A stretch of 64,000 bases of DNA from positions 2,274-66,273 of the forward strand of contig DIAS01000056.1 of assembly GCA_002415855.1 (NCBI GenBank), read 5' to 3'. Every line of letters begins with the position of its first letter. Position 1 is the first letter of the stretch. The notes below the pieces were generated by a model. The model saw nothing but the letters and a program-made list of their open reading frames with translations, ran no database searches and was not told where the DNA came from. Shown here piece by piece: positions 1 to 64,000 of the stretch. Origin of the DNA: Bacteroidales bacterium UBA5072 (GTDB taxonomy: Bacteria > Bacteroidota > Bacteroidia > Bacteroidales > UBA10428). The position numbers and the translations under genes were made by a program.

Positions 1-224
1 TTTGTGTGAATCCGGCTTTTAAAGAATTGGAAGTAAATCTTCGTAAGGCAGGCCTGAACATTAAGGATATACACGATCTCGAAATTGAAGTGGACAAAAT
101 TACAGGAATACCAAGCCCACTTGAATATACTGATAAAATCGTGGGAATTGTTGAGTATCGTGATGGTACCGTAATCGATGTAATTCATCAGATCGTGGAG
201 AAAAGTGATTATAAACTGTATTGA
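1..224 (+). CDS. 3' end of a gene truncated by the window edge; possibly the C-terminus of citrate lyase alpha subunit (CitF)
   Basis: The frame stays open back to nt 3, so the GTG at 6 is probably internal. The tail ...IVEYRDGTVIDVIHQ... resembles what I recall of CitF C-termini. Its TGA stop overlaps the TTG start of the downstream citX/citG fusion (TTGA). The call rests on memory plus synteny only. Confidence 0.4.
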   Translation, partial: CVNPAFKELEVNLRKAGLNIKDIHDLEIEVDKITGIPSPLEYTDKIVGIVEYRDGTVIDVIHQIVEKSDYKLY

Positions 225-1612
225 AAGCCATCGAACCACTGCAGTCATTATTAGATTCCCGGGATGAGCGGGCCAATCTTCGCAAAAAGATTGCCCTCAC
301 AGGAATCCCATCGGTTAGTTTAAGCCTGAACGTTCCCGGTTTTCCGAAAAGCAATACCATTACGCAAAAGTTCTTTTATATCTGCCTGGAGGATCTAAAT
401 TACTTTTTAAAAGCCAACCGTATTTCGGTCAACCACGAAGGCGCAATCTATCAAACGGATATGGCCGGCGATTTTTTTATCGCACCATTTTCAGCTACAC
501 AAATAACAACGATTGAAATTAAGCAGCTATGTGAACAATTTGAAGAAAGACATCCTTTAGGAAGATTTCTGGATGTAGATTTGACTGATGGCACAGGTGA
601 TCCGGTTTCGTCAGGAAAGGCCAAGCTCTGCTTTTTCTGCCGTCAGAAGCCTGCTGATATATGCAGGCACGAAGAAGCACATGATCTGAACGAATTAAGA
701 AAATTCATGTTTTCGAAGATGGAAATGTTTTGTACCCATCATCGCGAAGCGGAGCTGAGCAGAGAGATTTCTTCCCTGGCCCTTAAAGCCATTCTTTATG
801 AAATATCCCTGACACCGAAACCCGGTTTGGTTGATAAACTCAGCAACGGTAGTCATACCGATATGAGTTTTCGGACTTTCATCGACTCCTCGGCTGCTAT
901 TTCGGCTTATTTTGCTGATTTGGTTCAGGCAGGTTTTGCTTTTCATGCAAATGACCTGGTCAAGGCACTCCCCATTGTGCGTAATATTGGCCTACGAATG
1001 GAAACTGCCATGTTTTCCAGTACACAGAACGTAAATACACAAAAAGGGCTCATTTTTCTTATGGGCATATCTTTATTTGCCCTTGGTTATTTGTTCGCCG
1101 GGCAGGAAAAGTTCGAGACTGAAAAGTTCCGAGAAATAATAAAACAGATTTGTAAGGATTTAATTCACAAAGAACTGGAGTATCCAGATCCGAGAGAGAA
1201 AACACATGGTGAAGATATCTATTGCAGGTATTCTGTTTCAGGAGCCAGAGGGGAGGCAGAGAGCGGATTTCCTATGGTTTTTGAGTTTGGGCTTCCGGAA
1301 TTGCTCAAATACAGGGAACTGAATGAAGAAGCACTGCAAAAGGCTTTTCTCTCAATAGCCGCACACAACAATGATACGAATATTATTTACCGCAGCAACC
1401 TTGACGTACTGAAGAACTTTAAAATTCTATCGGGTAATGCGTTAACCCATTTTAATCCTGAAAGTTACAGGCAATTAATGGATTACTGTGCAAAAGAAAA
1501 TATTTCCCCGGGAGGTTCTGCTGATCTGCTGGCTTTGACCATTTTTGTATATTCATTGATTACATCAGGTGACACAGATAAATTTACATGGTGGATAAAA
1601 CATGATCCATGA
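221..1612 (+). CDS. citXG: bifunctional CitX/CitG: apo-citrate lyase phosphoribosyl-dephospho-CoA transferase fused to triphosphoribosyl-dephospho-CoA synthase
   Basis: The N-terminal ~170 aa are CitX-like (LLDSRDERANLRKKI...). The C-terminal part carries the CitG/MdcB signature LTPKPGLVDKLSNGSHTDM. TTG start; 4-nt overlaps with both neighbours. Confidence 0.8.
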   Translation: MKAIEPLQSLLDSRDERANLRKKIALTGIPSVSLSLNVPGFPKSNTITQKFFYICLEDLNYFLKANRISVNHEGAIYQTDMAGDFFIAPFSATQITTIEIKQLCEQFEERHPLGRFLDVDLTDGTGDPVSSGKAKLCFFCRQKPADICRHEEAHDLNELRKFMFSKMEMFCTHHREAELSREISSLALKAILYEISLTPKPGLVDKLSNGSHTDMSFRTFIDSSAAISAYFADLVQAGFAFHANDLVKALPIVRNIGLRMETAMFSSTQNVNTQKGLIFLMGISLFALGYLFAGQEKFETEKFREIIKQICKDLIHKELEYPDPREKTHGEDIYCRYSVSGARGEAESGFPMVFEFGLPELLKYRELNEEALQKAFLSIAAHNNDTNIIYRSNLDVLKNFKILSGNALTHFNPESYRQLMDYCAKENISPGGSADLLALTIFVYSLITSGDTDKFTWWIKHDP

Positions 1613-2694
1613 ATTTTGAAGATACTGATTTTCGGCAGGAAACGATCGATCTGGAAAGTCCGTTCGATGTTAAAAGACTAAAAGATTTTCTTTCCCCTTT
1701 GGGGTTTGACTTCGACCCTTCGGAGGTGGAATGTACCATGATTGTTTACAATCTGAAGGGAGAACTGGTTGGAACGGGATCCCATCAGGGCAGAATTTTA
1801 AAATATGTGGCGGTTGCACCAAAATTTCGCGACACCACTGCCTTCGCTCTGATAGTTACCTACCTGACGGAGAAGCTGTTAAAAATTTATAAGCATACTT
1901 TCGTTTTTACCCGTCCTGAAAATGCAATACATTTCCGCGGACTGGGATATAATGAAATTGCCACTGCCCCACCACTCTTTACGGTGCTGGAACTCGGTTT
2001 TGAATCCATCCGCACCTATCAGAATTATCTTAAAACATTAATTCTACCTGCGAATACATCAGCTGTTGCTGCAATTGTAGTCAACTGCAATCCATTTACA
2101 AACGGACATAAATTCCTGATCGAGAAAGCTGCCCTGGAAAATGAAGTTGTTTATCTTTTTGTTGTGGAAGAAGAAAGATCGGCCTTTCCTTTTTCTGTGC
2201 GTTTTGAATTGATTCATAAAGGAATTGAACATCTTGCTAATGTAGTGATGGTACGGGGCGGTATGTATGTAGTATCGGGTGCCATTTTCCCTTCCTATTT
2301 CTTGAAATGTGAAGCGATTGATGAGGTGATGCAGAAACAGGCTGAACTGGATGTGACCGTATTTGCAAAATATATAGTTCCTGTGTTGAAGATTCGAAGG
2401 CGCTATGTAGGAACCGAGGTGCATTGTAAAACTACTGAAGCCTATAACAATGCCATGAAGTCTATTTTACCTGGCTTTGGGGTTGATGTTATTGAAGTGG
2501 AACGCAAGGCAATCGGGACTGATATCAATGGTTTGCCTGATTACATCAGTGCATCAAAGGTTCGGCAGGCCATTAAGGAAGACCGGCTCATGGATGTGCT
2601 CGATTTTTTGCCTGATTCTACCAGGGAATTCCTGTTGTCGGATGATTCCCTCGTGGTCAGGCACAGCATTAAGTCGGGTCATGGAAGACACTGA
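1609..2694 (+). CDS. citC: [citrate (pro-3S)-lyase] ligase
   Basis: N-terminal acetyltransferase-like part plus a cytidylyltransferase-type motif VNCNPFTNGHKFLIEKAA. ATGA overlap with citXG. Confidence 0.85.
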   Translation: MNFEDTDFRQETIDLESPFDVKRLKDFLSPLGFDFDPSEVECTMIVYNLKGELVGTGSHQGRILKYVAVAPKFRDTTAFALIVTYLTEKLLKIYKHTFVFTRPENAIHFRGLGYNEIATAPPLFTVLELGFESIRTYQNYLKTLILPANTSAVAAIVVNCNPFTNGHKFLIEKAALENEVVYLFVVEEERSAFPFSVRFELIHKGIEHLANVVMVRGGMYVVSGAIFPSYFLKCEAIDEVMQKQAELDVTVFAKYIVPVLKIRRRYVGTEVHCKTTEAYNNAMKSILPGFGVDVIEVERKAIGTDINGLPDYISASKVRQAIKEDRLMDVLDFLPDSTREFLLSDDSLVVRHSIKSGHGRH

Positions 2695-2866
2695 GTTATG
2701 CTCAGTTTAAGCTGTATCAACAACAAAGCCCCGGATTGCGGGAGTATTATTCATTCATAATATAAAAAGGCCTGTTCATATAACACCAGCGCCCAACGAT
2801 CAAAAAAAAAATATGTTTTATGTCATTTATCGTATAAAAAACAATTGAAAACTAATCTCACCTATC

Positions 2867-3271
2867 ATGGAATCTATCAATATTGAAGCAACGGATTCTA
2901 CTCCGGCCATTAGGTTTGGAGCGGATGGAAGACTTTTCATTGAGGGACGTTCCTTGCGTCTGCACATTGTTGACTTCTACAAACCCCTGATTGATTGGGC
3001 AGGTAACCTGGAGGTTGAGACTGTAACATTCGATATAAATCTTGAATATGTTGACACCGGCTGCTCGCATTTGCTCCATAAGCTCCTGAAAACACTTGAT
3101 GTCAATAACAGCATTAAAAAGCTTATCATAAACTGGCATTATGAGGAGGTTGATTTTGATGCGTTGCAGGACGGCCAGATTTTAAAGGAAATGCTGCAAA
3201 AGGCTGAATTCAGGTTTCATGAACATCCGGAGTCAATCACCATAATCTCAGATCCTCTTAAAGATAGTTAA
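2867..3271 (+). CDS. DUF1987 / SiaC-family regulatory protein
   Basis: The N-terminus MESINIEATDSTPAIRFGADGRLFIEGRSL...FYKPLIDW matches the DUF1987 pattern as I remember it. Confidence 0.65.
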   Translation: MESINIEATDSTPAIRFGADGRLFIEGRSLRLHIVDFYKPLIDWAGNLEVETVTFDINLEYVDTGCSHLLHKLLKTLDVNNSIKKLIINWHYEEVDFDALQDGQILKEMLQKAEFRFHEHPESITIISDPLKDS

Positions 3272-3396
3272 AACATGATGCAAAATTCCCTGGGAATCAT
3301 CTATCCCTGATGACCGGGTATTCCCATTCCGTTGTCAGATTCCTCAACCAATACAGAATCTTCAATTTGTGCGGAATCTTTATACTTGCCAGTGTT

Positions 3397-5409
3397 TTAC
3401 TCGATCACGTCCTTAAGCTGGCACAGGGAATAATTCCATAAAACATCGTGCATAAAAGCCGGGAATAACTTTTTAAGGAGTTTGTTTCGGAAATTGAAAC
3501 CAACATAAATGGATAACATAAATTCACCATCAATAAACTCACTGCCCTTCTTAAGTGGATCTATCTCAAAGAAAAATATCCCGCCCCTGCCAAAGCCGTC
3601 TAAAATCTCATAACTAATATGTTTCCCGGGAATTGCCTTTAACAATTGCAGACTGAATGATAATTGATCCGGATAAATATGATAACGAATAATACTGTCT
3701 GGCTGATTTGCTTCACCTGATATTCTTCTGATATCTATAAATCTTGGTTTGAAATACTTCCTGTCCTTATCCCCGAAATTACCCAGTTCTTCGTAAATTT
3801 TATCTCTTGGAGCGCTGATTCTGATGGAATACATTCTTTCAAAATCCAACGATCCTCTTCCCAGATTCCCGGAAAACTCTTTCCTAATGGCTTCTGTCCT
3901 GGCATCAAATACCTCCTTCTGAACCCCGGTTGTAAATCGTCCAAAATTACCCCATACCAGGCCAAAGAATAATTCAGTAATGTAGTTTCTTACTGTTACC
4001 AAAAGTCCCCCGGTAAAAATCGACCATATTACAAAGGGATGGAACATCGCAACAAGGATATTACTATAAGTATCTTCTCCGCTTGCCGTATTCCATAAGA
4101 TTTTCTCAAGTCTTCTGTGCTCCAGTGCCTGCGTTTTTCTTTCTGTGATAACCGCCTGGTATATTATCCTGCTTAACAAAGAGCTGCTGAAACATACTCT
4201 GATGAACAAAAATACCAGTTTACCCAGGGTGTTATTTGTCCGGTATTTTCTGATCACCGGACCGTATCCTTCTCTGAGGCTTCCTGTATCGATACCCCTT
4301 GTTAAGATGGTTTCAGAAAGTCTGGTTGATATTTCATAGGCAGAGCCTATCCCGTCTTTGTACAAATTGGAGGTAAACATATCTCCGATAACCGCAATCC
4401 TGTCACCATAAGGATTCTTAGCTACTCCGGTGACCATATTGGGGGTGCAAATGCAAATATTCTTTAGTTTTACCCCCTGCGGGAGTATTTTTCTTATGTG
4501 GGGCAAACCCATAAATTCATTTATTATCCTCAGGTTATCCTTTGTGGTTGCATTGTCGATGGTTTTACCAATTAATACCACGGTGATGTATTTTCCCTTG
4601 GGCGCTATGGAGATCATCTCTAATTTCAGGTTGCGTGATCCGTGCAGTATGAAATAGAGCTCTCTGTTTATTTTATGCATAAACCGGTCGGTGTCTCCTC
4701 CCTGCAGCTCAAATATTATGGCCTTTCTTAACCTGGGGGGCTTGAATCCCGGAATCATTTTATGAAGGTAGGAGACGGGCTGCTTTCCAACATCAAATCT
4801 ATCACCCACTACCCCGTTCACCCCTCCTCCAAATGCAACAAAGTCTGATACAATTATTTGACTGTTGCCGTCATAACGCACAACAACCCTTCCATCATCG
4901 GAATATTGCAGATCAGTAACCTCCGAATTGATAATCACTGCGCCTTCTTTTGCGGCGCTTTCCAATAAGAAAGTATCAAAATTATAAATACTGTCACTTC
5001 TGCCCCCGGGCCTTGATCCTCTGTATACCGAGGTCATTTCTTTCAAAACCTCCAGCGATATTGTTTTCCAATCGGCAAAGATATTTATGATAACCACCTT
5101 GTCCATAATGATTCCGACAGGCAGATGGAGCCCCATCTTCTTTAAGGCATCCCCAATCTTCGGACTTAATCCTCCTGCACAATAATTACACTCTCCTATA
5201 TGGCATTCCGATCTTTTTTGTTCATCAATATTCATGCTCTTCTTCTTTTCCATGATGATGACCGCTACCGATAAACCGATCTTTTTAGAATACCTTAAAA
5301 GATCAATAGCCAGGAATGACCCGGCAGGTCCGCCGCCAATAATAACCACTTTAGCGCCATCTGGTAATCGCAACCTTTTGTATGACTTGCCAAACGAATT
5401 CGGATTCAA
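3397..5409 (-). CDS. NAD(P)/FAD-dependent oxidoreductase with a long C-terminal extension
   Basis: Rossmann dinucleotide motif VVIIGGGPAGSFLAIDLL near the N-terminus, and a geranylgeranyl-reductase-like middle region. The C-terminal ~200 aa are of unknown fold. Confidence 0.6.
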   Translation of the reverse strand: MNPNSFGKSYKRLRLPDGAKVVIIGGGPAGSFLAIDLLRYSKKIGLSVAVIIMEKKKSMNIDEQKRSECHIGECNYCAGGLSPKIGDALKKMGLHLPVGIIMDKVVIINIFADWKTISLEVLKEMTSVYRGSRPGGRSDSIYNFDTFLLESAAKEGAVIINSEVTDLQYSDDGRVVVRYDGNSQIIVSDFVAFGGGVNGVVGDRFDVGKQPVSYLHKMIPGFKPPRLRKAIIFELQGGDTDRFMHKINRELYFILHGSRNLKLEMISIAPKGKYITVVLIGKTIDNATTKDNLRIINEFMGLPHIRKILPQGVKLKNICICTPNMVTGVAKNPYGDRIAVIGDMFTSNLYKDGIGSAYEISTRLSETILTRGIDTGSLREGYGPVIRKYRTNNTLGKLVFLFIRVCFSSSLLSRIIYQAVITERKTQALEHRRLEKILWNTASGEDTYSNILVAMFHPFVIWSIFTGGLLVTVRNYITELFFGLVWGNFGRFTTGVQKEVFDARTEAIRKEFSGNLGRGSLDFERMYSIRISAPRDKIYEELGNFGDKDRKYFKPRFIDIRRISGEANQPDSIIRYHIYPDQLSFSLQLLKAIPGKHISYEILDGFGRGGIFFFEIDPLKKGSEFIDGEFMLSIYVGFNFRNKLLKKLFPAFMHDVLWNYSLCQLKDVIE

Positions 5410-5583
5410 TGGATCGGAATTTAAATCGGATGAGTTAATTACATGAAAAGTATTCCCGCCAAAGTTAAGCCTTAATGCTATCTGAAGATAAATTTATTTT
5501 GGATCCTGTGAACTTCAGAAATTTGCCTGTCCGGTTCTGCCTGAAACAACTTGTCCCCTCAATTGTTTACCAGGGAATAACCA

Positions 5584-5919
5584 ATGTCTGCAAAAATGAA
5601 TTTGAGACAGAACAAGTGCAAACCCTGTGAAGGCGGCGTTGCGCCACTGGAAAAATCTGAAATCGGTTCATTCATGGAACAATTGCACGGCGATTGGAAG
5701 ATCGTGGATGAAAACAAGATATCCCGTGAATTTTCCTTTGTGAATTACAGGCACACCATTGACTTTGTGAACCAGGTGGCCGACCTGGCTGAACAGGAAG
5801 GGCATCACCCGGTTTTGCACGTTTATTATGCACGTCTTGTTGTGGAACTTTGGACCCATGCAATAAACGGATTGTCGGAGAACGACTTTATACTGGCAGC
5901 AAAAATCGATGGCATTTGA
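5584..5919 (+). CDS. 4a-hydroxytetrahydrobiopterin (pterin-4a-carbinolamine) dehydratase
   Basis: 111 aa. Motif FVNQVADLAEQEGHHPVLHVYYARLVVELWTH is typical of the PCD/DCoH family. Confidence 0.85.
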   Translation: MSAKMNLRQNKCKPCEGGVAPLEKSEIGSFMEQLHGDWKIVDENKISREFSFVNYRHTIDFVNQVADLAEQEGHHPVLHVYYARLVVELWTHAINGLSENDFILAAKIDGI

Positions 5920-5976
5920 AAATACCCATGCAATTCGACCCGGCGAATTTTCCATGCCAACCTGCATTGTGCTGAT

Positions 5977-6477
5977 TCAGTCTGCATTCAACAGATTGTC
6001 AAGGTTTTCCAGAGCAGCGGTAAATCCTTCTTTAAAGCCCATTTCCATGTACTTTTCTACATCCGAAGATTCATTAAAACTGATTTCGACACCAACAAAT
6101 GTTGTACCCGATCCTGGCTTAAACTCCACGTTCCAAGTTGGACTTGGTAACTTCAGATCAATTTTGCCATTTTCATCACAAAAAGCATCCTGACCGGTAA
6201 ATTTCTTCAAATGTAAAATGGATTTGTAATCCGACCTGCCCCAGATTTCAGTTCCATCCGGTCCTACCATGGCATATAACCAGTATCCGCCTTCCCTGAA
6301 ATCCATAACTTTGGTTTTAGATTGCCAGGGCTTTGGCGCCCACCATTGGTCCAGTAATTGGCTCTCCGTCCATGCTGCCCATACTTTTGAGACCGGTGCA
6401 GCAAATTCACGGCTTACCTTGATTTTATTATTTTCCTTATCAACGGAAAAATTCATTAACAACAGGTTACTTTTCAT
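5977..6477 (-). CDS. SRPBCC (AHSA1/Aha1-like) domain protein
   Basis: Motif [29 protein letters not shown]. Overlaps the upstream ArsR gene by 11 nt, a common ArsR-SRPBCC pair. Confidence 0.75.
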
Positions 6478-6793
6478 TTTCGTTTGAATTTAAGTTCATG
6501 AATAACTTGTCAAGCCGATCAAAACGATCTTCCCAATGCTTTTTAAACTGGTCCAACCATTTGTCTACTTCCTTCATTTTAACCGCATCAAAATGATAGT
6601 AAATCTCCCTGCCGACTTTATCCTGTTTTAATAACTGGCATTCTGTAAGAATTTTTATGTGTTTGGAAACTGCCTGACGGGTTATGTTGAATTCTCCTGC
6701 CAGAGCAGTTGGGGTCGTTGCCTGGGTGGCAATTAATACCAGAATTGCTCTTCGTGTGGGGTCGGCAATGGCTTGAAAAACATCGCGCTTCAT
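6467..6793 (-). CDS. ArsR/SmtB-family transcriptional regulator
   Basis: [18 protein letters not shown]...[13 protein letters not shown] is a winged-HTH signature. Confidence 0.85.
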
Positions 6794-6936
6794 TGCAAGA
6801 TTATTTAATGCAACTATTCGGTTGCAAATTTACATGCAATTGTCCGGTCGTGAGAATTTTTTGGTTATAAATTTCATCTAAATAAGCCCCTTACTCCCCA
6901 TGATTTTCAACGTAAATTTGTATTTAAAATATACCC

Positions 6937-7158
6937 ATGTCTACACTTAACAGGATTCTGATACTATCTGGAGTTATCCTTATCCTTGCCGGACTCATCC
7001 TTCATTTTGCCGGCAACAAATTAAACTGGATCGGTCATTTGCCCGGCGATATCAGGATTGAAAAGGAGACCTTCAGGTTCTATTTCCCGGTCACTACCAT
7101 GATTCTCCTCAGTATCATTCTTACTGGAATCTTATGGATCATCAGGAAATTGTTATAG
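6937..7158 (+). CDS. DUF2905 small membrane protein
   Basis: 73 aa with two TM segments and the motif HLPGDIRIEKE. Confidence 0.65.
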   Translation: MSTLNRILILSGVILILAGLILHFAGNKLNWIGHLPGDIRIEKETFRFYFPVTTMILLSIILTGILWIIRKLL

Positions 7159-7332
7159 ACAAAGCACTGTTTTAATGCCTGCAAAGGTTCTTTGAGACAG
7201 CCCCGGTCCAATAATGTATGGAATTGTCATCAACGAAGAAGCATCATGACATGACATAAATAAAATTGTGTGCTTTGGCAAATATTACCATTTACTTAAC
7301 TTATTTTTATTCCGGTAATAAGGATTTTAATT

Positions 7333-8346
7333 ATGGCATTTAAGGATAATTATTCCAAAGGCTGTAAAGCCTGTCAGAATGGTAAATGGTTATGCATTTT
7401 CCTTACTTATCAGTGCAATGCTGCCTGTACATTTTGTCCTGCTCCCTTTAAAAACAGGGATCTTATTAATTCTGCCCTGGGCAATGATCCATCCACCATA
7501 CTGGGATATCTGGAATTATACCCCTTCGAGGGGATTAGTTTTTCAGGAGGAGAATGTTTTATTGTTTATGACAGAATGCTTTCCTGGCTTGATTTTTTTA
7601 AAAAGAATCAGCCACAGTTATACTATTGGGCCTATACCAATGGAATCGATATCAAAAAGGAACAGCTCGTTGATTTAAAAAACGCCGGACTAAACGAATT
7701 GCGTTTTAATATTGCCGCTTCCGGTTATAATGATCCCTTGGTTTTAGAATCCATTGCAGATGCATCAGAAATCTTTGAGCATGTAACGGTTGAAATTCCA
7801 TCCATACCCGATGATTTTGAAAAACTCATTAAGACTATACCTCTGCTGGAGAAAATGCGGGTAGACTATTTAAATCTTCATGAATACCTCCTGGTTGCAG
7901 GTGATCCGAACAGCAAGAATGCTCCGGCAGGGCGGTTCCTTATGAACCTTAGTATGCCTATGGATTATCATCAGAAAAGCTTGCTGAATACTGAGAAAAT
8001 AAGTTCTTTTTGTGCCGAGAATGATTTTAACATAAAAATAAACAACTGTTCGCTCATGAAAAAGGAGCATCAGATGTATGGAAGAAGAATAACCATGGGT
8101 ACGCTGTTTAAAGAAGATCATGAAAAGCTTACGAAGGATGGATTTCTTGAAACAATATTCTCCCCGGGGAGAATTTCTGATGAGGTGGATGAAAACCTAA
8201 GTAACTATCATAGGGCAGATCGGTCATATTTCATTCATCCAGATCACTTTACGAAAACCGGATCCGATGCTTATCTGTTAAAGATTATGCCAAAACTGGG
8301 TGTAAATGACCACCCCAGAGTCATTGAGTACACAAAGCTCACATGA
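7333..8346 (+). CDS. radical SAM protein with no SPASM tail
   Basis: CxxxCxxC motif LTYQCNAACTFCPAP and a GGE motif SFSGGECF. An extra N-terminal Cys pair is present (CKACQNGKWLC). First gene of the plus-strand operon. Confidence 0.75.
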   Translation: MAFKDNYSKGCKACQNGKWLCIFLTYQCNAACTFCPAPFKNRDLINSALGNDPSTILGYLELYPFEGISFSGGECFIVYDRMLSWLDFFKKNQPQLYYWAYTNGIDIKKEQLVDLKNAGLNELRFNIAASGYNDPLVLESIADASEIFEHVTVEIPSIPDDFEKLIKTIPLLEKMRVDYLNLHEYLLVAGDPNSKNAPAGRFLMNLSMPMDYHQKSLLNTEKISSFCAENDFNIKINNCSLMKKEHQMYGRRITMGTLFKEDHEKLTKDGFLETIFSPGRISDEVDENLSNYHRADRSYFIHPDHFTKTGSDAYLLKIMPKLGVNDHPRVIEYTKLT

Positions 8347-9674
8347 ATAATTCTTCAACATCCCACCGGTATGAGATCTCGTTCCCAGGAGGTAGAATTG
8401 TTTATCTTCCGCTGGAAGGCAGGATAATTGACATTACCGGAAAAGGAACAATTGTACTGCCTGACAAACGAAAGATTGGAATTATGATGGATCTCATGGA
8501 AGGCATGGATCCTGTGACAACAGCATTCAAGCCTGTTTGCCTGACAATATACACCAGTCACCAATGCAATCTTCAGTGTCAGTATTGTTATGTGCCGGAC
8601 AAAGAGTTGTATCCGAAAACAATTGTGGCTTCCGCCGCGGTTGATGCAGCTGCCAGGTTTGTGGCCAAAAATTGCCGGGAAAGGAAGCAGCCCTTTATCC
8701 TTGGTTTTCACGGCGGCAACGAACCCCTGATGAACCTGGGAAAAATCGAAGATCTCATTCATATTGCCGAATCTGTTGCGCAGAAAAATGATCTGGAGTT
8801 TTTGCCCTTCTGTACCACCAATGGCGTTATCCCTGAAAAAACGGCCAAATGGGCTGCCGGCATCTTTCACGGAATAACGCTTTCATGGGATGGCCCTCCG
8901 GAAATACACGACAAATACCGAAAGGATAAGTTGGGGAGAAATACCAGCCCCCAGGTCAGAAAAACGGTCGGTATCTTCAGTGATCTGATGGATCCCGGGA
9001 GACTGTCTGTACGCTGTACCATTTCCGGGGCTTCTGTGGAAAGGATGGAAGAATTGGCAGAGTATTTCAACAGGGCCGGCATAAAGCGTGTCGAGTTTTA
9101 TCCGGTTTTTAATGTCCCTGAAAAATCACTCCGGAAGGATTTAATACCTGATCCCGGGAAATTTGCATATAATTTTACTAAGGCCAGGGCTTATGGCGAT
9201 GCAAACGGGATCCAGGTCTGCTTCTCAGGTTCCAGGATCACAGATTATCACGGAAGGTATTGCATGATCCTGCAGGATAACCTGACAATAACTCCGGATG
9301 GTTTTCTGACAAACTGTTTCTTTCATACCCAGAATTATGAAAATGAATATGATCAGTATTTCTATGGCCAATTTCATCCTGAAAAGGGTCAGTTGGTAAT
9401 GCACCGGGAGAAACAGAACAGGATGAAGACAGGTTCCGTTTCCAGGCTCGTCGTGTGTTCGGATTGTTTTAACCAGTTCCACTGTTCGCAGGGATGTCCG
9501 GCAGTGTGTCCATTCGATGAAAACTTCCATGAATCAGACACTCCTGAATGCATCAAGGAAAAATGGCTGGGATTGGCCGCCATCTTGGGAAATGCAGGTT
9601 ATTTGAGAACATTTGACAGTGAAATATCGTTTGTTGAATTTTTTTCCGGTATAACAGTTCATCGATTGTCTTAA
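8343..9674 (+). CDS. radical SAM/SPASM peptide-maturase-like enzyme
   Basis: SHQCNLQCQYCYVP, GFHGGNEPLMN, and a C-terminal twitch/SPASM-like Cys cluster CMILQDNLTITPDGFLTNCF ... CSDCFNQFHCSQGCPAVCP. ATGA overlap with the upstream rSAM gene. Confidence 0.85.
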   Translation: MNNSSTSHRYEISFPGGRIVYLPLEGRIIDITGKGTIVLPDKRKIGIMMDLMEGMDPVTTAFKPVCLTIYTSHQCNLQCQYCYVPDKELYPKTIVASAAVDAAARFVAKNCRERKQPFILGFHGGNEPLMNLGKIEDLIHIAESVAQKNDLEFLPFCTTNGVIPEKTAKWAAGIFHGITLSWDGPPEIHDKYRKDKLGRNTSPQVRKTVGIFSDLMDPGRLSVRCTISGASVERMEELAEYFNRAGIKRVEFYPVFNVPEKSLRKDLIPDPGKFAYNFTKARAYGDANGIQVCFSGSRITDYHGRYCMILQDNLTITPDGFLTNCFFHTQNYENEYDQYFYGQFHPEKGQLVMHREKQNRMKTGSVSRLVVCSDCFNQFHCSQGCPAVCPFDENFHESDTPECIKEKWLGLAAILGNAGYLRTFDSEISFVEFFSGITVHRLS

Positions 9675-9954
9675 TGCAGCAAGGAAATTTTTCATGAGGA
9701 AGCGGTTAGCAGCAGAACCATACTCGGATCAGTACGCTTGATGTGCCACACAGCTTGTTGAATCAATTCGCCACTCCCGGTAGCATCCGTAAATCGCTTC
9801 AGTCAGAACTTGACAAAGTCCCTGATATTTATTACATTTGATCAAAGATGGAAAGAATGGCTATTATTCCGGTATTCATGGAAGAATCGCTGTTCATCAT
9901 TTTTTCCAACTGATGTCACTGACAGGCCAATTTATTTGATAAAGTCATGATCTT

Positions 9955-10401
9955 ATGAAAGAAACACATAACCGTCGTGTATTCCTGCAAATTGTGACAA
10001 AAGGTATCCTTTTAGGAACAATATCTTTTGGCTATTTTAAATTAGGAAAATCGTTTGAATTATCCCCCCCGGGTGATCGGATGAAGGCTCAGATTCCAAA
10101 AATTAATCCGGCCTTCAGGGTGAATGTTTTAAATGACGGTTCGGTCGAATTGTATACGCATAAGCCGGGTGGAGAAAAGGTTATTTATACGTTTGAAGGA
10201 TTTGAGGCAGAAACCCTCTTAACCATTCTTAAGCATGGAGATCCCAGTTTGTACTCACAGGAATTGGGCCTTAAATTTAATATCAGGGAAAATGATTTCA
10301 TTTCTATGGCTGAATCAACATTACGATCAATGGAGAACAAAGGATTTATCTATTATGGTGAAACAATGCTCGTAGAAATAAAGGAAGCAAGAAATGAGTA
10401 A
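9955..10401 (+). CDS. PqqD-like (RRE-like) protein with an N-terminal twin-arginine-like / TM segment
   Basis: Residues ~48-135 (PKINPAFRVNVLNDGSVELY...FEGFEAETLLTILKHGD...LRSMENKGFIY) follow the PqqD beta-strand plus winged-helix pattern. The N-terminus HNRRVFLQIVTKGILLGTISFGYF resembles a Tat signal or membrane anchor. 8-nt overlap with the downstream rSAM gene. Confidence 0.5.
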   Translation: MKETHNRRVFLQIVTKGILLGTISFGYFKLGKSFELSPPGDRMKAQIPKINPAFRVNVLNDGSVELYTHKPGGEKVIYTFEGFEAETLLTILKHGDPSLYSQELGLKFNIRENDFISMAESTLRSMENKGFIYYGETMLVEIKEARNE

Positions 10402-11722
10402 ATCATTCAGGATCTCTAGTGATCTTTTTACAATCCCTCATGAGGGTGATATTTCCATACTCTATGCCCCTAAGTTAGGCTATCTCATCAGAGCGAACAA
10501 GGATGTGATCAATCTGCTGGCTGACTTACCCAAGATCGACAGTGATCTCCTGAATGAAAAACAACGCAAGGTCCTTCAGCACCTGGAAGAACACGGTATA
10601 TTAAACGGTCCCTCCGAACCTGAAACAGGGAAAAACGGACAGGATGCATTTGCTCCTACCAGGGTCACCTTATTTCCCACCAACCAATGCAACCTGAGAT
10701 GCATTTATTGTTATGCTTCGGCAGGTGAACATCCTCCTGTGACAATGAATTGGATCTACGCCGTTTCAGCCATTGAAACGGTTATCAAAAATGCTTTAAA
10801 TACCGGTGATAAAAACATCAGTGTCGGTTTCCACGGGGGCGGCGAACCTTTGCTCCCCTGGAATTTTATAAAAAAGGTCACTGGCTATGTCCAGGAAGAA
10901 TGCAGAAAGAATAATCTGAATGTAAGCATTTATTCGGCTACCAACGGATTGCTGAGTGAGAAACAGCTTGAATGGATCACCGGGCATTTTTCTGATCTCA
11001 ACATCTCCTTTGACGGACTGCCGCATGTTCAGGACTATCACAGGCCACTGCCCAATGGCCGGGGTTCATTTAAATATGTTGACAGGACATTCAGATTTCT
11101 GGACAACAAAGGCTTTAACTATGGGATAAGAAGCACGTTCAGCGATTATAACATCGACCTGATGGAAGAGAGTTACGATTTCATTGTAGCGCATTACCAT
11201 CCAAGAACAATACATTTTGAACCTGTATTTCAATGCGGAAGATGCAAGACCAGCGGGCAATTCGATACAAACCTCGAAAAATTCGCCCGTTATTTCAAAA
11301 AAATAGATGATAAGCATGGGGACAAAAAGGTAAGATTTACCTATTCCGGATGCAGGGTTGAGACCCTGGCCGATTCCTTCTGCGGAGTTGCACGTGATGG
11401 TTTCTCTATCACCCCCGATGGTCATATAACAGCATGTTTCGAAACCACATCCCTGGAAGATCCAAAATCAAGGTATTTCTTTTATGGAAAAATTGATGAA
11501 AACAGGAACATCAACATCGATGAGGAAAAAAGGAATTACCTGCATCATTTAACGGTTGATAACATAAGGTACTGCAAGGATTGTTTTGCAAAATGGCATT
11601 GCGCAGGGGATTGTGCTGCCAAGCTCGGCCACGATGACCTTCATGGTGACCGGGGACATGACCGCTGCCTGCTCAACCGGCGAATGGTTAAGGATAAACT
11701 GGTCAGCATGCTCAGCATATAG
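10394..11722 (+). CDS. radical SAM/SPASM peptide-maturase-like enzyme
   Basis: FPTNQCNLRCIYCYASAG, GFHGGGEPLL, and a SPASM-like tail CGVARDGFSITPDGHITACF ... CKDCFAKWHCAGDCAAK. The N-terminal ~90 aa look RRE-like. Confidence 0.85.
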   Translation: MSKSFRISSDLFTIPHEGDISILYAPKLGYLIRANKDVINLLADLPKIDSDLLNEKQRKVLQHLEEHGILNGPSEPETGKNGQDAFAPTRVTLFPTNQCNLRCIYCYASAGEHPPVTMNWIYAVSAIETVIKNALNTGDKNISVGFHGGGEPLLPWNFIKKVTGYVQEECRKNNLNVSIYSATNGLLSEKQLEWITGHFSDLNISFDGLPHVQDYHRPLPNGRGSFKYVDRTFRFLDNKGFNYGIRSTFSDYNIDLMEESYDFIVAHYHPRTIHFEPVFQCGRCKTSGQFDTNLEKFARYFKKIDDKHGDKKVRFTYSGCRVETLADSFCGVARDGFSITPDGHITACFETTSLEDPKSRYFFYGKIDENRNINIDEEKRNYLHHLTVDNIRYCKDCFAKWHCAGDCAAKLGHDDLHGDRGHDRCLLNRRMVKDKLVSMLSI

Positions 11723-11754
11723 TGCATAGAATTGCTTAATATAACTACTTACTT

Positions 11755-12165
11755 ATGGCCCGGACCAAACCCCCAAACGACAGGTTAAAAGTAACCGACG
11801 GATTGCAAAATGATAATCCGGAGATAAGGGATACCATTAAGCTCAAAGTCCCCGATAAAGAGGTGCACATCATGCAGCCCGAGGAACAGCCTCCTGCAGG
11901 GGGTGGGGGCAGCAGCGGCGGGACCTGCTCCTGCCATTCGGTATGTACCTGTGTGCCGGTAAGCTCGTGTGCCTGTAACATGGTATGCACCTGCGATACC
12001 GTATGCAGCACGGATCTTTGTTCCTGTCATCCCTATTCAGGCTGCACACCGCACACCTGCACGTGTGTCCCGGTATGTTCGTGTGACTCCTATTGCACTA
12101 CTTGCTCCACCTGCTCTACCTGCTCTACCTGTACAACAGGTGGAAGTTACTGGTATCCCTGTTGA
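11755..12165 (+). CDS. Cys-rich putative precursor peptide (56-aa Cys-free leader plus 80-aa core with 22 Cys)
   Basis: Leader ...QPEEQPPAGGGGSSGG is followed by TCSCHSVCTCVPVSSCACNMVCTCDTVCSTDLCSCHPYSGCTPHTCTCVPVCSCDSYCTTCSTCSTCSTCTTGGSYWYPC. It lies 32 nt after an rSAM/SPASM gene. No signal peptide. Confidence 0.65.
   Translation: MARTKPPNDRLKVTDGLQNDNPEIRDTIKLKVPDKEVHIMQPEEQPPAGGGGSSGGTCSCHSVCTCVPVSSCACNMVCTCDTVCSTDLCSCHPYSGCTPHTCTCVPVCSCDSYCTTCSTCSTCSTCTTGGSYWYPC
12094..12132. repeat. 9-nt tandem repeat (tgcWCYacY) encoding C-T-T / C-S-T x3 / C
   Basis: Direct read: tgcactact tgctccacc tgctctacc tgctctacc tgt. Confidence 0.8.
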
Positions 12166-12204
12166 TTCTTGCTTTGATCCTTCAGTTGTAAAATCCAGAA
12201 AACC

Positions 12205-14739
12205 ATGATAACCAAAAGAATCCTGTTGCTTTCGGTGTTTATTTGCTTCCATTGGTGTCTGTTTGCGCAAACACCGGGAACTATGAAATGGGTGTTCACA
12301 ACCGGTAATGATGTTTCATCCTCCCCTGCTATTGGAAGTGATGGGACGATTTATGTAGGTTCAGAGGATAGCAAGTTGTATGCGATAAATCCGAATGGGA
12401 CAAAAAAATGGGAGTTTTTAACCGGGGGGAGTATATATATTTCTTCCCCTTCTGTTGGGATTGACGGAACAATCTATGTTGGTTCCTCTGACAATAAAGT
12501 TTATGCGATAAATCCTGATGGTACAAAAAAATGGGAGTTTACAACCGGGGGAATAATTTATTCTTCACCTGCCGTAGGATTCAATGGAACTGTATATATC
12601 GGTTCCAGTGATTTTAAACTGTATGCTATTAATCCCGATGGAACGGAAAAATGGGAGTTTTCTACAGGAAGTTGGGTGGATTCCTCCCCGGCAATTGGCA
12701 TTGACGGAACAGTTTATATAGGTTCCTGGGATAATACATTGTATGCTGTGAATCCTGATGGTACCAAGAAATGGGAATTCTCTGCCGATAATTGGATTGA
12801 TTCCTCCCCGGCAATAGGGAGTGACGGAACGATCTATGTCGGATCATTTGATAATAAAATATATGCAATAAATCCTGGCGGTACGAAAAAATGGGAGTTC
12901 TCAACTGCCGGAGCTAATAGTTCTTCACCGGCTGTTGGGATTGAAGGTACAATCTATGTTGGTTCCGGGGACGGCAAAATATATGCCATTAACCCTGACG
13001 GCACTAAAAAATGGGAGTTTCTAACCACCGGAGTTGTTAGCTCTTCGCCAGCAATAGGGAAAGACGGTACAATTTTCATTGGCTCATCACTTAATAGAAT
13101 GTACGCACTTAATCCTGATGGCACCAAAAAATGGGAGTTTTCAACCGGATTGGGTTCTTACTCCTCCCCTGCCATTGGAAGTGATGGCACAGTTTACATA
13201 GGTTGTGATGCCAGTTATCTTTATGCCGTTCGCTCGGATTGCGGAGGCCTGGCCGAAAGCTGCTGGCCTAAATTCAGAAAAAACATTGTGAACAATGGCA
13301 GTGCAGCCGCTGCTATTTATGCTGATACCAGGTTTTATGCAAAATTTACAAATGCTGCATCTCTTTCATTTGAAACCGATTTTTATAAAATACCGGGCAA
13401 ACCTGTTATCATTACCGGGATAAAATTGAGTAACAGCAATCTGTCAGCTGGATTATCGTTACCATATACACTCAATGCGGATAATACCGAATTCTTCATA
13501 CCACTCAACATGTCCAATCCACATACCGGCCTATGTGCGACGGCTATTGAACTTCAGTACCTTTATGACGGTGTTGCAATGACCAGTACGGACTACCTGG
13601 ATCTGGCCGTAATTGTTGATGACCACACGGAATTAAGCGTGGTCGGTAAAAGTGCCGTTGAGGCTTACCAGGCTTCCCTGGATGTTAATCCGATTGCAGT
13701 TGTGAATAACAAAGGCGTGATCTACAGGTTGCTGGATGAACCTGAAAAAGCCAAACCGCTCTTTAATACTGCCGTTAGTCTTGCCCTTGGGGAGTTTTAC
13801 GGATTTACCGGCATCAAAATGAATCAGGGGGTGGTCATGTCTGATCTTGGTTATAATGCGGACGCTGTGGGTTATTATGCCAACACCCTGGCGGATCTGA
13901 CAGGAGTGGAATCATCATCGGTTTTAGCGCCCCAGGTGTATTACAACCAGGCCTGGGAATATTATAATTCTGAAAGTTTTAATGACACAAAGACCAAAGC
14001 CCTCCAGACCATCAATCACCCGAAAGCAAACAACTTTCTCAAAGCGAAAGCCTATGTTTTATTAGGTTTATGCGATGCAGCCCTGGAAGATACCGCAACA
14101 GCCATTGATCACCTGCAGGATGCCGTTGATCTTGATCCTGCTTCCTGTATCGCAGAAATCGCAAAGGAGGACATTTGCATCCTGAGCACTGACCAGTATG
14201 AAAGAATATCCATTTGTGAAGGTGAAAGTTATGCGGGACTTACCGAATCCGGACAATACCTGCGCAAACTGGGATCAGGGACCGGCAGCACCAGTTATGT
14301 AATTACCATCCTGACGGTAAATCCGAAATATGACATTGCTATTGACACCACGATCTGTGAAGGGCAGAGCTATAACGGGTGGACCACAACCGGTGAGTAT
14401 GTGCAGAACCTGACTTCATCATGTGGTTGTGATAGCACAGTCACAACGTTGCTCACAGTGAAGGATTGTTCTTCTGGTATTGAACAAATGCAAAACATTA
14501 CATTTATCATTTATCCGAACCCAAGCAACGGTGATATTACAATAATGATCCCGGATAAATCTGCCGGTTCGCTTTTCATTGAGATCCAGGATATGACAGG
14601 TAACATTGTATTCAGCAACATGTTGCATTGTACAGAAAGCACTTGCAGGATTCATCTTGATCATATGCCGGCCGGAGTGTACTTTATTTCTGTTGAAAGC
14701 AGGGGAAAGAGGACTACCAAGAAAGTGATGATCTATTGA
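12205..14739 (+). CDS. secreted 8-bladed PQQ-like beta-propeller protein with TPR-like middle region and T9SS C-terminal sorting domain
   Basis: Signal peptide, then eight ~40-aa repeats (GTKKWEF.T.G.I.SSPAIG.DGTIYVGS.D.KLYAINPD). Two CEG.SY.G...G.Y...L....GCDS repeats follow. C-terminal IYPNPSNGDITI...GVYFISVES...KKVMIY is a Por/T9SS CTD. Confidence 0.8.
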   Translation: MITKRILLLSVFICFHWCLFAQTPGTMKWVFTTGNDVSSSPAIGSDGTIYVGSEDSKLYAINPNGTKKWEFLTGGSIYISSPSVGIDGTIYVGSSDNKVYAINPDGTKKWEFTTGGIIYSSPAVGFNGTVYIGSSDFKLYAINPDGTEKWEFSTGSWVDSSPAIGIDGTVYIGSWDNTLYAVNPDGTKKWEFSADNWIDSSPAIGSDGTIYVGSFDNKIYAINPGGTKKWEFSTAGANSSSPAVGIEGTIYVGSGDGKIYAINPDGTKKWEFLTTGVVSSSPAIGKDGTIFIGSSLNRMYALNPDGTKKWEFSTGLGSYSSPAIGSDGTVYIGCDASYLYAVRSDCGGLAESCWPKFRKNIVNNGSAAAAIYADTRFYAKFTNAASLSFETDFYKIPGKPVIITGIKLSNSNLSAGLSLPYTLNADNTEFFIPLNMSNPHTGLCATAIELQYLYDGVAMTSTDYLDLAVIVDDHTELSVVGKSAVEAYQASLDVNPIAVVNNKGVIYRLLDEPEKAKPLFNTAVSLALGEFYGFTGIKMNQGVVMSDLGYNADAVGYYANTLADLTGVESSSVLAPQVYYNQAWEYYNSESFNDTKTKALQTINHPKANNFLKAKAYVLLGLCDAALEDTATAIDHLQDAVDLDPASCIAEIAKEDICILSTDQYERISICEGESYAGLTESGQYLRKLGSGTGSTSYVITILTVNPKYDIAIDTTICEGQSYNGWTTTGEYVQNLTSSCGCDSTVTTLLTVKDCSSGIEQMQNITFIIYPNPSNGDITIMIPDKSAGSLFIEIQDMTGNIVFSNMLHCTESTCRIHLDHMPAGVYFISVESRGKRTTKKVMIY
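12283..13230. repeat. eight tandem ~120-nt coding repeats (propeller blades)
   Basis: The atgggagtt(t/c) (KWEF) landmark recurs at 12408, 12531, 12651, 12771, 12891, 13011 and 13131. Confidence 0.85.
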
Positions 14740-14776
14740 ACATCGCCCTGCAAGGATATATTTATTTTTCATTGGC

Positions 14777-15862
14777 TCAGGCAAATAAAATCCCTGCCTT
14801 ATGCATAATCACTGAAATATTGATATGATTCGGGCATCTTTCTTCGCAACTTTCACAGGCAATGCAGCAATCAGCCGTTACATCAAGCATGTGGTAATCC
14901 CGCTGAAAGAAGTTTTTCCCCTTGACCATATTGAATTGATTCCATAGGCCGATTACTTTTGGAATATCAATACCCTGCGGACAGGGTAAACAATAATTGC
15001 AGCCTGTACAAAGAACAAGCCTTTCATCTCTTTCCTGCGCGACCATTTCATTAATGAACGCAGTATCAATAGGGGAAAATCTCTCCCCTCCTTCGATTTG
15101 GATGTTGCTGTCAATTTCTGATTTTGTCTGCATTCCCGAAAGGACACAATGAACATGTGGATTGGAATACGCAAATTTTAAAGCAATTGCCGGGATGGTT
15201 GCATGGAAATATTCTCTAAGCCTGGGAAAATCCACAAACGAATCTGTAAGTACTCCCCCGGCCAGCGGATTCATAACGATCACTCCCAATCCTCTGTTGT
15301 ATGCATATTGAATGGCATCTTCATAGGTACGATTGAGCATATTGTATGAAAGTATAACTGCATCAAAAGGTCCCGCATCAATAAGCTTTATAATGTTTCC
15401 GGGAGTGTCATGACTGCTGAATCCCAGGTACCTGATCAGACCATCTCTTCTGGCCCGGTGAACCTGTTCGATGATCCCTTCTGCCAGAAAATGCTTCTCC
15501 CATGACTTGTATTCCAAATAATGGATGAAATAAAAATCCAGTGCTTCCCTATTATAAAGATGCAGTGTATTTTTCAGTTGCGCTGTCCAGTTTCCAGGAT
15601 CAGACAGATGGGTCGTGTTTTTGCCGCTTAAAATGACTGCTGGTTTCTGGTCATTTATTGCCAGACCAAAGACTTTTTCACATTGAAAATGACAATAGAA
15701 GGTCCCGATATCGAAAAAGTTGATTCCAGTCTTTAAGGCATAATGCATTAAAGATATGGCTTCTGTAAAATCAATTGATTGCGGTGCAATGGGCAGCCTC
15801 ATCGCCCCAAACCCAAGTGCAGAAATATAAAAGTCAGTATTTCCAAATTTTTTATAATCCAT
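14777..15862 (-). CDS. aldo/keto reductase with C-terminal 4Fe-4S ferredoxin-type domain
   Basis: AKR N-terminus (ISALGFGAMRLP). C-terminal CTGCNYCLPCPQGIDIP ... CIACESCEERCP. The start overlaps the stop of the 1121-aa gene by 11 nt. Confidence 0.8.
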   Translation of the reverse strand: MDYKKFGNTDFYISALGFGAMRLPIAPQSIDFTEAISLMHYALKTGINFFDIGTFYCHFQCEKVFGLAINDQKPAVILSGKNTTHLSDPGNWTAQLKNTLHLYNREALDFYFIHYLEYKSWEKHFLAEGIIEQVHRARRDGLIRYLGFSSHDTPGNIIKLIDAGPFDAVILSYNMLNRTYEDAIQYAYNRGLGVIVMNPLAGGVLTDSFVDFPRLREYFHATIPAIALKFAYSNPHVHCVLSGMQTKSEIDSNIQIEGGERFSPIDTAFINEMVAQERDERLVLCTGCNYCLPCPQGIDIPKVIGLWNQFNMVKGKNFFQRDYHMLDVTADCCIACESCEERCPNHINISVIMHKAGILFA

Positions 15863-18800
15863 ACTGCATCAATTCTTCCACCATTTTTGAAATATGCCAT
15901 GATCCGGAACCGGTAAGCCGGAATTCACTATCCGATTTCTCAATAAGGTCATAACTCAACCACTTTTCAAAGAGTGTCTCCATTTTAAAGTAGGTGACAT
16001 CACTCTCCGGAACGATACCACCGATCAGTCGTGCTTTAATCAAACGTCGTTCCAGTTCCCTGGGCTTAAGATATCCACCACCCTGCAGTGGAGGAGAAAT
16101 CATTTGTTTATGAGACAGATACTCTTCAATCCACTGATGTACATAGTAGTAGTCATCAAAAATACCATCTGCCGTCGGACCCAGGGCCAGCAAATCTTCA
16201 TTCCGGCATACATGATTGTAATACAGGTTTCTATCCTCTTTCTTGGCATAATGTACAAAATGATTCTTCTTATACCCCGATCGGATGAGATATTGGTCTG
16301 CCAGTTGAAAAAGAAAATAATCATAAACCGGTGATCTTTTAAAACCTCCAATATTAGCAAAGAAAGCCTTGTTCTTATCGGTGATGTTCAATTGATACAG
16401 GGAGAAACCGTGTATTCCGGATTTGCATAACTCAGCCAACGTATGTAACAATGATCCCGCATGCTGAAAAGGAAGGCCGTAGAGTACATCAACGGAAACT
16501 ACAAAACCCATTTTCATGGCGTCCTCAAGTTTTAATAATACCTCCCGGGCCGTTTCTTTTCGGCCCAAAATCTTCCTGATTGGATCATCCAGGGTTTGAA
16601 CCCCAACCAGTAACCTGCGAAATCCTGCTTCAGACAATATCCTAAGCTGTTCCCCGGAAAGCAAGCTGGTTGTGGACTCCAGCGCTATTTCAGTGGTGTC
16701 GGTGATTTTCAATCCCTTTCTCAAACGATCGGTTAAAGCATGGAGTTTTTCCGGCGGCAAATAGCCAGGAGTCCCTCCGCCAAAATGAATGCTTGTTACC
16801 GGCCTTTCGGTGATATTGGAATTTTGCGTCCACAATGCTATCTCTGAAAGCAGAAGCCTCGTAAATTCGGATATTTTTTCAGCGTTTCTTTCAGGAACGG
16901 CCATGGAATAACAATCACAAAAGTTACACTTCCTGTCGCAAAAAGGAACATGCACATATAACGAATAAGGACTGGAAACTGGTTTTGAGATCTTCTCCTG
17001 AAGGACCTTCCAGCACTTATCCGGGCCATGGAGTAATCCGTTTTCCAGCCATTCAGGTGAAGGCATGGTTTTCAATCTGTTGTGGTAATCTCCGGGGACC
17101 TTTTCCCATTGCTGCTGTATCCTGTCAAAATCCGTTTCAGGCGGGATCTGATGTTCAATCCGTTGAATAACCCTTTCGAACTTATCCGTATTCTTCTTCT
17201 TTTTTCTCAGAATCTGCTGACTTTTCTTGCCGGAAGCTGCTGTCATTTTTTTCTCCCAATAGACCCGGCAATAATTACAGGAAAAGCAATTATGATCACA
17301 ATACAAAGTGTGCTTAAAGAACGCCTGGTCAATATCAATAGACTCGTTTACGGAAGCAGGTCCTCCGCCGATCTCATTTGGGCTCAGGTCTTTTCCCTTA
17401 AAGTAATGCGTAAGGACTTTCAGGTAATTATCCGGGTTTCTCAGTGTACTCCTGCCTGCGAGCTTCAGGTCATCATATAATCCATCATACAGGTCAAGGA
17501 ATTGTGGCAATATCCATGCACCGGTCAGACGAAGCCAGGGATGCCGGAAAAGCAGCTCCCGGCAAAGTGACTCAGGATGTCTAATACCTGGTGATCCCAT
17601 TTCATAAAAATGCTGTATCCGGTGAACGCAACCAGGTAGACAGGCCTCATTAACGAGCAGACGAATTTCACCCTGGAAGCATTTTCTGATTTGGTTCAAT
17701 ACTGCTATATTTCTCAGGATCTTTCCGGAAGGAACGACAGTGTCAAACAATCCTTCCAGCATGATTAACTGGGAAGATGATGCAATATCCATCAAGGTGG
17801 AAGCCGTAAGGGATATTTCAGGAAATTCCTTTCTGATCAATCGTGCCAGATCAACATTTGACAAGGTAATTTCCCGGATTTCAGTTTTTTTGATGATCTT
17901 TTCAATTTGCTGAATAATTGAAGGTCCGATTTTTTCAACCTTATCAGGTAAAACGATAGGATTGATGATCAGGTTCTTTTTGCACTTTGTTTCTTCCAGG
18001 AAAGATGCCAGATGTATCATCGGTTGAACCGGACGTCCTGAAGGTATTGTAGTGTCTGGCAAAGGAAAATAAATACCACGAATGCTTTCCCCATGAACGG
18101 AATTGAGTTTTTCCCAGAATTCTGGCGGTTGGTCAATATAGGGAATGGTGTATTTTGAGGCGACTGCATTTTTCTTGCTGCTGTCATTGACCGTCCCTCC
18201 CCCTGCTTGAATAATTTCCAAGCCTGATTTGAGATATGCCGTTGACGGAACCGGCTGCCCGTTCTCTATTCTCTTAAACCGGTTCAAAACCTGTGCCCTG
18301 CACCCTCCATAACATTCACCCTTGAGGAAGAGATCACATTTCGTGCAGTGGGGGAAAATCCCGGTCGACCTGAAAGGTTCCATTTTTTTAAGAAATACCT
18401 TTCCTATCTCGCCGGTATCCTGATAATCACTCAGCTTTAACTTTTCAGTGGCATGAAAAAGGGGAAAACACGAAACAACATTTCCATCCGGCAGTATATC
18501 AGGGAGAGGATTACACCTTTTTCCAATGTCTTTATAATGTTCTTCAATCATTTCTTTAAGTTCCTCAGGGAACATACATGGGACAAAACCACAATCGAAA
18601 CTTATCCGAACGTTCTTGCCGGACGCATCCTGAAGAAACCGAGCCAGATGGTTACCTGTAGCCTGATAGAATTTAGGATGAAGATATTGATTGGCAGGTG
18701 GTACAACAGGATGCGCAAGCCCTAGCCTGATATCAGGAGCAAGGTTGTACCTTTCGATCATTGGCAAAACATAGTCCAGATCCTGCCCGGGACGATAGAT

Positions 18801-19217
18801 ATTAATGCCCAGTCCCGCCTTTCTTCCGAGAAATGCAAGTGCCCTTCTCTGAGCCTTTAGATCAGCATGTTCATCGGAAGGATCAATACAATTAATACAA
18901 AATTTTATTCTTTCATCAGGGAATTGATCAATCTCAGCAAGTATATTTTCCTTCATCAATCCATTGGAGAATATGCTGATATTGAATCCCTCATCTAATC
19001 CAAGTCTGATAAGGGAAAGGAATTCAGGATGCAAAGAAGGCTCCCCACCCAGCAGGCGAAGCTCGCTGACACCGGAATTCTTTAAAAATCCCAGAATATG
19101 AAAGAAATTTGAAAGGCTCATGCTGCTTGTTTCAAATGCTCCCGATTTTCTGAATCCTGTAGCGAAGCAATAGGAACAGTTACGATTGCAGGAATCAGTT
19201 ATGATAAGATTTGCCAT
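15852..19217 (-). CDS. three-domain fusion: radical SAM/SPASM-like + peptidase-U32-like + HemN-like radical SAM
   Basis: aa 1-320: ITDSCNRNCSYCFA, LLGGEPSL, CTKCDLFLKGECYGGCRAQ. aa ~355-655: U32-like (EITLSNVDLARLIRKEFPEISLTASTLMDI, LLVNEACLPGCVHR, LKLAGRSTLRNPDNYLKVLTHYFKG, CDHNCFSCNYC). aa ~745-1121: HemN/HemW-like (YVHVPFCDRKCNFCDCY, IHFGGGTP). Confidence 0.8.
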   Translation of the reverse strand: MANLIITDSCNRNCSYCFATGFRKSGAFETSSMSLSNFFHILGFLKNSGVSELRLLGGEPSLHPEFLSLIRLGLDEGFNISIFSNGLMKENILAEIDQFPDERIKFCINCIDPSDEHADLKAQRRALAFLGRKAGLGINIYRPGQDLDYVLPMIERYNLAPDIRLGLAHPVVPPANQYLHPKFYQATGNHLARFLQDASGKNVRISFDCGFVPCMFPEELKEMIEEHYKDIGKRCNPLPDILPDGNVVSCFPLFHATEKLKLSDYQDTGEIGKVFLKKMEPFRSTGIFPHCTKCDLFLKGECYGGCRAQVLNRFKRIENGQPVPSTAYLKSGLEIIQAGGGTVNDSSKKNAVASKYTIPYIDQPPEFWEKLNSVHGESIRGIYFPLPDTTIPSGRPVQPMIHLASFLEETKCKKNLIINPIVLPDKVEKIGPSIIQQIEKIIKKTEIREITLSNVDLARLIRKEFPEISLTASTLMDIASSSQLIMLEGLFDTVVPSGKILRNIAVLNQIRKCFQGEIRLLVNEACLPGCVHRIQHFYEMGSPGIRHPESLCRELLFRHPWLRLTGAWILPQFLDLYDGLYDDLKLAGRSTLRNPDNYLKVLTHYFKGKDLSPNEIGGGPASVNESIDIDQAFFKHTLYCDHNCFSCNYCRVYWEKKMTAASGKKSQQILRKKKKNTDKFERVIQRIEHQIPPETDFDRIQQQWEKVPGDYHNRLKTMPSPEWLENGLLHGPDKCWKVLQEKISKPVSSPYSLYVHVPFCDRKCNFCDCYSMAVPERNAEKISEFTRLLLSEIALWTQNSNITERPVTSIHFGGGTPGYLPPEKLHALTDRLRKGLKITDTTEIALESTTSLLSGEQLRILSEAGFRRLLVGVQTLDDPIRKILGRKETAREVLLKLEDAMKMGFVVSVDVLYGLPFQHAGSLLHTLAELCKSGIHGFSLYQLNITDKNKAFFANIGGFKRSPVYDYFLFQLADQYLIRSGYKKNHFVHYAKKEDRNLYYNHVCRNEDLLALGPTADGIFDDYYYVHQWIEEYLSHKQMISPPLQGGGYLKPRELERRLIKARLIGGIVPESDVTYFKMETLFEKWLSYDLIEKSDSEFRLTGSGSWHISKMVEELMQYGL

Positions 19218-19218
19218 A

Positions 19219-19488
19219 CTATGAGCTTAATAAACTGCTGACGATCCAACTGTCAATATTCTTCAACATCCAGAGCACAGTTTCCGGCTTATCCTTTTTT
19301 AAAATCGGGGCCAGCATATCGGACATTGCGGTAAATGAATAACCCTGCTGGATCATATTCCACAAAGCTGCTTCCGGATATGGAATAACTACCATTTTGT
19401 TCAGATCTCCCGAATAAACCTTGATACAGTTAACTTCAGTCGCATACTCAATCTGCCCGTTCAGGCTATATCTGGTCTTAGGATTCAT
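19219..19488 (-). CDS. PqqD-like (RRE-like) small protein
   Basis: 89 aa. KMVVIPYPEAALWNMIQQGYSFTAMSDMLAPIL...WIVSSLL fits the PqqD pattern. 11-nt overlap with the upstream rSAM gene and a 1-nt gap to the downstream fusion gene. Confidence 0.5.
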   Translation of the reverse strand: MNPKTRYSLNGQIEYATEVNCIKVYSGDLNKMVVIPYPEAALWNMIQQGYSFTAMSDMLAPILKKDKPETVLWMLKNIDSWIVSSLLSS

Positions 19489-20896
19489 GGTTGCTCCAGT
19501 CCGTTAGTTTATCACTGCGCTGCATCGAGAACTTTCTGAGCTGCTGTTCGTCTCCCAAAAAGACTTCGAGAATACCTGGCTGATCGATCTTTCTCATCAT
19601 ATCAATTATTCCCAGAATACGGGTTTGTCTGCAATAATTATCATATACAACAGGTGATCCCGGATAAGTAACATCTACATGACACCCCCCGGCACATATC
19701 CATTTGCAGAAGCATGAAGTGCAACGCGGCTTTTTCTTCACCAGATCGCGTAATCCGGCTATTTTCTCCTGTGAGATGTGCATTCCCCCTGCTTTCATTT
19801 TTCCAACGGACAAATCGAGTCCCCTTTCCTCCCATCTATTCGGTAATAGATAGCAGCTATTGATCTCCCCCTCCGGAGTGACAATAAGTGTATCCTTACC
19901 AACAGGGCAGGAGGAAAATTGAGGTTTTTCCGAAGCAAAGGATGAGTTAAGAACAGTAACGTTATACTTATCAGCTATCTGAAGAGATCGGAGAAATTGT
20001 TCTGCAAACATATATGGATCCGGTTCCAACAGGCCTGCATCTCGCGAGCCTTTATTGGATTTCAGATTCTCAAAATTGATGATCGAAGGCCTAAATGTTC
20101 TGCAAAACCAGTCGGTAATTTCAGGCATTCTGCGAACGCTGACATTACTGATGCATGCTCGCAGGTAGAGTTCAGTGTTGGACTCACTGACAGCCCTGGC
20201 AAATCTCACTGCAGGCTCAAAACTGTCCTGCTTGTTGCGCATTGGCCTTTGTCGGTTCTGAATATCTTCAGGACCATCCAGGGACAGAACCACAGCATTT
20301 ATGTGATCAGTAACAAACCGTGTGATTTTATCAGAAACCAGTCCATTTGTAGATACCTCGAAATAAGGAAGCAGGTCATACTGATCTGCGATCATTCTGG
20401 CATAATGTACAGCAACACTTACAACATCGGGTGCATACAACGGCTCCCCTCCAAAGAAATGAACTTCGAGCTTCTTCTTGTTCAATTGTTTCATTCGGCT
20501 GGCCATCCAATCGATTGCTGCAATTGCCATTTTATAACTCATTTTTTTATTTCTTCTGCCGACATGCTCAAAGTCACAATAATGGCAGGCGCCGTTGCAA
20601 GCTCGGGTCGGGATTAATCCGAGAAAATACGGATCAGGATTGCCTGCGGGTTCACCAGGTAATTCCCTGGTTGATTCCTGTAATGCATTTAAGATAGTAT
20701 CAATTGCTTTTTTCTTAGCCTGGTTTTCCTGCTTCTTTATCAAATAATCATACAGATAGCTTACAGCAGTTTTATCTGTTAATGCAGTTATGGCCTTCAG
20801 TGGTGAATAAATGATAAAATATTCATTTATGGGCAAAACATAGAGTTGTTCAACATCATTAAAATTTTTTGCTTCAATATGAACCAGATTACTCAT
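19478..20896 (-). CDS. radical SAM/SPASM peptide-maturase-like enzyme
   Basis: IPTRACNGACHYCDF, HFFGGEPLY, and a SPASM-like tail FSSCPVGKDTLIVTPEGEINSCY ... CTSCFCKWICAGGCHV ... YCRQTR. The N-terminal ~90 aa look RRE-like. Confidence 0.85.
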   Translation of the reverse strand: MSNLVHIEAKNFNDVEQLYVLPINEYFIIYSPLKAITALTDKTAVSYLYDYLIKKQENQAKKKAIDTILNALQESTRELPGEPAGNPDPYFLGLIPTRACNGACHYCDFEHVGRRNKKMSYKMAIAAIDWMASRMKQLNKKKLEVHFFGGEPLYAPDVVSVAVHYARMIADQYDLLPYFEVSTNGLVSDKITRFVTDHINAVVLSLDGPEDIQNRQRPMRNKQDSFEPAVRFARAVSESNTELYLRACISNVSVRRMPEITDWFCRTFRPSIINFENLKSNKGSRDAGLLEPDPYMFAEQFLRSLQIADKYNVTVLNSSFASEKPQFSSCPVGKDTLIVTPEGEINSCYLLPNRWEERGLDLSVGKMKAGGMHISQEKIAGLRDLVKKKPRCTSCFCKWICAGGCHVDVTYPGSPVVYDNYCRQTRILGIIDMMRKIDQPGILEVFLGDEQQLRKFSMQRSDKLTDWSNHES

Positions 20897-21025
20897 GTAA
20901 AAATGGATAAAGAAGATTCTTCTGTTGTAGGATCAATTTATAAAAATTCCGGCATCTTTTTAGATCTTTCTATTAATAATCAAGAAACCGACGATTTTAA
21001 ACCTATTTCCCGAAATCCGTCCCGT

Positions 21026-22384
21026 CTAAAACACCATCGTGAAAACTGTTTCTTTCTCAGGTATTGAATACACCGATATCGTACCATTATGCAAATGCAT
21101 AATTTGCCTGGATAAACTCAGTCCTATTCCTGATCCTTTTTCCTTTGTGGTAAAAAAAGGAATGAAGATCTGGTCGATCAACTCAGGCGGAATTCCTTTC
21201 CCATTATCCGACACCTGAATGATCACTTTCCCGTTTTCGCTGTGGAATACCTTCAATTTAATGACCTTGTTTATTTTTTCAGTTGCTGAAAGTGACTCCA
21301 TGGAATTCTTGACCAGATTGATCAGTATTTGTTGGATCTGCGATTTATCAGCCGTAAGCTCAATATCTTTCCTGGTAATTTCAGAAATACAATTGATACG
21401 ATTGGTCTGCAATTCTTCACCAAGCAGTATCTCACAGTTAGTCAAGAGTTCCCGTATAGCAAAAGTCGACATGACCGGTTGAGGTAATGCATTAAATGCC
21501 TTGTAATGCTCAACAAAGCTTTTCAGACCCTCACTTCGCTCATGGATAATGGACAGCCCGGAAATTGCTTTTTCACGCATGCGATCCCATTGCTGGCTTG
21601 ATATAGCACTGTCACCTGTATCTTTCCCCGAAAAATAACTGCTTAGTGTAGCAGTAGTGGAAATAATCGGTGCAAGAGAATTCATGATCTCGTGGTTCAG
21701 TATCCGTATCAGTTTTTGCCAGGATTCGAGTTCTTTCCTGTCAAGTTCATGTCTGATATCCTGAAAGGTAATTATCTTCAGTTCCCTGTCAACGAGTTTC
21801 AGGACTGTGCTGTTTAAGGACAAAGAGACAGTATCATTGCCAGTATTTACCTGAATAAGCCTTTTCTCGGAAGGTCTGATAGCATGAAGGATATCACCTA
21901 AGCCTTTCTGATGATTATTAAGCTTATCAATCTTGTGTATTGTTTTTATTCCCAGTAAATTTTTGGCAGCCTTGTTGATGATGTCCACCTTACCATCCGG
22001 CCCAAATGAAATAAGTCCGGTTTGGATGCTTTCAACTATCGTTTTAAAGTATTGATCTTGTATGGCATATTTAATTCTGATGGATTTAATCAGCGTATTT
22101 ACATCATCCATGGATTTATAAATATTACGGAACTTTCTTTTACTCCTGTTAAAAGATAAACCTGAATCCTCGTTCTTTATGGAATCAAAAAATCCGGCAA
22201 GATCACGGTTGGTTTTGTTCACATAATAAATGAAAAGAATTGCCTGGAGAACAATCAACAAGCTTAAATTAACCAAGGAGAAATAGTTGCCTGAACCATA
22301 CCAGGTAAAAGCAAATATCATGCAGTTGGCAGTCAGGAGCAACACACGGACAACTACATTCACATAAAAGTGAAGATTAACCAT
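21026..22384 (-). CDS. sensor histidine kinase (2 TM, PAS, HisKA, HATPase)
   Basis: H-box LNHEIMNSLAPI, N/G boxes NLVKNSMES ... DNGKGIP ... GSGIGLSLSRQI. Confidence 0.85.
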   Translation of the reverse strand: MVNLHFYVNVVVRVLLLTANCMIFAFTWYGSGNYFSLVNLSLLIVLQAILFIYYVNKTNRDLAGFFDSIKNEDSGLSFNRSKRKFRNIYKSMDDVNTLIKSIRIKYAIQDQYFKTIVESIQTGLISFGPDGKVDIINKAAKNLLGIKTIHKIDKLNNHQKGLGDILHAIRPSEKRLIQVNTGNDTVSLSLNSTVLKLVDRELKIITFQDIRHELDRKELESWQKLIRILNHEIMNSLAPIISTTATLSSYFSGKDTGDSAISSQQWDRMREKAISGLSIIHERSEGLKSFVEHYKAFNALPQPVMSTFAIRELLTNCEILLGEELQTNRINCISEITRKDIELTADKSQIQQILINLVKNSMESLSATEKINKVIKLKVFHSENGKVIIQVSDNGKGIPPELIDQIFIPFFTTKEKGSGIGLSLSRQIMHLHNGTISVYSIPEKETVFTMVF

Positions 22385-22411
22385 GGTTCATGGATTAAGG
22401 TGGATAAAAAA

Positions 22412-23788
22412 TCAGGTAGTATATTTTTTTAACTTATTGTACAGCGTTTGCCTGCCAATCTTAAGTTCCTTTGCCGTCCTCGACAGGTTGCCTTTATTTC
22501 GTTCCAGTATTGATAGTATCGTATGCCGTTCGGCCTCCTCGAGTGTATTAAATGCTTTGTGTCCGATGACAGGATTAAGATTCCGTTTATCCACAAAAAA
22601 GTCCGCAGCCTGAAGTATATTGGAACTGCTTAAAATAACAGCCTTTTCAACAGCATGCTGTAATTCACGGATGTTCCCCGGCCAGGGATATTCCTTAAGC
22701 GCCTGCAATGCATACTGATGGATCTGAATAAGGGGTTTGGAATACTTTGTCCTGTAATAATCCAAATAAAACCGGATGAGCACCGGAATGTCCTCAATTC
22801 TGGCACGCAAGGGAGGGATAGCCAGTTGTATGGTGTTGATTCTGTAAAAAAGGTCTTCCCGAAAGGCATTGTTCTGGATCATTTTTTCAAGATCCTTGTT
22901 AGTGGCACAAACAAATCTCACATCAACTTGTGTACTTTTATTGGAACCCATTGGGCATATCTCCTTGTTCTGCATTACTGAAAGCAGTTTCGCTTGCATG
23001 GATAGGGTGAGATTTCCGATTTCGTCAAGAAAGAGGGTGCCCCCGGAAGCTGATTCAATTTTACCGATCCGGTCTTCCCTGGCATCTGTAAATGCGCCTT
23101 TGACATGCCCGAATAATTCACTCTCAAAAAGGTTCTCATTCAGTGATCCCAGATCAACCCGCATGAAAATCTCATCCCTCCTTTCTGACTGCTTATGAAT
23201 TTCCCTGGCGATTAGCTCTTTACCCGTTCCATTTTCACCGGTAATGAGCACACAGGCTTCGCTTAACGCAATCTTGGGAATGGCATTATATATATTATCC
23301 ATACTTTTTGAAGGGCCTCTTATAAGGTTAATACCATTTCCCAATGATTCTGCAAGATTTTTCTGGTTTTGTTTAAGCTTTTTTACCTCAATTTTCGACT
23401 TTCTGAGATTGTATGCTGATTGAATCGTTGCAAGCAATTTATAGTTGTCCCATGGTTTTACAACGAAATCTGTTGCGCCCTCTTTTATTGCCCTCACCGC
23501 CATTTCAATGTCCCCATATGCAGTTATATGTACCACAACAGCATGAGGATCGATCCTGAGTATTTCCTTAAGCCAGTAAAAACCTTCATTTCCGGTCATT
23601 TTACCCGCCGAAAAATTCATGTCGAGCAAAACAACATCAAAGTTCTCCTGCAAAATAAGCTGAGGAATACGGTTTGGATTGCTGACCGTTATGATCACCC
23701 CAAAATAATCTTCCAGAAAGAGTTTCAGCGAATCAAGAACACTCTTGTTGTCGTCGACAATCAGAATTTTGCCTTGCCTGAATTCCAT
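22412..23788 (-). CDS. sigma-54-dependent response regulator (REC + AAA+ + Fis-type HTH)
   Basis: ILIVDDN ... LLDMNF (REC), GENGTGKE Walker A, ESELFGH (GAFTGA-region), and a C-terminal HTH RTAKELKIGRQTLYNKLKKY. Confidence 0.9.
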   Translation of the reverse strand: MEFRQGKILIVDDNKSVLDSLKLFLEDYFGVIITVSNPNRIPQLILQENFDVVLLDMNFSAGKMTGNEGFYWLKEILRIDPHAVVVHITAYGDIEMAVRAIKEGATDFVVKPWDNYKLLATIQSAYNLRKSKIEVKKLKQNQKNLAESLGNGINLIRGPSKSMDNIYNAIPKIALSEACVLITGENGTGKELIAREIHKQSERRDEIFMRVDLGSLNENLFESELFGHVKGAFTDAREDRIGKIESASGGTLFLDEIGNLTLSMQAKLLSVMQNKEICPMGSNKSTQVDVRFVCATNKDLEKMIQNNAFREDLFYRINTIQLAIPPLRARIEDIPVLIRFYLDYYRTKYSKPLIQIHQYALQALKEYPWPGNIRELQHAVEKAVILSSSNILQAADFFVDKRNLNPVIGHKAFNTLEEAERHTILSILERNKGNLSRTAKELKIGRQTLYNKLKKYTT

Positions 23789-23827
23789 ATTACTATCTGT
23801 ATTATAGAAGGTAAAAGATACTAAAAA

Positions 23828-23867
23828 TGTCTTATTTTAAGACAACTATTGTCCATAATCATGACAA
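23828..23867. promoter_or_regulatory. two TGTC-N9-GACA palindromes, candidate enhancer (UAS) sites
   Basis: TGTCttattttaaGACA (23828-23844) and TGTCcataatcatGACA (23850-23866). Their starts are 22 bp apart, and they lie ~65-100 bp upstream of the -24/-12 element. Confidence 0.3.
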
Positions 23868-23928
23868 TTCATTTTTTCTTAAACTGAATTTTTTCGTAAA
23901 TTGCTAATAATTAGATACAAACGAAATA

Positions 23929-23943
23929 TGGCATGTATATTGG
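23929..23943 (+). promoter_or_regulatory. candidate sigma-54 promoter (-24/-12)
   Basis: TGGCAT-gtata-TTGG compared with consensus TGGCAC-N5-TTGC. Located ~60 nt upstream of the ATG at 24005 and divergent from the sigma-54 regulator gene. Confidence 0.5.
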
Positions 23944-24004
23944 ATTATAAGGAGTACATTTTGGCTCATGATTTAGTGTTCATTACCCTGTAATAAAACA
24001 AGCA

Positions 24005-26362
24005 ATGTTCAGGAGTCATTTAATAATAGCTCTACGCAACATCTGGCGAAACAAAACATTCTCTGTCATCAATATAGCCGGTCTGGCCTTGGGTCTGGCC
24101 ATTTCTATTACTATCTGGATCTGGATCAGGTTCGAATTAAGTTACGATGGTTTTCATGAACATAAAGAGGACATATTTCTTATTGAACAGACCATTCAGA
24201 TCAGTGACGGAGAATACAAAACCTCTCGTTGCGGATCCGCTTATGCACCTGCTCTCGAATCGAAGTTTCCTGAGATCCGGAAAAGCGTTCGTATAGGGCC
24301 CTCGCTAGAACTGCTGCTCACCACCGAAGACGATATGGATAGTACAACCCGGGAACAAAAGAAATTTATTGAAACACGTGTGCTGGCTACGGATTCTACA
24401 TTTTTTGAAGTATTCTCCTTTCCATTGGTTGAGGGTATCCCAAAAACAGTACTTAAAGACCCGTATTCAATTGTAATTACACAACATATGGCTGAGAAGT
24501 ATTTTGGATACAAGTCTCCTATGGGAAAAATAATCAGAATCAATGACTCCTTTAATTTTACCATTACTGGTATTGCCAGGGATGTCCCCGAAAACTCCAG
24601 CATACAATTCGATTTTCTTATTCCGTTCTGGTTTATGCAGGAAATGGGGTACGACCTGAACAGTTATGAAGGAACAAATTTTACCAGCTTCGTTTTATTA
24701 AATGAAAATGCTGACTACAAAAGCCTGGATGCAAAAATACCCGGTTACCTGAATTCCCTGCACACCTCGGAACTCAATCCGCATCAGTTTCTTACTTCAC
24801 TGAGCCGACATCATCTGTATGGGGAAGAACTCAATTACATAGGTGTATACTTGAATACCATCGTAGCCATCATGATCCTGTTAATCGCCTGCATCAATTT
24901 CATTAATCTTTCAACAGCAAGGTCACTGAGCAGAGCAAGGGAAGTCGGGATAAAAAAAGTTGCCGGTGCAACCCGTTCTCAATTGGTACGGCAATTTTTG
25001 GGTGAATCGATGGTAATGACAATTATTGCTGTTAACCTGGCATTACTGATGGTTGAAAGGATTCTTCCATTTTCTGACAAATTGTTGCAGACCCGGTTGT
25101 CCCTCCAATATAATGATATTCATTTCGTAATTGGAATAATTATACTTACAGCAGTAACGGGTCTTTTGGCAGGTACTTATCCTGCATTTGTACTTTCCTC
25201 CTTCAAACCGGCAATCATCCTCAGAAGTAAGTTGATTTCCGGATCAAGAGGTGGTCGCTCAAGAAAAGTGCTGGTCATTGTGCAATACACATTCTCAATA
25301 CTTTTTATAATTTGCACGCTCGTCATGTCTAGGCAATATGACCATCTTATGAATGCGGATCCGGGTTTTAACCGGGAAAATATTCTGTATTTCAGGCTGA
25401 GGGGAAATGCACATAAAACTTATGAACTTATGAAGGAAGACCTGATAAAGAATCCGTCAATCAGGTCGGTTACCACTGCATCAGAAATTCCGAACAATAT
25501 CTTGAGGGGAGATATCGAGTGGGGTGATAAAACCCGTAAAAAAAATGTAATTGCCAGAATCATGTGGTGTGGTTTTGATTTCACAACAGCTTTGGGTATG
25601 AAAATGAAGGAAGGCAGGTTCTATTCACCTGATTATGCGCTGGATTCAACGGATGCGATTGTTGTGAATGAGGAAGCAGTAAAAATTATGGGTTGGAATA
25701 ATCCCGTAGGGCAAAGATTTCTGCTGTTTGATAAGGAATATACCGTAATAGGCGTGGTTGACAAAATAAGTTTCTTTCCGTTTAATATAGGCGGTTCAGC
25801 ATTAATTCTGCCTTTCGGTGCTTCGAACAATTATGTTTATGTGAAGCTTCATGAAGGGTGGTCCAATAAAGTCATTGATGATATCCGTGGTATATTTGAA
25901 AATTATAACGCTGCATATCCCTTTGAATTTAACTTTCTCAAAGACTACAAATACGACATGCTGAAATATGCAGACGTTAACAAAAGGATATTCATCTTCT
26001 TCAGCTTCCTTGGTATATTCGTCTCCTGCCTGGGTTTACTTGGCCTTGCCATTTATGTAGCGGAACAGAAAAGAAAAGAGATCTGTATACGAAAAGCATT
26101 CGGATCAACTCACTGGCAGATCGGCATGCTTTTCATCAGTAGCTTCACAAACCTCGTTTTCCTGGCCAACCTGATAGCAATTCCTTTGTCCTATTTGGTC
26201 ATGCATAGTCTGCTGCAATTCTTTACACAAAGAACAGCACTAAGCTGGTGGATCTTCGCCCTTTCAGCCTTGATATCCCTAATTTTTTCAATTCTGACAG
26301 TGACTTCCCAGTTATACAAAGTTACAGGTACAGATCCGGCCAAGTATTTACGATACGAATGA
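24005..26362 (+). CDS. ABC transporter permease, FtsX/MacB type (two FtsX modules)
   Basis: N-terminus MFRSHLIIALRNIWRNKTFSVINIAGLALG. Large periplasmic domains, a duplicated 4-TM FtsX module, and a C-terminus ...DPAKYLRYE. Confidence 0.85.
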   Translation: MFRSHLIIALRNIWRNKTFSVINIAGLALGLAISITIWIWIRFELSYDGFHEHKEDIFLIEQTIQISDGEYKTSRCGSAYAPALESKFPEIRKSVRIGPSLELLLTTEDDMDSTTREQKKFIETRVLATDSTFFEVFSFPLVEGIPKTVLKDPYSIVITQHMAEKYFGYKSPMGKIIRINDSFNFTITGIARDVPENSSIQFDFLIPFWFMQEMGYDLNSYEGTNFTSFVLLNENADYKSLDAKIPGYLNSLHTSELNPHQFLTSLSRHHLYGEELNYIGVYLNTIVAIMILLIACINFINLSTARSLSRAREVGIKKVAGATRSQLVRQFLGESMVMTIIAVNLALLMVERILPFSDKLLQTRLSLQYNDIHFVIGIIILTAVTGLLAGTYPAFVLSSFKPAIILRSKLISGSRGGRSRKVLVIVQYTFSILFIICTLVMSRQYDHLMNADPGFNRENILYFRLRGNAHKTYELMKEDLIKNPSIRSVTTASEIPNNILRGDIEWGDKTRKKNVIARIMWCGFDFTTALGMKMKEGRFYSPDYALDSTDAIVVNEEAVKIMGWNNPVGQRFLLFDKEYTVIGVVDKISFFPFNIGGSALILPFGASNNYVYVKLHEGWSNKVIDDIRGIFENYNAAYPFEFNFLKDYKYDMLKYADVNKRIFIFFSFLGIFVSCLGLLGLAIYVAEQKRKEICIRKAFGSTHWQIGMLFISSFTNLVFLANLIAIPLSYLVMHSLLQFFTQRTALSWWIFALSALISLIFSILTVTSQLYKVTGTDPAKYLRYE

Positions 26363-26377
26363 CCGTACAGAAGACTC

Positions 26378-27727
26378 CTAAAAACCTAGCACAAATTGGG
26401 TTTGCTCCATCGGCTTCGAAAAGACGGATATACTTCCCTTATGCAATCGCATGATCTTTCGGGACAGACTCAATCCTATCCCGGAACCATTTTCTTTGGT
26501 GGTATAAAAGGGTATGAATATTTTCTCGATTTCATCAGAAGTAATGCCCTTCCCGTTATCGGAAACAGTGATTTTAAGTCTCCCCGTGGCACCCTCAGAA
26601 ACACTGATGGTGATTTTTTTATGGGCTGTATCCTTCAATGCATCAATGGCATTGTTAATGATGTTGATCATTACCTGATTCAGCAGCTTTTCATCTCCGA
26701 TGAGTTCTTCCTGTGATCCTTTCTTCGTTATTCTTAGGTCGACCTTTTCCTCATCTAACCGATTCTTCATCAACAACCGCAATGCCTTTAACCAATTACT
26801 GATATGTATTGGTTTAAAAACAGGATCGGGGATCCTGGTTAGCTTTCGGTAATCTTCAACAAAACGCATCAGTCCTTTTCCGGTGTTTTCAATTACCTCC
26901 AATCCGTGAATGATATTGGTAACGTGCCTTTCGGTAACTTCATGGGCTGGTAAAGGATTATTGTTCCTGATAAAAATACGTGACAGCGTACTGCTCAATG
27001 AGGTAATGGGTGCTATGGAATTCATGATCTCATGTGTCATAACCCGGATAAGCTTTTGCCAGGAATCAAGTTCATTTTCTTCGATCTCGGCTTTGATATC
27101 GGAAATAGAATAGAGCCTGTACCTGTTCAGACCAAAATTCAACAAGGCCACTTTCAGGGAAAACAAATGCAGCTCTGTTCCGTTAAGCACTTTAATCGTA
27201 CGACTCTGGCCGGGCGTAATGAGCATCATCTGTTCATATAGGTCCTTGTTCTTTTGCTTAAGCAGATCGATATGACTAATAGAAGGCAGACCGATGAAAT
27301 CCAGGGCCGAATCATTAATCTGCTCGATGTAGCCCTTTTCGTCAACAGCCAATAACCCGGTAGCAGAGGATTTCAGCATTTCATGAAAGAACTTTTCGTT
27401 GTGCTCGTTCACAATTTTTATATCGGCGATATGCTTGTTCAGTTTGTTGAGACTTTGGTGCAAAGCGAGCAAAGACCCGGGACGAATATGTTCGGTATAA
27501 TGAAGTGTCGTGTCATCGTTTGTAACTGCGTCGAAAAAAAATGCCAGTTTGCGGTTCACACTATTCAGGAAATATAAAAGGCTGAAGAATAGAATCAGAA
27601 CGACCAAAACCAGGGGAGTAGCAACAAGCCAGTTGCGATGATATGAACCAATAGCCAGGCCTGCCGTGGCAACGGCAAATAGCAAAAGTCGGATGATGAC
27701 AGACAGGTTGAATGATTTATAAATCAT
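26378..27727 (-). CDS. sensor histidine kinase, paralog of 21026-22384
   Basis: Same architecture. H-box MTHEIMNSIAPI; DNGKGIT ... GSGIGLSLSRKI. Confidence 0.85.
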   Translation of the reverse strand: MIYKSFNLSVIIRLLLFAVATAGLAIGSYHRNWLVATPLVLVVLILFFSLLYFLNSVNRKLAFFFDAVTNDDTTLHYTEHIRPGSLLALHQSLNKLNKHIADIKIVNEHNEKFFHEMLKSSATGLLAVDEKGYIEQINDSALDFIGLPSISHIDLLKQKNKDLYEQMMLITPGQSRTIKVLNGTELHLFSLKVALLNFGLNRYRLYSISDIKAEIEENELDSWQKLIRVMTHEIMNSIAPITSLSSTLSRIFIRNNNPLPAHEVTERHVTNIIHGLEVIENTGKGLMRFVEDYRKLTRIPDPVFKPIHISNWLKALRLLMKNRLDEEKVDLRITKKGSQEELIGDEKLLNQVMINIINNAIDALKDTAHKKITISVSEGATGRLKITVSDNGKGITSDEIEKIFIPFYTTKENGSGIGLSLSRKIMRLHKGSISVFSKPMEQTQFVLGF

Positions 27728-29099
27728 ACTTTTTTATTTTATTGTAAAGCGTCTGGCGTGATATTCCCAGCTGACTTGCAACGGCAGTGTGCTTCCCGTT
27801 ATGCTTGTCGAGTGCAGCTTCGATCATATGTTTTTCCATCTCATCGAGGGTGAGCAAATTGGTCCCTGTAGCCTTACCAGCCGATTTAAAAACAAAGTCA
27901 TCAGGAGTCAGGGTTCCGGCATCGCTGAGAATCACTGCTTTCTCAATTGTATGCTGCAATTCCCTTACGTTTCCCGGCCAGGGATATTCCGATAGCTTAT
28001 GCAAAGCCTTAGGACTGATTTTAAGCGGAGGCTTACGGTACTTTCTTTCAAAACAGGCAAGGAAGTAAGAAGCCAGGGATTCAATATCGCCCCCCCGTTC
28101 ACGAAGCGGCGGGACCTCGATCCAGATGGTGTTGATCCGGTATAGCAAGTCTTCGCGAAATCTATGCTGTGCAACGAGTTGTTCCAGATCGCAGTTGGTG
28201 GCGCAAATAAGACGGATGTCAACAGGAACAGTCTGGTTGGAGCCGACAGGAATTATGGTCCGGCTTTGCAGCGCGGTCAGCAGTTTTGATTGAAGCGCAT
28301 GTGGCAGGTTGCCTATTTCATCAAGGAAAAGTGTTCCTCTGTGGGCAAGTTGGAATTTCCCAATGCGATCTTCATGCGCATCGGTGAAAGCCCCCTTTTT
28401 GTGACCGAAAAGTTCGCTTTCGAATAGCGTTTCCGGGATTGCTCCCATATCAACGCTTACCAGTAATTCGTTGTTTCGTTCCGATCTCCGGTGTATCTCG
28501 TATGCCACCAGCTCCTTCCCTGTTCCGTTCTCACCTGTTATCAGAACATTGGCATCGGTTTTGGCCACTTTTGCAATGGTCTGCATCATGCTTATAATCC
28601 CCGGAGAGGTTCCTACCATTTGCCGCTGTTCCTGATTCAACTCTTTCTTAATGGTTTGTTCCCTTTGCTTCAACTCTTCTACCTGCACAATGGAGCGCCT
28701 GAGCTTCAGCGTAGCCAGTAAGGTTGCCAGTAACTTCTCATTTTCCCAGGGTTTTAAAATAAAATCGGCAGCTCCGTTCTTTAACGCTTTAACTGCAAGT
28801 TCAACATCACCATAAGCGGTAATCATTACTACTTCGGTTGTTGGTGATCTTCTCTTTATCTCACCCAGCCAGTATAATCCCTCATTACCGGTATTAATCC
28901 CGGCAGAGAAGTTCATATCGAGCAACACGATATCGTAATCCTCCTTTTCTAAAGCAGCAGGGATTAAATTCGGATTGGCCAGGGCTACAACCAGCTCGAA
29001 ATCAAGCTGTAGAAGCATCTTTAAGGCACTAAGCGCATTTTTATTGTCATCTACAACAAGTATTCTACCATTTTGCATGATCATGATCTTAACTATCAA
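27717..29099 (-). CDS. sigma-54-dependent response regulator, paralog of 22412-23788
   Basis: ILVVDDN, GENGTGKE, ESELFGH, and HTH VASQLGISRQTLYNKIKKY. The true start may be a few codons inside (MQNGRILVV). Confidence 0.9.
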   Translation of the reverse strand: MIVKIMIMQNGRILVVDDNKNALSALKMLLQLDFELVVALANPNLIPAALEKEDYDIVLLDMNFSAGINTGNEGLYWLGEIKRRSPTTEVVMITAYGDVELAVKALKNGAADFILKPWENEKLLATLLATLKLRRSIVQVEELKQREQTIKKELNQEQRQMVGTSPGIISMMQTIAKVAKTDANVLITGENGTGKELVAYEIHRRSERNNELLVSVDMGAIPETLFESELFGHKKGAFTDAHEDRIGKFQLAHRGTLFLDEIGNLPHALQSKLLTALQSRTIIPVGSNQTVPVDIRLICATNCDLEQLVAQHRFREDLLYRINTIWIEVPPLRERGGDIESLASYFLACFERKYRKPPLKISPKALHKLSEYPWPGNVRELQHTIEKAVILSDAGTLTPDDFVFKSAGKATGTNLLTLDEMEKHMIEAALDKHNGKHTAVASQLGISRQTLYNKIKKYDL

Positions 29100-29222
29100 A
29101 TGTATGGAACTTCTGAAACAGGTTAAAGAAAGTGTCCAATTATTTTACACATTGTGGTGATTATTTTACAGTTTTTACAGAGGCAATTTCATAAGTGGTT
29201 ACCTGTGAAACAAATACATATG

Positions 29223-29237
29223 TGGCATCGAATTTGA
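29223..29237 (+). promoter_or_regulatory. candidate sigma-54 promoter (-24/-12)
   Basis: TGGCAT-cgaat-TTGA, 24 nt upstream of the ATG at 29261. Same form as the element at 23929. A direct repeat ATTATTTTACA x2 (29139-29149 and 29160-29170) lies upstream. Confidence 0.5.
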
Positions 29238-29260
29238 CCTTTTTGCTAAAAACTTGCAGC

Positions 29261-29974
29261 ATGATAAAAACCATTGATCTTACCAAGGTTTTCCGTACCG
29301 ATGAAGTGGAAACTACAGCCCTCAGTAAAATAAATCTTGCAGTCAGAAAAGGCGAGTTTGTCGCCGTTATGGGTCCTTCGGGATGCGGAAAATCGACCTT
29401 GCTGAATATTATTGGTTTAATTGACAATCTCACGGAAGGACAATATTTCTTCGACGAAAAAGATGTTTCAAAACTGAAGGAAGGAGACCGCACACAAATG
29501 CGTAAGGGAAATATCGGGTTTGTGTTTCAAAGCTTTAACCTGATAGATGAGTTGACAGTATTTGAAAATGTGGAATTACCTCTCGTGTATATGCGGATCC
29601 GGGAATCAATCCGCAAGAAGATGGTGGAGCATATTCTGGAAAGGATGAAGATCGGCCATCGCAGAAGTCATTTCCCCCAGCAACTTTCGGGAGGACAGCA
29701 GCAACGCGTTGCAATTGCCCGTGCTGTGGTGGCAGGTCCCAAACTAATCCTTGCCGATGAACCTACCGGTAATCTCGACTCAAAGAACGGTCTCGAAGTG
29801 ATGAAATTGTTGTCAGAGCTGAACAAGGAGGGAACAACCATTGTTATGGTCACCCACTCTGAAAGGGACTCAGGCTACGCGCACCGTGTGGTAAACCTTT
29901 TCGACGGCAGGATCATCACCGAAGAAATGAAGAGGAGTATGGAGGTGGCTTACCGGGAGAGTGAGGAGATATAA
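29261..29974 (+). CDS. ABC transporter ATP-binding protein (MacB/LolD type)
   Basis: Starts MIKTIDLTKVF. Walker A GPSGCGKST, signature LSGGQQQR, Walker B LILADEPT. The GTG-extended ORF from 29195 would cover the sigma-54 element, so the ATG at 29261 is preferred. Confidence 0.9.
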   Translation: MIKTIDLTKVFRTDEVETTALSKINLAVRKGEFVAVMGPSGCGKSTLLNIIGLIDNLTEGQYFFDEKDVSKLKEGDRTQMRKGNIGFVFQSFNLIDELTVFENVELPLVYMRIRESIRKKMVEHILERMKIGHRRSHFPQQLSGGQQQRVAIARAVVAGPKLILADEPTGNLDSKNGLEVMKLLSELNKEGTTIVMVTHSERDSGYAHRVVNLFDGRIITEEMKRSMEVAYRESEEI

Positions 29975-30233
29975 GGAAAGAAGGTAAATGGTAAACAGTA
30001 AAAGGTTGCTGCCGTTGCTGCACCAATACTCCAGTCAGAATTTCAGGCAATACAGGCTATCACCAGAGTTGTGCAGACCGGCATGGTGTTTTCGTTGGGA
30101 AGCATGAAAATAGAAGAACCCAAGGCATGTTTCGGGGTGGTCGAAGGCGGGTTTATCTTCATCATGGAAACCACCCGCGGAAAGCATAAGAGAGAAGCCG
30201 TAAAGCAACATCAGACTGTGATTTCAGGAAACC

Positions 30234-32606
30234 ATGAACGTAAAATTTTATTCTATGATTAAGTATTTCTCCAAAATTGCCTTTCGTTACCTGTGGCACC
30301 ACAAAACATACAGCGGCCTCAATTATGCCTGCCTGGCATTCGGATTTAGCTGTGCCATTATTGCAGCACTTTATATACTCAATATATACAGTTACGACAA
30401 ATTTCATAAAAACTATGACCGGCTCTATGCTGTTGAAGCCCTGGTAACTTTTTTTAACGGGGATCAATTCCCGAAAGAATATCTTTCTGCTTCACTGCCT
30501 GATTTGCTGAAAAAACATGCCCCGGAAATTGAAGAGATAACCAGGGTCGCCGAACGAAGCTTTTCTTTTGTCAGTGGAGACAAAACGCTCATTTGTGATG
30601 GATTATATGCTGACAACAACTTTTTCGATGTCTTTACTTTTCCATTAATTCAGGGGAATAATCTCGATTTGCTCAGTGATCTGAACGCAATAGCAATTTC
30701 GGAACCAATGGCCATGAGATTCTTTGAAAGTACTGATTGCGTAGGTAGGTTCCTTATTCTAAAAGACGGGCAAAAACAGGGAGTTTTTAAAATTTCCGGT
30801 GTATTCCGGAAAGTTCCTGCTCAATCGTTCATGCAGTTCGATTTTGTAATTCCTTTCTCAAAATTCCTCGCAGAAAACAGTTATGCCCTCGAAGCCGGGG
30901 CTTCCTCCAACCTGACCTGGATAGTATTGAAGCAAAATATTGATTATAAGTTAGTGAATAACAAGATAAAAAAGCTGATCGAAAGCCAGGAAGCCAATTT
31001 AAACCAGGAATTGTTCCTGTTTCCGCTTAAAGAAAAGATATTATACGATTATGCCGGCGGCAAGAGGATATGGGGTGAGATGCAAAGGGTTGTCATTGTT
31101 GGTGCTGTCGGACTGGTAATTCTTTTAATTGCATGTTTCAATTTTATAAACCTGGCTATAGCTGTAAATATCAGGAGGTATCGCGAAGCCGGAATCAAGA
31201 AAGTGGTTGGTTCAAAAAAATCCATAATTGTCTATCAGTTTCTGGGCGAAACATTGGTTATTATTCTGGCAAGCCTTTCAAGTGCTGCCTTGTTGGTCAA
31301 TCTGCTTCTGCCTGAGCTGAACGCTATGCTGAACACCAATATTCATCTCCGCTTGCTGGATCTCAGGATGATCGCATTTTTCATATCTGTTGCCCTGTTT
31401 ACGGGTTTGGTTGCCGGTTTATTTCCAGCCCTGTACCTCGCATCATCCACCCCCCAGAGTATTTTAAAAGGAAATACAATTACCCGACACAGTTACAGTA
31501 TTTTACGACAAAGCCTGATCGTTTTCCAATTCACCATTCCTATTGCACTGATAATATGCATGATGATTATTAAAGCCCAGGATAGCTACATGCGCAATTA
31601 TGATGTCGGGGTGGATAAGGACAAGCTGATCGTTCTGGAAAATTCTGAAAACATGATGAACCATGCCGATGCAGTAAAGACTGAATTACTTGCTATTCCA
31701 GGTATTGAGGGAGTAAGTTACACCAATTGCATCCCCTCCAGAGGAGCAAGGGTTTCAAATGAAGTCAGCTGGGAAGGTAAGGATGTTACGGAAAAACTCC
31801 ATTTCTGGTGCATCAATGCTGATTTTGATTACAACAAAGTGGTAAAGATCAACATGTTCGATGGAAGATTCTTCGATCCTGCATTTCCTTCCGATTCTGA
31901 GTGTTATGTGATTAATGATATTGCCGCACAGGTGATGAAGAATGATAATCCGCTTGGTTCAACCATCACGCTCGATGGAAAAAAAGGAACGATCATCGGC
32001 GTCATTAAGGACTTTTATGCAATTGATCTTGCCGGACCCCTGGTACCTGTGATCATTGGCACTGGACCAGCCCCAAAACCATCACTGCTGGTAAAGTATT
32101 CATCCGGGACATACGCTTCCATAACCGATGAAATTAAGAAAGTCCATAACCGGTACTGCCCCGACACACCCTTTAAGGCAACGCTGTTTCGTGACCTGGC
32201 CTCTTACAGCAATCTGAGTCTGCCTTCCATGCTTATCGGACTGGCTTTTATGATTGCTTTGTTACTGGCATGCATGGGATTGTTCGGACTCGCATCGTTT
32301 ACAGCTGAAAGCAGGACCAAAGAGATCGGCATCAGGAAGACAAACGGGGCAACAACGAAATCGATTATGGGTCTGTTGCTTACCAATTACATCAAATGGC
32401 TGACCATTTCATTTTTAATCGCCTTACCCATAGCATTTATTTTAGGGAAAACCTTTCTGGCAAGGTTCTATTTTCATACGCCAATCCCGCTTTGGGCATT
32501 TCTGCCGGGACCGGCAATTGCTTTTGTTGTTGCATTATCAACGGTCAGTTCCCAAACCTGGAATGTTGCACGAAGAAACCCTGTGGAGGCGTTGAGATAT
32601 GAATAA
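30234..32606 (+). CDS. ABC transporter permease, FtsX/MacB type
   Basis: MIKYFSKIAFRYLWHHK is a family-typical N-terminus, so the start could be the ATG at 30255. C-terminus RRNPVEALRYE. Confidence 0.85.
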   Translation: MNVKFYSMIKYFSKIAFRYLWHHKTYSGLNYACLAFGFSCAIIAALYILNIYSYDKFHKNYDRLYAVEALVTFFNGDQFPKEYLSASLPDLLKKHAPEIEEITRVAERSFSFVSGDKTLICDGLYADNNFFDVFTFPLIQGNNLDLLSDLNAIAISEPMAMRFFESTDCVGRFLILKDGQKQGVFKISGVFRKVPAQSFMQFDFVIPFSKFLAENSYALEAGASSNLTWIVLKQNIDYKLVNNKIKKLIESQEANLNQELFLFPLKEKILYDYAGGKRIWGEMQRVVIVGAVGLVILLIACFNFINLAIAVNIRRYREAGIKKVVGSKKSIIVYQFLGETLVIILASLSSAALLVNLLLPELNAMLNTNIHLRLLDLRMIAFFISVALFTGLVAGLFPALYLASSTPQSILKGNTITRHSYSILRQSLIVFQFTIPIALIICMMIIKAQDSYMRNYDVGVDKDKLIVLENSENMMNHADAVKTELLAIPGIEGVSYTNCIPSRGARVSNEVSWEGKDVTEKLHFWCINADFDYNKVVKINMFDGRFFDPAFPSDSECYVINDIAAQVMKNDNPLGSTITLDGKKGTIIGVIKDFYAIDLAGPLVPVIIGTGPAPKPSLLVKYSSGTYASITDEIKKVHNRYCPDTPFKATLFRDLASYSNLSLPSMLIGLAFMIALLLACMGLFGLASFTAESRTKEIGIRKTNGATTKSIMGLLLTNYIKWLTISFLIALPIAFILGKTFLARFYFHTPIPLWAFLPGPAIAFVVALSTVSSQTWNVARRNPVEALRYE

Positions 32607-32656
32607 TGACACATTGCGACACGACTTTAAATAATTAGGCTAATAAACCGGGAACC

Positions 32657-35035
32657 ATGATTAAATATTTCTTAAAACTGGCCATCCGCAAATTTCAATC
32701 CAGTTGGTTACTGTTTGCAGGAAGTATTTTCACGGTGTCCACGGGAGCCTTATGCCTATCGCTTTTGCTATCCTATGTTGAAAATGAACTCACCATGAAT
32801 GGATTTCATAACCGCGAGAAGGATATCTACATGATGACGTTTCAAATATCACCGGAGAGCCAGCGTGACCCTTGCGATGCCAGTAGATTATTAAAATTCG
32901 ATTACAAAGACTATCCTGAGCTTGAAAGTCTTGTAACACTTAAGAAATACACCAAAGATGAAATAAAGGTCATAGCCGGAGAATCGTCCTTTTCACCTGA
33001 AGTACTCATTGCCGACAGCACTTTTTTCAATTTTTTCGACTTTAAGCTTTTAACCGGGAATAAAAAAACAATACTTGCTGATCCCGGCACTGCCATAATT
33101 ACCGAAGACTATGCCCGAAAAATATTTGGAAACGAAGATCCTGTCGGGCAGGAGATTAAAGTAACTACCCGTGTAAGTAAAACATTTACAATACAAGGGG
33201 TACTTGAAAAGCTGCCCTCCAACAGCTCCATTACCTTTGACATAGTTATTCCCAGCCATTCCGGCACTTATGAAAGACCCGGAGCTGATTTCCTGCTCGT
33301 AAACAAACCATTTAATCAGAAGGCGTTTGAGAAGAAAATTGAAAACATGGGAAATTCCATGTTCTCGGGAAGTAAACTGGGCTTACTATCTTTTAGCGAA
33401 ATTTATTTCTGTGAAAACCCCAATTTCGTTTTTAAACTCATCTTCACACGTTTTGGGGATAAAAAGAATGTTCATGTGTTAGGTGTAATCATGCTTATCG
33501 TTTTCGCCATAACGGTATTGAATTTTAGCGGCTTTCAGATCATTCAAATCAATGCAGGCATAAAGGATATTGGATTAGGGAAGGTTATGGGCATAAAGAA
33601 AAGGGAACTTCTTATGCAAAAAGCAGTCGAAATCATGGTGCTGATCTTTTTATCCTCCTTGGTAGTTACCTTTGCCTATGTGGCTGTTCTACCCTATTTT
33701 AACAGTTTTACCAAGGTTTTACTTTCTCCGTCTGTATTGAAAATTATCGTGCTGAACGTTGCAATCATTATCGCTCTTTTTGCATTGGCGTTAATATATC
33801 CCACTATGATAGCCTTGAAGATCCCGATTATCAGTAGCCTGAAGGGGAAAGTATTTTCGGGCAGTTTTCTTGCCAGTCAAAAATCGATTGTAACCATACA
33901 ATATACGCTTACGATAGCTTCCATTGTAGCTTTTTTAGTGATTTTCAAACAGGTATCATTTATGTTACATAAAAACCCTGGATTTAGTCCTGAAAATGTG
34001 ATCAGGGTAAACATGTATAAGGAATTGCCTTTTACCGGGAGTGAGAATGATTGGAAGAAAAGGGAGGCTGAAAAGCAAAAAAGCTACCAGTATTTACGGA
34101 ATGAACTGGCATCTATTCGGGCTATTGAAGCCTTTGCACAGGGTGACGCTCCTATTAACCCTCAGGTACTCATGTCATGGAAACTGAAGGGAGATGAAAA
34201 GGCCTATTTAAGTACGCACGGTTTGTTTGTACAACCGGATTATTTGCAGGTGCTAGGGCTTCAACTTTCTGAAGGCCGGTTTTTTGACGCAAAATTAGAT
34301 AAATCGAGAGCGAATAGAATTGTAATCAATGAAGCAGCAAAAAAATACTGGGGGATTAAAGACATTCGTGAAAGCTTTTTGCAGATGGGGGAAGGAGATA
34401 GCGCAGGACATGAAATCATAGGTGTGGTGAAGGATTTCAACTTCCAGCATCTTTCAGGTAAGCCCCAACCTTTGGTCATGTCCTATTTTGAGGATATAAG
34501 CATGGGTTTTCTCATCAGATTTAAAGAAGGTTCAGTGCATAGTGGGTTACAATCTGTTGCAAAACTATTTAAGGAAGTCAATCCGGGAGAAGATTTCAGT
34601 TACAGCTTTCTTTCAGATGAAATCGCAGTGCTGTACCAAAAGGAAAAACGGCTAAGCCAGATATACTTTGTATTCACTATCATTGCTTTGTTAATTACAA
34701 CCATGGGGATATTTGTAATTGCCGTTCACGATGCACAACGGCGCACCAAAGAAATCGGTATCCGTAAGGTGAACGGCGCCCGGATTGGTGAGATTATGTT
34801 TATGCTCAACAAAGACTTTGTGAAGCTGGTTCTTCTTGCCTTTGTCATTGCCTGCCCCATTGCCTGGTATGCCATGCACAAATGGCTGCAAGAATTTGCC
34901 TATAAAACAGCCTTGAGCTGGTGGGTATTTGCAGCTGCAGGAGCAGTTGCGATAACAGTTGCGTTGCTTACGGTGAGCTGGCAGAGCTGGCGGGCGGCAA
35001 CAAGAAATCCGGTGGAGGCGCTGAGATATGAATAA
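32657..35035 (+). CDS. ABC transporter permease, FtsX/MacB type
   Basis: MIKYFLKLAIRKF... with a duplicated FtsX module. C-terminus TRNPVEALRYE. Confidence 0.85.
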   Translation: MIKYFLKLAIRKFQSSWLLFAGSIFTVSTGALCLSLLLSYVENELTMNGFHNREKDIYMMTFQISPESQRDPCDASRLLKFDYKDYPELESLVTLKKYTKDEIKVIAGESSFSPEVLIADSTFFNFFDFKLLTGNKKTILADPGTAIITEDYARKIFGNEDPVGQEIKVTTRVSKTFTIQGVLEKLPSNSSITFDIVIPSHSGTYERPGADFLLVNKPFNQKAFEKKIENMGNSMFSGSKLGLLSFSEIYFCENPNFVFKLIFTRFGDKKNVHVLGVIMLIVFAITVLNFSGFQIIQINAGIKDIGLGKVMGIKKRELLMQKAVEIMVLIFLSSLVVTFAYVAVLPYFNSFTKVLLSPSVLKIIVLNVAIIIALFALALIYPTMIALKIPIISSLKGKVFSGSFLASQKSIVTIQYTLTIASIVAFLVIFKQVSFMLHKNPGFSPENVIRVNMYKELPFTGSENDWKKREAEKQKSYQYLRNELASIRAIEAFAQGDAPINPQVLMSWKLKGDEKAYLSTHGLFVQPDYLQVLGLQLSEGRFFDAKLDKSRANRIVINEAAKKYWGIKDIRESFLQMGEGDSAGHEIIGVVKDFNFQHLSGKPQPLVMSYFEDISMGFLIRFKEGSVHSGLQSVAKLFKEVNPGEDFSYSFLSDEIAVLYQKEKRLSQIYFVFTIIALLITTMGIFVIAVHDAQRRTKEIGIRKVNGARIGEIMFMLNKDFVKLVLLAFVIACPIAWYAMHKWLQEFAYKTALSWWVFAAAGAVAITVALLTVSWQSWRAATRNPVEALRYE

Positions 35036-35100
35036 CGGGAAGAGCTGAAACCTGAAAACCCTGAAAAGATCAAACCAAAGAATCAAGAAGAACAAAAAAT

Positions 35101-37536
35101 ATGTATATGTTGAGAATCATCCGGAGATTGTATCATGGATTATCCTGGTTTATTATTAATCTGGTTGGATTAAGCACAGCCATGGCCTGCCTGTTGGCTA
35201 CGTTATTATTTGTGCTGAATGAACTTGGTTATGACAGAATGCATGCAAAAGCAGGAAGGATCTATCGTGTGACAACTGACAGCAACGAAGGGGCAACTTC
35301 AATGCATCCCGCCCGGGTTGCCGGTGACTGGCCCAAACAACTAATGCTGGACTATCCAGTTATCGAAAAAATGGTAAGGTTGGTGCCATTTCGGAAAGCT
35401 GTCGTAAAAATTGGTGATCAAAAATTCTTTTGTTCAAATGCCTTTTCAACCGATAGTTCATTCTTTGATGTATTCGATTTTAAAATCATATCAGGAAATC
35501 CGGAAAAGGCATTTTCCCTTCCGGGCCGGGCATTTATCTGCAAAAGTCTGGCCATGAAATATTATGGGAACATCAATGTGACAGGCCGTGAAATAACCAT
35601 CATGCACCAGCAGGATCCTAATCCCAAAACGTACATGATCGATGGCGTTATGGAGGACTTTCCTGAAAATTCGCACTTTCATGCCGAATTGCTGACCTCT
35701 TTTACCACTGTTGAAGATCGAACAACCTGGGCTTATACCTATTTCCTGATGAAAGCGGGTACCGATGTGGAAGCATTGCGGAATACCATTCAGCAGAAAT
35801 GGATAAAAGAAAACAAAGATAAATCGTCCATTCAAATTCTATACTTTCAGAAACTTACTGATATTCATCTATTCAGCCACAAAGCACGAGAAATGGAAAA
35901 GAATGGCGACATCCGTTCACTCCTGCTGTTGGGGAGCGGAGCCATGATCATTCTTTTTATCGCACTCTTTAATTTTTTGAATCTTACCCGTGTTCAATTC
36001 ATTTCAGGATTGAAATCGATGAAGGTTAAAATGATAATTGGTGCTTCAAAAATGCGTGTGGCCTGGGAAATGATAACCAGGTCGTTATTACTCTCCGTGC
36101 CGTCCTTCCTGACAGGCCTGATCGTGGCAACAGAACTAGGCAGGATACTTGGTATAAGCATTCTTCAGCCAGGTCAGATCAAAGGAATTATTTTTGTTGC
36201 TGTCGGATTCATCGCAGTAATTGCCCTTATTTCGGTATTTCCGCTTGTCACATCCGGATTTTCAATAGAAAGAAAAGATACGGTTACCGAAAGGAATTTG
36301 TATGGAGCACCCTTAATTGCACAAATTGCACTATCGGTAATAGCCATCACCTGCACAATTGGTTTATACCGACAGTTGGATTACATAAGAAACCAACACC
36401 CGGCCTCACGAAATGCAAATATGCTGGTAATTCCCGATAATCCATGGGAGACGGTGCAACGATACGATGCTTTTAAAAGCGAATTACTGAGTCATACCTC
36501 CATAACCAATGTAACTGCCGCAATGGAAGAACCGGGAGGTGATATCCTTGACGGTTGTCTTTTTGAGATGGAGGGAGTGGATACAAAAGAAGATCAACCC
36601 ATAAATATTTTTACAATCGATGCTGACTTCTTTAATACGATGGGTATTCGTCCATTAGCCGGAACAACCGACATCGATTTTACACCTTCGCAACAATGGG
36701 AGGCAACAGCAATTGATTTAAATACGCTCCGTAACAAGGGTAGCGGTAATGAGCAGGAAATAGCTGAAATGGAAAGAAAGCTTGGGAATTATCGCGAGAA
36801 ATACATCCTGAATGAAAGCGCCCTCAGATTATTGGGTATATCGAATCCCCAGGATGCCATCGGAAAGCGTTTCAGGCTGACATTCTTCATACCGGAGCTG
36901 TTCCCCGAAGGCGAAGTGATCGGGGTTGTCCCTGATTTCCATTATACTAACCTGTTTAGCCAGGAAAAACCCCTGGTGATTGCCCCGCGTAAGCTTTTCA
37001 ATTATTGCTTTATTGTCGGCATTGATCCCCTGCAACGGAAAAAGGCGATAGCAACAATTCAGTCAGCCTGGCAAAAAACCAATCCTGAATATCCACTGCA
37101 ATTCGAATACATTACCGAAAGTTATCAGAAAGTTTACACAACGGAATATTCACAAACAAAGGTTTTGTCGCTCTTTGCCGTGATCTCGGTTATTATATCT
37201 GCAATGGGGATTTTTGCCCTTGCTGCGTTCAGCATGCAACGCCGTACCAAGGAAATTGGCATCCGCAAGGTAAACGGTGCCCGTGTTTCGGAGGTTATGG
37301 CTATGCTCAACAAGGACTTCGTGAAATGGCTGATCATTGCCTTTGTCATCGCCTGCCCCATTGCCTGGTACGCCATGCATAAATGGCTCCAGAACTTTGC
37401 ATATAAAACGATATTACATTGGTGGATTTTTTTGGCAGCAGGAGCAGTGGCAGTGTTGGTAGCGTTGCTTACGGTTAGCTGGCAGAGTTGGCGGGCAGCA
37501 ACCAGGAACCCTGTGGAAGCACTGAGATATGAATAG
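35101..37536 (+). CDS. ABC transporter permease, FtsX/MacB type
   Basis: Same architecture. The C-terminal ~100 aa are ~80% identical to the preceding paralog. Ends TRNPVEALRYE. Confidence 0.85.
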   Translation: MYMLRIIRRLYHGLSWFIINLVGLSTAMACLLATLLFVLNELGYDRMHAKAGRIYRVTTDSNEGATSMHPARVAGDWPKQLMLDYPVIEKMVRLVPFRKAVVKIGDQKFFCSNAFSTDSSFFDVFDFKIISGNPEKAFSLPGRAFICKSLAMKYYGNINVTGREITIMHQQDPNPKTYMIDGVMEDFPENSHFHAELLTSFTTVEDRTTWAYTYFLMKAGTDVEALRNTIQQKWIKENKDKSSIQILYFQKLTDIHLFSHKAREMEKNGDIRSLLLLGSGAMIILFIALFNFLNLTRVQFISGLKSMKVKMIIGASKMRVAWEMITRSLLLSVPSFLTGLIVATELGRILGISILQPGQIKGIIFVAVGFIAVIALISVFPLVTSGFSIERKDTVTERNLYGAPLIAQIALSVIAITCTIGLYRQLDYIRNQHPASRNANMLVIPDNPWETVQRYDAFKSELLSHTSITNVTAAMEEPGGDILDGCLFEMEGVDTKEDQPINIFTIDADFFNTMGIRPLAGTTDIDFTPSQQWEATAIDLNTLRNKGSGNEQEIAEMERKLGNYREKYILNESALRLLGISNPQDAIGKRFRLTFFIPELFPEGEVIGVVPDFHYTNLFSQEKPLVIAPRKLFNYCFIVGIDPLQRKKAIATIQSAWQKTNPEYPLQFEYITESYQKVYTTEYSQTKVLSLFAVISVIISAMGIFALAAFSMQRRTKEIGIRKVNGARVSEVMAMLNKDFVKWLIIAFVIACPIAWYAMHKWLQNFAYKTILHWWIFLAAGAVAVLVALLTVSWQSWRAATRNPVEALRYE

Positions 37537-37600
37537 TATTGAATAGGTCTGGCCTGGACGAAAAGTCCTCTTTCAGAAATTGTTTTAGCCTGGTAACGCT

Positions 37601-40600
37601 TCAGTTGCGGGGAATGGTAAAATGAAAAATCGTGCCCTTTTGCTCCTCACTGTCGCACCAGATCTTGCCCCCGTTCTTTTCCACAAATTCGCGGCAAAGC
37701 AGCAAGCCCAGGCCCGTACCTGTCTCCCCTGCCGTACCGTTGGTTTTGTATTTAACATCGATGCGGAATAATTTCTCCATGTTTTCAGGCGAAATACCAA
37801 CCCCCTGATCCTTTACCAGGACCTCATACAAATCAGGGTGTTCCTTGATATCAACCTCTACTGATCTTTCTCCCGAGGTGTACTTCACGGCATTATTGAC
37901 CAGGTTTCTGATCACCGTATTGATCATTTCCCAGTCGCCAAAAGCAAAATGATCCCTGTCAACGGTATTTCTGAGGATAATTCCCTTTTCCCCGGCCGTC
38001 ACCTTGTGCAAATTGACATTTACCTCCACCAGTTTTGAAAGATTGAACCGTGTCGGGGAGAACACAATGCCTCCCCGCTGCGATCTTGACCAGGTAAGAA
38101 GATTCTCAAGTAGCTTATAGATCAGTTCCACCAGCTGATGGATCTTTCCCAATCCTGTCCGCTTGTCCTGTTCTTCCAGGTTGTCATAATTACGGCTGAG
38201 CAATTCACTCATCGAATAGAGGCTTGAAAATGGTCCTTTCAGGTCATGCGCCAGTATGGAAAAGAACTTGTCCTTGGTGGAATTGAGTTCATCCAGTTTG
38301 TCCTTTTGCCGGACAATTTCTTCCGTACGTTCATTTACTTTCATTTCCAGCGTATGTTTCTCTTTCACCAGGGACCTCTCTCTCCAACGGATGAAAAGAA
38401 AGATTGCTGTCAGCATAAGCAGGATGTAGGTCAGGATAGCATATTTGCTTTTCCACCAGGGAGGTGCAATATAAATACCAAGGCTGGTCGGATTATCGTT
38501 CCATAATCCGTCACTGTTGGTCCCCTTAACCCTGAAGATATACTTACCGGGAGGCAAATTGGTAAAATGTACAAACCGTCTGTTTCCAACATTGATCCAT
38601 TTATCCGACAGAGGTTCCAACTGGTAGGCATACTGGTTTTTCAACGGATCGGAATAGTCAAGCGCTGCGAACTCAATGGTGAATGAATAATCCCTGAAGG
38701 TAAGCCTGATCTCATTTTTATATACACTTACAGTCGATCTTACGCCATTGTTTTCCTTTTCAAACGAAGTGATTTTTACAGGCGGATTATAATCATTGTC
38801 CTGAAGGGAATCTGGAAAAAATGAGATAAATCCGTCCATGCCTCCGAAAAACAATTCCCCGTCCTCCCCCTTGAAAACTGCTTTGATATTGAATTCCATT
38901 CCCTGTACCCCTTCTTCAAGCGCAAATGCCTTGATTGTCTGAGAGGCCTGATTATACCTGGCAAGGCCATTCCCTGTTGTGAACCACAGGTCATGATTGT
39001 TGTCTTCCATGATATCATAGATAATGTTGCTGGGAAGGCCATCAATCATTGTGAAGCACCGGAATACTGAATCTGATAGACTGAACCTGTTGACCCCGGT
39101 GCTTGTTCCGATCCAGATATTGCCGCTGAAGTCCTCACACAGTGAAATGGTATAATTATCGCACAAAGTATTTACCGATCCCTGTTGCCGCAGATAGTGG
39201 TGAATAGTCCCTTCCCTTGGTACGTAACGATCTAGGCCATTGGATGTGGCTATCCAGATGTTTCCGTCCCTGTCCTCAAGCAACGAATATACCAGGTTAC
39301 TGCTGATGGTAAACGGTGATCTGGTCCCCGACTGGATAATCCGGCTTTTTTTTGTTTTAGGATCCAGCTGAAAAATGCCATTTCCTGTTCCGATCCAGAT
39401 ACTGCCGCCGGAATCTTCAATGATGCAGTAAACCCGGTTCCCATTGAAATACCCCGAGTCCCTGACACCCAGGTATTCCTGGAAAGGAATGAATTGCCCG
39501 GTTTCACGAACGAATATAAAAACCCCGTTTCTGGTGCCCAGCCATATTTTTGCCTGGCTATCCCTGAAGATCACATGCACGTTATTCTCAGGAATATGCA
39601 TTTTGCCATGAAATTCAGATGAATATTGTTTGACTTCCCGGGTTTTGCGGTCAAAAATGTTCAGTCCCTTGTTCCAGTTGCCAATCCAAATTTTTCCGTC
39701 ATCATCCTTGAACAGGGATGCGATGACATTGTCCAACAAATCAACCGAGGCAGGATCTTCTGACTTTTTATAATGCCGGAATTTTTTCTTCTTCAGGTCC
39801 ATTTTATCAATACCTGCAATGGTGCCGATCCACAGATTTTGTGATTTGTCCTCATAGAGTGAATACACGATATCATGGCTGAGGTAATTGGGATTGTTTG
39901 CCAGGCTCCTGAAATGACTGATATGTTCCGGGTTACCCGGTACAGCGTATGTCATCTTGTTCAACCCGCCTTCCTCGGTCCCGATCCAAAGAGCCCCGGT
40001 ACGGTCCTGTGTGATCGACCGGATAAAATTGCTGCTCAAAGTGTTATCACTGCTCTCATCATGAAACCTTCGCGAGAATACGCCTGATTTTTTGTTGTAA
40101 ATGTTTAATCCGTTCCGGGTTCCGACCAGGATGTTCCCTGCCCTGTCTTCGTATAAAGCGGTAATATGGTTGTCACTGAGCGAATGAACATCGTCAGCAT
40201 CATGGACAAAGTTCCTGAATTGCATGTTCCGGGGATCAAAACAGCTCAGCCCGTGTGTGGAGGCAATCCAGATAAGGCCATCCCTGTCGTATATGATGGG
40301 ATATCCGATATCATAAAGAATGCCTTCATACCCGTACAGGTTATTGTAAGTCTCCAGTCTTCCGGTTACGAGATTAAGCACAGATAAGGCAGGCGGTGTA
40401 TTGATATAAATCAGTGAATCGTGAGCAGTTATACCGTAAACAAAAATGTCATTGATCACAGAACCCGGAATTCTGTGATTGATCACCGTAAACTTACCTG
40501 TTTTTTTGTCAAACCGGTTCAAGCCTCGCTTGGTGGCAATCCACAGATTACCGCTTTTATCCTCGGTGATACCATAAATCCAGCTGCTTGAAATTGAGGT

Positions 40601-40837
40601 TGAATCATTGGGATTAAAGAAATACTTTTCAAAAGTATACCCGTTAAACTTGTTTAGTCCGTTCTGGGTCCCAAACCAGATAAATCCTTCAGAATCCTGA
40701 AAAATACATTTGATTTCACTTTGTGATAATCCGTCTTTGACCGAGTAATGCTTAAAGCTCGTTTGCTGGGATCGCACCGGGATAATCCCGCAGATCAGCA
40801 GGATGTATATCAGGTATGTGGTCCGGAATGCTGTCAA
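37601..40837 (-). CDS. sensor histidine kinase with periplasmic two-component-regulator propellers and Y_Y_Y domain; no receiver or DNA-binding output
   Basis: Repeated ...G.IWIGT..GL..... propeller motifs and Y_Y_Y (LPPGKYIFRVKGTNSDGLWN). One TM, H-box FFSILAHDLKGP, and HATPase NLVNNAVKYT ... GTGLGLLLCREF. The protein ends directly after the ATPase domain. Confidence 0.8.
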   Translation of the reverse strand: MTAFRTTYLIYILLICGIIPVRSQQTSFKHYSVKDGLSQSEIKCIFQDSEGFIWFGTQNGLNKFNGYTFEKYFFNPNDSTSISSSWIYGITEDKSGNLWIATKRGLNRFDKKTGKFTVINHRIPGSVINDIFVYGITAHDSLIYINTPPALSVLNLVTGRLETYNNLYGYEGILYDIGYPIIYDRDGLIWIASTHGLSCFDPRNMQFRNFVHDADDVHSLSDNHITALYEDRAGNILVGTRNGLNIYNKKSGVFSRRFHDESSDNTLSSNFIRSITQDRTGALWIGTEEGGLNKMTYAVPGNPEHISHFRSLANNPNYLSHDIVYSLYEDKSQNLWIGTIAGIDKMDLKKKKFRHYKKSEDPASVDLLDNVIASLFKDDDGKIWIGNWNKGLNIFDRKTREVKQYSSEFHGKMHIPENNVHVIFRDSQAKIWLGTRNGVFIFVRETGQFIPFQEYLGVRDSGYFNGNRVYCIIEDSGGSIWIGTGNGIFQLDPKTKKSRIIQSGTRSPFTISSNLVYSLLEDRDGNIWIATSNGLDRYVPREGTIHHYLRQQGSVNTLCDNYTISLCEDFSGNIWIGTSTGVNRFSLSDSVFRCFTMIDGLPSNIIYDIMEDNNHDLWFTTGNGLARYNQASQTIKAFALEEGVQGMEFNIKAVFKGEDGELFFGGMDGFISFFPDSLQDNDYNPPVKITSFEKENNGVRSTVSVYKNEIRLTFRDYSFTIEFAALDYSDPLKNQYAYQLEPLSDKWINVGNRRFVHFTNLPPGKYIFRVKGTNSDGLWNDNPTSLGIYIAPPWWKSKYAILTYILLMLTAIFLFIRWRERSLVKEKHTLEMKVNERTEEIVRQKDKLDELNSTKDKFFSILAHDLKGPFSSLYSMSELLSRNYDNLEEQDKRTGLGKIHQLVELIYKLLENLLTWSRSQRGGIVFSPTRFNLSKLVEVNVNLHKVTAGEKGIILRNTVDRDHFAFGDWEMINTVIRNLVNNAVKYTSGERSVEVDIKEHPDLYEVLVKDQGVGISPENMEKLFRIDVKYKTNGTAGETGTGLGLLLCREFVEKNGGKIWCDSEEQKGTIFHFTIPRN

Positions 40838-40964
40838 TTTGTTACTGTAATGATCGTCACTAATTTACGCAATTACACAACTCAAATCAATCCATTGGGC
40901 TGATATTTGATAAAAAATAAGGTCCATGCTCCTGATAATTAACAGGCAACAGTATCTAAATGCC

Positions 40965-43613
40965 TTACAGTGAAAACCAGTAGGAGAGTTTAATCAGGAA
41001 TACATTGTGGGGAACGACCGAGAACAGCTCTTTCATATCATTGCCGTACGAAAATGTTCCGGTCGATTCAGTGCTTGTCCTGCCTTGCGACCATACCAGG
41101 TACAACGTTGAACCGGGCAGGTACTCCCACCGGAGAACAAGGTTTGAGCGGAACTGCCGGAAGTTGAAGTCTGGATTACCGATATAGTAGTCATCGGTAC
41201 CGTCCGTATTTTCATCAACCGAATACAGGTTATCCGGTATACTGTAACTGATCTCGCTACCGGAGAAAATATGGTACCGGTCCGTATACTTGTCCGCATC
41301 CGGTTCAGTGATCCTGCTGAAATTGGTGTACTTTCCTGCCGAGACGAATGGCTGGCCATAGTACTCCAGGGAAAGTTCCGGATTCAGGGTAAAATTCACC
41401 CGGAAAGTAAAACTCATGGTTTCCTGATCCAGTTCGGCAAACAGATACCGGGGATCACCATCCATATCGGTAGTTGTCACATATTGCAGTTGATTGTTTT
41501 GAATGCTGTAAGTAGGCTCAAATGAAATGGATAATGCATTCATCGGTTGGATATTGGCCCCCAGCCAATATTCATGATACCGGTAACTGTTCTCATCACC
41601 CAAACCATGATAATTGCCGATGTACAGAGATGCCTTCTTTGACTGGTCGGTTGAAACGTTCAGATTCATTTCCGTGCCCCCCGGCAGAATGATTGACGGG
41701 CCACCCCGCAGCAAGCTGGTTGATGTATTTTCCGTGATCCTTGTTAAGTTACCATTGATGCGCCAGCGATTCTTAAACTGGGAATTGAAATTTGTGTTCA
41801 GCAGAAAGGAAAGCAGTTTTCCCGAGAAATTCCAGTACATCCAGTAATTCGTATTCAGGTAAAAGTTATTGAAGATTGAAAAAGGATCCCGCAAATAGTA
41901 GGCTACCCAGGTACCCTGGTGAATGACATCTGAATAACGCATGTAGCCGATATCATTAAATTCCAGTCCCGGTGACCGCACGGTAAAACTGGTTTCAAAC
42001 TGCAGCTTCTTTTGGCTGTATCTTCCCATTTTGACAGTCCCGCCATAACCTGGCAGCGAAGTCAGGGAGGAATCAACAGAAAGATATTCAGCATCCGGGC
42101 GCTGGTAATACCTGGCCGAGGACCGCTGTGTAGCGATAAGGGCTTCTTCCTTCCCCTTCACCTCGCTGAATTCTGCATTGCCTGCCACGTACCAGGTACG
42201 TTCCTTCCAGTTGTGTTTGAAATCGATGCCACCTGTATAAGCTGCTTTATGCAGGTAGTCAAGGGCAGGGTTATTGATATCCCTGTTCACGGCGGTGAAT
42301 ATGCCCCCGATCACTGTCTCCCCTTTGTTAAAATCCTGCTGTACCCGTCCAACCAGGTAACTGGTAAGCGGCTCTACACTTTCCTTTCTCCGGATCCCGG
42401 CACTGTCAATAATTGCATTTTCATTGGAAGTAATACTTTCCAGAACACCAACAGACAATCCCTTTTTTGTCTTGCCCGACAGCTTCATTGCAGCCAGGAT
42501 CGTAGTAGCTTCGGGCATATCCACGTATTCAGAACCTGAAACTTCGGGGTAATTGTGCGGATATCTTCCGATCCGGCGGGAATAGAAGAGATTATCAGCT
42601 CCCATGTTGCTGATGACAATTGTGCTTGTGGGACTGAACTCGTAAATATTCTTGCCTTCAACAAATAAAGGACGCCTTTCCGAGAAATAGGTTTCGAAAG
42701 CTGTCAGGTTAACTTCGGATGGATCCGCCTCCACCTGCCCGAAATCGGGATTGATAGAAAAGTCGAGCATAAAATCGTTGGTGATCGCTAATTTCCCGTC
42801 GAGCCCTCCGGTGAAGGAACTCGATTTGCCATCCAGAAAGGGATTACCGGGCACTTCTTCAAAACGCTCCATGCGGGCAACGGCATAAGGCATCAGCTCG
42901 ACCTGCCGTTTTGGTTTGATATTGGTTATGCCGTGAAGTTCTCCGAATAAATGGACCATTCCGGGTGAGCCCTTGGGTATGAACTGCCAGGTTGAACGCT
43001 CTTCCAGCCGGAAAAGGTGGCGCATCAGCTGGATCCCCCATACATGTTCATCCTTTTTGCCGAACCTGAGCTGGCTGAACGGGATCTTCATCTCGGCACA
43101 CCAGCCCTGGTCATCGATGGAGGTCTTCAGGTACCATACAGGATTCCAGCTGTCGTCCCAGTTATTCCCGTCGTCGGTTATCGCCTCATCGCCCTTTGTA
43201 CCCGAGGCCATGGCAGTAAAGGAGAAGGCAGTTTGCTGGTCATAGTAACTGTCGATATTGATTTCTACCATGTCCCCGTCGAAGTTATCCCTGCGCGACA
43301 TCCTCCGGCTTATTTTTTTCGGTTCGGTATCAAAGGCACGAATAAACACATACAGGTTGTTATTGTCATACAGAATTTTAAACGAGGTCTGTTGCGAGGG
43401 CGGTTTATTTTCGTATGGCTGGGTCTGGATAAAATCTCCGCCCCATTCCACCTGGTTCCAGCAGCTGTCATTCATCAAACCGTCTATAACAGGGACCTCC
43501 CGGGTTAAAACGGTCTGATAGGATCTCTTTTCAACGGTTTGTGAATAACTGGATGAAAATAAGATGATTAGAAGGAAGCCAATAGCTTTTCCATTTAAAA
43601 ATAAAGTTTTCAT
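40965..43613 (-). CDS. DUF5916 / CBM9-like domain outer-membrane-type protein
   Basis: Signal peptide. The N-terminal CBM9/DOMON-like region (IDGLMNDSCWNQVEWGGDFIQ) is followed by a long beta-rich region ending in an aromatic residue. Confidence 0.6.
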   Translation of the reverse strand: MKTLFLNGKAIGFLLIILFSSSYSQTVEKRSYQTVLTREVPVIDGLMNDSCWNQVEWGGDFIQTQPYENKPPSQQTSFKILYDNNNLYVFIRAFDTEPKKISRRMSRRDNFDGDMVEINIDSYYDQQTAFSFTAMASGTKGDEAITDDGNNWDDSWNPVWYLKTSIDDQGWCAEMKIPFSQLRFGKKDEHVWGIQLMRHLFRLEERSTWQFIPKGSPGMVHLFGELHGITNIKPKRQVELMPYAVARMERFEEVPGNPFLDGKSSSFTGGLDGKLAITNDFMLDFSINPDFGQVEADPSEVNLTAFETYFSERRPLFVEGKNIYEFSPTSTIVISNMGADNLFYSRRIGRYPHNYPEVSGSEYVDMPEATTILAAMKLSGKTKKGLSVGVLESITSNENAIIDSAGIRRKESVEPLTSYLVGRVQQDFNKGETVIGGIFTAVNRDINNPALDYLHKAAYTGGIDFKHNWKERTWYVAGNAEFSEVKGKEEALIATQRSSARYYQRPDAEYLSVDSSLTSLPGYGGTVKMGRYSQKKLQFETSFTVRSPGLEFNDIGYMRYSDVIHQGTWVAYYLRDPFSIFNNFYLNTNYWMYWNFSGKLLSFLLNTNFNSQFKNRWRINGNLTRITENTSTSLLRGGPSIILPGGTEMNLNVSTDQSKKASLYIGNYHGLGDENSYRYHEYWLGANIQPMNALSISFEPTYSIQNNQLQYVTTTDMDGDPRYLFAELDQETMSFTFRVNFTLNPELSLEYYGQPFVSAGKYTNFSRITEPDADKYTDRYHIFSGSEISYSIPDNLYSVDENTDGTDDYYIGNPDFNFRQFRSNLVLRWEYLPGSTLYLVWSQGRTSTESTGTFSYGNDMKELFSVVPHNVFLIKLSYWFSL

Positions 43614-43862
43614 CAGATTGGTAAATTGGGTCTATTAAAGCAAACGTATAATAATGACCTTAATTATTGGGAAACGCTGCATGATCGGACTTTTTAAATC
43701 ATCCCTCCGCCACTTTAACCGAAGTCCTTCGTTTATTTATCCGGCAGTGCTTTTACACTTTTTACCGGCCCTGTGCAGCAAAAAAGTAACTGTTGCGTCT
43801 TTAATAAGCTGTATCGGAATTTAATCCAATTACGCTGAAGTTTTACCAACAACCTTAAAAAT

Positions 43863-44828
43863 ATGAAAAAATCAATCAGCCAAGGCTTTATTTTGTTTTT
43901 TCTTTTCTTGCTTGCTTCACTTACCTCCTGCGTTACTTCCCAATCCTGGGTCCCTGTGAAGGGGAACGGTGAATCCGAAGAGAAGAACTATACCGTTACT
44001 GACTTTCACGGAATTGATGTTTCAGGCGGCTTCGATGTTGTATTGGTACAGGGGCCTTCTGATGGCCTTACCCTGACCGCCCAGAAAAATCTATTCGAAC
44101 ATATCACCGTGAAAGTGGACCAGGGAATATTGAAAATATACACCGAAAACAACATCATGGCTACCCGGCCTTTGAAAGCCCGGATAACCTTCAGAAGCAT
44201 CGACAACCTGAAGGTTTCGGGCGGCGGTGACGTTACATCTGAAACCACGATTGAAGTTCCTGATCTGGATGTTTCAATCAGCGGTGGCGGAGATTATTCC
44301 ACCTTCGTCAATACAGGCAAATTGAATTTTCATATCAGCGGAGGCGGTGACGCTGAAATAAACGGAAGTATTAAGACATACAACGTTGATCTGTCCGGAG
44401 GAGGCGATATCCACAGTGAAATAGCCAGTGGTACAGTTAACTGCAGGATCTCCGGAGGAGGAGATATGACACTCTTGAACAAGGAAAAAGGCACCGAAGC
44501 CGACATTGACATCAGCGGTGGCGGCGATCTGAAGGTGGACATGAACATGGAAAGGCTGAAAATCTCAGTATCGGGAGGAGGGGATGCAACGCTTGCCGGA
44601 CAGGCTTCAGAGCTGGAACTGACCATCAATGGCGGTGGTGATGTTTTTGCTGCTGATCTTGCAGCCGGTGTTGTTACCTTTCAGGTCAGCGGAGGATCCG
44701 ATGTCCACGTAAATGCATCCCGCGAAATTACCGGTCATATTTCAGGCGGTGGCAATGTTTACTACTCAGGAGGTGCAGAAAAAATCGACGTTGACGCCAG
44801 AGGTGGTTCAGAGATTCATAAACAATAA
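43863..44828 (+). CDS. lipoprotein with head GIN domain (DUF2807) repeats
   Basis: Lipobox LTSC. About ten repeats of (I/V)SGGGD. Confidence 0.7.
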   Translation: MKKSISQGFILFFLFLLASLTSCVTSQSWVPVKGNGESEEKNYTVTDFHGIDVSGGFDVVLVQGPSDGLTLTAQKNLFEHITVKVDQGILKIYTENNIMATRPLKARITFRSIDNLKVSGGGDVTSETTIEVPDLDVSISGGGDYSTFVNTGKLNFHISGGGDAEINGSIKTYNVDLSGGGDIHSEIASGTVNCRISGGGDMTLLNKEKGTEADIDISGGGDLKVDMNMERLKISVSGGGDATLAGQASELELTINGGGDVFAADLAAGVVTFQVSGGSDVHVNASREITGHISGGGNVYYSGGAEKIDVDARGGSEIHKQ

Positions 44829-44877
44829 TGGTCTTTAGCCTGACAGGTTTTATGATCCTGCCAGGTGGAGTATTTCG

Positions 44878-44911
44878 AAACCTGACAGGTTATAATAAAA
44901 CTGTCAGGTTT
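44878..44911 (+). terminator. hairpin, probable intrinsic terminator
   Basis: AAACCTGACAG-gttataataaaa-CTGTCAGGTTT (perfect 11-bp stem) followed by cttgtttc. Located 50 nt after the stop at 44828. Confidence 0.5.
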
Positions 44912-45065
44912 CTTGTTTCAATTATTTAACTTTGTCACGGGAATTCATGCCCACAGGAATGAACCCGAAACTGGAAAAATTATCCTGTCACGCAACTTTT
45001 TGCCGCTGATTTTGTCTTACTACAGGTACAACATACAAAGTACATAACGATGAAACTTTAATTCC

Positions 45066-45728
45066 ATGATAAGCACTATGAAAACACGAATATTTATTCC
45101 ACTGGTACTTTTATCTGCCTATTTTTTAACCAGTTGTAAGCAAGATGAAATAGTTTACTATTCCGAACTGGGCAATATTAGAATTGCCAATGACAGCGCC
45201 ATCATTGAAACAGATGCAGGCGACCGGCTGCTTGTGCATAATCCTGAAAGTATAAGCCCCACTGTTGCGAACAATGACCGGGTACTGGTTGATTTCTCGC
45301 TTGTTGAAGGTACCGCTCCTGCAGGCATTGATTATGTCATTGATATCATAAACCTTATGGAAGTGTTGGTAAAGCCTGTTATTGTTATTACACCGGAGAA
45401 TGCTGATTCCATTGGCAATGATCCTATTACTGTCAGTAACCTTTGGCTCGAAAAGAACTATCTGAACCTTAGTTTCACATTCTTCGGGGGAGAGCAGGGC
45501 CATATCATCAACCTTGTTCGGAATCCCGGGGAAATACCTGTTGACACTGTTGACCTTGAAATCAGGCACAATGAGCACAATGACAATGGCACATACTATT
45601 ATATTTCCCTGGTTTCGTTCGACCTGACCTCACTGCAGAATGAAGTCGCTGACTCGGTCATTCTCAGCGTCAAAGCCTATGAAGGAGATAGCCGGACTTT
45701 TCAGAAATTCATAACCTATAAGTTCTGA
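45066..45728 (+). CDS. hypothetical lipoprotein
   Basis: Signal plus lipobox LTSCKQDE and a beta-rich body. No family recognised with confidence. Confidence 0.5.
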   Translation: MISTMKTRIFIPLVLLSAYFLTSCKQDEIVYYSELGNIRIANDSAIIETDAGDRLLVHNPESISPTVANNDRVLVDFSLVEGTAPAGIDYVIDIINLMEVLVKPVIVITPENADSIGNDPITVSNLWLEKNYLNLSFTFFGGEQGHIINLVRNPGEIPVDTVDLEIRHNEHNDNGTYYYISLVSFDLTSLQNEVADSVILSVKAYEGDSRTFQKFITYKF

Positions 45729-45737
45729 CAGTCTCTT

Positions 45738-46400
45738 TTACCTGGAAGCCATTTCCCGCAATTCGCCTGATTCATAAGTAACTTTTCCCTGCGGCAAACC
45801 GGCTATTTTTATCATCGCCTTTGCCACATCGCGGGCACTGATTCCCCTGTATTTGCTGAAGGGCCCTGCGAACATCCACCCGAAAACTTTCATGAAGTTG
45901 AGGGCAGCCTTTTCTCCAAAACGGTATTCCTTCCGGTTTCCCATCAGCAGGGAAGGACGGACAACCTTTATATTGCCCTTGTAATATGTTTTCACGGAAT
46001 TCTCCATTTCACCTTTGGTTTGCAGGTAGAAATTGAAAGAGGAGGCCAGGGCACCCAATGATGAAATTACCACCATGCTGGGAACTGAAAGCTCTTGTGC
46101 CAGCTTGGCGATTTGTACCGGGATATCCAGGTCTACCTTTCGGAAGGCCGCTTTTGACCCGGCAGTCTTAATGGTTGTACCAATGCAGCAGAAATAGGTT
46201 TCCGCGTTTAATTTATCCTTGAACTGCGATAGCTGTGAGTAGTCTGGCAGTATTATTTGTTCAAGTCTGGAATCTGAATCCGGAAGATCTTTTCGTACTA
46301 CAGCAACTACCTTGTCGTAATCACTGCTTTCCAGAAGTCCCGAAACAAGTTCTCTGCCAACCAGCCCGGTGGCACCGAAAACAACGGCGGTTTTATTCAT
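45738..46400 (-). CDS. NAD(P)H-binding atypical SDR oxidoreductase
   Basis: VFGATGLVGRELV glycine-rich motif; 220 aa. Confidence 0.75.
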   Translation of the reverse strand: MNKTAVVFGATGLVGRELVSGLLESSDYDKVVAVVRKDLPDSDSRLEQIILPDYSQLSQFKDKLNAETYFCCIGTTIKTAGSKAAFRKVDLDIPVQIAKLAQELSVPSMVVISSLGALASSFNFYLQTKGEMENSVKTYYKGNIKVVRPSLLMGNRKEYRFGEKAALNFMKVFGWMFAGPFSKYRGISARDVAKAMIKIAGLPQGKVTYESGELREMASR

Positions 46401-46540
46401 TTTGTAACAATTTCAAATTAAATTCCCATTTAAATTTATTAATCCAAAGTTATCATACCTTTTCGACACATAAGTCAATTCTTGAAATTTTCTATTTGAG
46501 CTTACTAATGTAATGTTTTAAGGCTAAGTAATCCCTTACC

Positions 46541-46624
46541 ATGTTTTTCGGTACACCGCCGTTTGACAGAAATACCTGCACTTGCGACTGCATAACCTCA
46601 TCACGCTATACCAGGATGAATTAG
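46541..46624 (+). CDS. unannotated 27-aa micro-ORF MFFGTPPFDRNTCTCDCITSSRYTRMN
   Basis: Read by hand: ATG at 46541, TAG at 46622, in-frame TAA at 46529. TCTCDCITSSRYT resembles TCICDCIATSHTY in the tail of the downstream WD40 protein but uses different Cys codons (tgc versus tgt). Expression is unproven. Confidence 0.3.
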   Translation: MFFGTPPFDRNTCTCDCITSSRYTRMN

Positions 46625-46831
46625 TCATCCTTACCGGAGTAAAAGGATGATCAGCCTTAAATTGTGAGGATTATAAATTCTTAGCCTAATAAACTATTAA
46701 TTATTTTTTTGTAATTTTAAATATGCTATTCTACTGGAAACCAGTATGAAATAGGAATCATCAATAAGTCAACTTGAATAATAATTAACAAGGAATCCAT
46801 TGTCTTCCAACATACTTTTAATTGTACTAAT

Positions 46832-48232
46832 ATGTTGAAGAAAAATAGAAAAAAACAAACGGAAAAGCCCCAGATCTATGCCTTAAAAAAGGACAAAAAT
46901 GTGTTTTCTTTGTCACGTAAAGAATTCCTCGGAGCTCTTGGTACCATAGGCGCAGGCATGGCGCTATTACCAACTGATGTTATTGCAGATAAAATAGAGG
47001 ATAGCGGTAATAAACACTCCGCATTTAAAGCACATTCCAATACGGTCAACTCAATCTGTTTCAGTCCCGATGGCAAAATACTGGCTTCAGGAAGTAGTGA
47101 TAATACAATAAAACTATGGTCTATACCTGATGGGCAACTGCTGAAAACCATTGAAGGGCATACTAGTTCTGTCCTATCTGTATGTTTTAGCCCCAATGGC
47201 GAAATGCTGGCGTCGGGTGGTTGGGATCGTACCATAAAACTATGGTCCATGCCTTACGGACAACTATTGAAAACCTTAGAAGGGCATTCCAGGGATGTTA
47301 CATCAGTGAGCTTTAACCCCAATGGAAACTTACTGGCATCGGGGAGTGGGGATGATACCATCAAATTATGGTCAGTCCCTGAAGGAAATCCCCTTAAAAC
47401 ACTAAAAGGAAATTCCGGTCGTGTCTGTTCGATATGCTTTAGCCCCGATGGGAAAATACTGGCTTCGGGGAATGATTATTCTACGATTAGACTCTGGGAT
47501 GTCCTGTCATGGTCTGCCCCCAAAGGTAAAATACTTAAAACCTTAAGGGGACATTCCAAGGGTGTTAAAACAGTTTGCTTTAGCCACGATGGCAAAACAT
47601 TGGCTTCGGGGAGTGAAGATACAACCATAAATCTATGGAAAATACCAAAAAGCAAAAAGCAGAAAACCATAGAAGCAAATCCCGCTGATATCTTTGATGA
47701 AATCTTGTCAGTAAGTTTTAGCCCCGATGGAGAAACTCTTGCATCGGGTAGTGATAATACAATAAAACTATGGTCTATACCCGATGGACAACTATTGAAA
47801 ACTTTTGAAGGGAGTGCAATCAAGTCAGTTTGTTTCAGCTCCGATGGAAAAATCCTTGCATCGGGGAGTGGAGATGACACGATTAAGCTGTGGACATTGC
47901 CAGATGGAAAACCTGTTTATGTTTTATTCGACCCGGCAGCTACTGAGAAAACATATGCACGAAAAGTGCGGCAAATGGGACTGGAAACCCATACTCTGCC
48001 TTGCGGTGCGCCAATACCTGCCGGTGCTACTTGTATCTGTGACTGTATAGCCACATCGCATACATACCCGGGTTCTCAAACTGTCTGCACTTGCGATCTC
48101 ATTACCATACCAGTAGATTCGCCATTGTCTGTCGGTATGGTTTGTGTTTGTGATACCATTGTTGTTGGAACCTACACCGCGCCTAACAAAGGTGAAAGTA
48201 CAATTTATATGACCTATTGGTATCCCAATTAA
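46832..48232 (+). CDS. WD40 (7-repeat) protein with Tat-like signal and Cys-rich CxCD C-terminal tail
   Basis: N-terminus LSRKEFLGALGTIGAGMALLP. Seven repeats of the form H...V.S.CFSPDGK.LASGS.D.TIKLWS. Tail: ...PCGAPIPAGATCICDCIATSHTYPGSQTVCTCDLITIPVDSPLSVGMVCVCDTIVVGTYTAPNKGESTIYMTYWYPN. Confidence 0.85.
   Translation: MLKKNRKKQTEKPQIYALKKDKNVFSLSRKEFLGALGTIGAGMALLPTDVIADKIEDSGNKHSAFKAHSNTVNSICFSPDGKILASGSSDNTIKLWSIPDGQLLKTIEGHTSSVLSVCFSPNGEMLASGGWDRTIKLWSMPYGQLLKTLEGHSRDVTSVSFNPNGNLLASGSGDDTIKLWSVPEGNPLKTLKGNSGRVCSICFSPDGKILASGNDYSTIRLWDVLSWSAPKGKILKTLRGHSKGVKTVCFSHDGKTLASGSEDTTINLWKIPKSKKQKTIEANPADIFDEILSVSFSPDGETLASGSDNTIKLWSIPDGQLLKTFEGSAIKSVCFSSDGKILASGSGDDTIKLWTLPDGKPVYVLFDPAATEKTYARKVRQMGLETHTLPCGAPIPAGATCICDCIATSHTYPGSQTVCTCDLITIPVDSPLSVGMVCVCDTIVVGTYTAPNKGESTIYMTYWYPN
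47020..47915. repeat. seven tandem ~126-nt coding repeats (WD40 blades)
   Basis: The segment aatacaataaaactatggtctatacc(t/c)gatgg recurs nearly identically at ~47103 and ~47758. The LASGS/IKLWS landmarks recur about every 126 nt. Confidence 0.7.
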
Positions 48233-48739
48233 AGGTCTAAGAATAGGAATAACCCCGGTACGTTAAAATACAATATATTACCTGTAAACAAAAAACTGCT
48301 AATTTGCTCATAGCAAACAAGCACAACGGCATTAAACAAACTGACAGAAGTCCTGGTATGTAAGCATTAGTAGAGGATGTTTCTTGTCAATAAGGGTGAT
48401 TCGGAATCAAAATTTGATGAAAATACATTTTAATAAAAACATCAAACCAATGAATCAGTATAATCAAGTTTCAGAAAGATTTAAATTGTATCAGTAAGGC
48501 AATAATGAATTTTTGGATTGGATCGAATAATTGTAAAGGGTATAACGCAACATTAAAACTCTTGGAGGTGATTTCAGGCAAACCATTCATCAGATCGGTT
48601 GCTAATCTGGAAAACTGAAATTAATTAATGACTACTCTGCCGGGCAATGTATTGCTTCAGTGAAAGAATTGCAATTGCCACAAAACAATGTCTGGATGTT
48701 AAAAATCTGATTATATTCTGTTTGCGGGGGTCTTCAATC

Positions 48740-49087
48740 TTAATTGTCTTCTTCAAGGCTATTGTGATCATCTCCGCCTAAACTGTAATAGTTATTCTCT
48801 TCATCTTCGCTGCCAATGTTTTCCTGAAAATCATCCAATTCGGCTCCTGGAACATCCAAGTCGCTTCCGGAAAAATTATCATCAAAATCCTTTTCGTCAT
48901 TTTCCTCGTCTCCATAATCTGATTCTTTTGTTTTGGAAATATCCTCAGGATTTATTTCTCGCTCTTCCACATATTTGCTGTAAATATCTTCGCTGGCTGG
49001 ATACCTTTGGTATCCCGACAGATTTTTCTGCTTCATTCTGATTTTCTTCGTCGCAGAAAGGTCAGTTTTATCATTCTTTGCTTTCAT
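48740..49087 (-). CDS. hypothetical protein with strongly acidic, probably disordered C-terminal half
   Basis: MKAKNDKTDLS... then a D/E-rich tail (DYGDEENDEKDFDDNFSGSDLD...SEDEENNYYSLGGDD). The longer ORF to 49165 would overlap the upstream gene by 47 nt, so the ATG at 49087 is preferred. Confidence 0.45.
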   Translation of the reverse strand: MKAKNDKTDLSATKKIRMKQKNLSGYQRYPASEDIYSKYVEEREINPEDISKTKESDYGDEENDEKDFDDNFSGSDLDVPGAELDDFQENIGSEDEENNYYSLGGDDHNSLEEDN

Positions 49088-49118
49088 TTTCAAAAATGAA
49101 TGGTGTAAAAAGAGCAGA

Positions 49119-49304
49119 TCACACCTCTTCAAGAATTGTGCATAATTCTTTATACGTTTTCCCAAGCTTTTGAGCTATCATATCCAGCAAATCTTCCTGG
49201 GTACTATGTCTCCACTGGAGATCCGCATTTGTTAACAGGGGAAATCTTTGTCTGAGTTTGCTTCTCAAATCATTCCAATAGATTACATCTAATTCCTGGT
49301 TCAT
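49119..49304 (-). CDS. CsbD-like small stress protein
   Basis: W.DLRSKLRQRFPLLTNADLQ....QEDLLDMIAQKLGKTYKEL follows the CsbD/YjbJ pattern (W..(F/L)K.K.....LT..D). Confidence 0.45.
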   Translation of the reverse strand: MNQELDVIYWNDLRSKLRQRFPLLTNADLQWRHSTQEDLLDMIAQKLGKTYKELCTILEEV

Positions 49305-49369
49305 TATTATTGGTTTTTAAGTGATTATTAAACAACTAAAAGCAAGTTAATCCCGGCGGAGTGATAGCT

Positions 49370-49525
49370 TTACGTTAAGACGCGGCGTAAACTATAAAGG
49401 AAAAGAATTATGACAGCTGCTGCTGCAAGCATAATGTAGGCAACCTCACCGGTCTTGAAGACAAAAAACATAAGTGCCCAAAGTGCTATAAGCAGCACGA
49501 CGCTGATAATTAGTATTTTTTTCAT
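49370..49525 (-). CDS. unannotated 51-aa two-TM mini-protein (lmo0937-like)
   Basis: Hand-translated: MKKILIISVVLLIALWALMFFVFKTGEVAYIMLAAAAVIILFLYSLRRVLT. Below the ORF-track length cut-off. Confidence 0.4.
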   Translation of the reverse strand: MKKILIISVVLLIALWALMFFVFKTGEVAYIMLAAAAVIILFLYSLRRVLT

Positions 49526-49686
49526 GACTTTATGATTTTCAGCAGGTTGATATTACTTCACTTGATATACTAAAAGTACTTCAAATTCAAGCGGTAAGCG
49601 TTACATAATTTAAAATAAGATTTACATCATTCACACATTGGTGAGTTTACTTCGATGTATCTGCTTTGCAAGCACGAGAAATGACT

Positions 49687-52062
49687 TCACAAATGAGGCT
49701 GGATTGGCTTATTCAGGTTCTTAAAATTCTCGATGGTTAATCGTGCCATCAGGTAACTTACAGTTGATTCTGCACCCTGGTTGAGATTCACATGAGCTTC
49801 CTCGAGACCGTCATAGCAGCCCCCGGTACAGGGGTTATAGATAATCTGGTGCAGGCGGTTATTCCCTAAAAACCAGTTGAATGCAGTTACCATTTGTTTG
49901 CCATATGCTTTGTCCCCAAAAACATCGTAAAATTTGCTTAATGTCATCACGGTGTAAGCAACATCAATGGGTTGTTCACCAAAATGACCGGCTTTCTGCC
50001 CCTTTTTTAACCAGTGTTTATTGGAAATTACTTCAATCCCGTTTTCATTAAAGGTTCGTGACACAAGAAAATTAAACGACGATATGGCAATGTCCCTATA
50101 AATTGCATCTCCGGTCAGTAACCAGGTATATAACATGGCTTCAGGCAATATGCTGTTCGCATAGGTAAGATAGCCTTCAAACCATTCCCATGTTGAGCCC
50201 GATTCATGTTTATACATCTGAACCAAACGATCAGCCAGCGTTTTTATGAGGACGAGATTCTCAGGAAGCCTTGTGTTGATTTGATAGAAATAAATCCCCT
50301 TTATTGCGAATGCCATGGCACGCGTAGAGTGCACATTAGCTATACGATCCAGCGACTTCTTAAGAATTTTTATGGCCTCTGAAATGATCTCCTGGGGAAG
50401 GAGGCCGTTTAATGATGCAACAAATCCCAAAGCCCAAACAGCCCTTCCGTTGGCATCATCTAAATTGGTATTTTTGTTTTGACTGGTAAAGTTGTTTTCC
50501 TTATCTACATAATTAAAAAATTTACCGGTAGGCTGCTGGCAGAATTTTATGAAATTGAGGTATTTAAGGATAAAGTGCACATCTTTATCCTCCCCCGTAA
50601 GCTGGTAGTGCATGCACATGGCCACAAGGGCCCTTGCGTTATCATCAAGTGTGTAACCTGATTCAATATCGGGTTGATTGATTTTTGAAAACTGAATGAT
50701 ACCGGTGTTGGTCGTCATTAGTTTCATATGATTCAGGTTTAGTTCAGGCAGATTATAGCTTACAGTAATTTTGCCGCAGGAGATTTTTTCGAACAGCATA
50801 GCATGTGAAACAGCAGAATTTTCCCAGGCTGTGGAAACTATTTTCTGTAAGGTATTTGAGCTGATACTTCTTCGCAATGGTTCATTTTTAAGTAACCTGA
50901 TTACACTATCTGATAATTGCTGTGCGTTGCGGAAATCAAAGATAATTCCTGTATCCCCGGTCAATACTTCCCTTGCATGCGGAATAGGGGTAGAAATAAT
51001 GGGACAGGCGCAACTCATGGCATAGGAAAACGTTCCGCTTACTGCCTGGTTAGGATCGTTAGTTGTAAACAAATAAATATCTGTAAGTTGCAAGAATTCT
51101 AGCAGTTCCGGTAAAGCCAAATATTTGTTAATGAATATCACATGATCTGACAATTCATATAGTTTTACTTTCTGCTCCAAGCTTTCACGGTATTCTTCCC
51201 CTTCTGTTTTCTTAACTTCAGGGTGTGTTTTGCCAATGATCAGAAATACTGCTTCAGGGCATTGGCTGATTATGGCAGGTAATGCTTTAATGGTTGTTTC
51301 AATACTCTTGCCGGAACTGAGAAGACCAAACGTAGTAAGGACCCTACGGCCTTTTAACCCATATTTCCTTTTTAAAAGGTCCTTGCTTAAATGTGGTACC
51401 AAATGTGTGCCATGGGCTATCACCGTTATTTTCGGTTCCGGTACTCCATAATCACTCGTTAAAATCGCGGCGGAATTATGGGTCATTACTACAATTGACT
51501 CGCATACAGCTGCAATGCTAAATATTTTTGTTTTTAAAAGTTTATCCGGATGAGGCAATACCGTATGAAAAACAATAACAACCGGCTTGGAAAGTTCAAA
51601 TAAAAACTGCAGAAATGACTGCTCCTGTAATTTAAAAAAGCCAAACTCATGCTGGATCAGCACAATTTTGATACGATGGTCGTTGTTAATAGTGGCTGCC
51701 AGTTTTTCATATTCGGCTGCTAATGATGTATTGAGAACATATTTTACTTCAACGGGATAGGTATAATTAATTTCTCCTGTTTCCAAGGCACAAACTCTTA
51801 TTGACAATGAATTGCTGAATTTATTATTCAGTGCCTTTATCAAATCCTGGGAATAGGTTGCTATACCGCAAACCCTCGGTGGATAGGAGGTAATAAACAA
51901 GATTTCGGCCAGATCAAGGCTATCATGGTTTGGTTGACTTTCAACGTATCTTGGAATGATCCTTGAATCAACAGCATTTTCTAAATCACTCCACTCTTGT
52001 TTCAATGCAATCATATGTTCAAATTCCTTCGTAACGAGTTCATTTTTCATCTCTGCTGTCAT
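49687..52062 (-). CDS. glycosyltransferase (GT4-like) fused to a large C-terminal domain
   Basis: The N-terminal ~430 aa have a GT-B/GT4 layout (ITSYPPRVCGIATYSQDL ... FTTNDPNQAVSGTFSYAMSCACPIISTP). The C-terminal ~350 aa are helical, possibly (alpha/alpha)6-like. Confidence 0.7.
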   Translation of the reverse strand: MTAEMKNELVTKEFEHMIALKQEWSDLENAVDSRIIPRYVESQPNHDSLDLAEILFITSYPPRVCGIATYSQDLIKALNNKFSNSLSIRVCALETGEINYTYPVEVKYVLNTSLAAEYEKLAATINNDHRIKIVLIQHEFGFFKLQEQSFLQFLFELSKPVVIVFHTVLPHPDKLLKTKIFSIAAVCESIVVMTHNSAAILTSDYGVPEPKITVIAHGTHLVPHLSKDLLKRKYGLKGRRVLTTFGLLSSGKSIETTIKALPAIISQCPEAVFLIIGKTHPEVKKTEGEEYRESLEQKVKLYELSDHVIFINKYLALPELLEFLQLTDIYLFTTNDPNQAVSGTFSYAMSCACPIISTPIPHAREVLTGDTGIIFDFRNAQQLSDSVIRLLKNEPLRRSISSNTLQKIVSTAWENSAVSHAMLFEKISCGKITVSYNLPELNLNHMKLMTTNTGIIQFSKINQPDIESGYTLDDNARALVAMCMHYQLTGEDKDVHFILKYLNFIKFCQQPTGKFFNYVDKENNFTSQNKNTNLDDANGRAVWALGFVASLNGLLPQEIISEAIKILKKSLDRIANVHSTRAMAFAIKGIYFYQINTRLPENLVLIKTLADRLVQMYKHESGSTWEWFEGYLTYANSILPEAMLYTWLLTGDAIYRDIAISSFNFLVSRTFNENGIEVISNKHWLKKGQKAGHFGEQPIDVAYTVMTLSKFYDVFGDKAYGKQMVTAFNWFLGNNRLHQIIYNPCTGGCYDGLEEAHVNLNQGAESTVSYLMARLTIENFKNLNKPIQPHL

Positions 52063-53083
52063 AAGTTAATAATTCAGTCAATAATGCGGGCAAATTCACA
52101 GAGGCACAGGCAATCTGTGTATCTGCTGCTCCATAATAAATAAACAGGGTATTTCCAAAAATGGCGCTCCCTGAGGGAAAAACTACATTATTCACTTCGC
52201 CAAGTAATTCCCATTCGAATTCTGGTGAGAATAAAGCATAGGGTAATCGGGCAATTTCTTTTGCCGGATCATTCAAATCCAATAATGCAGCGCAGGCAGA
52301 ATAAATAACCCCATGTTGCGTCTCTTTCACTCCATGGTAAATCAGCAGCCATCCGTGTTCTGTTTCAATGGGAGGGCAACCGCTGCCAATATAGCTTAGC
52401 TCATGTGCATGAACAGGATCCATAACAATATGATCCTGAAGACTAAAAAAATAATTGTCCCAAAATTCTTTGGTGAGTTCCTTTACGCTATTTACCGATA
52501 CAACTTGAATACCAGGCCTGATCCGGTGGAAAAACACCAGTTTGTTATTGATTTTTCGGGGAAAGAAAACCACATTTTTATCCCACAGCATAATTTTTCT
52601 TTCAGGATCTGCTTCCTGGTAATAGAACTTATGATTGCGGTAGTAATTTTTGTTGACCTTACCAGCTGATTCAGCAAGAAATACAAATTCAGCATAGGTG
52701 ATTGGGGGGACAATGATTCCTTGCTTTTCAAAATGCTTTAAGTCCTTCGAAATAGCCAAAGCCCCACGGGCATTTGTGCCATCGTATCCTGTGTAGGTCA
52801 TATAATACAGACCATCAATTTTTACAATCCTAGCATCTTCAACACCATGCGACTCATAATCGAACTCAGGCAACATGAAAGGCTTATCCCATCTTTCAGC
52901 AACTGTTAAAGGACCATCGAGCCTGCAGTATCCGATGCTCGAATGGTTTCCTTTACGAACAGCCCGGTAGAAAACATGAACACTGTCGCCTACACGTATT
53001 ACTGCCGGATTTAATACACCTTCGTTTTCAAATTCCAAATCAGTCTTTGATAATAAAACGCCTTCTTTTTTTACCTCTATCAT
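52040..53083 (-). CDS. GH130-family glycoside phosphorylase/hydrolase (DUF377-type)
   Basis: GVLNPAVIRVGDSVHVFYRAV ... EDARIVKIDGLYYMTYTGYDG ... LLIYHG are five-bladed propeller motifs of GH130. 23-nt overlap with the GT gene. Confidence 0.75.
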   Translation of the reverse strand: MIEVKKEGVLLSKTDLEFENEGVLNPAVIRVGDSVHVFYRAVRKGNHSSIGYCRLDGPLTVAERWDKPFMLPEFDYESHGVEDARIVKIDGLYYMTYTGYDGTNARGALAISKDLKHFEKQGIIVPPITYAEFVFLAESAGKVNKNYYRNHKFYYQEADPERKIMLWDKNVVFFPRKINNKLVFFHRIRPGIQVVSVNSVKELTKEFWDNYFFSLQDHIVMDPVHAHELSYIGSGCPPIETEHGWLLIYHGVKETQHGVIYSACAALLDLNDPAKEIARLPYALFSPEFEWELLGEVNNVVFPSGSAIFGNTLFIYYGAADTQIACASVNLPALLTELLTYDSRDEK

Positions 53084-54195
53084 GGTGATTTGTGTAAAAT
53101 TTTTTTAAAGATTGGTTTGATGATCAATAATGGGGGCATGGTATCGCCCAATAAAAATCCCCAGGGTTTTAGGGGCTCAATATGATCAAAAATCAGTTTA
53201 ATAATAGCCGTAAGCGGAATAGCAATTAACATTCCAGGAATGCCCCATAAAGCGCCAAATGTGATAACTGCGATGATGGAAATAAGGGCATTGATTTTTA
53301 CTTTTGATGCGACGATTTTTGGAACGATGTAGTTATTATCAATGAATTGGATGAAAACATATAGTGCCAGGACCAACAATGCAAACCACGGCGATGTTTT
53401 AGTAACTATAGCAATCATCATCGGCAACGAAGCCGCAATCCAAGAGCCGATATAGGGAATAAGATTAAGAAATGCTCCAATTATTCCTAGTACAAGGGCA
53501 TACTCTATTCCCATTATCAATAGGCCAATAGAATATAATGCAGCAATTATTGCAGTTTCTATGAGCAGTCCGATGAGGTATTTTTGTATGAGCATTTTAA
53601 TCTGGGTAATGATTTCGTTCACTTCCTCACGGTTGCTGGCACCAAATAGTTTGCGAAAAAATTCAAGCAGGAGTGGTTGGTAAAGAATTATCATAAAAAT
53701 GTACACGGGAATTAAAATAATTACAACTATCATGTTGCCAATGCCGATAATTGTTTGCCCAATAGCAGAGCTGCTGGTATTGATGAAGTCACCTTTGGTT
53801 TCTGTAATCCAATCATGGAACTTATCCGGTTTTACATCGAAATAACCTGATAACCCTGTTATTGCATTATTAAGAATTGTGATGAATTTATCCATGAGCA
53901 CAGGCCATGATTCTGTAAACCGGCTTGCCTGCGAAAACAAAAGAGCACCAAACGCTGCAATTACCAATAAGGTAAGGAATAAAGTTATTATGATTGCCAC
54001 TACCCTGTTTATTTTCAACCGTACAAAAATATTCACAACAGGGTGGAGCACTATGGCGATGATTACTGAGAAAACGAGGGGAATAATAATACCCTTTGCG
54101 ATGTACATCAGTGTTAACAAGGCTATCAGACCAATAAGCATAATAATGGCCTTTGCATATAGCGGGAATTTTATTTCTTTAATAATCAAGGCCAT
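53080..54195 (-). CDS. AI-2E family transporter (PerM-like)
   Basis: Eight-TM profile with the conserved LNLIPYIGSWIAA segment. ATGA overlap with the GH130 gene. Confidence 0.8.
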   Translation of the reverse strand: MALIIKEIKFPLYAKAIIMLIGLIALLTLMYIAKGIIIPLVFSVIIAIVLHPVVNIFVRLKINRVVAIIITLFLTLLVIAAFGALLFSQASRFTESWPVLMDKFITILNNAITGLSGYFDVKPDKFHDWITETKGDFINTSSSAIGQTIIGIGNMIVVIILIPVYIFMIILYQPLLLEFFRKLFGASNREEVNEIITQIKMLIQKYLIGLLIETAIIAALYSIGLLIMGIEYALVLGIIGAFLNLIPYIGSWIAASLPMMIAIVTKTSPWFALLVLALYVFIQFIDNNYIVPKIVASKVKINALISIIAVITFGALWGIPGMLIAIPLTAIIKLIFDHIEPLKPWGFLLGDTMPPLLIIKPIFKKILHKSP

Positions 54196-54218
54196 ATAGA
54201 ATTCATTTATTTGCTATG

Positions 54219-54620
54219 CTAATGAGTTAAAGGTCCACTTTTATTGAAAATATGCTGAATGAACTGCCGACCGTATGATTTAATCATACCAGCATGCCGG
54301 GCCACAACATTTGTAACACCAAACTGCAAAATTGCACCAAACAATTTTCTAACCCTGTTGACAGACGTACCCACAATCATCTTCTTTGAAAGATACCCGG
54401 TAACCAATCCCAGCATGGTGCCTATGATATTATCAATCAAATAAGGTGATGAGGTTATATCGTTCAGGGTGCTCCTGAAAAGGTTTACCGGCTTTAAACT
54501 ATCGTAGACAGGGTAGAATTCCTGCTTTAATCGTTCCAATTTAACGGCTTGATCAGCTTCTAGTAATTCAATCGCCTTTTTTAGCCCGGTTGTGGAAGTT
54601 ATGTTTTCCATGTATGTCAT
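54219..54620 (-). CDS. hypothetical protein (partner of the YtxH/holin-like genes)
   Basis: 133 aa; 4-nt overlap with the upstream gene. No motif recognised. Confidence 0.45.
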   Translation of the reverse strand: MTYMENITSTTGLKKAIELLEADQAVKLERLKQEFYPVYDSLKPVNLFRSTLNDITSSPYLIDNIIGTMLGLVTGYLSKKMIVGTSVNRVRKLFGAILQFGVTNVVARHAGMIKSYGRQFIQHIFNKSGPLTH

Positions 54621-54970
54621 TTAAGCACTTGCTTAATAAAATAATTACCGATAAGCCTCTTGAACCATTTATGCATGAGAAAATGCAAAACAATTGCTGA
54701 AATTCCATAAAAAGCAGCCACCACAAAGAAGCCAAAATAAACATTGCCAAGGATCTCCCCAAGCCAGAAGGCTAATCCCAAATTGAGAAAGATCATGAAT
54801 GATGCAATCAAGAAAAAGACAATCGCATGGGGTACAAAAGAAGAAACGACATCTGATGATTTATCCAGGGTTTTGAGTTTTACCAACTCATAGCTTGTTT
54901 TGCCGTATTCTGCAGCTCTTTCCAGCAATGACTCAATCAACTTCGCAGTGTCTTCCATGGCTTCGGTCAT
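54617..54970 (-). CDS. phage-holin-family / Holin-X-like membrane protein
   Basis: An amphipathic N-terminal helix followed by two TM helices. Typical neighbour of YtxH in Bacteroidota. Confidence 0.5.
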   Translation of the reverse strand: MTEAMEDTAKLIESLLERAAEYGKTSYELVKLKTLDKSSDVVSSFVPHAIVFFLIASFMIFLNLGLAFWLGEILGNVYFGFFVVAAFYGISAIVLHFLMHKWFKRLIGNYFIKQVLK

Positions 54971-54978
54971 TATTCTAT

Positions 54979-55299
54979 TCAGCTCCTGGCTGCTTTTGCA
55001 TCTTTTTGAGACTCCTCAGATTTAGTCTTACCCTGTTCAGCAAAGTCGGTAACTTCCTCCTTTGCCCTTTCAAATTTTTCGGTGATGTTGTCAAGAAATT
55101 CATTGAATTTTTCTTTCAATTCATCTGCATAAGCCTCTCCCTTTTTAGCTATTTTTTTCCGGGTTTCCGAACCTTTTTCCGGGGCAAATAATATCCCCAA
55201 CAATGCTCCGGCGGCAACGCCAGCCAAAACACCCAATAATACTTTTCCTGAACTCATAGTTATATTTTTAATGATTTTATTAAATTCCAATTTGGCCAA
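54979..55299 (-). CDS. YtxH domain protein
   Basis: LLGVLAGVAAGALLGILFAPEKGSETRKKI followed by a charged coiled region. Confidence 0.8.
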   Translation of the reverse strand: MAKLEFNKIIKNITMSSGKVLLGVLAGVAAGALLGILFAPEKGSETRKKIAKKGEAYADELKEKFNEFLDNITEKFERAKEEVTDFAEQGKTKSEESQKDAKAARS

Positions 55300-55422
55300 T
55301 TCAAAGAAGGTCTGAAAAGGGCGATAATTTTAGGATCAACCTGTATATTACGCCCTGCCCATCCGGTGAGAAAAGCTTTCAGTCCCTTTTGTAAATTATC
55401 ATTCAAAATTTCAGCAATGATG

Positions 55423-55578
55423 CTAAAGAGCTCTTCTCCCCTGAATAACCCTAAATAGTATTACAATTATTGCAACTACAAGAAGAACGTGAATGAGACC
55501 TCCGGCATTGAAGCCAATTAGTCCGATTGCCCATGCAATAATCAGGACCACTGCAAGGATGTAAAGTGAATTTCCCAT
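55423..55578 (-). CDS. unannotated 51-aa lmo0937-family membrane mini-protein
   Basis: Hand-translated: MGNSLYILAVVLIIAWAIGLIGFNAGGLIHVLLVVAIIVILFRVIQGRRAL. This closely matches the family pattern I recall (..ILIILW.IGF......GLIH.LLV.AII..L...I.GRR). Confidence 0.6.
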   Translation of the reverse strand: MGNSLYILAVVLIIAWAIGLIGFNAGGLIHVLLVVAIIVILFRVIQGRRAL

Positions 55579-55657
55579 GTCTTTGAATTTAAGTTATTAC
55601 TGTTAAAATATATTCGAGTGTAATCTATTTGTGCTTTAACCGAATTGATAACTTCTT

Positions 55658-56032
55658 TTAATCGTATCCACTTTTTATGATGGTCGAAATCATTTTGAAG
55701 CGCTCGTTGGCTTTTACAATATTGGATGAATGAGCCGGTATAATAATGGACTGTCCGGTATCCAGCAAATTAGATATCCCATCAATTAAGATCTCAGCCC
55801 TACCATCAATGATTTGGACAAAAGTGTCGAACGGAAGGATTTTTTCAGCCAGGGCTTCACCAGTATCAAATGAAACAGCGCTGATATTGCCTGTCGTTTT
55901 CTTTATTATTGATTTAATGACAACCGTATTAGGAACATATTCAATTATCTCAACAATAATATGCGCTTTTGCTTTTTCAACCCCGTTGTTATCCATCTTT
56001 TCCAGTTTATTTGCCAATGTATGTGTCCTCAA
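55658..56032 (-). CDS. cupin domain protein
   Basis: 124 aa with a beta-barrel pattern (...FVQIIDGRAEILIDG...IIIPAHS...). Confidence 0.65.
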   Translation of the reverse strand: MRTHTLANKLEKMDNNGVEKAKAHIIVEIIEYVPNTVVIKSIIKKTTGNISAVSFDTGEALAEKILPFDTFVQIIDGRAEILIDGISNLLDTGQSIIIPAHSSNIVKANERFKMISTIIKSGYD

Positions 56033-56163
56033 TAGAGATCAAAGGTTGATTTTTCGTCCGGCCTTTGATAAAGTTGGCTTCTTGGGAATATTAATTTCCA
56101 TAACAAAGGTGAAACCCTTTATTTCAGGAATCATTACACAATTCAGGGAATAAGTTACATCAT

Positions 56164-56724
56164 TCACACATTCCCCAGTGCTTTGCGCCTTTTGTGCTTG
56201 AGGTTTTTAAAGTGAGATGGGGTAAGTCCTGTCATTTTTTTGAACTGGTTTGACAGGTGGGCTACACTGCTGTAATGGAGTTTATCCGCAATTTCGGTAA
56301 GATTGAGCTCATCATACACGAGCAGTTCCTTTACCTTTTCAATTTTATGAGCCAGGAAAAACTGCTCAATGGTAGTTCCTTTAACTTCTGAAAAAAGATT
56401 TGCCAGGTAAGTGTAATTGTAATTGAGCTTTTCGCTCAGGAAATCGGAAAGATTTGTTTTGATTTGTTCATCGGTATAATGAACCAGTTCAATGATAGTA
56501 GTTTTTATTTTTTCAACCAGGATGCTTTTTTTATCGTCCATCAATTCCAGCCCGGTTTTTCTTAAGGCAATGCTCAGATTAACTAATTGCTCATTCGAAA
56601 TATCTTCCATAATATCAGCTTCACCCAGTTCAACGGAAGTGTAATGCAACCCGAGCTTTTCCAACTCGGATTTCACCACCATTTTGCAGCGGATGCAAAC
56701 CATATTTTGAATGTAGATCTTCAA
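56164..56724 (-). CDS. AraC-family transcriptional regulator with N-terminal HMA-like domain
   Basis: (TTG)KIYIQNMVCIRCKMVVKSELEKLG is a family-typical N-terminus. C-terminal HTH LTEIADKLHYSSVAHLSNQFKKMTGLTPSHF. The ORF is open up to 56838, and the start choice (TTG at 56724 or ATG at 56703) is uncertain. Confidence 0.75.
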   Translation of the reverse strand: MKIYIQNMVCIRCKMVVKSELEKLGLHYTSVELGEADIMEDISNEQLVNLSIALRKTGLELMDDKKSILVEKIKTTIIELVHYTDEQIKTNLSDFLSEKLNYNYTYLANLFSEVKGTTIEQFFLAHKIEKVKELLVYDELNLTEIADKLHYSSVAHLSNQFKKMTGLTPSHFKNLKHKRRKALGNV

Positions 56725-56935
56725 ATATTGTTTAATGCTGATTTCTTGTCTCCTGCAAAGCAAATTTACAAATATTCGCTCCTGTTTTTGTGAAATGTTT
56801 AACTTCGCAGTCAGTTTTTCACTTGCCCGTATTTCCATTTAATTACCTATTAGGACTATTCCCCTGATAATCAAAATTCCGGGATTTGAAGCATAAGACC
56901 TTCAGATCCGATTGGTCATTTTAACTTCAAAGATC

Positions 56936-57574
56936 ATGAAACCACTTGCCATTTTCATTGCAATTCTGCTGAATTCTGCAGGAATAATTGAACCCCGGGA
57001 CATTCCTAAAAACATGGATTACGGAATCTGGAAAATGGTCAAAAACGCAGATGGCGTTCAGTCTTTTGTCCGCTGGACAACAACCATTGAAGGAGTGCGG
57101 GCACGGGAAAGAAAGGGAGAGATGACTGTTAATTGTACGCTGCAGGATGCTGTGCGTCTTCTTTCCGACGGAGGATCAACAGCAAAATGGATGTCAGGTG
57201 TGGATGAAAACTATGTTCTTGCCCGCATCAATGCCACTGAATGGTACACATATACGCTGTTCAGCATCCCATGGCCTTTTAATAAACGCGATCTGGTATC
57301 CTATTGCAGGTTGGTCTCCGATCCTTCACATGGCGTTGCAAACATAGCCGTGGTTTGCAAAGACAAGTATGTCCCTTTGAAACCAGGCATAACACGTTTA
57401 ACTGATTACAGGGCTACCTGGGTGATTACCCGGCTTGATGAAAAGAATGTAAGAATTTGTTTCAGTGCGATATCCACAGCGCGGCCGATTTTACCCAGAC
57501 CGGTTCAGGATCCGGTCATAGAATCTGCATTTCATAACAACCTTGTTCATCTCAGAGAAATATTATCAAGCTAG
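56936..57574 (+). CDS. START/SRPBCC-like lipid-binding protein with signal peptide
   Basis: MKPLAIFIAILLNSAG, then W.......GV....R........R.E..V and later W... motifs typical of START-like folds. The ATG at 56936 is preferred over the TTG at 56912. Confidence 0.5.
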   Translation: MKPLAIFIAILLNSAGIIEPRDIPKNMDYGIWKMVKNADGVQSFVRWTTTIEGVRARERKGEMTVNCTLQDAVRLLSDGGSTAKWMSGVDENYVLARINATEWYTYTLFSIPWPFNKRDLVSYCRLVSDPSHGVANIAVVCKDKYVPLKPGITRLTDYRATWVITRLDEKNVRICFSAISTARPILPRPVQDPVIESAFHNNLVHLREILSS

Positions 57575-57586
57575 GGTATATCAGAT

Positions 57587-59536
57587 TTATACATCCGTTT
57601 CCTTCATGTCCGTTCCGTTCCGGATGATAGCACTTGCCTGTTCACTCAATTCAAGCCAACGATCAGTTTTCTGATCGATTAAACCAATGATCTCACCAAT
57701 ACGGCCTGACTGAGTGACCAGTTCTTCTGGCTTAAGTGTGCCACTATTAAGTAAGGATTCGATCGTGCATTTTTCCTTTTCAAGATCCTCTATCTCAGCT
57801 GTGAGTTGTTCAAATTCCCTTTTCTCCTTGAAAGTGAGTTTTTTCTTAAGTGAACTGTCAGGTTCCTTTGTATTTGTAAGGGTAGTTCCTGCCCCGGTCG
57901 GTATTTCGGGGCGACGGGCTTCGATCTCCACTTGTTTCTGAGAAGCACGGTAATCACTGTAGTTGCCCGGAAAATCATAAACTGCTCCAACTCCTTCAAA
58001 AACAAAGAGATGATCAACTATTTTATCCATGAAAAAACGGTCGTGTGAAACAATAATGAGACACCCTCCGAAACTGTTCAGGTAATCTTCCAATACATTC
58101 AGGGTGACAATATCGAAATCATTGGTGGGTTCATCCAGGATCAGGAAGTTCGGATTGCGCATCAGCACGGTCATCAGATACAGACGACGCTTTTCACCTC
58201 CGCTTAGTTTGTCTACCCGTACATATTGCTTCTCAGGGGGAAAAAGGAAGTGGATGAGAAACTGTGTGATGGACAACTGGCGTCCGTCTCCCAGTGTGAT
58301 CACCTCGGCTATGTCCTGCAATACATCTATAACACGCTGACCCGGCTTAAAATCCAGGCCTCTTTGCTGATAATAACCATATACAACGGTCTCTCCCTGT
58401 TCTATTTTACCTGAATCAGGTGCCAGCAGTCCGGTGATGATATTCAGAAAGGTTGTCTTCCCAACGCCGTTGCGCCCGATGATACCCACTTTTTCGCCTT
58501 TTGTAAAGGTATAATTGAAATCTTCGAGTATTACCATATCACCAAAACGTTTGGTGACCTTTTCAAGCACCAGGATCTTCTTCCCCAGGCGCGAGGATTG
58601 AACACTGATGGCTACCTGGCGATCATTGCGACGGTATTCCGATTGCTTCTTCAGGTCATAGAATGCATCAATGCGATATTTGGCCTTTGTGGTGCGTGCT
58701 TTGGGCATGCGCCGCATCCATTCAAGCTCGCCGCGTAAGAGGTTTTGAGCTTTTTCGGTTTCTAATGTCTTGTTGAAAAGCCGTTCTTCACGCTTCTGAA
58801 GAAAAAGAGAATAATTGCCCTTATAGGAATAAACCCCCTGTTCATCAATCTCAATGATCTCATTACAAATGCGGTCCAGAAAATAACGATCGTGTGTAAC
58901 CATGAGCAGGGTAACACGGGTTTTCATGAGGTAGTCTTCGAGCCATTCGATCATTTCCAGATCCAGGTGATTAGTGGGTTCATCCAGAATTAGAAAATGC
59001 GGCTCGTTTATCAAGACGACCGCCAATGCCAGACGTTTAACCTGCCCGCCTGATAAGGCAGCTACCAGCTGATCTTCATCATTGAGCTTCAGCACACCAA
59101 GTATCTGCCTGATCTTTGAATCAAGGTCCCATGCCTGGTGAAAATCCATTTGTGCCGTGGCTCCCTCCAGTTTCTTCTGGTTATGTTCATGCAAGGCAAG
59201 TTCATAATCACGCACTGTTTCCATGAGCTTGCCGGGGGCCCCGTATACGGTCTGGAACAGGGTAAGCCCGGGGTCGAACTGCGGGTCCTGCTCGAGGTAG
59301 CCGGTTTTGAGGTCCCGGTTAAGGTAATAGTTGCCCGTATCGAAGGTATCCTTTCCTGCCAGGATATTCAGCAGGGTGGTTTTGCCGGAGCCGTTCTTTG
59401 CAACCAGCGCTACTTTACGGCCCTCATTCACGTTAAAAGTAATATGGCTGAATAGGTTAATATCACCGAAAGATTTAGAGGCATTTTCGACCAGCAGGCA
59501 CGTACTCATCTGTTGCAGGATTATGATTTCGTGCAA
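57587..59536 (-). CDS. ABC-F family ATPase (Uup/YheS-like)
   Basis: Two ABC cassettes (GKNGSGKTT ... LSGGQVKRL ... LILDEPTNHLD; GRNGVGKTT ... LSGGEKRRL ... LILDEPTNDFD), a charged linker and a C-terminal coiled coil. The start may be the internal MSTCLLVEN (59509). Confidence 0.9.
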   Translation of the reverse strand: MHEIIILQQMSTCLLVENASKSFGDINLFSHITFNVNEGRKVALVAKNGSGKTTLLNILAGKDTFDTGNYYLNRDLKTGYLEQDPQFDPGLTLFQTVYGAPGKLMETVRDYELALHEHNQKKLEGATAQMDFHQAWDLDSKIRQILGVLKLNDEDQLVAALSGGQVKRLALAVVLINEPHFLILDEPTNHLDLEMIEWLEDYLMKTRVTLLMVTHDRYFLDRICNEIIEIDEQGVYSYKGNYSLFLQKREERLFNKTLETEKAQNLLRGELEWMRRMPKARTTKAKYRIDAFYDLKKQSEYRRNDRQVAISVQSSRLGKKILVLEKVTKRFGDMVILEDFNYTFTKGEKVGIIGRNGVGKTTFLNIITGLLAPDSGKIEQGETVVYGYYQQRGLDFKPGQRVIDVLQDIAEVITLGDGRQLSITQFLIHFLFPPEKQYVRVDKLSGGEKRRLYLMTVLMRNPNFLILDEPTNDFDIVTLNVLEDYLNSFGGCLIIVSHDRFFMDKIVDHLFVFEGVGAVYDFPGNYSDYRASQKQVEIEARRPEIPTGAGTTLTNTKEPDSSLKKKLTFKEKREFEQLTAEIEDLEKEKCTIESLLNSGTLKPEELVTQSGRIGEIIGLIDQKTDRWLELSEQASAIIRNGTDMKETDV

Positions 59537-59704
59537 AGTTGCGCAAAAAAGCCAACCTGTAAAAATATAGCTACATGCGCTTGACTAATTAATGCAGAAA
59601 ACTTCGCTGCTAGCTGTAACCTTTACCAGTTATCATTCTTTTTTATAGCTTAGCATTTCTGAGAATTGGAAATTGAACGTGTCAGAAAACTCAAGGCATT
59701 CTGA

Positions 59705-60679
59705 ATGAAAATTGCAGTTACCGGGGCCTCCGGACATGTCGGGACAAACCTTTGCCGCATGCTGCTTGACCAGGGTCATCAGGTGAAAGCACTGGTACAT
59801 CAGGAAACAAGAAGCTTGTCTGGCTTGCAGATGGATTTTGTGAGGGGCAATATTACGTGTGAAACCGACCTGGTAGATCTTTGCCGCGATTGCGACGTGG
59901 TATATCATCTGGCAGCAACCATCAGCATGCGAAAAAGAGATCCTAAGTGCCGGGAAATCAATATTAACGGATGTAATAACCTGTTGAGGGCCGCAAAGAA
60001 AACTTCTGTTAAGAAAATCATCCATTTCAGTTCTATTCACGCCTTCTGTCCGGAACCCTTTGATCATGAGCTGAATGAATCGCGAGAGCTTTGTCTTAAA
60101 AGTACTTTTTCATACAACCAGTCAAAGGCATGGGGTCAGAAGATAATGTCAGAAGCCTCCTCGGAGGATCTGCAGGTTGTTGTTATCAATCCGACCGCCA
60201 TTATTGGCCCCAATGACTTCAGACCTTCCCTGCTCGGTATCGCCCTGCTCAGGTTTTTTAAGGGACAGAATCCGGGTCTTATACCGGGCGGCTATGATTG
60301 GGTTGATGTGAGGGATGTTTGTTCTGCGGCAATCAATGCCTTACAGTCAGGCATTGGCGGAGAGTGTTACCTGATCGGAGGCGGCTGGCAAAGCCTTGAG
60401 ACCGTGGTTCATGAAATCGGGAAGCAGGGCGGGCACAAACCTCCGCGACTGAACCTGCCCATGTGGATGGCGAGGATCGGTGCACCACTGCTTAATTTGC
60501 ATGCTCTGGTAAGCAATAAGGCTCCCCTGTATACTGCCATGACCCTGGATACTTTGGAACAGAGCCACAGAAATATTTCATGCAAAAAGGCCAGGTTAGC
60601 CTTACAGTACCAACCTCGTCCATTTGGTGAAACTATAGCTGATACCATCAAATGGTTTCAGGATAACAAATATTTGTAA
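59705..60679 (+). CDS. NAD-dependent epimerase/dehydratase family SDR (dihydroflavonol-reductase-like)
   Basis: VTGASGHVGTNLCRML; YNQSK catalytic motif. Confidence 0.8.
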   Translation: MKIAVTGASGHVGTNLCRMLLDQGHQVKALVHQETRSLSGLQMDFVRGNITCETDLVDLCRDCDVVYHLAATISMRKRDPKCREININGCNNLLRAAKKTSVKKIIHFSSIHAFCPEPFDHELNESRELCLKSTFSYNQSKAWGQKIMSEASSEDLQVVVINPTAIIGPNDFRPSLLGIALLRFFKGQNPGLIPGGYDWVDVRDVCSAAINALQSGIGGECYLIGGGWQSLETVVHEIGKQGGHKPPRLNLPMWMARIGAPLLNLHALVSNKAPLYTAMTLDTLEQSHRNISCKKARLALQYQPRPFGETIADTIKWFQDNKYL

Positions 60680-61437
60680 TGGAAAAGAGCGCTTTTACTA
60701 TCCTGTTGCTGGGGTGGATGATCCTGGCCTGTATTGTGTTTGCCGTATTAATGATCATAACGGCACCCTATGGACGACATTCCAGCAGGAAGTGGGGTGT
60801 TACCATCCCCAACAGCGTAGGATGGATCCTTATGGAAGCTCCGGCATTGCTGATTTTTCTGTATTTCTTCCTTGCAGGCAATGCGGATAAAAGTGCAACC
60901 GTATGGATCATAGTCATTTTATTTACCCTGCACTATATCAACCGGTCATTGGTCTATCCGCTCAGAATCAGAACAAAAGGCAAGGAAATGCCCTTGCTGA
61001 TTGTGTTCATGGCCATTTGTTTCAATGCAGTGAATGGTTTTGTCAACGGCTATTTTCTGGGCAGCCTGCAGGATCAGTACAACCTTTCCTGGATGTATGA
61101 CATGAGATTCATTGCCGGAACAAGCCTGTTCCTGACAGGAATGATTATCAACGTATCTGCTGACGAGCGACTGATACGTCTGAGGAAAAACAGCGGCAAT
61201 GGATACCAGATTCCTTACGGAAGACTTTTCAACAGGATCTCGTGTCCGAATTTTTTCGGAGAGATTGTTGAATGGGCAGGTTTTGCCCTGTTATGCTGGT
61301 CATTACCGGCTCTGTCGTTTTTTATGTGGACATTGTGTAATCTTGTGCCCAGGGCGATTGATCATCACCGTTGGTATAAGAGGCAATTTGCGGATTATCC
61401 GGCCGAAAGAAAAGCCGTAATTCCCTATTTGATTTAA
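60679..61437 (+). CDS. 3-oxo-5-alpha-steroid 4-dehydrogenase (steroid 5-alpha-reductase) family membrane protein
   Basis: Multi-TM protein with C-terminal ...CPNFFGEIVEWAGFAL...A..HH.WY...F..YP..RKA.IP. The start overlaps the upstream stop. Confidence 0.75.
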   Translation: MEKSAFTILLLGWMILACIVFAVLMIITAPYGRHSSRKWGVTIPNSVGWILMEAPALLIFLYFFLAGNADKSATVWIIVILFTLHYINRSLVYPLRIRTKGKEMPLLIVFMAICFNAVNGFVNGYFLGSLQDQYNLSWMYDMRFIAGTSLFLTGMIINVSADERLIRLRKNSGNGYQIPYGRLFNRISCPNFFGEIVEWAGFALLCWSLPALSFFMWTLCNLVPRAIDHHRWYKRQFADYPAERKAVIPYLI

Positions 61438-61521
61438 TGACCTTGGCAATGTGCTACAATAGAAAAGATTAATTTACTGAATTGTATATTTTTGTAAGCA
61501 AAGAATCAGGAGGAAAATTCA

Positions 61522-63108
61522 ATGAAAACTTCATGCAAACTGATCATAGTAATTCTTGCACTGTTTATTCCCGGAAGGTTCATAGCCAGTTCCAATGCCC
61601 AGCCGGTAAAAGTGGATGGTGGTTTGGTTGAGGGAACTGTTGAGAACGGAATTTCGGTTTATAAAGGGATCCCCTTTGCTGCCCCTCCGGTGGGAGATCT
61701 TCGCTGGCGTGCTCCCCAGCCTGTCAGAAGCTGGGAGGGCGTTCTGAAAGCCGATAAATTTGCCCCGGCCTGTCCGCAAATGCAGTTTGTTATGCCGGGT
61801 GCCGCAAAGCTGGAAACATCGGAAGACTGCCTCTATCTGAATATCTGGACACCCGCCAGTTCAGCCGGTGAAAAGTTGCCGGTATTGGTTTGGATATACG
61901 GAGGCGGTTTTGCGATGGGTTCAACCGCGACACCACTTTACAGTGGAGAGCAGTTCACGAAAAAAGGAGTTATCCTGGTCAGCATTGCCTATCGGGTAGG
62001 TCCCCTGGGATTTATGCCGCATCCTGAACTCACCGCTGAATCGGAAAATCATGTATCCGGTAATTACGGACTGTTGGACCAGATCGCAGGATTGAAATGG
62101 GTGCAACGTAATATCAAAGCTTTTGGTGGCGATCCTGAAAGTGTGACCATTTTCGGAGAATCTGCAGGTGCTATCTCTGTTAGCATGCTGGCTGCTTCCC
62201 CGCTGGCAAAGGGACTTTTCAGGGGTGCCATCAGTCAAAGCGGCGGTTCCTTCAGCCCGGCACGAACGGATAAAGAAGATGACACCATGCAACGTCTCAG
62301 CGGTGCAGAAACTTCAGGTGTTGAATTTGCGAAACGGATGGGAGTGAATTCCCTGGCGGAACTGCGTAAACTTTCTCCTGATGCCTGGTTGAAAGATCCT
62401 GCATCACAAATGGGAGGTTTCTGGCCTGTAATCGACGGGTATGTTATCACAGACGATCAGTACAAATTGTACAAAGCAGGACAATACAATGATGTGCCGG
62501 TGATTATTGGCACCAATTCCGATGAGGGATCCATGTTCGTCAGGCCAACAAAACCCGAACAATATACAGAAGCCGTACGGTCACGTTTCGGGCCCTGTGC
62601 CGACAGGGTTTTGCAGCTTTATCCGGCTGATGATGAACTTACAACGGTGAAATCCATTTCAGGCATATTCCGCGAAGTGGCTTTTGCCTGGCCTTCATGG
62701 ACATGGGCCCGTTTGCAGACGGAAACCGGTAAATCAAAGGTCTTTGTTTATTACTTCGACCAGCCCCAGTCCGCCTCCATCTTCCCTTTAGCCTATAAAT
62801 CAGACGGTGCCTCGCATGGATCCGAGATTGCCTATGTTTTTCAGCACCTCGATCAAAATCCCAATTCAAAATACACTGACCAGGACAGGACATTATCGGA
62901 AATCATGTCCACGTATTGGACCAACTTCGCAAAATATGGTGATCCCAACGGGAAAGGTCTTCCGGAATGGCCTGTTTTTAAAGATGGCGAACCAAATGTG
63001 CTGCATCTGAAAGGTACGCCATTCGCAGGACCGGTTCCCAACCTTGATAAGCTGGAATTAATGGAGGAGTACTTTACCTGGAAGCGGGCAGCCGGTGATG
63101 CACGGTAA
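61522..63108 (+). CDS. carboxylesterase/lipase type B
   Basis: Signal peptide, EDCLYLNIW, catalytic-Ser motif FGESAGA, and GGGF oxyanion region. Confidence 0.9.
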   Translation: MKTSCKLIIVILALFIPGRFIASSNAQPVKVDGGLVEGTVENGISVYKGIPFAAPPVGDLRWRAPQPVRSWEGVLKADKFAPACPQMQFVMPGAAKLETSEDCLYLNIWTPASSAGEKLPVLVWIYGGGFAMGSTATPLYSGEQFTKKGVILVSIAYRVGPLGFMPHPELTAESENHVSGNYGLLDQIAGLKWVQRNIKAFGGDPESVTIFGESAGAISVSMLAASPLAKGLFRGAISQSGGSFSPARTDKEDDTMQRLSGAETSGVEFAKRMGVNSLAELRKLSPDAWLKDPASQMGGFWPVIDGYVITDDQYKLYKAGQYNDVPVIIGTNSDEGSMFVRPTKPEQYTEAVRSRFGPCADRVLQLYPADDELTTVKSISGIFREVAFAWPSWTWARLQTETGKSKVFVYYFDQPQSASIFPLAYKSDGASHGSEIAYVFQHLDQNPNSKYTDQDRTLSEIMSTYWTNFAKYGDPNGKGLPEWPVFKDGEPNVLHLKGTPFAGPVPNLDKLELMEEYFTWKRAAGDAR

Positions 63109-63115
63109 ACCAATT

Positions 63116-64000
63116 TCAGTTCTCCACAAGAATAAACTGTACCGACAACGGCGGTGATTTAATCTTAAAAGTATTGGTCATGGACGACGAATAAGGTTTA
63201 ATGGTAAGCAGATCCTCAATCGGACCGCCCAGGGTCTTGCTCGGACCGATACCATTTACAAATACCTGCCATGACATTTCCCTGGCAGGTGATGCTTCGC
63301 CGCTCCTTTCATTGCCTCCTGTAAGGTTGTAATAGTAAAACCGCTTACCCGGTATGAAATTCATGAAATAGAACTGCACGGTTTGTGCAGTGGTTCCCTT
63401 ATTCATCAGGATGATCCCCATTTCGCCCGATGAAAACGTGGAAGGATAGACGATGATATCCGCAGTGGCACCGTCCATGGCATGATTCACCATTTTATCG
63501 CCCATGAAGTGCTGAAAGTAGTACATGTAGTAAAACATGGCGCGGGGATTTCCCCTGCCGGCCATCCCATCGGGATCGGTGCCAAGGCTGAACATGCCCA
63601 TGTCATCGCCTTTGCTTCCCCACCCGTTAACGACATCCCAGCGGTTGCCCATACCATATTGGTTCTTGATCATCTCTCCCAGCACCTGCACGGCGTGCAT
63701 ACCGTTGATGTAAGATGAGGTCTGGCCCGAACCTTCTGCAAAAATATTCCATTCAGTCATGGTAGTGGGTTTCAGCGGAAGGCCGTTTTTGACAGTTTCG
63801 TTCTTTGTTTTACCGGGGTAATAGGCAACCTCTGTCCTTACCGAGTTAAGAATTGATTTCGCGTTGGAATTCTGTCCGTAAGGTGTGAAATAGGTATGAT
63901 CAACCATCCAGTCGGGCGAATTCCCTGCTCCTTCAAAAACGCCAACGTCATTCTGTGAACCTATGTATATCGTATGACCAAATTCTGCAGCCGCTTTGCG
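63116..64000 (-). CDS. probable glycoside hydrolase (TIM-barrel catalytic domain plus C-terminal beta-sandwich), 5' end outside the window
   Basis: The frame stays open from 63907 to the window edge (...EFGHTIYIGSQNDVGVFEGAGNSPDWMVDH...). TMTEWNIF resembles a clan GH-A nucleophile motif. Family not assigned. Confidence 0.35.
   Translation of the reverse strand, partial: RKAAAEFGHTIYIGSQNDVGVFEGAGNSPDWMVDHTYFTPYGQNSNAKSILNSVRTEVAYYPGKTKNETVKNGLPLKPTTMTEWNIFAEGSGQTSSYINGMHAVQVLGEMIKNQYGMGNRWDVVNGWGSKGDDMGMFSLGTDPDGMAGRGNPRAMFYYMYYFQHFMGDKMVNHAMDGATADIIVYPSTFSSGEMGIILMNKGTTAQTVQFYFMNFIPGKRFYYYNLTGGNERSGEASPAREMSWQVFVNGIGPSKTLGGPIEDLLTIKPYSSSMTNTFKIKSPPLSVQFILVEN

Follow-up and report, generated by a model that had tools for sequence, protein, structure and literature searches.

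Among described systems, the ranthipeptide/SCIFF pathways (CteB, PapB, ScfB) have a Cys-rich substrate gene beside genes for SPASM enzymes, and their substrates are peptides of about 50 aa. The acceptor motifs in ranthipeptide-type substrates are CX3D and NxxC. In quinohemoprotein amine dehydrogenase, the gamma subunit has a conserved Trp within its modified region and acts in the periplasm with a 7-bladed propeller subunit. In the QhpC/QhpD/QhpG pathway, an N-terminal leader guides the SPASM enzyme, which forms several Cys-to-Asp/Glu thioethers within a Cys-rich polypeptide, and this cross-linking by QhpC/QhpD takes place in the cytoplasm and precedes periplasmic export (PMC7876137). RiPP-type precursors with signal peptides include C-terminally modified proteins of more than 30 kDa (PMC13056109, PMC11626156); the DAG-RiPPs with ChrH-type MNIO enzymes (PMC13056109) and the bufferins (PMC11626156) have export/lipoprotein signals and Cys targets, and occur in many phyla. 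In the anSME system, a SPASM enzyme converts one residue in a catalytic motif of a full-length protein that is still in the cytoplasm and is exported afterwards.

In this study, a stretch of 64,000 nucleotides from a Bacteroidales genome (hereafter the window, which covers 64 kb of a contig of 220 kb) was analysed around a gene for a WD40 protein with a Cys-rich tail. The features of this gene and its upstream flank, with positions numbered within the window, are as follows.

46541..46752, plus strand: probable remnant of a tail-coding 3' end that has decayed, with module-A-like FGTPPFDRNTCTCDCITSSRYT (E = 1e-3 with the tail profile among 1426 segments)
46832..48232, plus strand: WD40-tail protein gene, 466 aa (ORF list; Pfam WD40 x7; full-tail family profile E = 4.7e-33)
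46862..46930, plus strand: N-terminal family motif EKPQIYALKKDKNVFSL and twin-arginine-type SRKEFL, residues 11-33 (alignment of 88 leaders)
46931..46987, plus strand: h-region GALGTIGAGMALLP and c-region ending VIA, residues 34-52, with DK following a putative site for signal peptidase I
47003..47929, plus strand: seven-bladed WD40 propeller, residues 58-366 (PF00400, 7 stretches, 282.8 bits)
47993..48229, plus strand: Cys-rich tail, residues 388-466 (tail alignments)

The original prediction of a WD40 protein with a Cys-rich C-terminal tail was borne out: seven WD40 repeats are followed by 79 residues (TLPCGAPIPAGATCICDCIATSHTYPGSQTVCTCDLITIPVDSPLSVGMVCVCDTIVVGTYTAPNKGESTIYMTYWYPN) with 8 Cys in PCG, TCICDC, VCTCD and VCVCD and the end TYWYPN. 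SRKEFL followed by a hydrophobic stretch, also part of that prediction, is present at the N-terminus, which reads ...EKPQIYALKKDKNVFSLSRKEFLGALGTIGAGMALLPTDVIADK. With seven PF00400 repeats, and propeller models covering residues 58-366, the ORF belongs to the WD40 beta-propellers, and the DNA of this region is built of a 126-nt tandem unit with 74% matches. The tail consists of module A (TLPCG..TCICDCI), module B (VCTCD...VCVCD..VG) and the end; the variable module C is missing. The gene is intact and retains all invariant residues of the family tail alignment, and an identical protein is present on a 219,859-bp JGI metagenome contig. A promoter and terminator scan around the gene gave nothing informative. 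In the probable relic just upstream, FYWKPV-stop lies about 110 nt downstream of FGTPPFDRNTCTCDCITSSRYT in another frame, a pattern that suggests a decayed tail.

With the single tail as query, word-indexed searching yielded no relatives; an exhaustive search afterwards revealed a family of 92 cluster representatives at E<=1e-3, of which 46 reached E<=1e-10. For finding genomic loci, a 7-sequence tail alignment was effective, and a 30-sequence one was too diverse. The invariant tail columns are C4, P9, C14, C16, C18, C32, C34, C51, C53, Y75, W76 and P78, the modules have the form [V/I]-C-x-C-[D/N]-T-[V/I], and the end is [H/S/T]YW[Y/R/H]PN. Between leader and tail, the passenger domains vary (WD40, SH3b, NBR1-like, or none). 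Members are named in the sources only as 'WD40 repeat protein', 'hypothetical protein' or 'twin-arginine translocation signal domain-containing protein', and our literature search found no description of the tail family or of a system of radical-SAM enzymes and tailed WD40 proteins. The tail marks a widespread and apparently undescribed family of proteins with predicted export signals.

Family N-termini share a leader motif, ..(DDRLKPV)..EPEIYAI.K..G..LSRR.FLG, which forms part of a twin-arginine-type signal peptide, and the sole match of the leader HMM in the window was the WD40-tail ORF (E = 1e-6). The twin-arginine position in about 58 family N-termini is RR in 45 and RK in 12, the latter limited to the window-like subgroup, and 35 of 61 members have a lipobox-like Cys at the place of the window protein's VIA site; the Tat-like signal proposed earlier is thus supported at the level of the family. 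The window protein itself has RK instead of RR and no lipobox Cys. Its S-R-K-E-F-L-G with a Gly/Ala-rich h-region (best 14-residue Kyte-Doolittle mean 1.76) compares with a Tat consensus of S/T-R-R-x-F-L-K. In close relatives, the h-region is likewise followed by A-[DE]K, and signal peptidase I would probably cleave the window protein before DK. TatC is common in Bacteroidetes (PMC3827258), and export of the WD40-tail protein may depend on Tat.

Genome loci with tail genes were numbered with the prefix L, L003 and L004 being in two Bacteroidales MAGs. Radical-SAM homologues of the window lay within 10 kb of the tail gene at 17 of 20 loci, representing at least 8 phyla, whereas none was near any of three WD40 control genes without a tail (0/3), so that the predicted co-occurrence of tails and radical-SAM genes was observed. 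Among the 16 loci found by the tail only, 12-13 had homologues of the window SPASM enzymes and of a 1121-aa fusion protein (see below) within 10 kb, at 30-72% identity; these linked loci span Desulfobacterota, Bacteroidales, Pseudomonadota, Chloroflexota, Acidobacteriota and Planctomycetota. Five further tail-gene contexts contained 2-7 Radical_SAM genes each (Pfam and homology), and at L010, L014 and L016 no radical-SAM gene was found in the range covered. Full-length homologues that are closest to the window protein (56-61% identity) are encoded beside radical-SAM genes, where tail-bearing paralogues form tandem arrays. Tandem paralogous tail genes were also found in L002, L010, L013 and L019, a pattern typical of RiPP precursor genes. 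The L022 cluster additionally carries a YcaO enzyme, and a conserved partner family of about 150 aa (RRxFF/PqqD-like, alignment A4) matched PqqD 3g2b (E = 4.8e-4).

The original prediction had placed the Cys-rich ORF of the window first and the tail second, as a further substrate of the same maturases. The linkage strongly supports the core idea, a tail tied to the radical-SAM cluster as a substrate-type module, and reverses this emphasis: tail-bearing proteins with predicted export signals are the usual partners of the enzyme set across phyla. Since tail genes are nearly always beside several radical-SAM enzymes, a modification substrate of protein size is the most likely role of the tail, and we regard it as likely that the tail enters a radical-SAM peptide-modifying pathway in the cytoplasm and is exported afterwards. 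As in RiPP-type precursors, it forms a Cys-rich core with conserved candidate acceptors (8 Cys in 79 residues, with invariant Cys columns). Candidate precursor and maturase genes are adjacent in the family (17/20 loci) and for the Cys-rich ORF; the WD40 gene of the window is 35 kb off.

The same Cys residues could alternatively make the tail an unmodified metal- or Fe-S-binding cluster, metallothionein-like, which would be filled in the cytoplasm and leave by the Tat route, with some other function for the radical-SAM neighbours. CTC[D/N]TVCTC repeats have the CxCxxxCxC spacing, which resembles plant-type metallothionein motifs. Tat typically exports cofactor-loaded proteins, and a Tat-type signal fits such cargo. 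AF2 predicted no confident autonomous fold for the tail (30 sequences, mean pLDDT 44.5), as might be the case for a domain without its ligand, and related signal-peptide RiPP families are metallophores (PMC11626156). Nevertheless, we consider this explanation improbable, with four findings against it: neither the tail nor the Cys-rich ORF had a match in Pfam or NCBIfam at E<=0.01, metal-binding families and metallothionein models included; the linkage is specific to SPASM-type peptide maturases and PqqD-like partners, occasionally with YcaO; tail genes occur as tandem paralogues, like precursor genes; and D or N is strongly conserved right after CxC (D 36%, N 33%, V 21% of 642 CxC motifs; D or N 69%), which metal binding alone leaves unexplained. 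The tail could, besides, be both modified and metal-binding. An odd Cys number was found in 60% of the tails, which argues against a purely disulfide-bonded fold.

Because the YW.P[N] end is invariant and lies at the extreme C-terminus in every member, behind passengers as diverse as WD40, SH3b, NBR1-like or none, the tail might also be read as a sorting or anchoring tag for an envelope machinery, added to different proteins. Some tail clusters encode GT-C (PMT_2) and GT2 glycosyltransferases, suggesting periplasmic processing. Known CTERM signals, however, typically have a transmembrane helix or a basic tail, both of which are absent here; the tail does not match the T9SS CTD model and has no hydrophobic stretch past module B, no conserved sortase-like protease was found in the tail clusters, and the conserved partners are cytoplasmic radical-SAM enzymes. 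A tag of this kind, which the original prediction also raised as a shared recognition or sorting tag, is highly improbable as the sole role, and it could be compatible with modification of the tail.

The radical-SAM cluster of the window comprises the following genes.

7333..8346, plus strand: radical-SAM enzyme, 337 aa (PF04055), with homologues in L002, L003 and L004
8343..9674, plus strand: radical-SAM/SPASM enzyme, orthogroup 2 (NCBIfam, locus homologues, tree)
9955..10401, plus strand: 148-aa protein with NRRVFLQ and a hydrophobic N-terminus, directly upstream of the SPASM gene 10394..11722
10394..11722, plus strand: radical-SAM/SPASM enzyme, orthogroup 3/5, of the Cys-ORF-adjacent Bacteroidales subclade (tree)
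11755..12165, plus strand: Cys-rich ORF, 136 aa, with repeated CxC modules of type C and the end GGSYWYPC (module C/D profile E = 4.2e-7)
12205..14739, plus strand: protein with BamB/PQQ-type propeller, TPR and T9SS C-terminal domain (Pfam, NCBIfam), downstream of the Cys-rich ORF
14777..15862, minus strand: aldo/keto reductase (AKR) with 4Fe-4S dicluster domain, with orthologues in L003, L004 and the P0095 contig
15852..19217, minus strand: 1121-aa fusion with a radical-SAM module at the N-terminus, a HemN/HutW-type radical-SAM module at the C-terminus and a middle region between them
19219..19488, minus strand: conserved small protein, 89 aa, with homologues in at least 8 clusters
19478..20896, minus strand: radical-SAM/SPASM enzyme, orthogroup 4 (locus homologues, NCBIfam, tree)

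The tree placed one window member in each of three SPASM orthogroups. Enzyme 10394..11722 has homologues in at least 14 tail loci, its best NCBIfam match is PapB and its closest solved structure is CteB (5wgg, E = 1e-25). The closest characterised relatives of the window enzymes are thioether-forming ones, represented by CteB and the PapB, SCIFF and QhpD models. Their scores are far under the curated equivalog cutoffs (PapB 141, 120 and 98 bits vs 340, the first for enzyme 10394..11722; SCIFF 115 vs 425; QhpD, TIGR03906, 81-85 vs 453), so the reaction type is a guess. Homologues of the 1121-aa fusion, whole, split or differently fused, were found in L001-L006, L008/9, L013, L017, L019, L021 and L022. 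The propeller gene 12205..14739 adjoins the Cys-rich ORF in both Bacteroidales MAGs as well (55-56% identity), a conservation that does not extend to other phyla.

The 89-aa protein is possibly a PqqD-like peptide-recognition element. It has a low-confidence predicted topology of three strands followed by three helices; the best Foldseek matches of its single-sequence model (mean pLDDT 49.9) were to the TbiB1 RRE at a non-significant E of 0.55, one family member reached E = 0.048 against Pfam PqqD, and a PDB profile search with the family gave no match. A link between this family and the RRxFF/PqqD-like family was unsupported (hhalign probability 2%). The 148-aa protein has orthologues in the two MAGs only, with about 40% identity, and its assignment to the RRxFF/PqqD-like family was likewise unsupported (hhalign probability 11%).

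The Cys-rich ORF lies 34.7 kb upstream of the WD40-tail gene. It has its own N-terminal region without a signal peptide and contains MVCTCD and VCSCD, and its orthologues in the two MAGs are 76-78% identical with conserved synteny. As originally predicted, the two ORFs share CxC[D/N] repeats and similar ends, that of the Cys-rich ORF being SYWYPC. The pattern [YFW]W[YF]P occurs three times in the six frames of the window, twice at the C-termini of these ORFs, and YW.P.-stop was observed 3 times vs 0.235 expected. The terminal residue is C in the Cys-rich ORF and N in the WD40 tail of the window; the WD40 tails of the two MAGs, which reside in the cluster, end in C like the Cys-rich ORF. A by-eye likeness of NDRLK...NPEI in the Cys-rich ORF to the family leader DDRLKPV...EPEIY gave only E = 28 with the leader HMM, and the idea of leader homology was dropped.

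Whether Cys- and Thr-rich low-complexity sequences resemble each other by chance is a question that the pairwise BLASTP value of merely E = 0.027 raises. In Smith-Waterman alignment, the two sequences scored 68 vs 42.7 ± 8.0 for composition-matched shuffles, of which only 11/2000 matched or beat the observed score (p≈0.005), so that the similarity passed the shuffle check proposed with the original prediction. The proposed HMM search was also carried out, with a module C/D profile built from family members and excluding the window sequences and the Cys-ORF orthologues. Among 1426 six-frame window segments, this independent profile selected exactly these two ORFs, the WD40 ORF at rank 1 (E = 2.9e-9) and the Cys-rich ORF at rank 2 (E = 4.2e-7), the latter with a large composition-bias term. 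Moreover, the Cys-ORF orthologue and a WD40-tail gene are about 4.3 kb apart in one cluster in both MAGs. With the excess of YW.P.-stop, the probability of a chance resemblance is negligible, and the synteny and profile results effectively refute it. The Cys-rich ORF is best read as a signal-less, stand-alone version of the tail module, specific to Bacteroidales.

The neighbours of the WD40-tail gene in the window are unrelated to the radical-SAM cluster. If the tail family is a radical-SAM substrate generally, this gene might still be served by a second cluster elsewhere or be an orphan of rearrangement and decay. The same maturases may act on both ORFs, as the original prediction had it, but the SPASM subclade that flanks WD40-tail genes elsewhere has no window member, and the RRxFF/PqqD-like partner of about 150 aa, which also adjoins those genes, is missing. 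The part of the prediction in which the tail is a substrate-type module tied to radical-SAM clusters stood up to comparative genomics. The two MAGs have [WD40][WD40-tail][SPASM][PqqD-like] between the propeller and AKR genes, which the window lacks. The window WD40 protein is 38% identical to the WD40-tail proteins of these MAGs, compared with 54-78% for most other cluster proteins and about 40% for the 148-aa protein. The N instead of C at its terminus and the tail relic directly upstream point the same way. In the same metagenome there is, in addition, a 42-kb contig that carries 7 radical-SAM genes along with P0095, a tail lipoprotein of the RK type, and P0208, a WD40-tail protein sharing 51% identity with that of the window. 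On the other hand, the window has every SPASM orthogroup and the fusion, which is the full set in the single-copy genomes L001, L008 and L019; the gene is intact with every invariant tail residue kept; and our view covers 64 kb of the 220-kb contig. A second cluster or an orphaned gene is a possibility to be kept in mind, though rather unlikely. We prefer to regard the WD40 gene as a family member that has been displaced to a site 35 kb away from the radical-SAM cluster that may serve it.

Under the preferred reading, the tail would be modified in the cytoplasm by the three SPASM orthogroups and the radical-SAM/HemN-type fusion, aided by small PqqD-like helpers. Thioether cross-links from Cys to Asp/Asn, or to other residues, would be the most likely products, possibly with methylation and a modification at the YW.P end. 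Tat would then export the folded, cross-linked protein, and the signal peptide and the N-terminal motif would be cleaved off together. The Qhp pathway is a precedent for cross-linking ahead of export, and the single polypeptide here, with propeller and Cys-rich part joined, differs from the separate subunits there. The genes qhpA, qhpB, qhpE and qhpF are absent here, and a flavoprotein at 3397-5409 matches QhpG weakly (26 bits vs 240) and has no conserved counterpart at related loci.

The tail clusters resemble the ranthipeptide/SCIFF systems in gene arrangement, in Asp/Asn next to Cys, in candidate PqqD-like recognition elements and in the affinities of the window enzyme, with the sub-cutoff scores given above. 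They differ in that the tail proteins are mostly 400-800 aa and bear predicted export signals of the Tat/lipoprotein type and the invariant YW.P[N] terminus, and in that 4-7 radical-SAM domains, including the HemN/HutW-type module, are present. The DAG-RiPPs and bufferins use MNIO (DUF692) enzymes, none of which was found in any scanned neighbourhood; here, radical-SAM enzymes accompany a twin-arginine-type signal and different motifs, and with neither an MNIO gene nearby nor a lipobox Cys the window protein does not fit the DAG-RiPPs. The anSME enzymes were among the structural and sequence matches, but they act on no repetitive Cys-rich tail and use neither a leader nor a PqqD-like helper.

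One joint reading would combine these features, and we put it forward tentatively, at slightly less than an even chance. The tailed proteins would form a new, phylogenetically broad class in which a motif in the n-region of a Tat or lipoprotein signal brings 4-7 radical-SAM enzymes to full-length proteins such as WD40 and SH3b proteins, at their C-terminal CxC[D/N]-repeat/YW.P[N] module. Export would follow only after cross-linking, the leader would be removed by signal-peptide cleavage, and the tail, once modified, might act as a thioether-caged module with metal or redox activity, like the QHNDH gamma subunit fused to a propeller.

For biochemistry, the 136-aa Cys-rich ORF and the stand-alone forms of 130-190 aa found elsewhere would be natural minimal substrates. 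If the proposed modification is confirmed, radical-SAM peptide chemistry would reach beyond small peptides to proteins of 400-800 aa that are folded and exported, and the signal-peptide RiPPs described recently would gain a counterpart linked to Tat. It would also give a role to a family of 92 cluster representatives so far named generically, and to a conserved multi-radical-SAM cluster of anaerobes in many phyla.

The features considered here are those of the radical-SAM cluster, which extends over 7333-20896, and the WD40 gene:

7333-8346 (+): radical-SAM enzyme
8343-9674 (+): radical-SAM/SPASM enzyme, orthogroup 2
9955-10401 (+): unk148, 148-aa protein with NRRVFLQ and a hydrophobic N-terminus; immediately upstream of, and overlapping, the Cys-ORF-adjacent SPASM gene
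10394-11722 (+): radical-SAM/SPASM enzyme, orthogroup 3/5
11755-12165 (+): Cys-rich ORF (Cys ORF), 136 aa
12205-14739 (+): BamB-type propeller/TPR/T9SS protein
14777-15862 (−): aldo-keto reductase with Fe-S dicluster
15852-19217 (−): 1121-aa fusion with two radical-SAM modules, MoaA/viperin-like and HemN/HutW/NocN-like, on either side of an uncharacterised middle
19219-19488 (−): conserved 89-aa protein, between the 1121-aa fusion gene and a SPASM gene
19478-20896 (−): radical-SAM/SPASM enzyme, orthogroup 4
46832-48232 (+): WD40 protein with Cys-rich tail, 466 aa

ORF translations and Pfam searches bore out the original prediction's description of the WD40 and Cys ORFs. The WD40 protein begins with MLKKNRKKQTEKPQIYALKKDKNVFSLSRKEFLGALGTIGAGMALLPTDVIADK and carries a seven-repeat propeller (PF00400, 7 stretches, 282.8 bits; propeller models cover residues 58-366). 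Its 79-residue tail has 8 Cys in PCG, TCICDC, VCTCD and VCVCD and ends in TYWYPN. The Cys ORF is made up of CxC repeats, MVCTCD and VCSCD among them, with GGSYWYPC at its C-terminus. Pfam and NCBIfam had no model matching the tail or the Cys ORF. Pairwise BLASTP between them was marginal (E = 0.027); their local alignment scored 68 against 42.7 ± 8.0 for composition-matched shuffles, a score reached by 11 of 2000. A profile of tail modules C and D, built from other family members with the window sequences and Cys-ORF orthologues left out, placed the WD40 ORF (E 2.9e-9) at the top of 1426 six-frame window segments, with the Cys ORF next (E 4.2e-7, composition bias high). The likeness of the two is thus not a chance one. 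YW.P. followed by a stop occurred 3 times in the six frames, against 0.235 expected.

Exhaustive phmmer searching with the tail as query yielded 92 cluster representatives at E<=1e-3, 46 of them at E<=1e-10. Four modules were recognized: A, TLPCG.P.P.GA.C.C[D/N]C[V/I]; B, VC.C[D/N]T..VP.G..P.G.VC.C[D/N]T..VG; C, GH.R...G.VC.C[D/N]T[V/I]CTC[D/N][S/T]VC.C, in variable copy number; and D, GG[H/S/T]YW[Y/R/H]P[N], at the extreme C-terminus. The WD40 tail consists of A, B and D, and the Cys ORF of multiple C modules and a terminal D. Twelve columns were invariant in a 30-sequence alignment, and the frequencies of D, N and V directly after CxC were 36%, 33% and 21% over 642 motifs. Passengers were diverse (WD40, SH3b, NBR1-like or none), and the only source names were 'WD40 repeat protein', 'hypothetical protein' and 'twin-arginine translocation signal domain-containing protein'. 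The AF2 model of the tail showed no confident fold (mean pLDDT 44.5) and the Cys count was odd in 60% of tails; a peptide-like substrate therefore fits better than a disulfide-bonded domain.

The family shares a leader of about 35 residues, ..(DDRLKPV)..[D/E]E.PE[I/V][Y/F]A[I/V].K...G..[L/F][S/T]RR.F[L/I]G, whose profile had a single match in the window, the WD40 ORF (E 1e-6). The Cys ORF lacks a hydrophobic stretch, and the leader profile did not recognize its N-terminus (E 28). Among about 58 genuine family N-termini, 45 had RR, 12 RK and 2 RQ, and a lipobox-like Cys followed the hydrophobic stretch in 35 of 61 members. RK was confined to the subgroup nearest the window protein, in which A|[D/E]K follows the h-region instead of the lipobox-like Cys. 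Judged from these motifs, the family N-terminus resembles a Tat-type signal peptide, often of lipoprotein type, and the Tat-like signal proposed for the WD40 protein therefore holds at the family level. Tat generally tolerates a single R-to-K change, with reduced efficiency. TatC is common in Bacteroidetes (PMC3827258).

NCBIfam matches of the cluster enzymes were all far under the family cutoffs (best, PapB, 141 bits vs 340); the nearest solved structure was the thioether-forming CteB (5wgg, E 1e-25). A distance tree resolved three SPASM orthogroups, each with one window member. In other phyla, the parts of the 1121-aa fusion were split, or joined to SPASM enzymes instead. The 89-aa family (alignment A3) is conserved across 8 or more related clusters; its topology was predicted, with low confidence, as three strands then three helices, and its top Foldseek matches, to the TbiB1 leader-binding protein, were not significant. 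Besides the window, unk148 was confined to the two loci from Bacteroidales MAGs, and it matched no family. A protein of about 150 aa, with an N-terminal RRxFF and a C-terminal half matching PqqD (3g2b, E 4.8e-4), was found in tail-gene loci L001 (2268-2729), L002, L003, L005, L006, L008, L013, L017, L019 and L022 and was absent from the window. Its RRxFF is twin-arginine-like but is accompanied by no hydrophobic region, and a Tat-like motif is odd for an apparently cytoplasmic helper.

A scan of the genome collection seeded with the tail alone gave 16 loci, from Desulfobacula, Desulfobacterales, Rikenellaceae, Bacteroidales, Tannerella, Competibacteraceae, other Pseudomonadota, Anaerolineae/Chloroflexi, Acidobacteria/Solibacteraceae, Pirellulaceae and Planctomycetota. 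In 12-13 of the 16, homologues of the window SPASM enzymes (10394-11722, 19478-20896, 8343-9674) and of the 1121-aa fusion lay within 10 kb of the tail gene, mostly adjoining it directly. In L003 (Rikenellaceae) and L004 (Bacteroidales), a Cys-ORF orthologue (76-78% identity) lay about 4.3 kb from a WD40-tail gene ending in HYWYPC, together with orthologues of nearly all window-cluster genes (mostly 50-72% identity; unk148 about 40%). Five extra contexts, picked solely for long contigs or nearness to the window protein, had 2-7 Radical_SAM genes each (Pfam and homology), sometimes with PMT_2/GT2 glycosyltransferases, carbamoyltransferase or YcaO. No Radical_SAM neighbours were present for three control WD40 proteins that have similar propellers but no tail. 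The enzymes were thus present at 17 of 20 tail loci against 0 of 3 controls, so that within 10-kb flanks tails are not common without such a cluster; of the exceptions, L014 is at a contig edge, and L010 and L016 are two contigs of one MAG.

These counts support the type of system proposed for the tail, and the tail is probably a radical-SAM substrate module. The original prediction, that the tail could be a second substrate of the same maturases or else a shared recognition or sorting tag, was largely right and needs re-centring on the family. In the tree, the window orthogroup-3/5 enzyme fell in the Bacteroidales subclade that adjoins the Cys ORF, and the subclade adjoining WD40-tail genes (L001_892, L005_7404, L006_29, L003_10258, L004_10589, L022_3288, L007, L008) had no window member. 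L003 and L004 have an additional [WD40][WD40-tail][SPASM][PqqD-like] segment absent from the window, and their WD40-tail proteins are only 38% identical to the window WD40 protein (whose nearest relatives, in L021 and L022, share 56-61%). The window WD40 tail has N as its last residue; the Cys ORF, like the WD40 tails of L003 and L004, has C. The tail is therefore well supported as a substrate of such a system, and it may be one of the window cluster itself.

In the intergenic DNA immediately 5′ of the WD40 gene, 46541-46752 (+) contains a module-A-like FGTPPFDRNTCTCDCITSSRYT (tail profile, E 1e-3) and, some 110 nt further downstream and in a different frame, FYWKPV-stop. The stretch resembles a degenerated 3′ terminus of a second tail gene and would fit a tandem array that once existed here. 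JGI metagenome 3300075153 contains the window, on a contig of 219,859 bp. In the same metagenome, a 42,385-bp contig carries a second cluster (seven Radical_SAM genes, AKR/Fe-S protein, PMT_2 and GT2) with P0095, an RK-type stand-alone tail lipoprotein, and P0208, an RR-type WD40-tail lipoprotein 51% identical to the window protein.

Between cluster and WD40 gene, 21026-37536 encodes two histidine-kinase/sigma-54 response-regulator pairs, four MacB/FtsX-type permease paralogues and an ABC ATPase. A 670-aa flavoprotein (3397-5409, −), with weak N-terminal matches to QhpG, LodB and halogenase models, was not conserved among related loci. The window start (221-3271, +; CitX-CitG fusion, citrate lyase ligase, SiaC-like regulatory protein) is unrelated to the finding.

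We class the system among radical-SAM-modified ribosomal products. Its nearest counterparts are ranthipeptide/SCIFF maturation, the QhpC/QhpD pathway (PMC7876137), anaerobic sulfatase-maturating enzymes, and the recently described signal-peptide RiPPs, bufferins (PMC11626156) and DAG-RiPPs (PMC13056109), the latter including C-terminally modified proteins >30 kDa (PMC13056109). It differs from all four in its enzyme families, which fall under every curated cutoff, the absence of an MNIO enzyme, the twin-arginine type of signal, large passengers, 4-7 radical-SAM domains per cluster and the invariant YW.P[N] end. The literature searched did not mention the tail motif or this combination of features.

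Any specific chemistry is put forward with low confidence. Radical-SAM enzymes are cytoplasmic and oxygen-sensitive, and the tail would be modified in the cytoplasm, most probably by thioether cross-links from Cys to adjacent Asp/Asn or other residues; methylation by the HemN-type module and a modification of the YW.P end are also possible. Extra YcaO, GT-C (PMT_2)/GT2 glycosyltransferases or carbamoyltransferase in some tail clusters (L022:1598-3328, L017:16996-18717, L019:11389-12102) hint at further tail modifications in some lineages. The N-terminal motif would serve as a recognition element for PqqD-like domains, and the folded product would be exported via Tat, signal-peptide cleavage taking the leader off.
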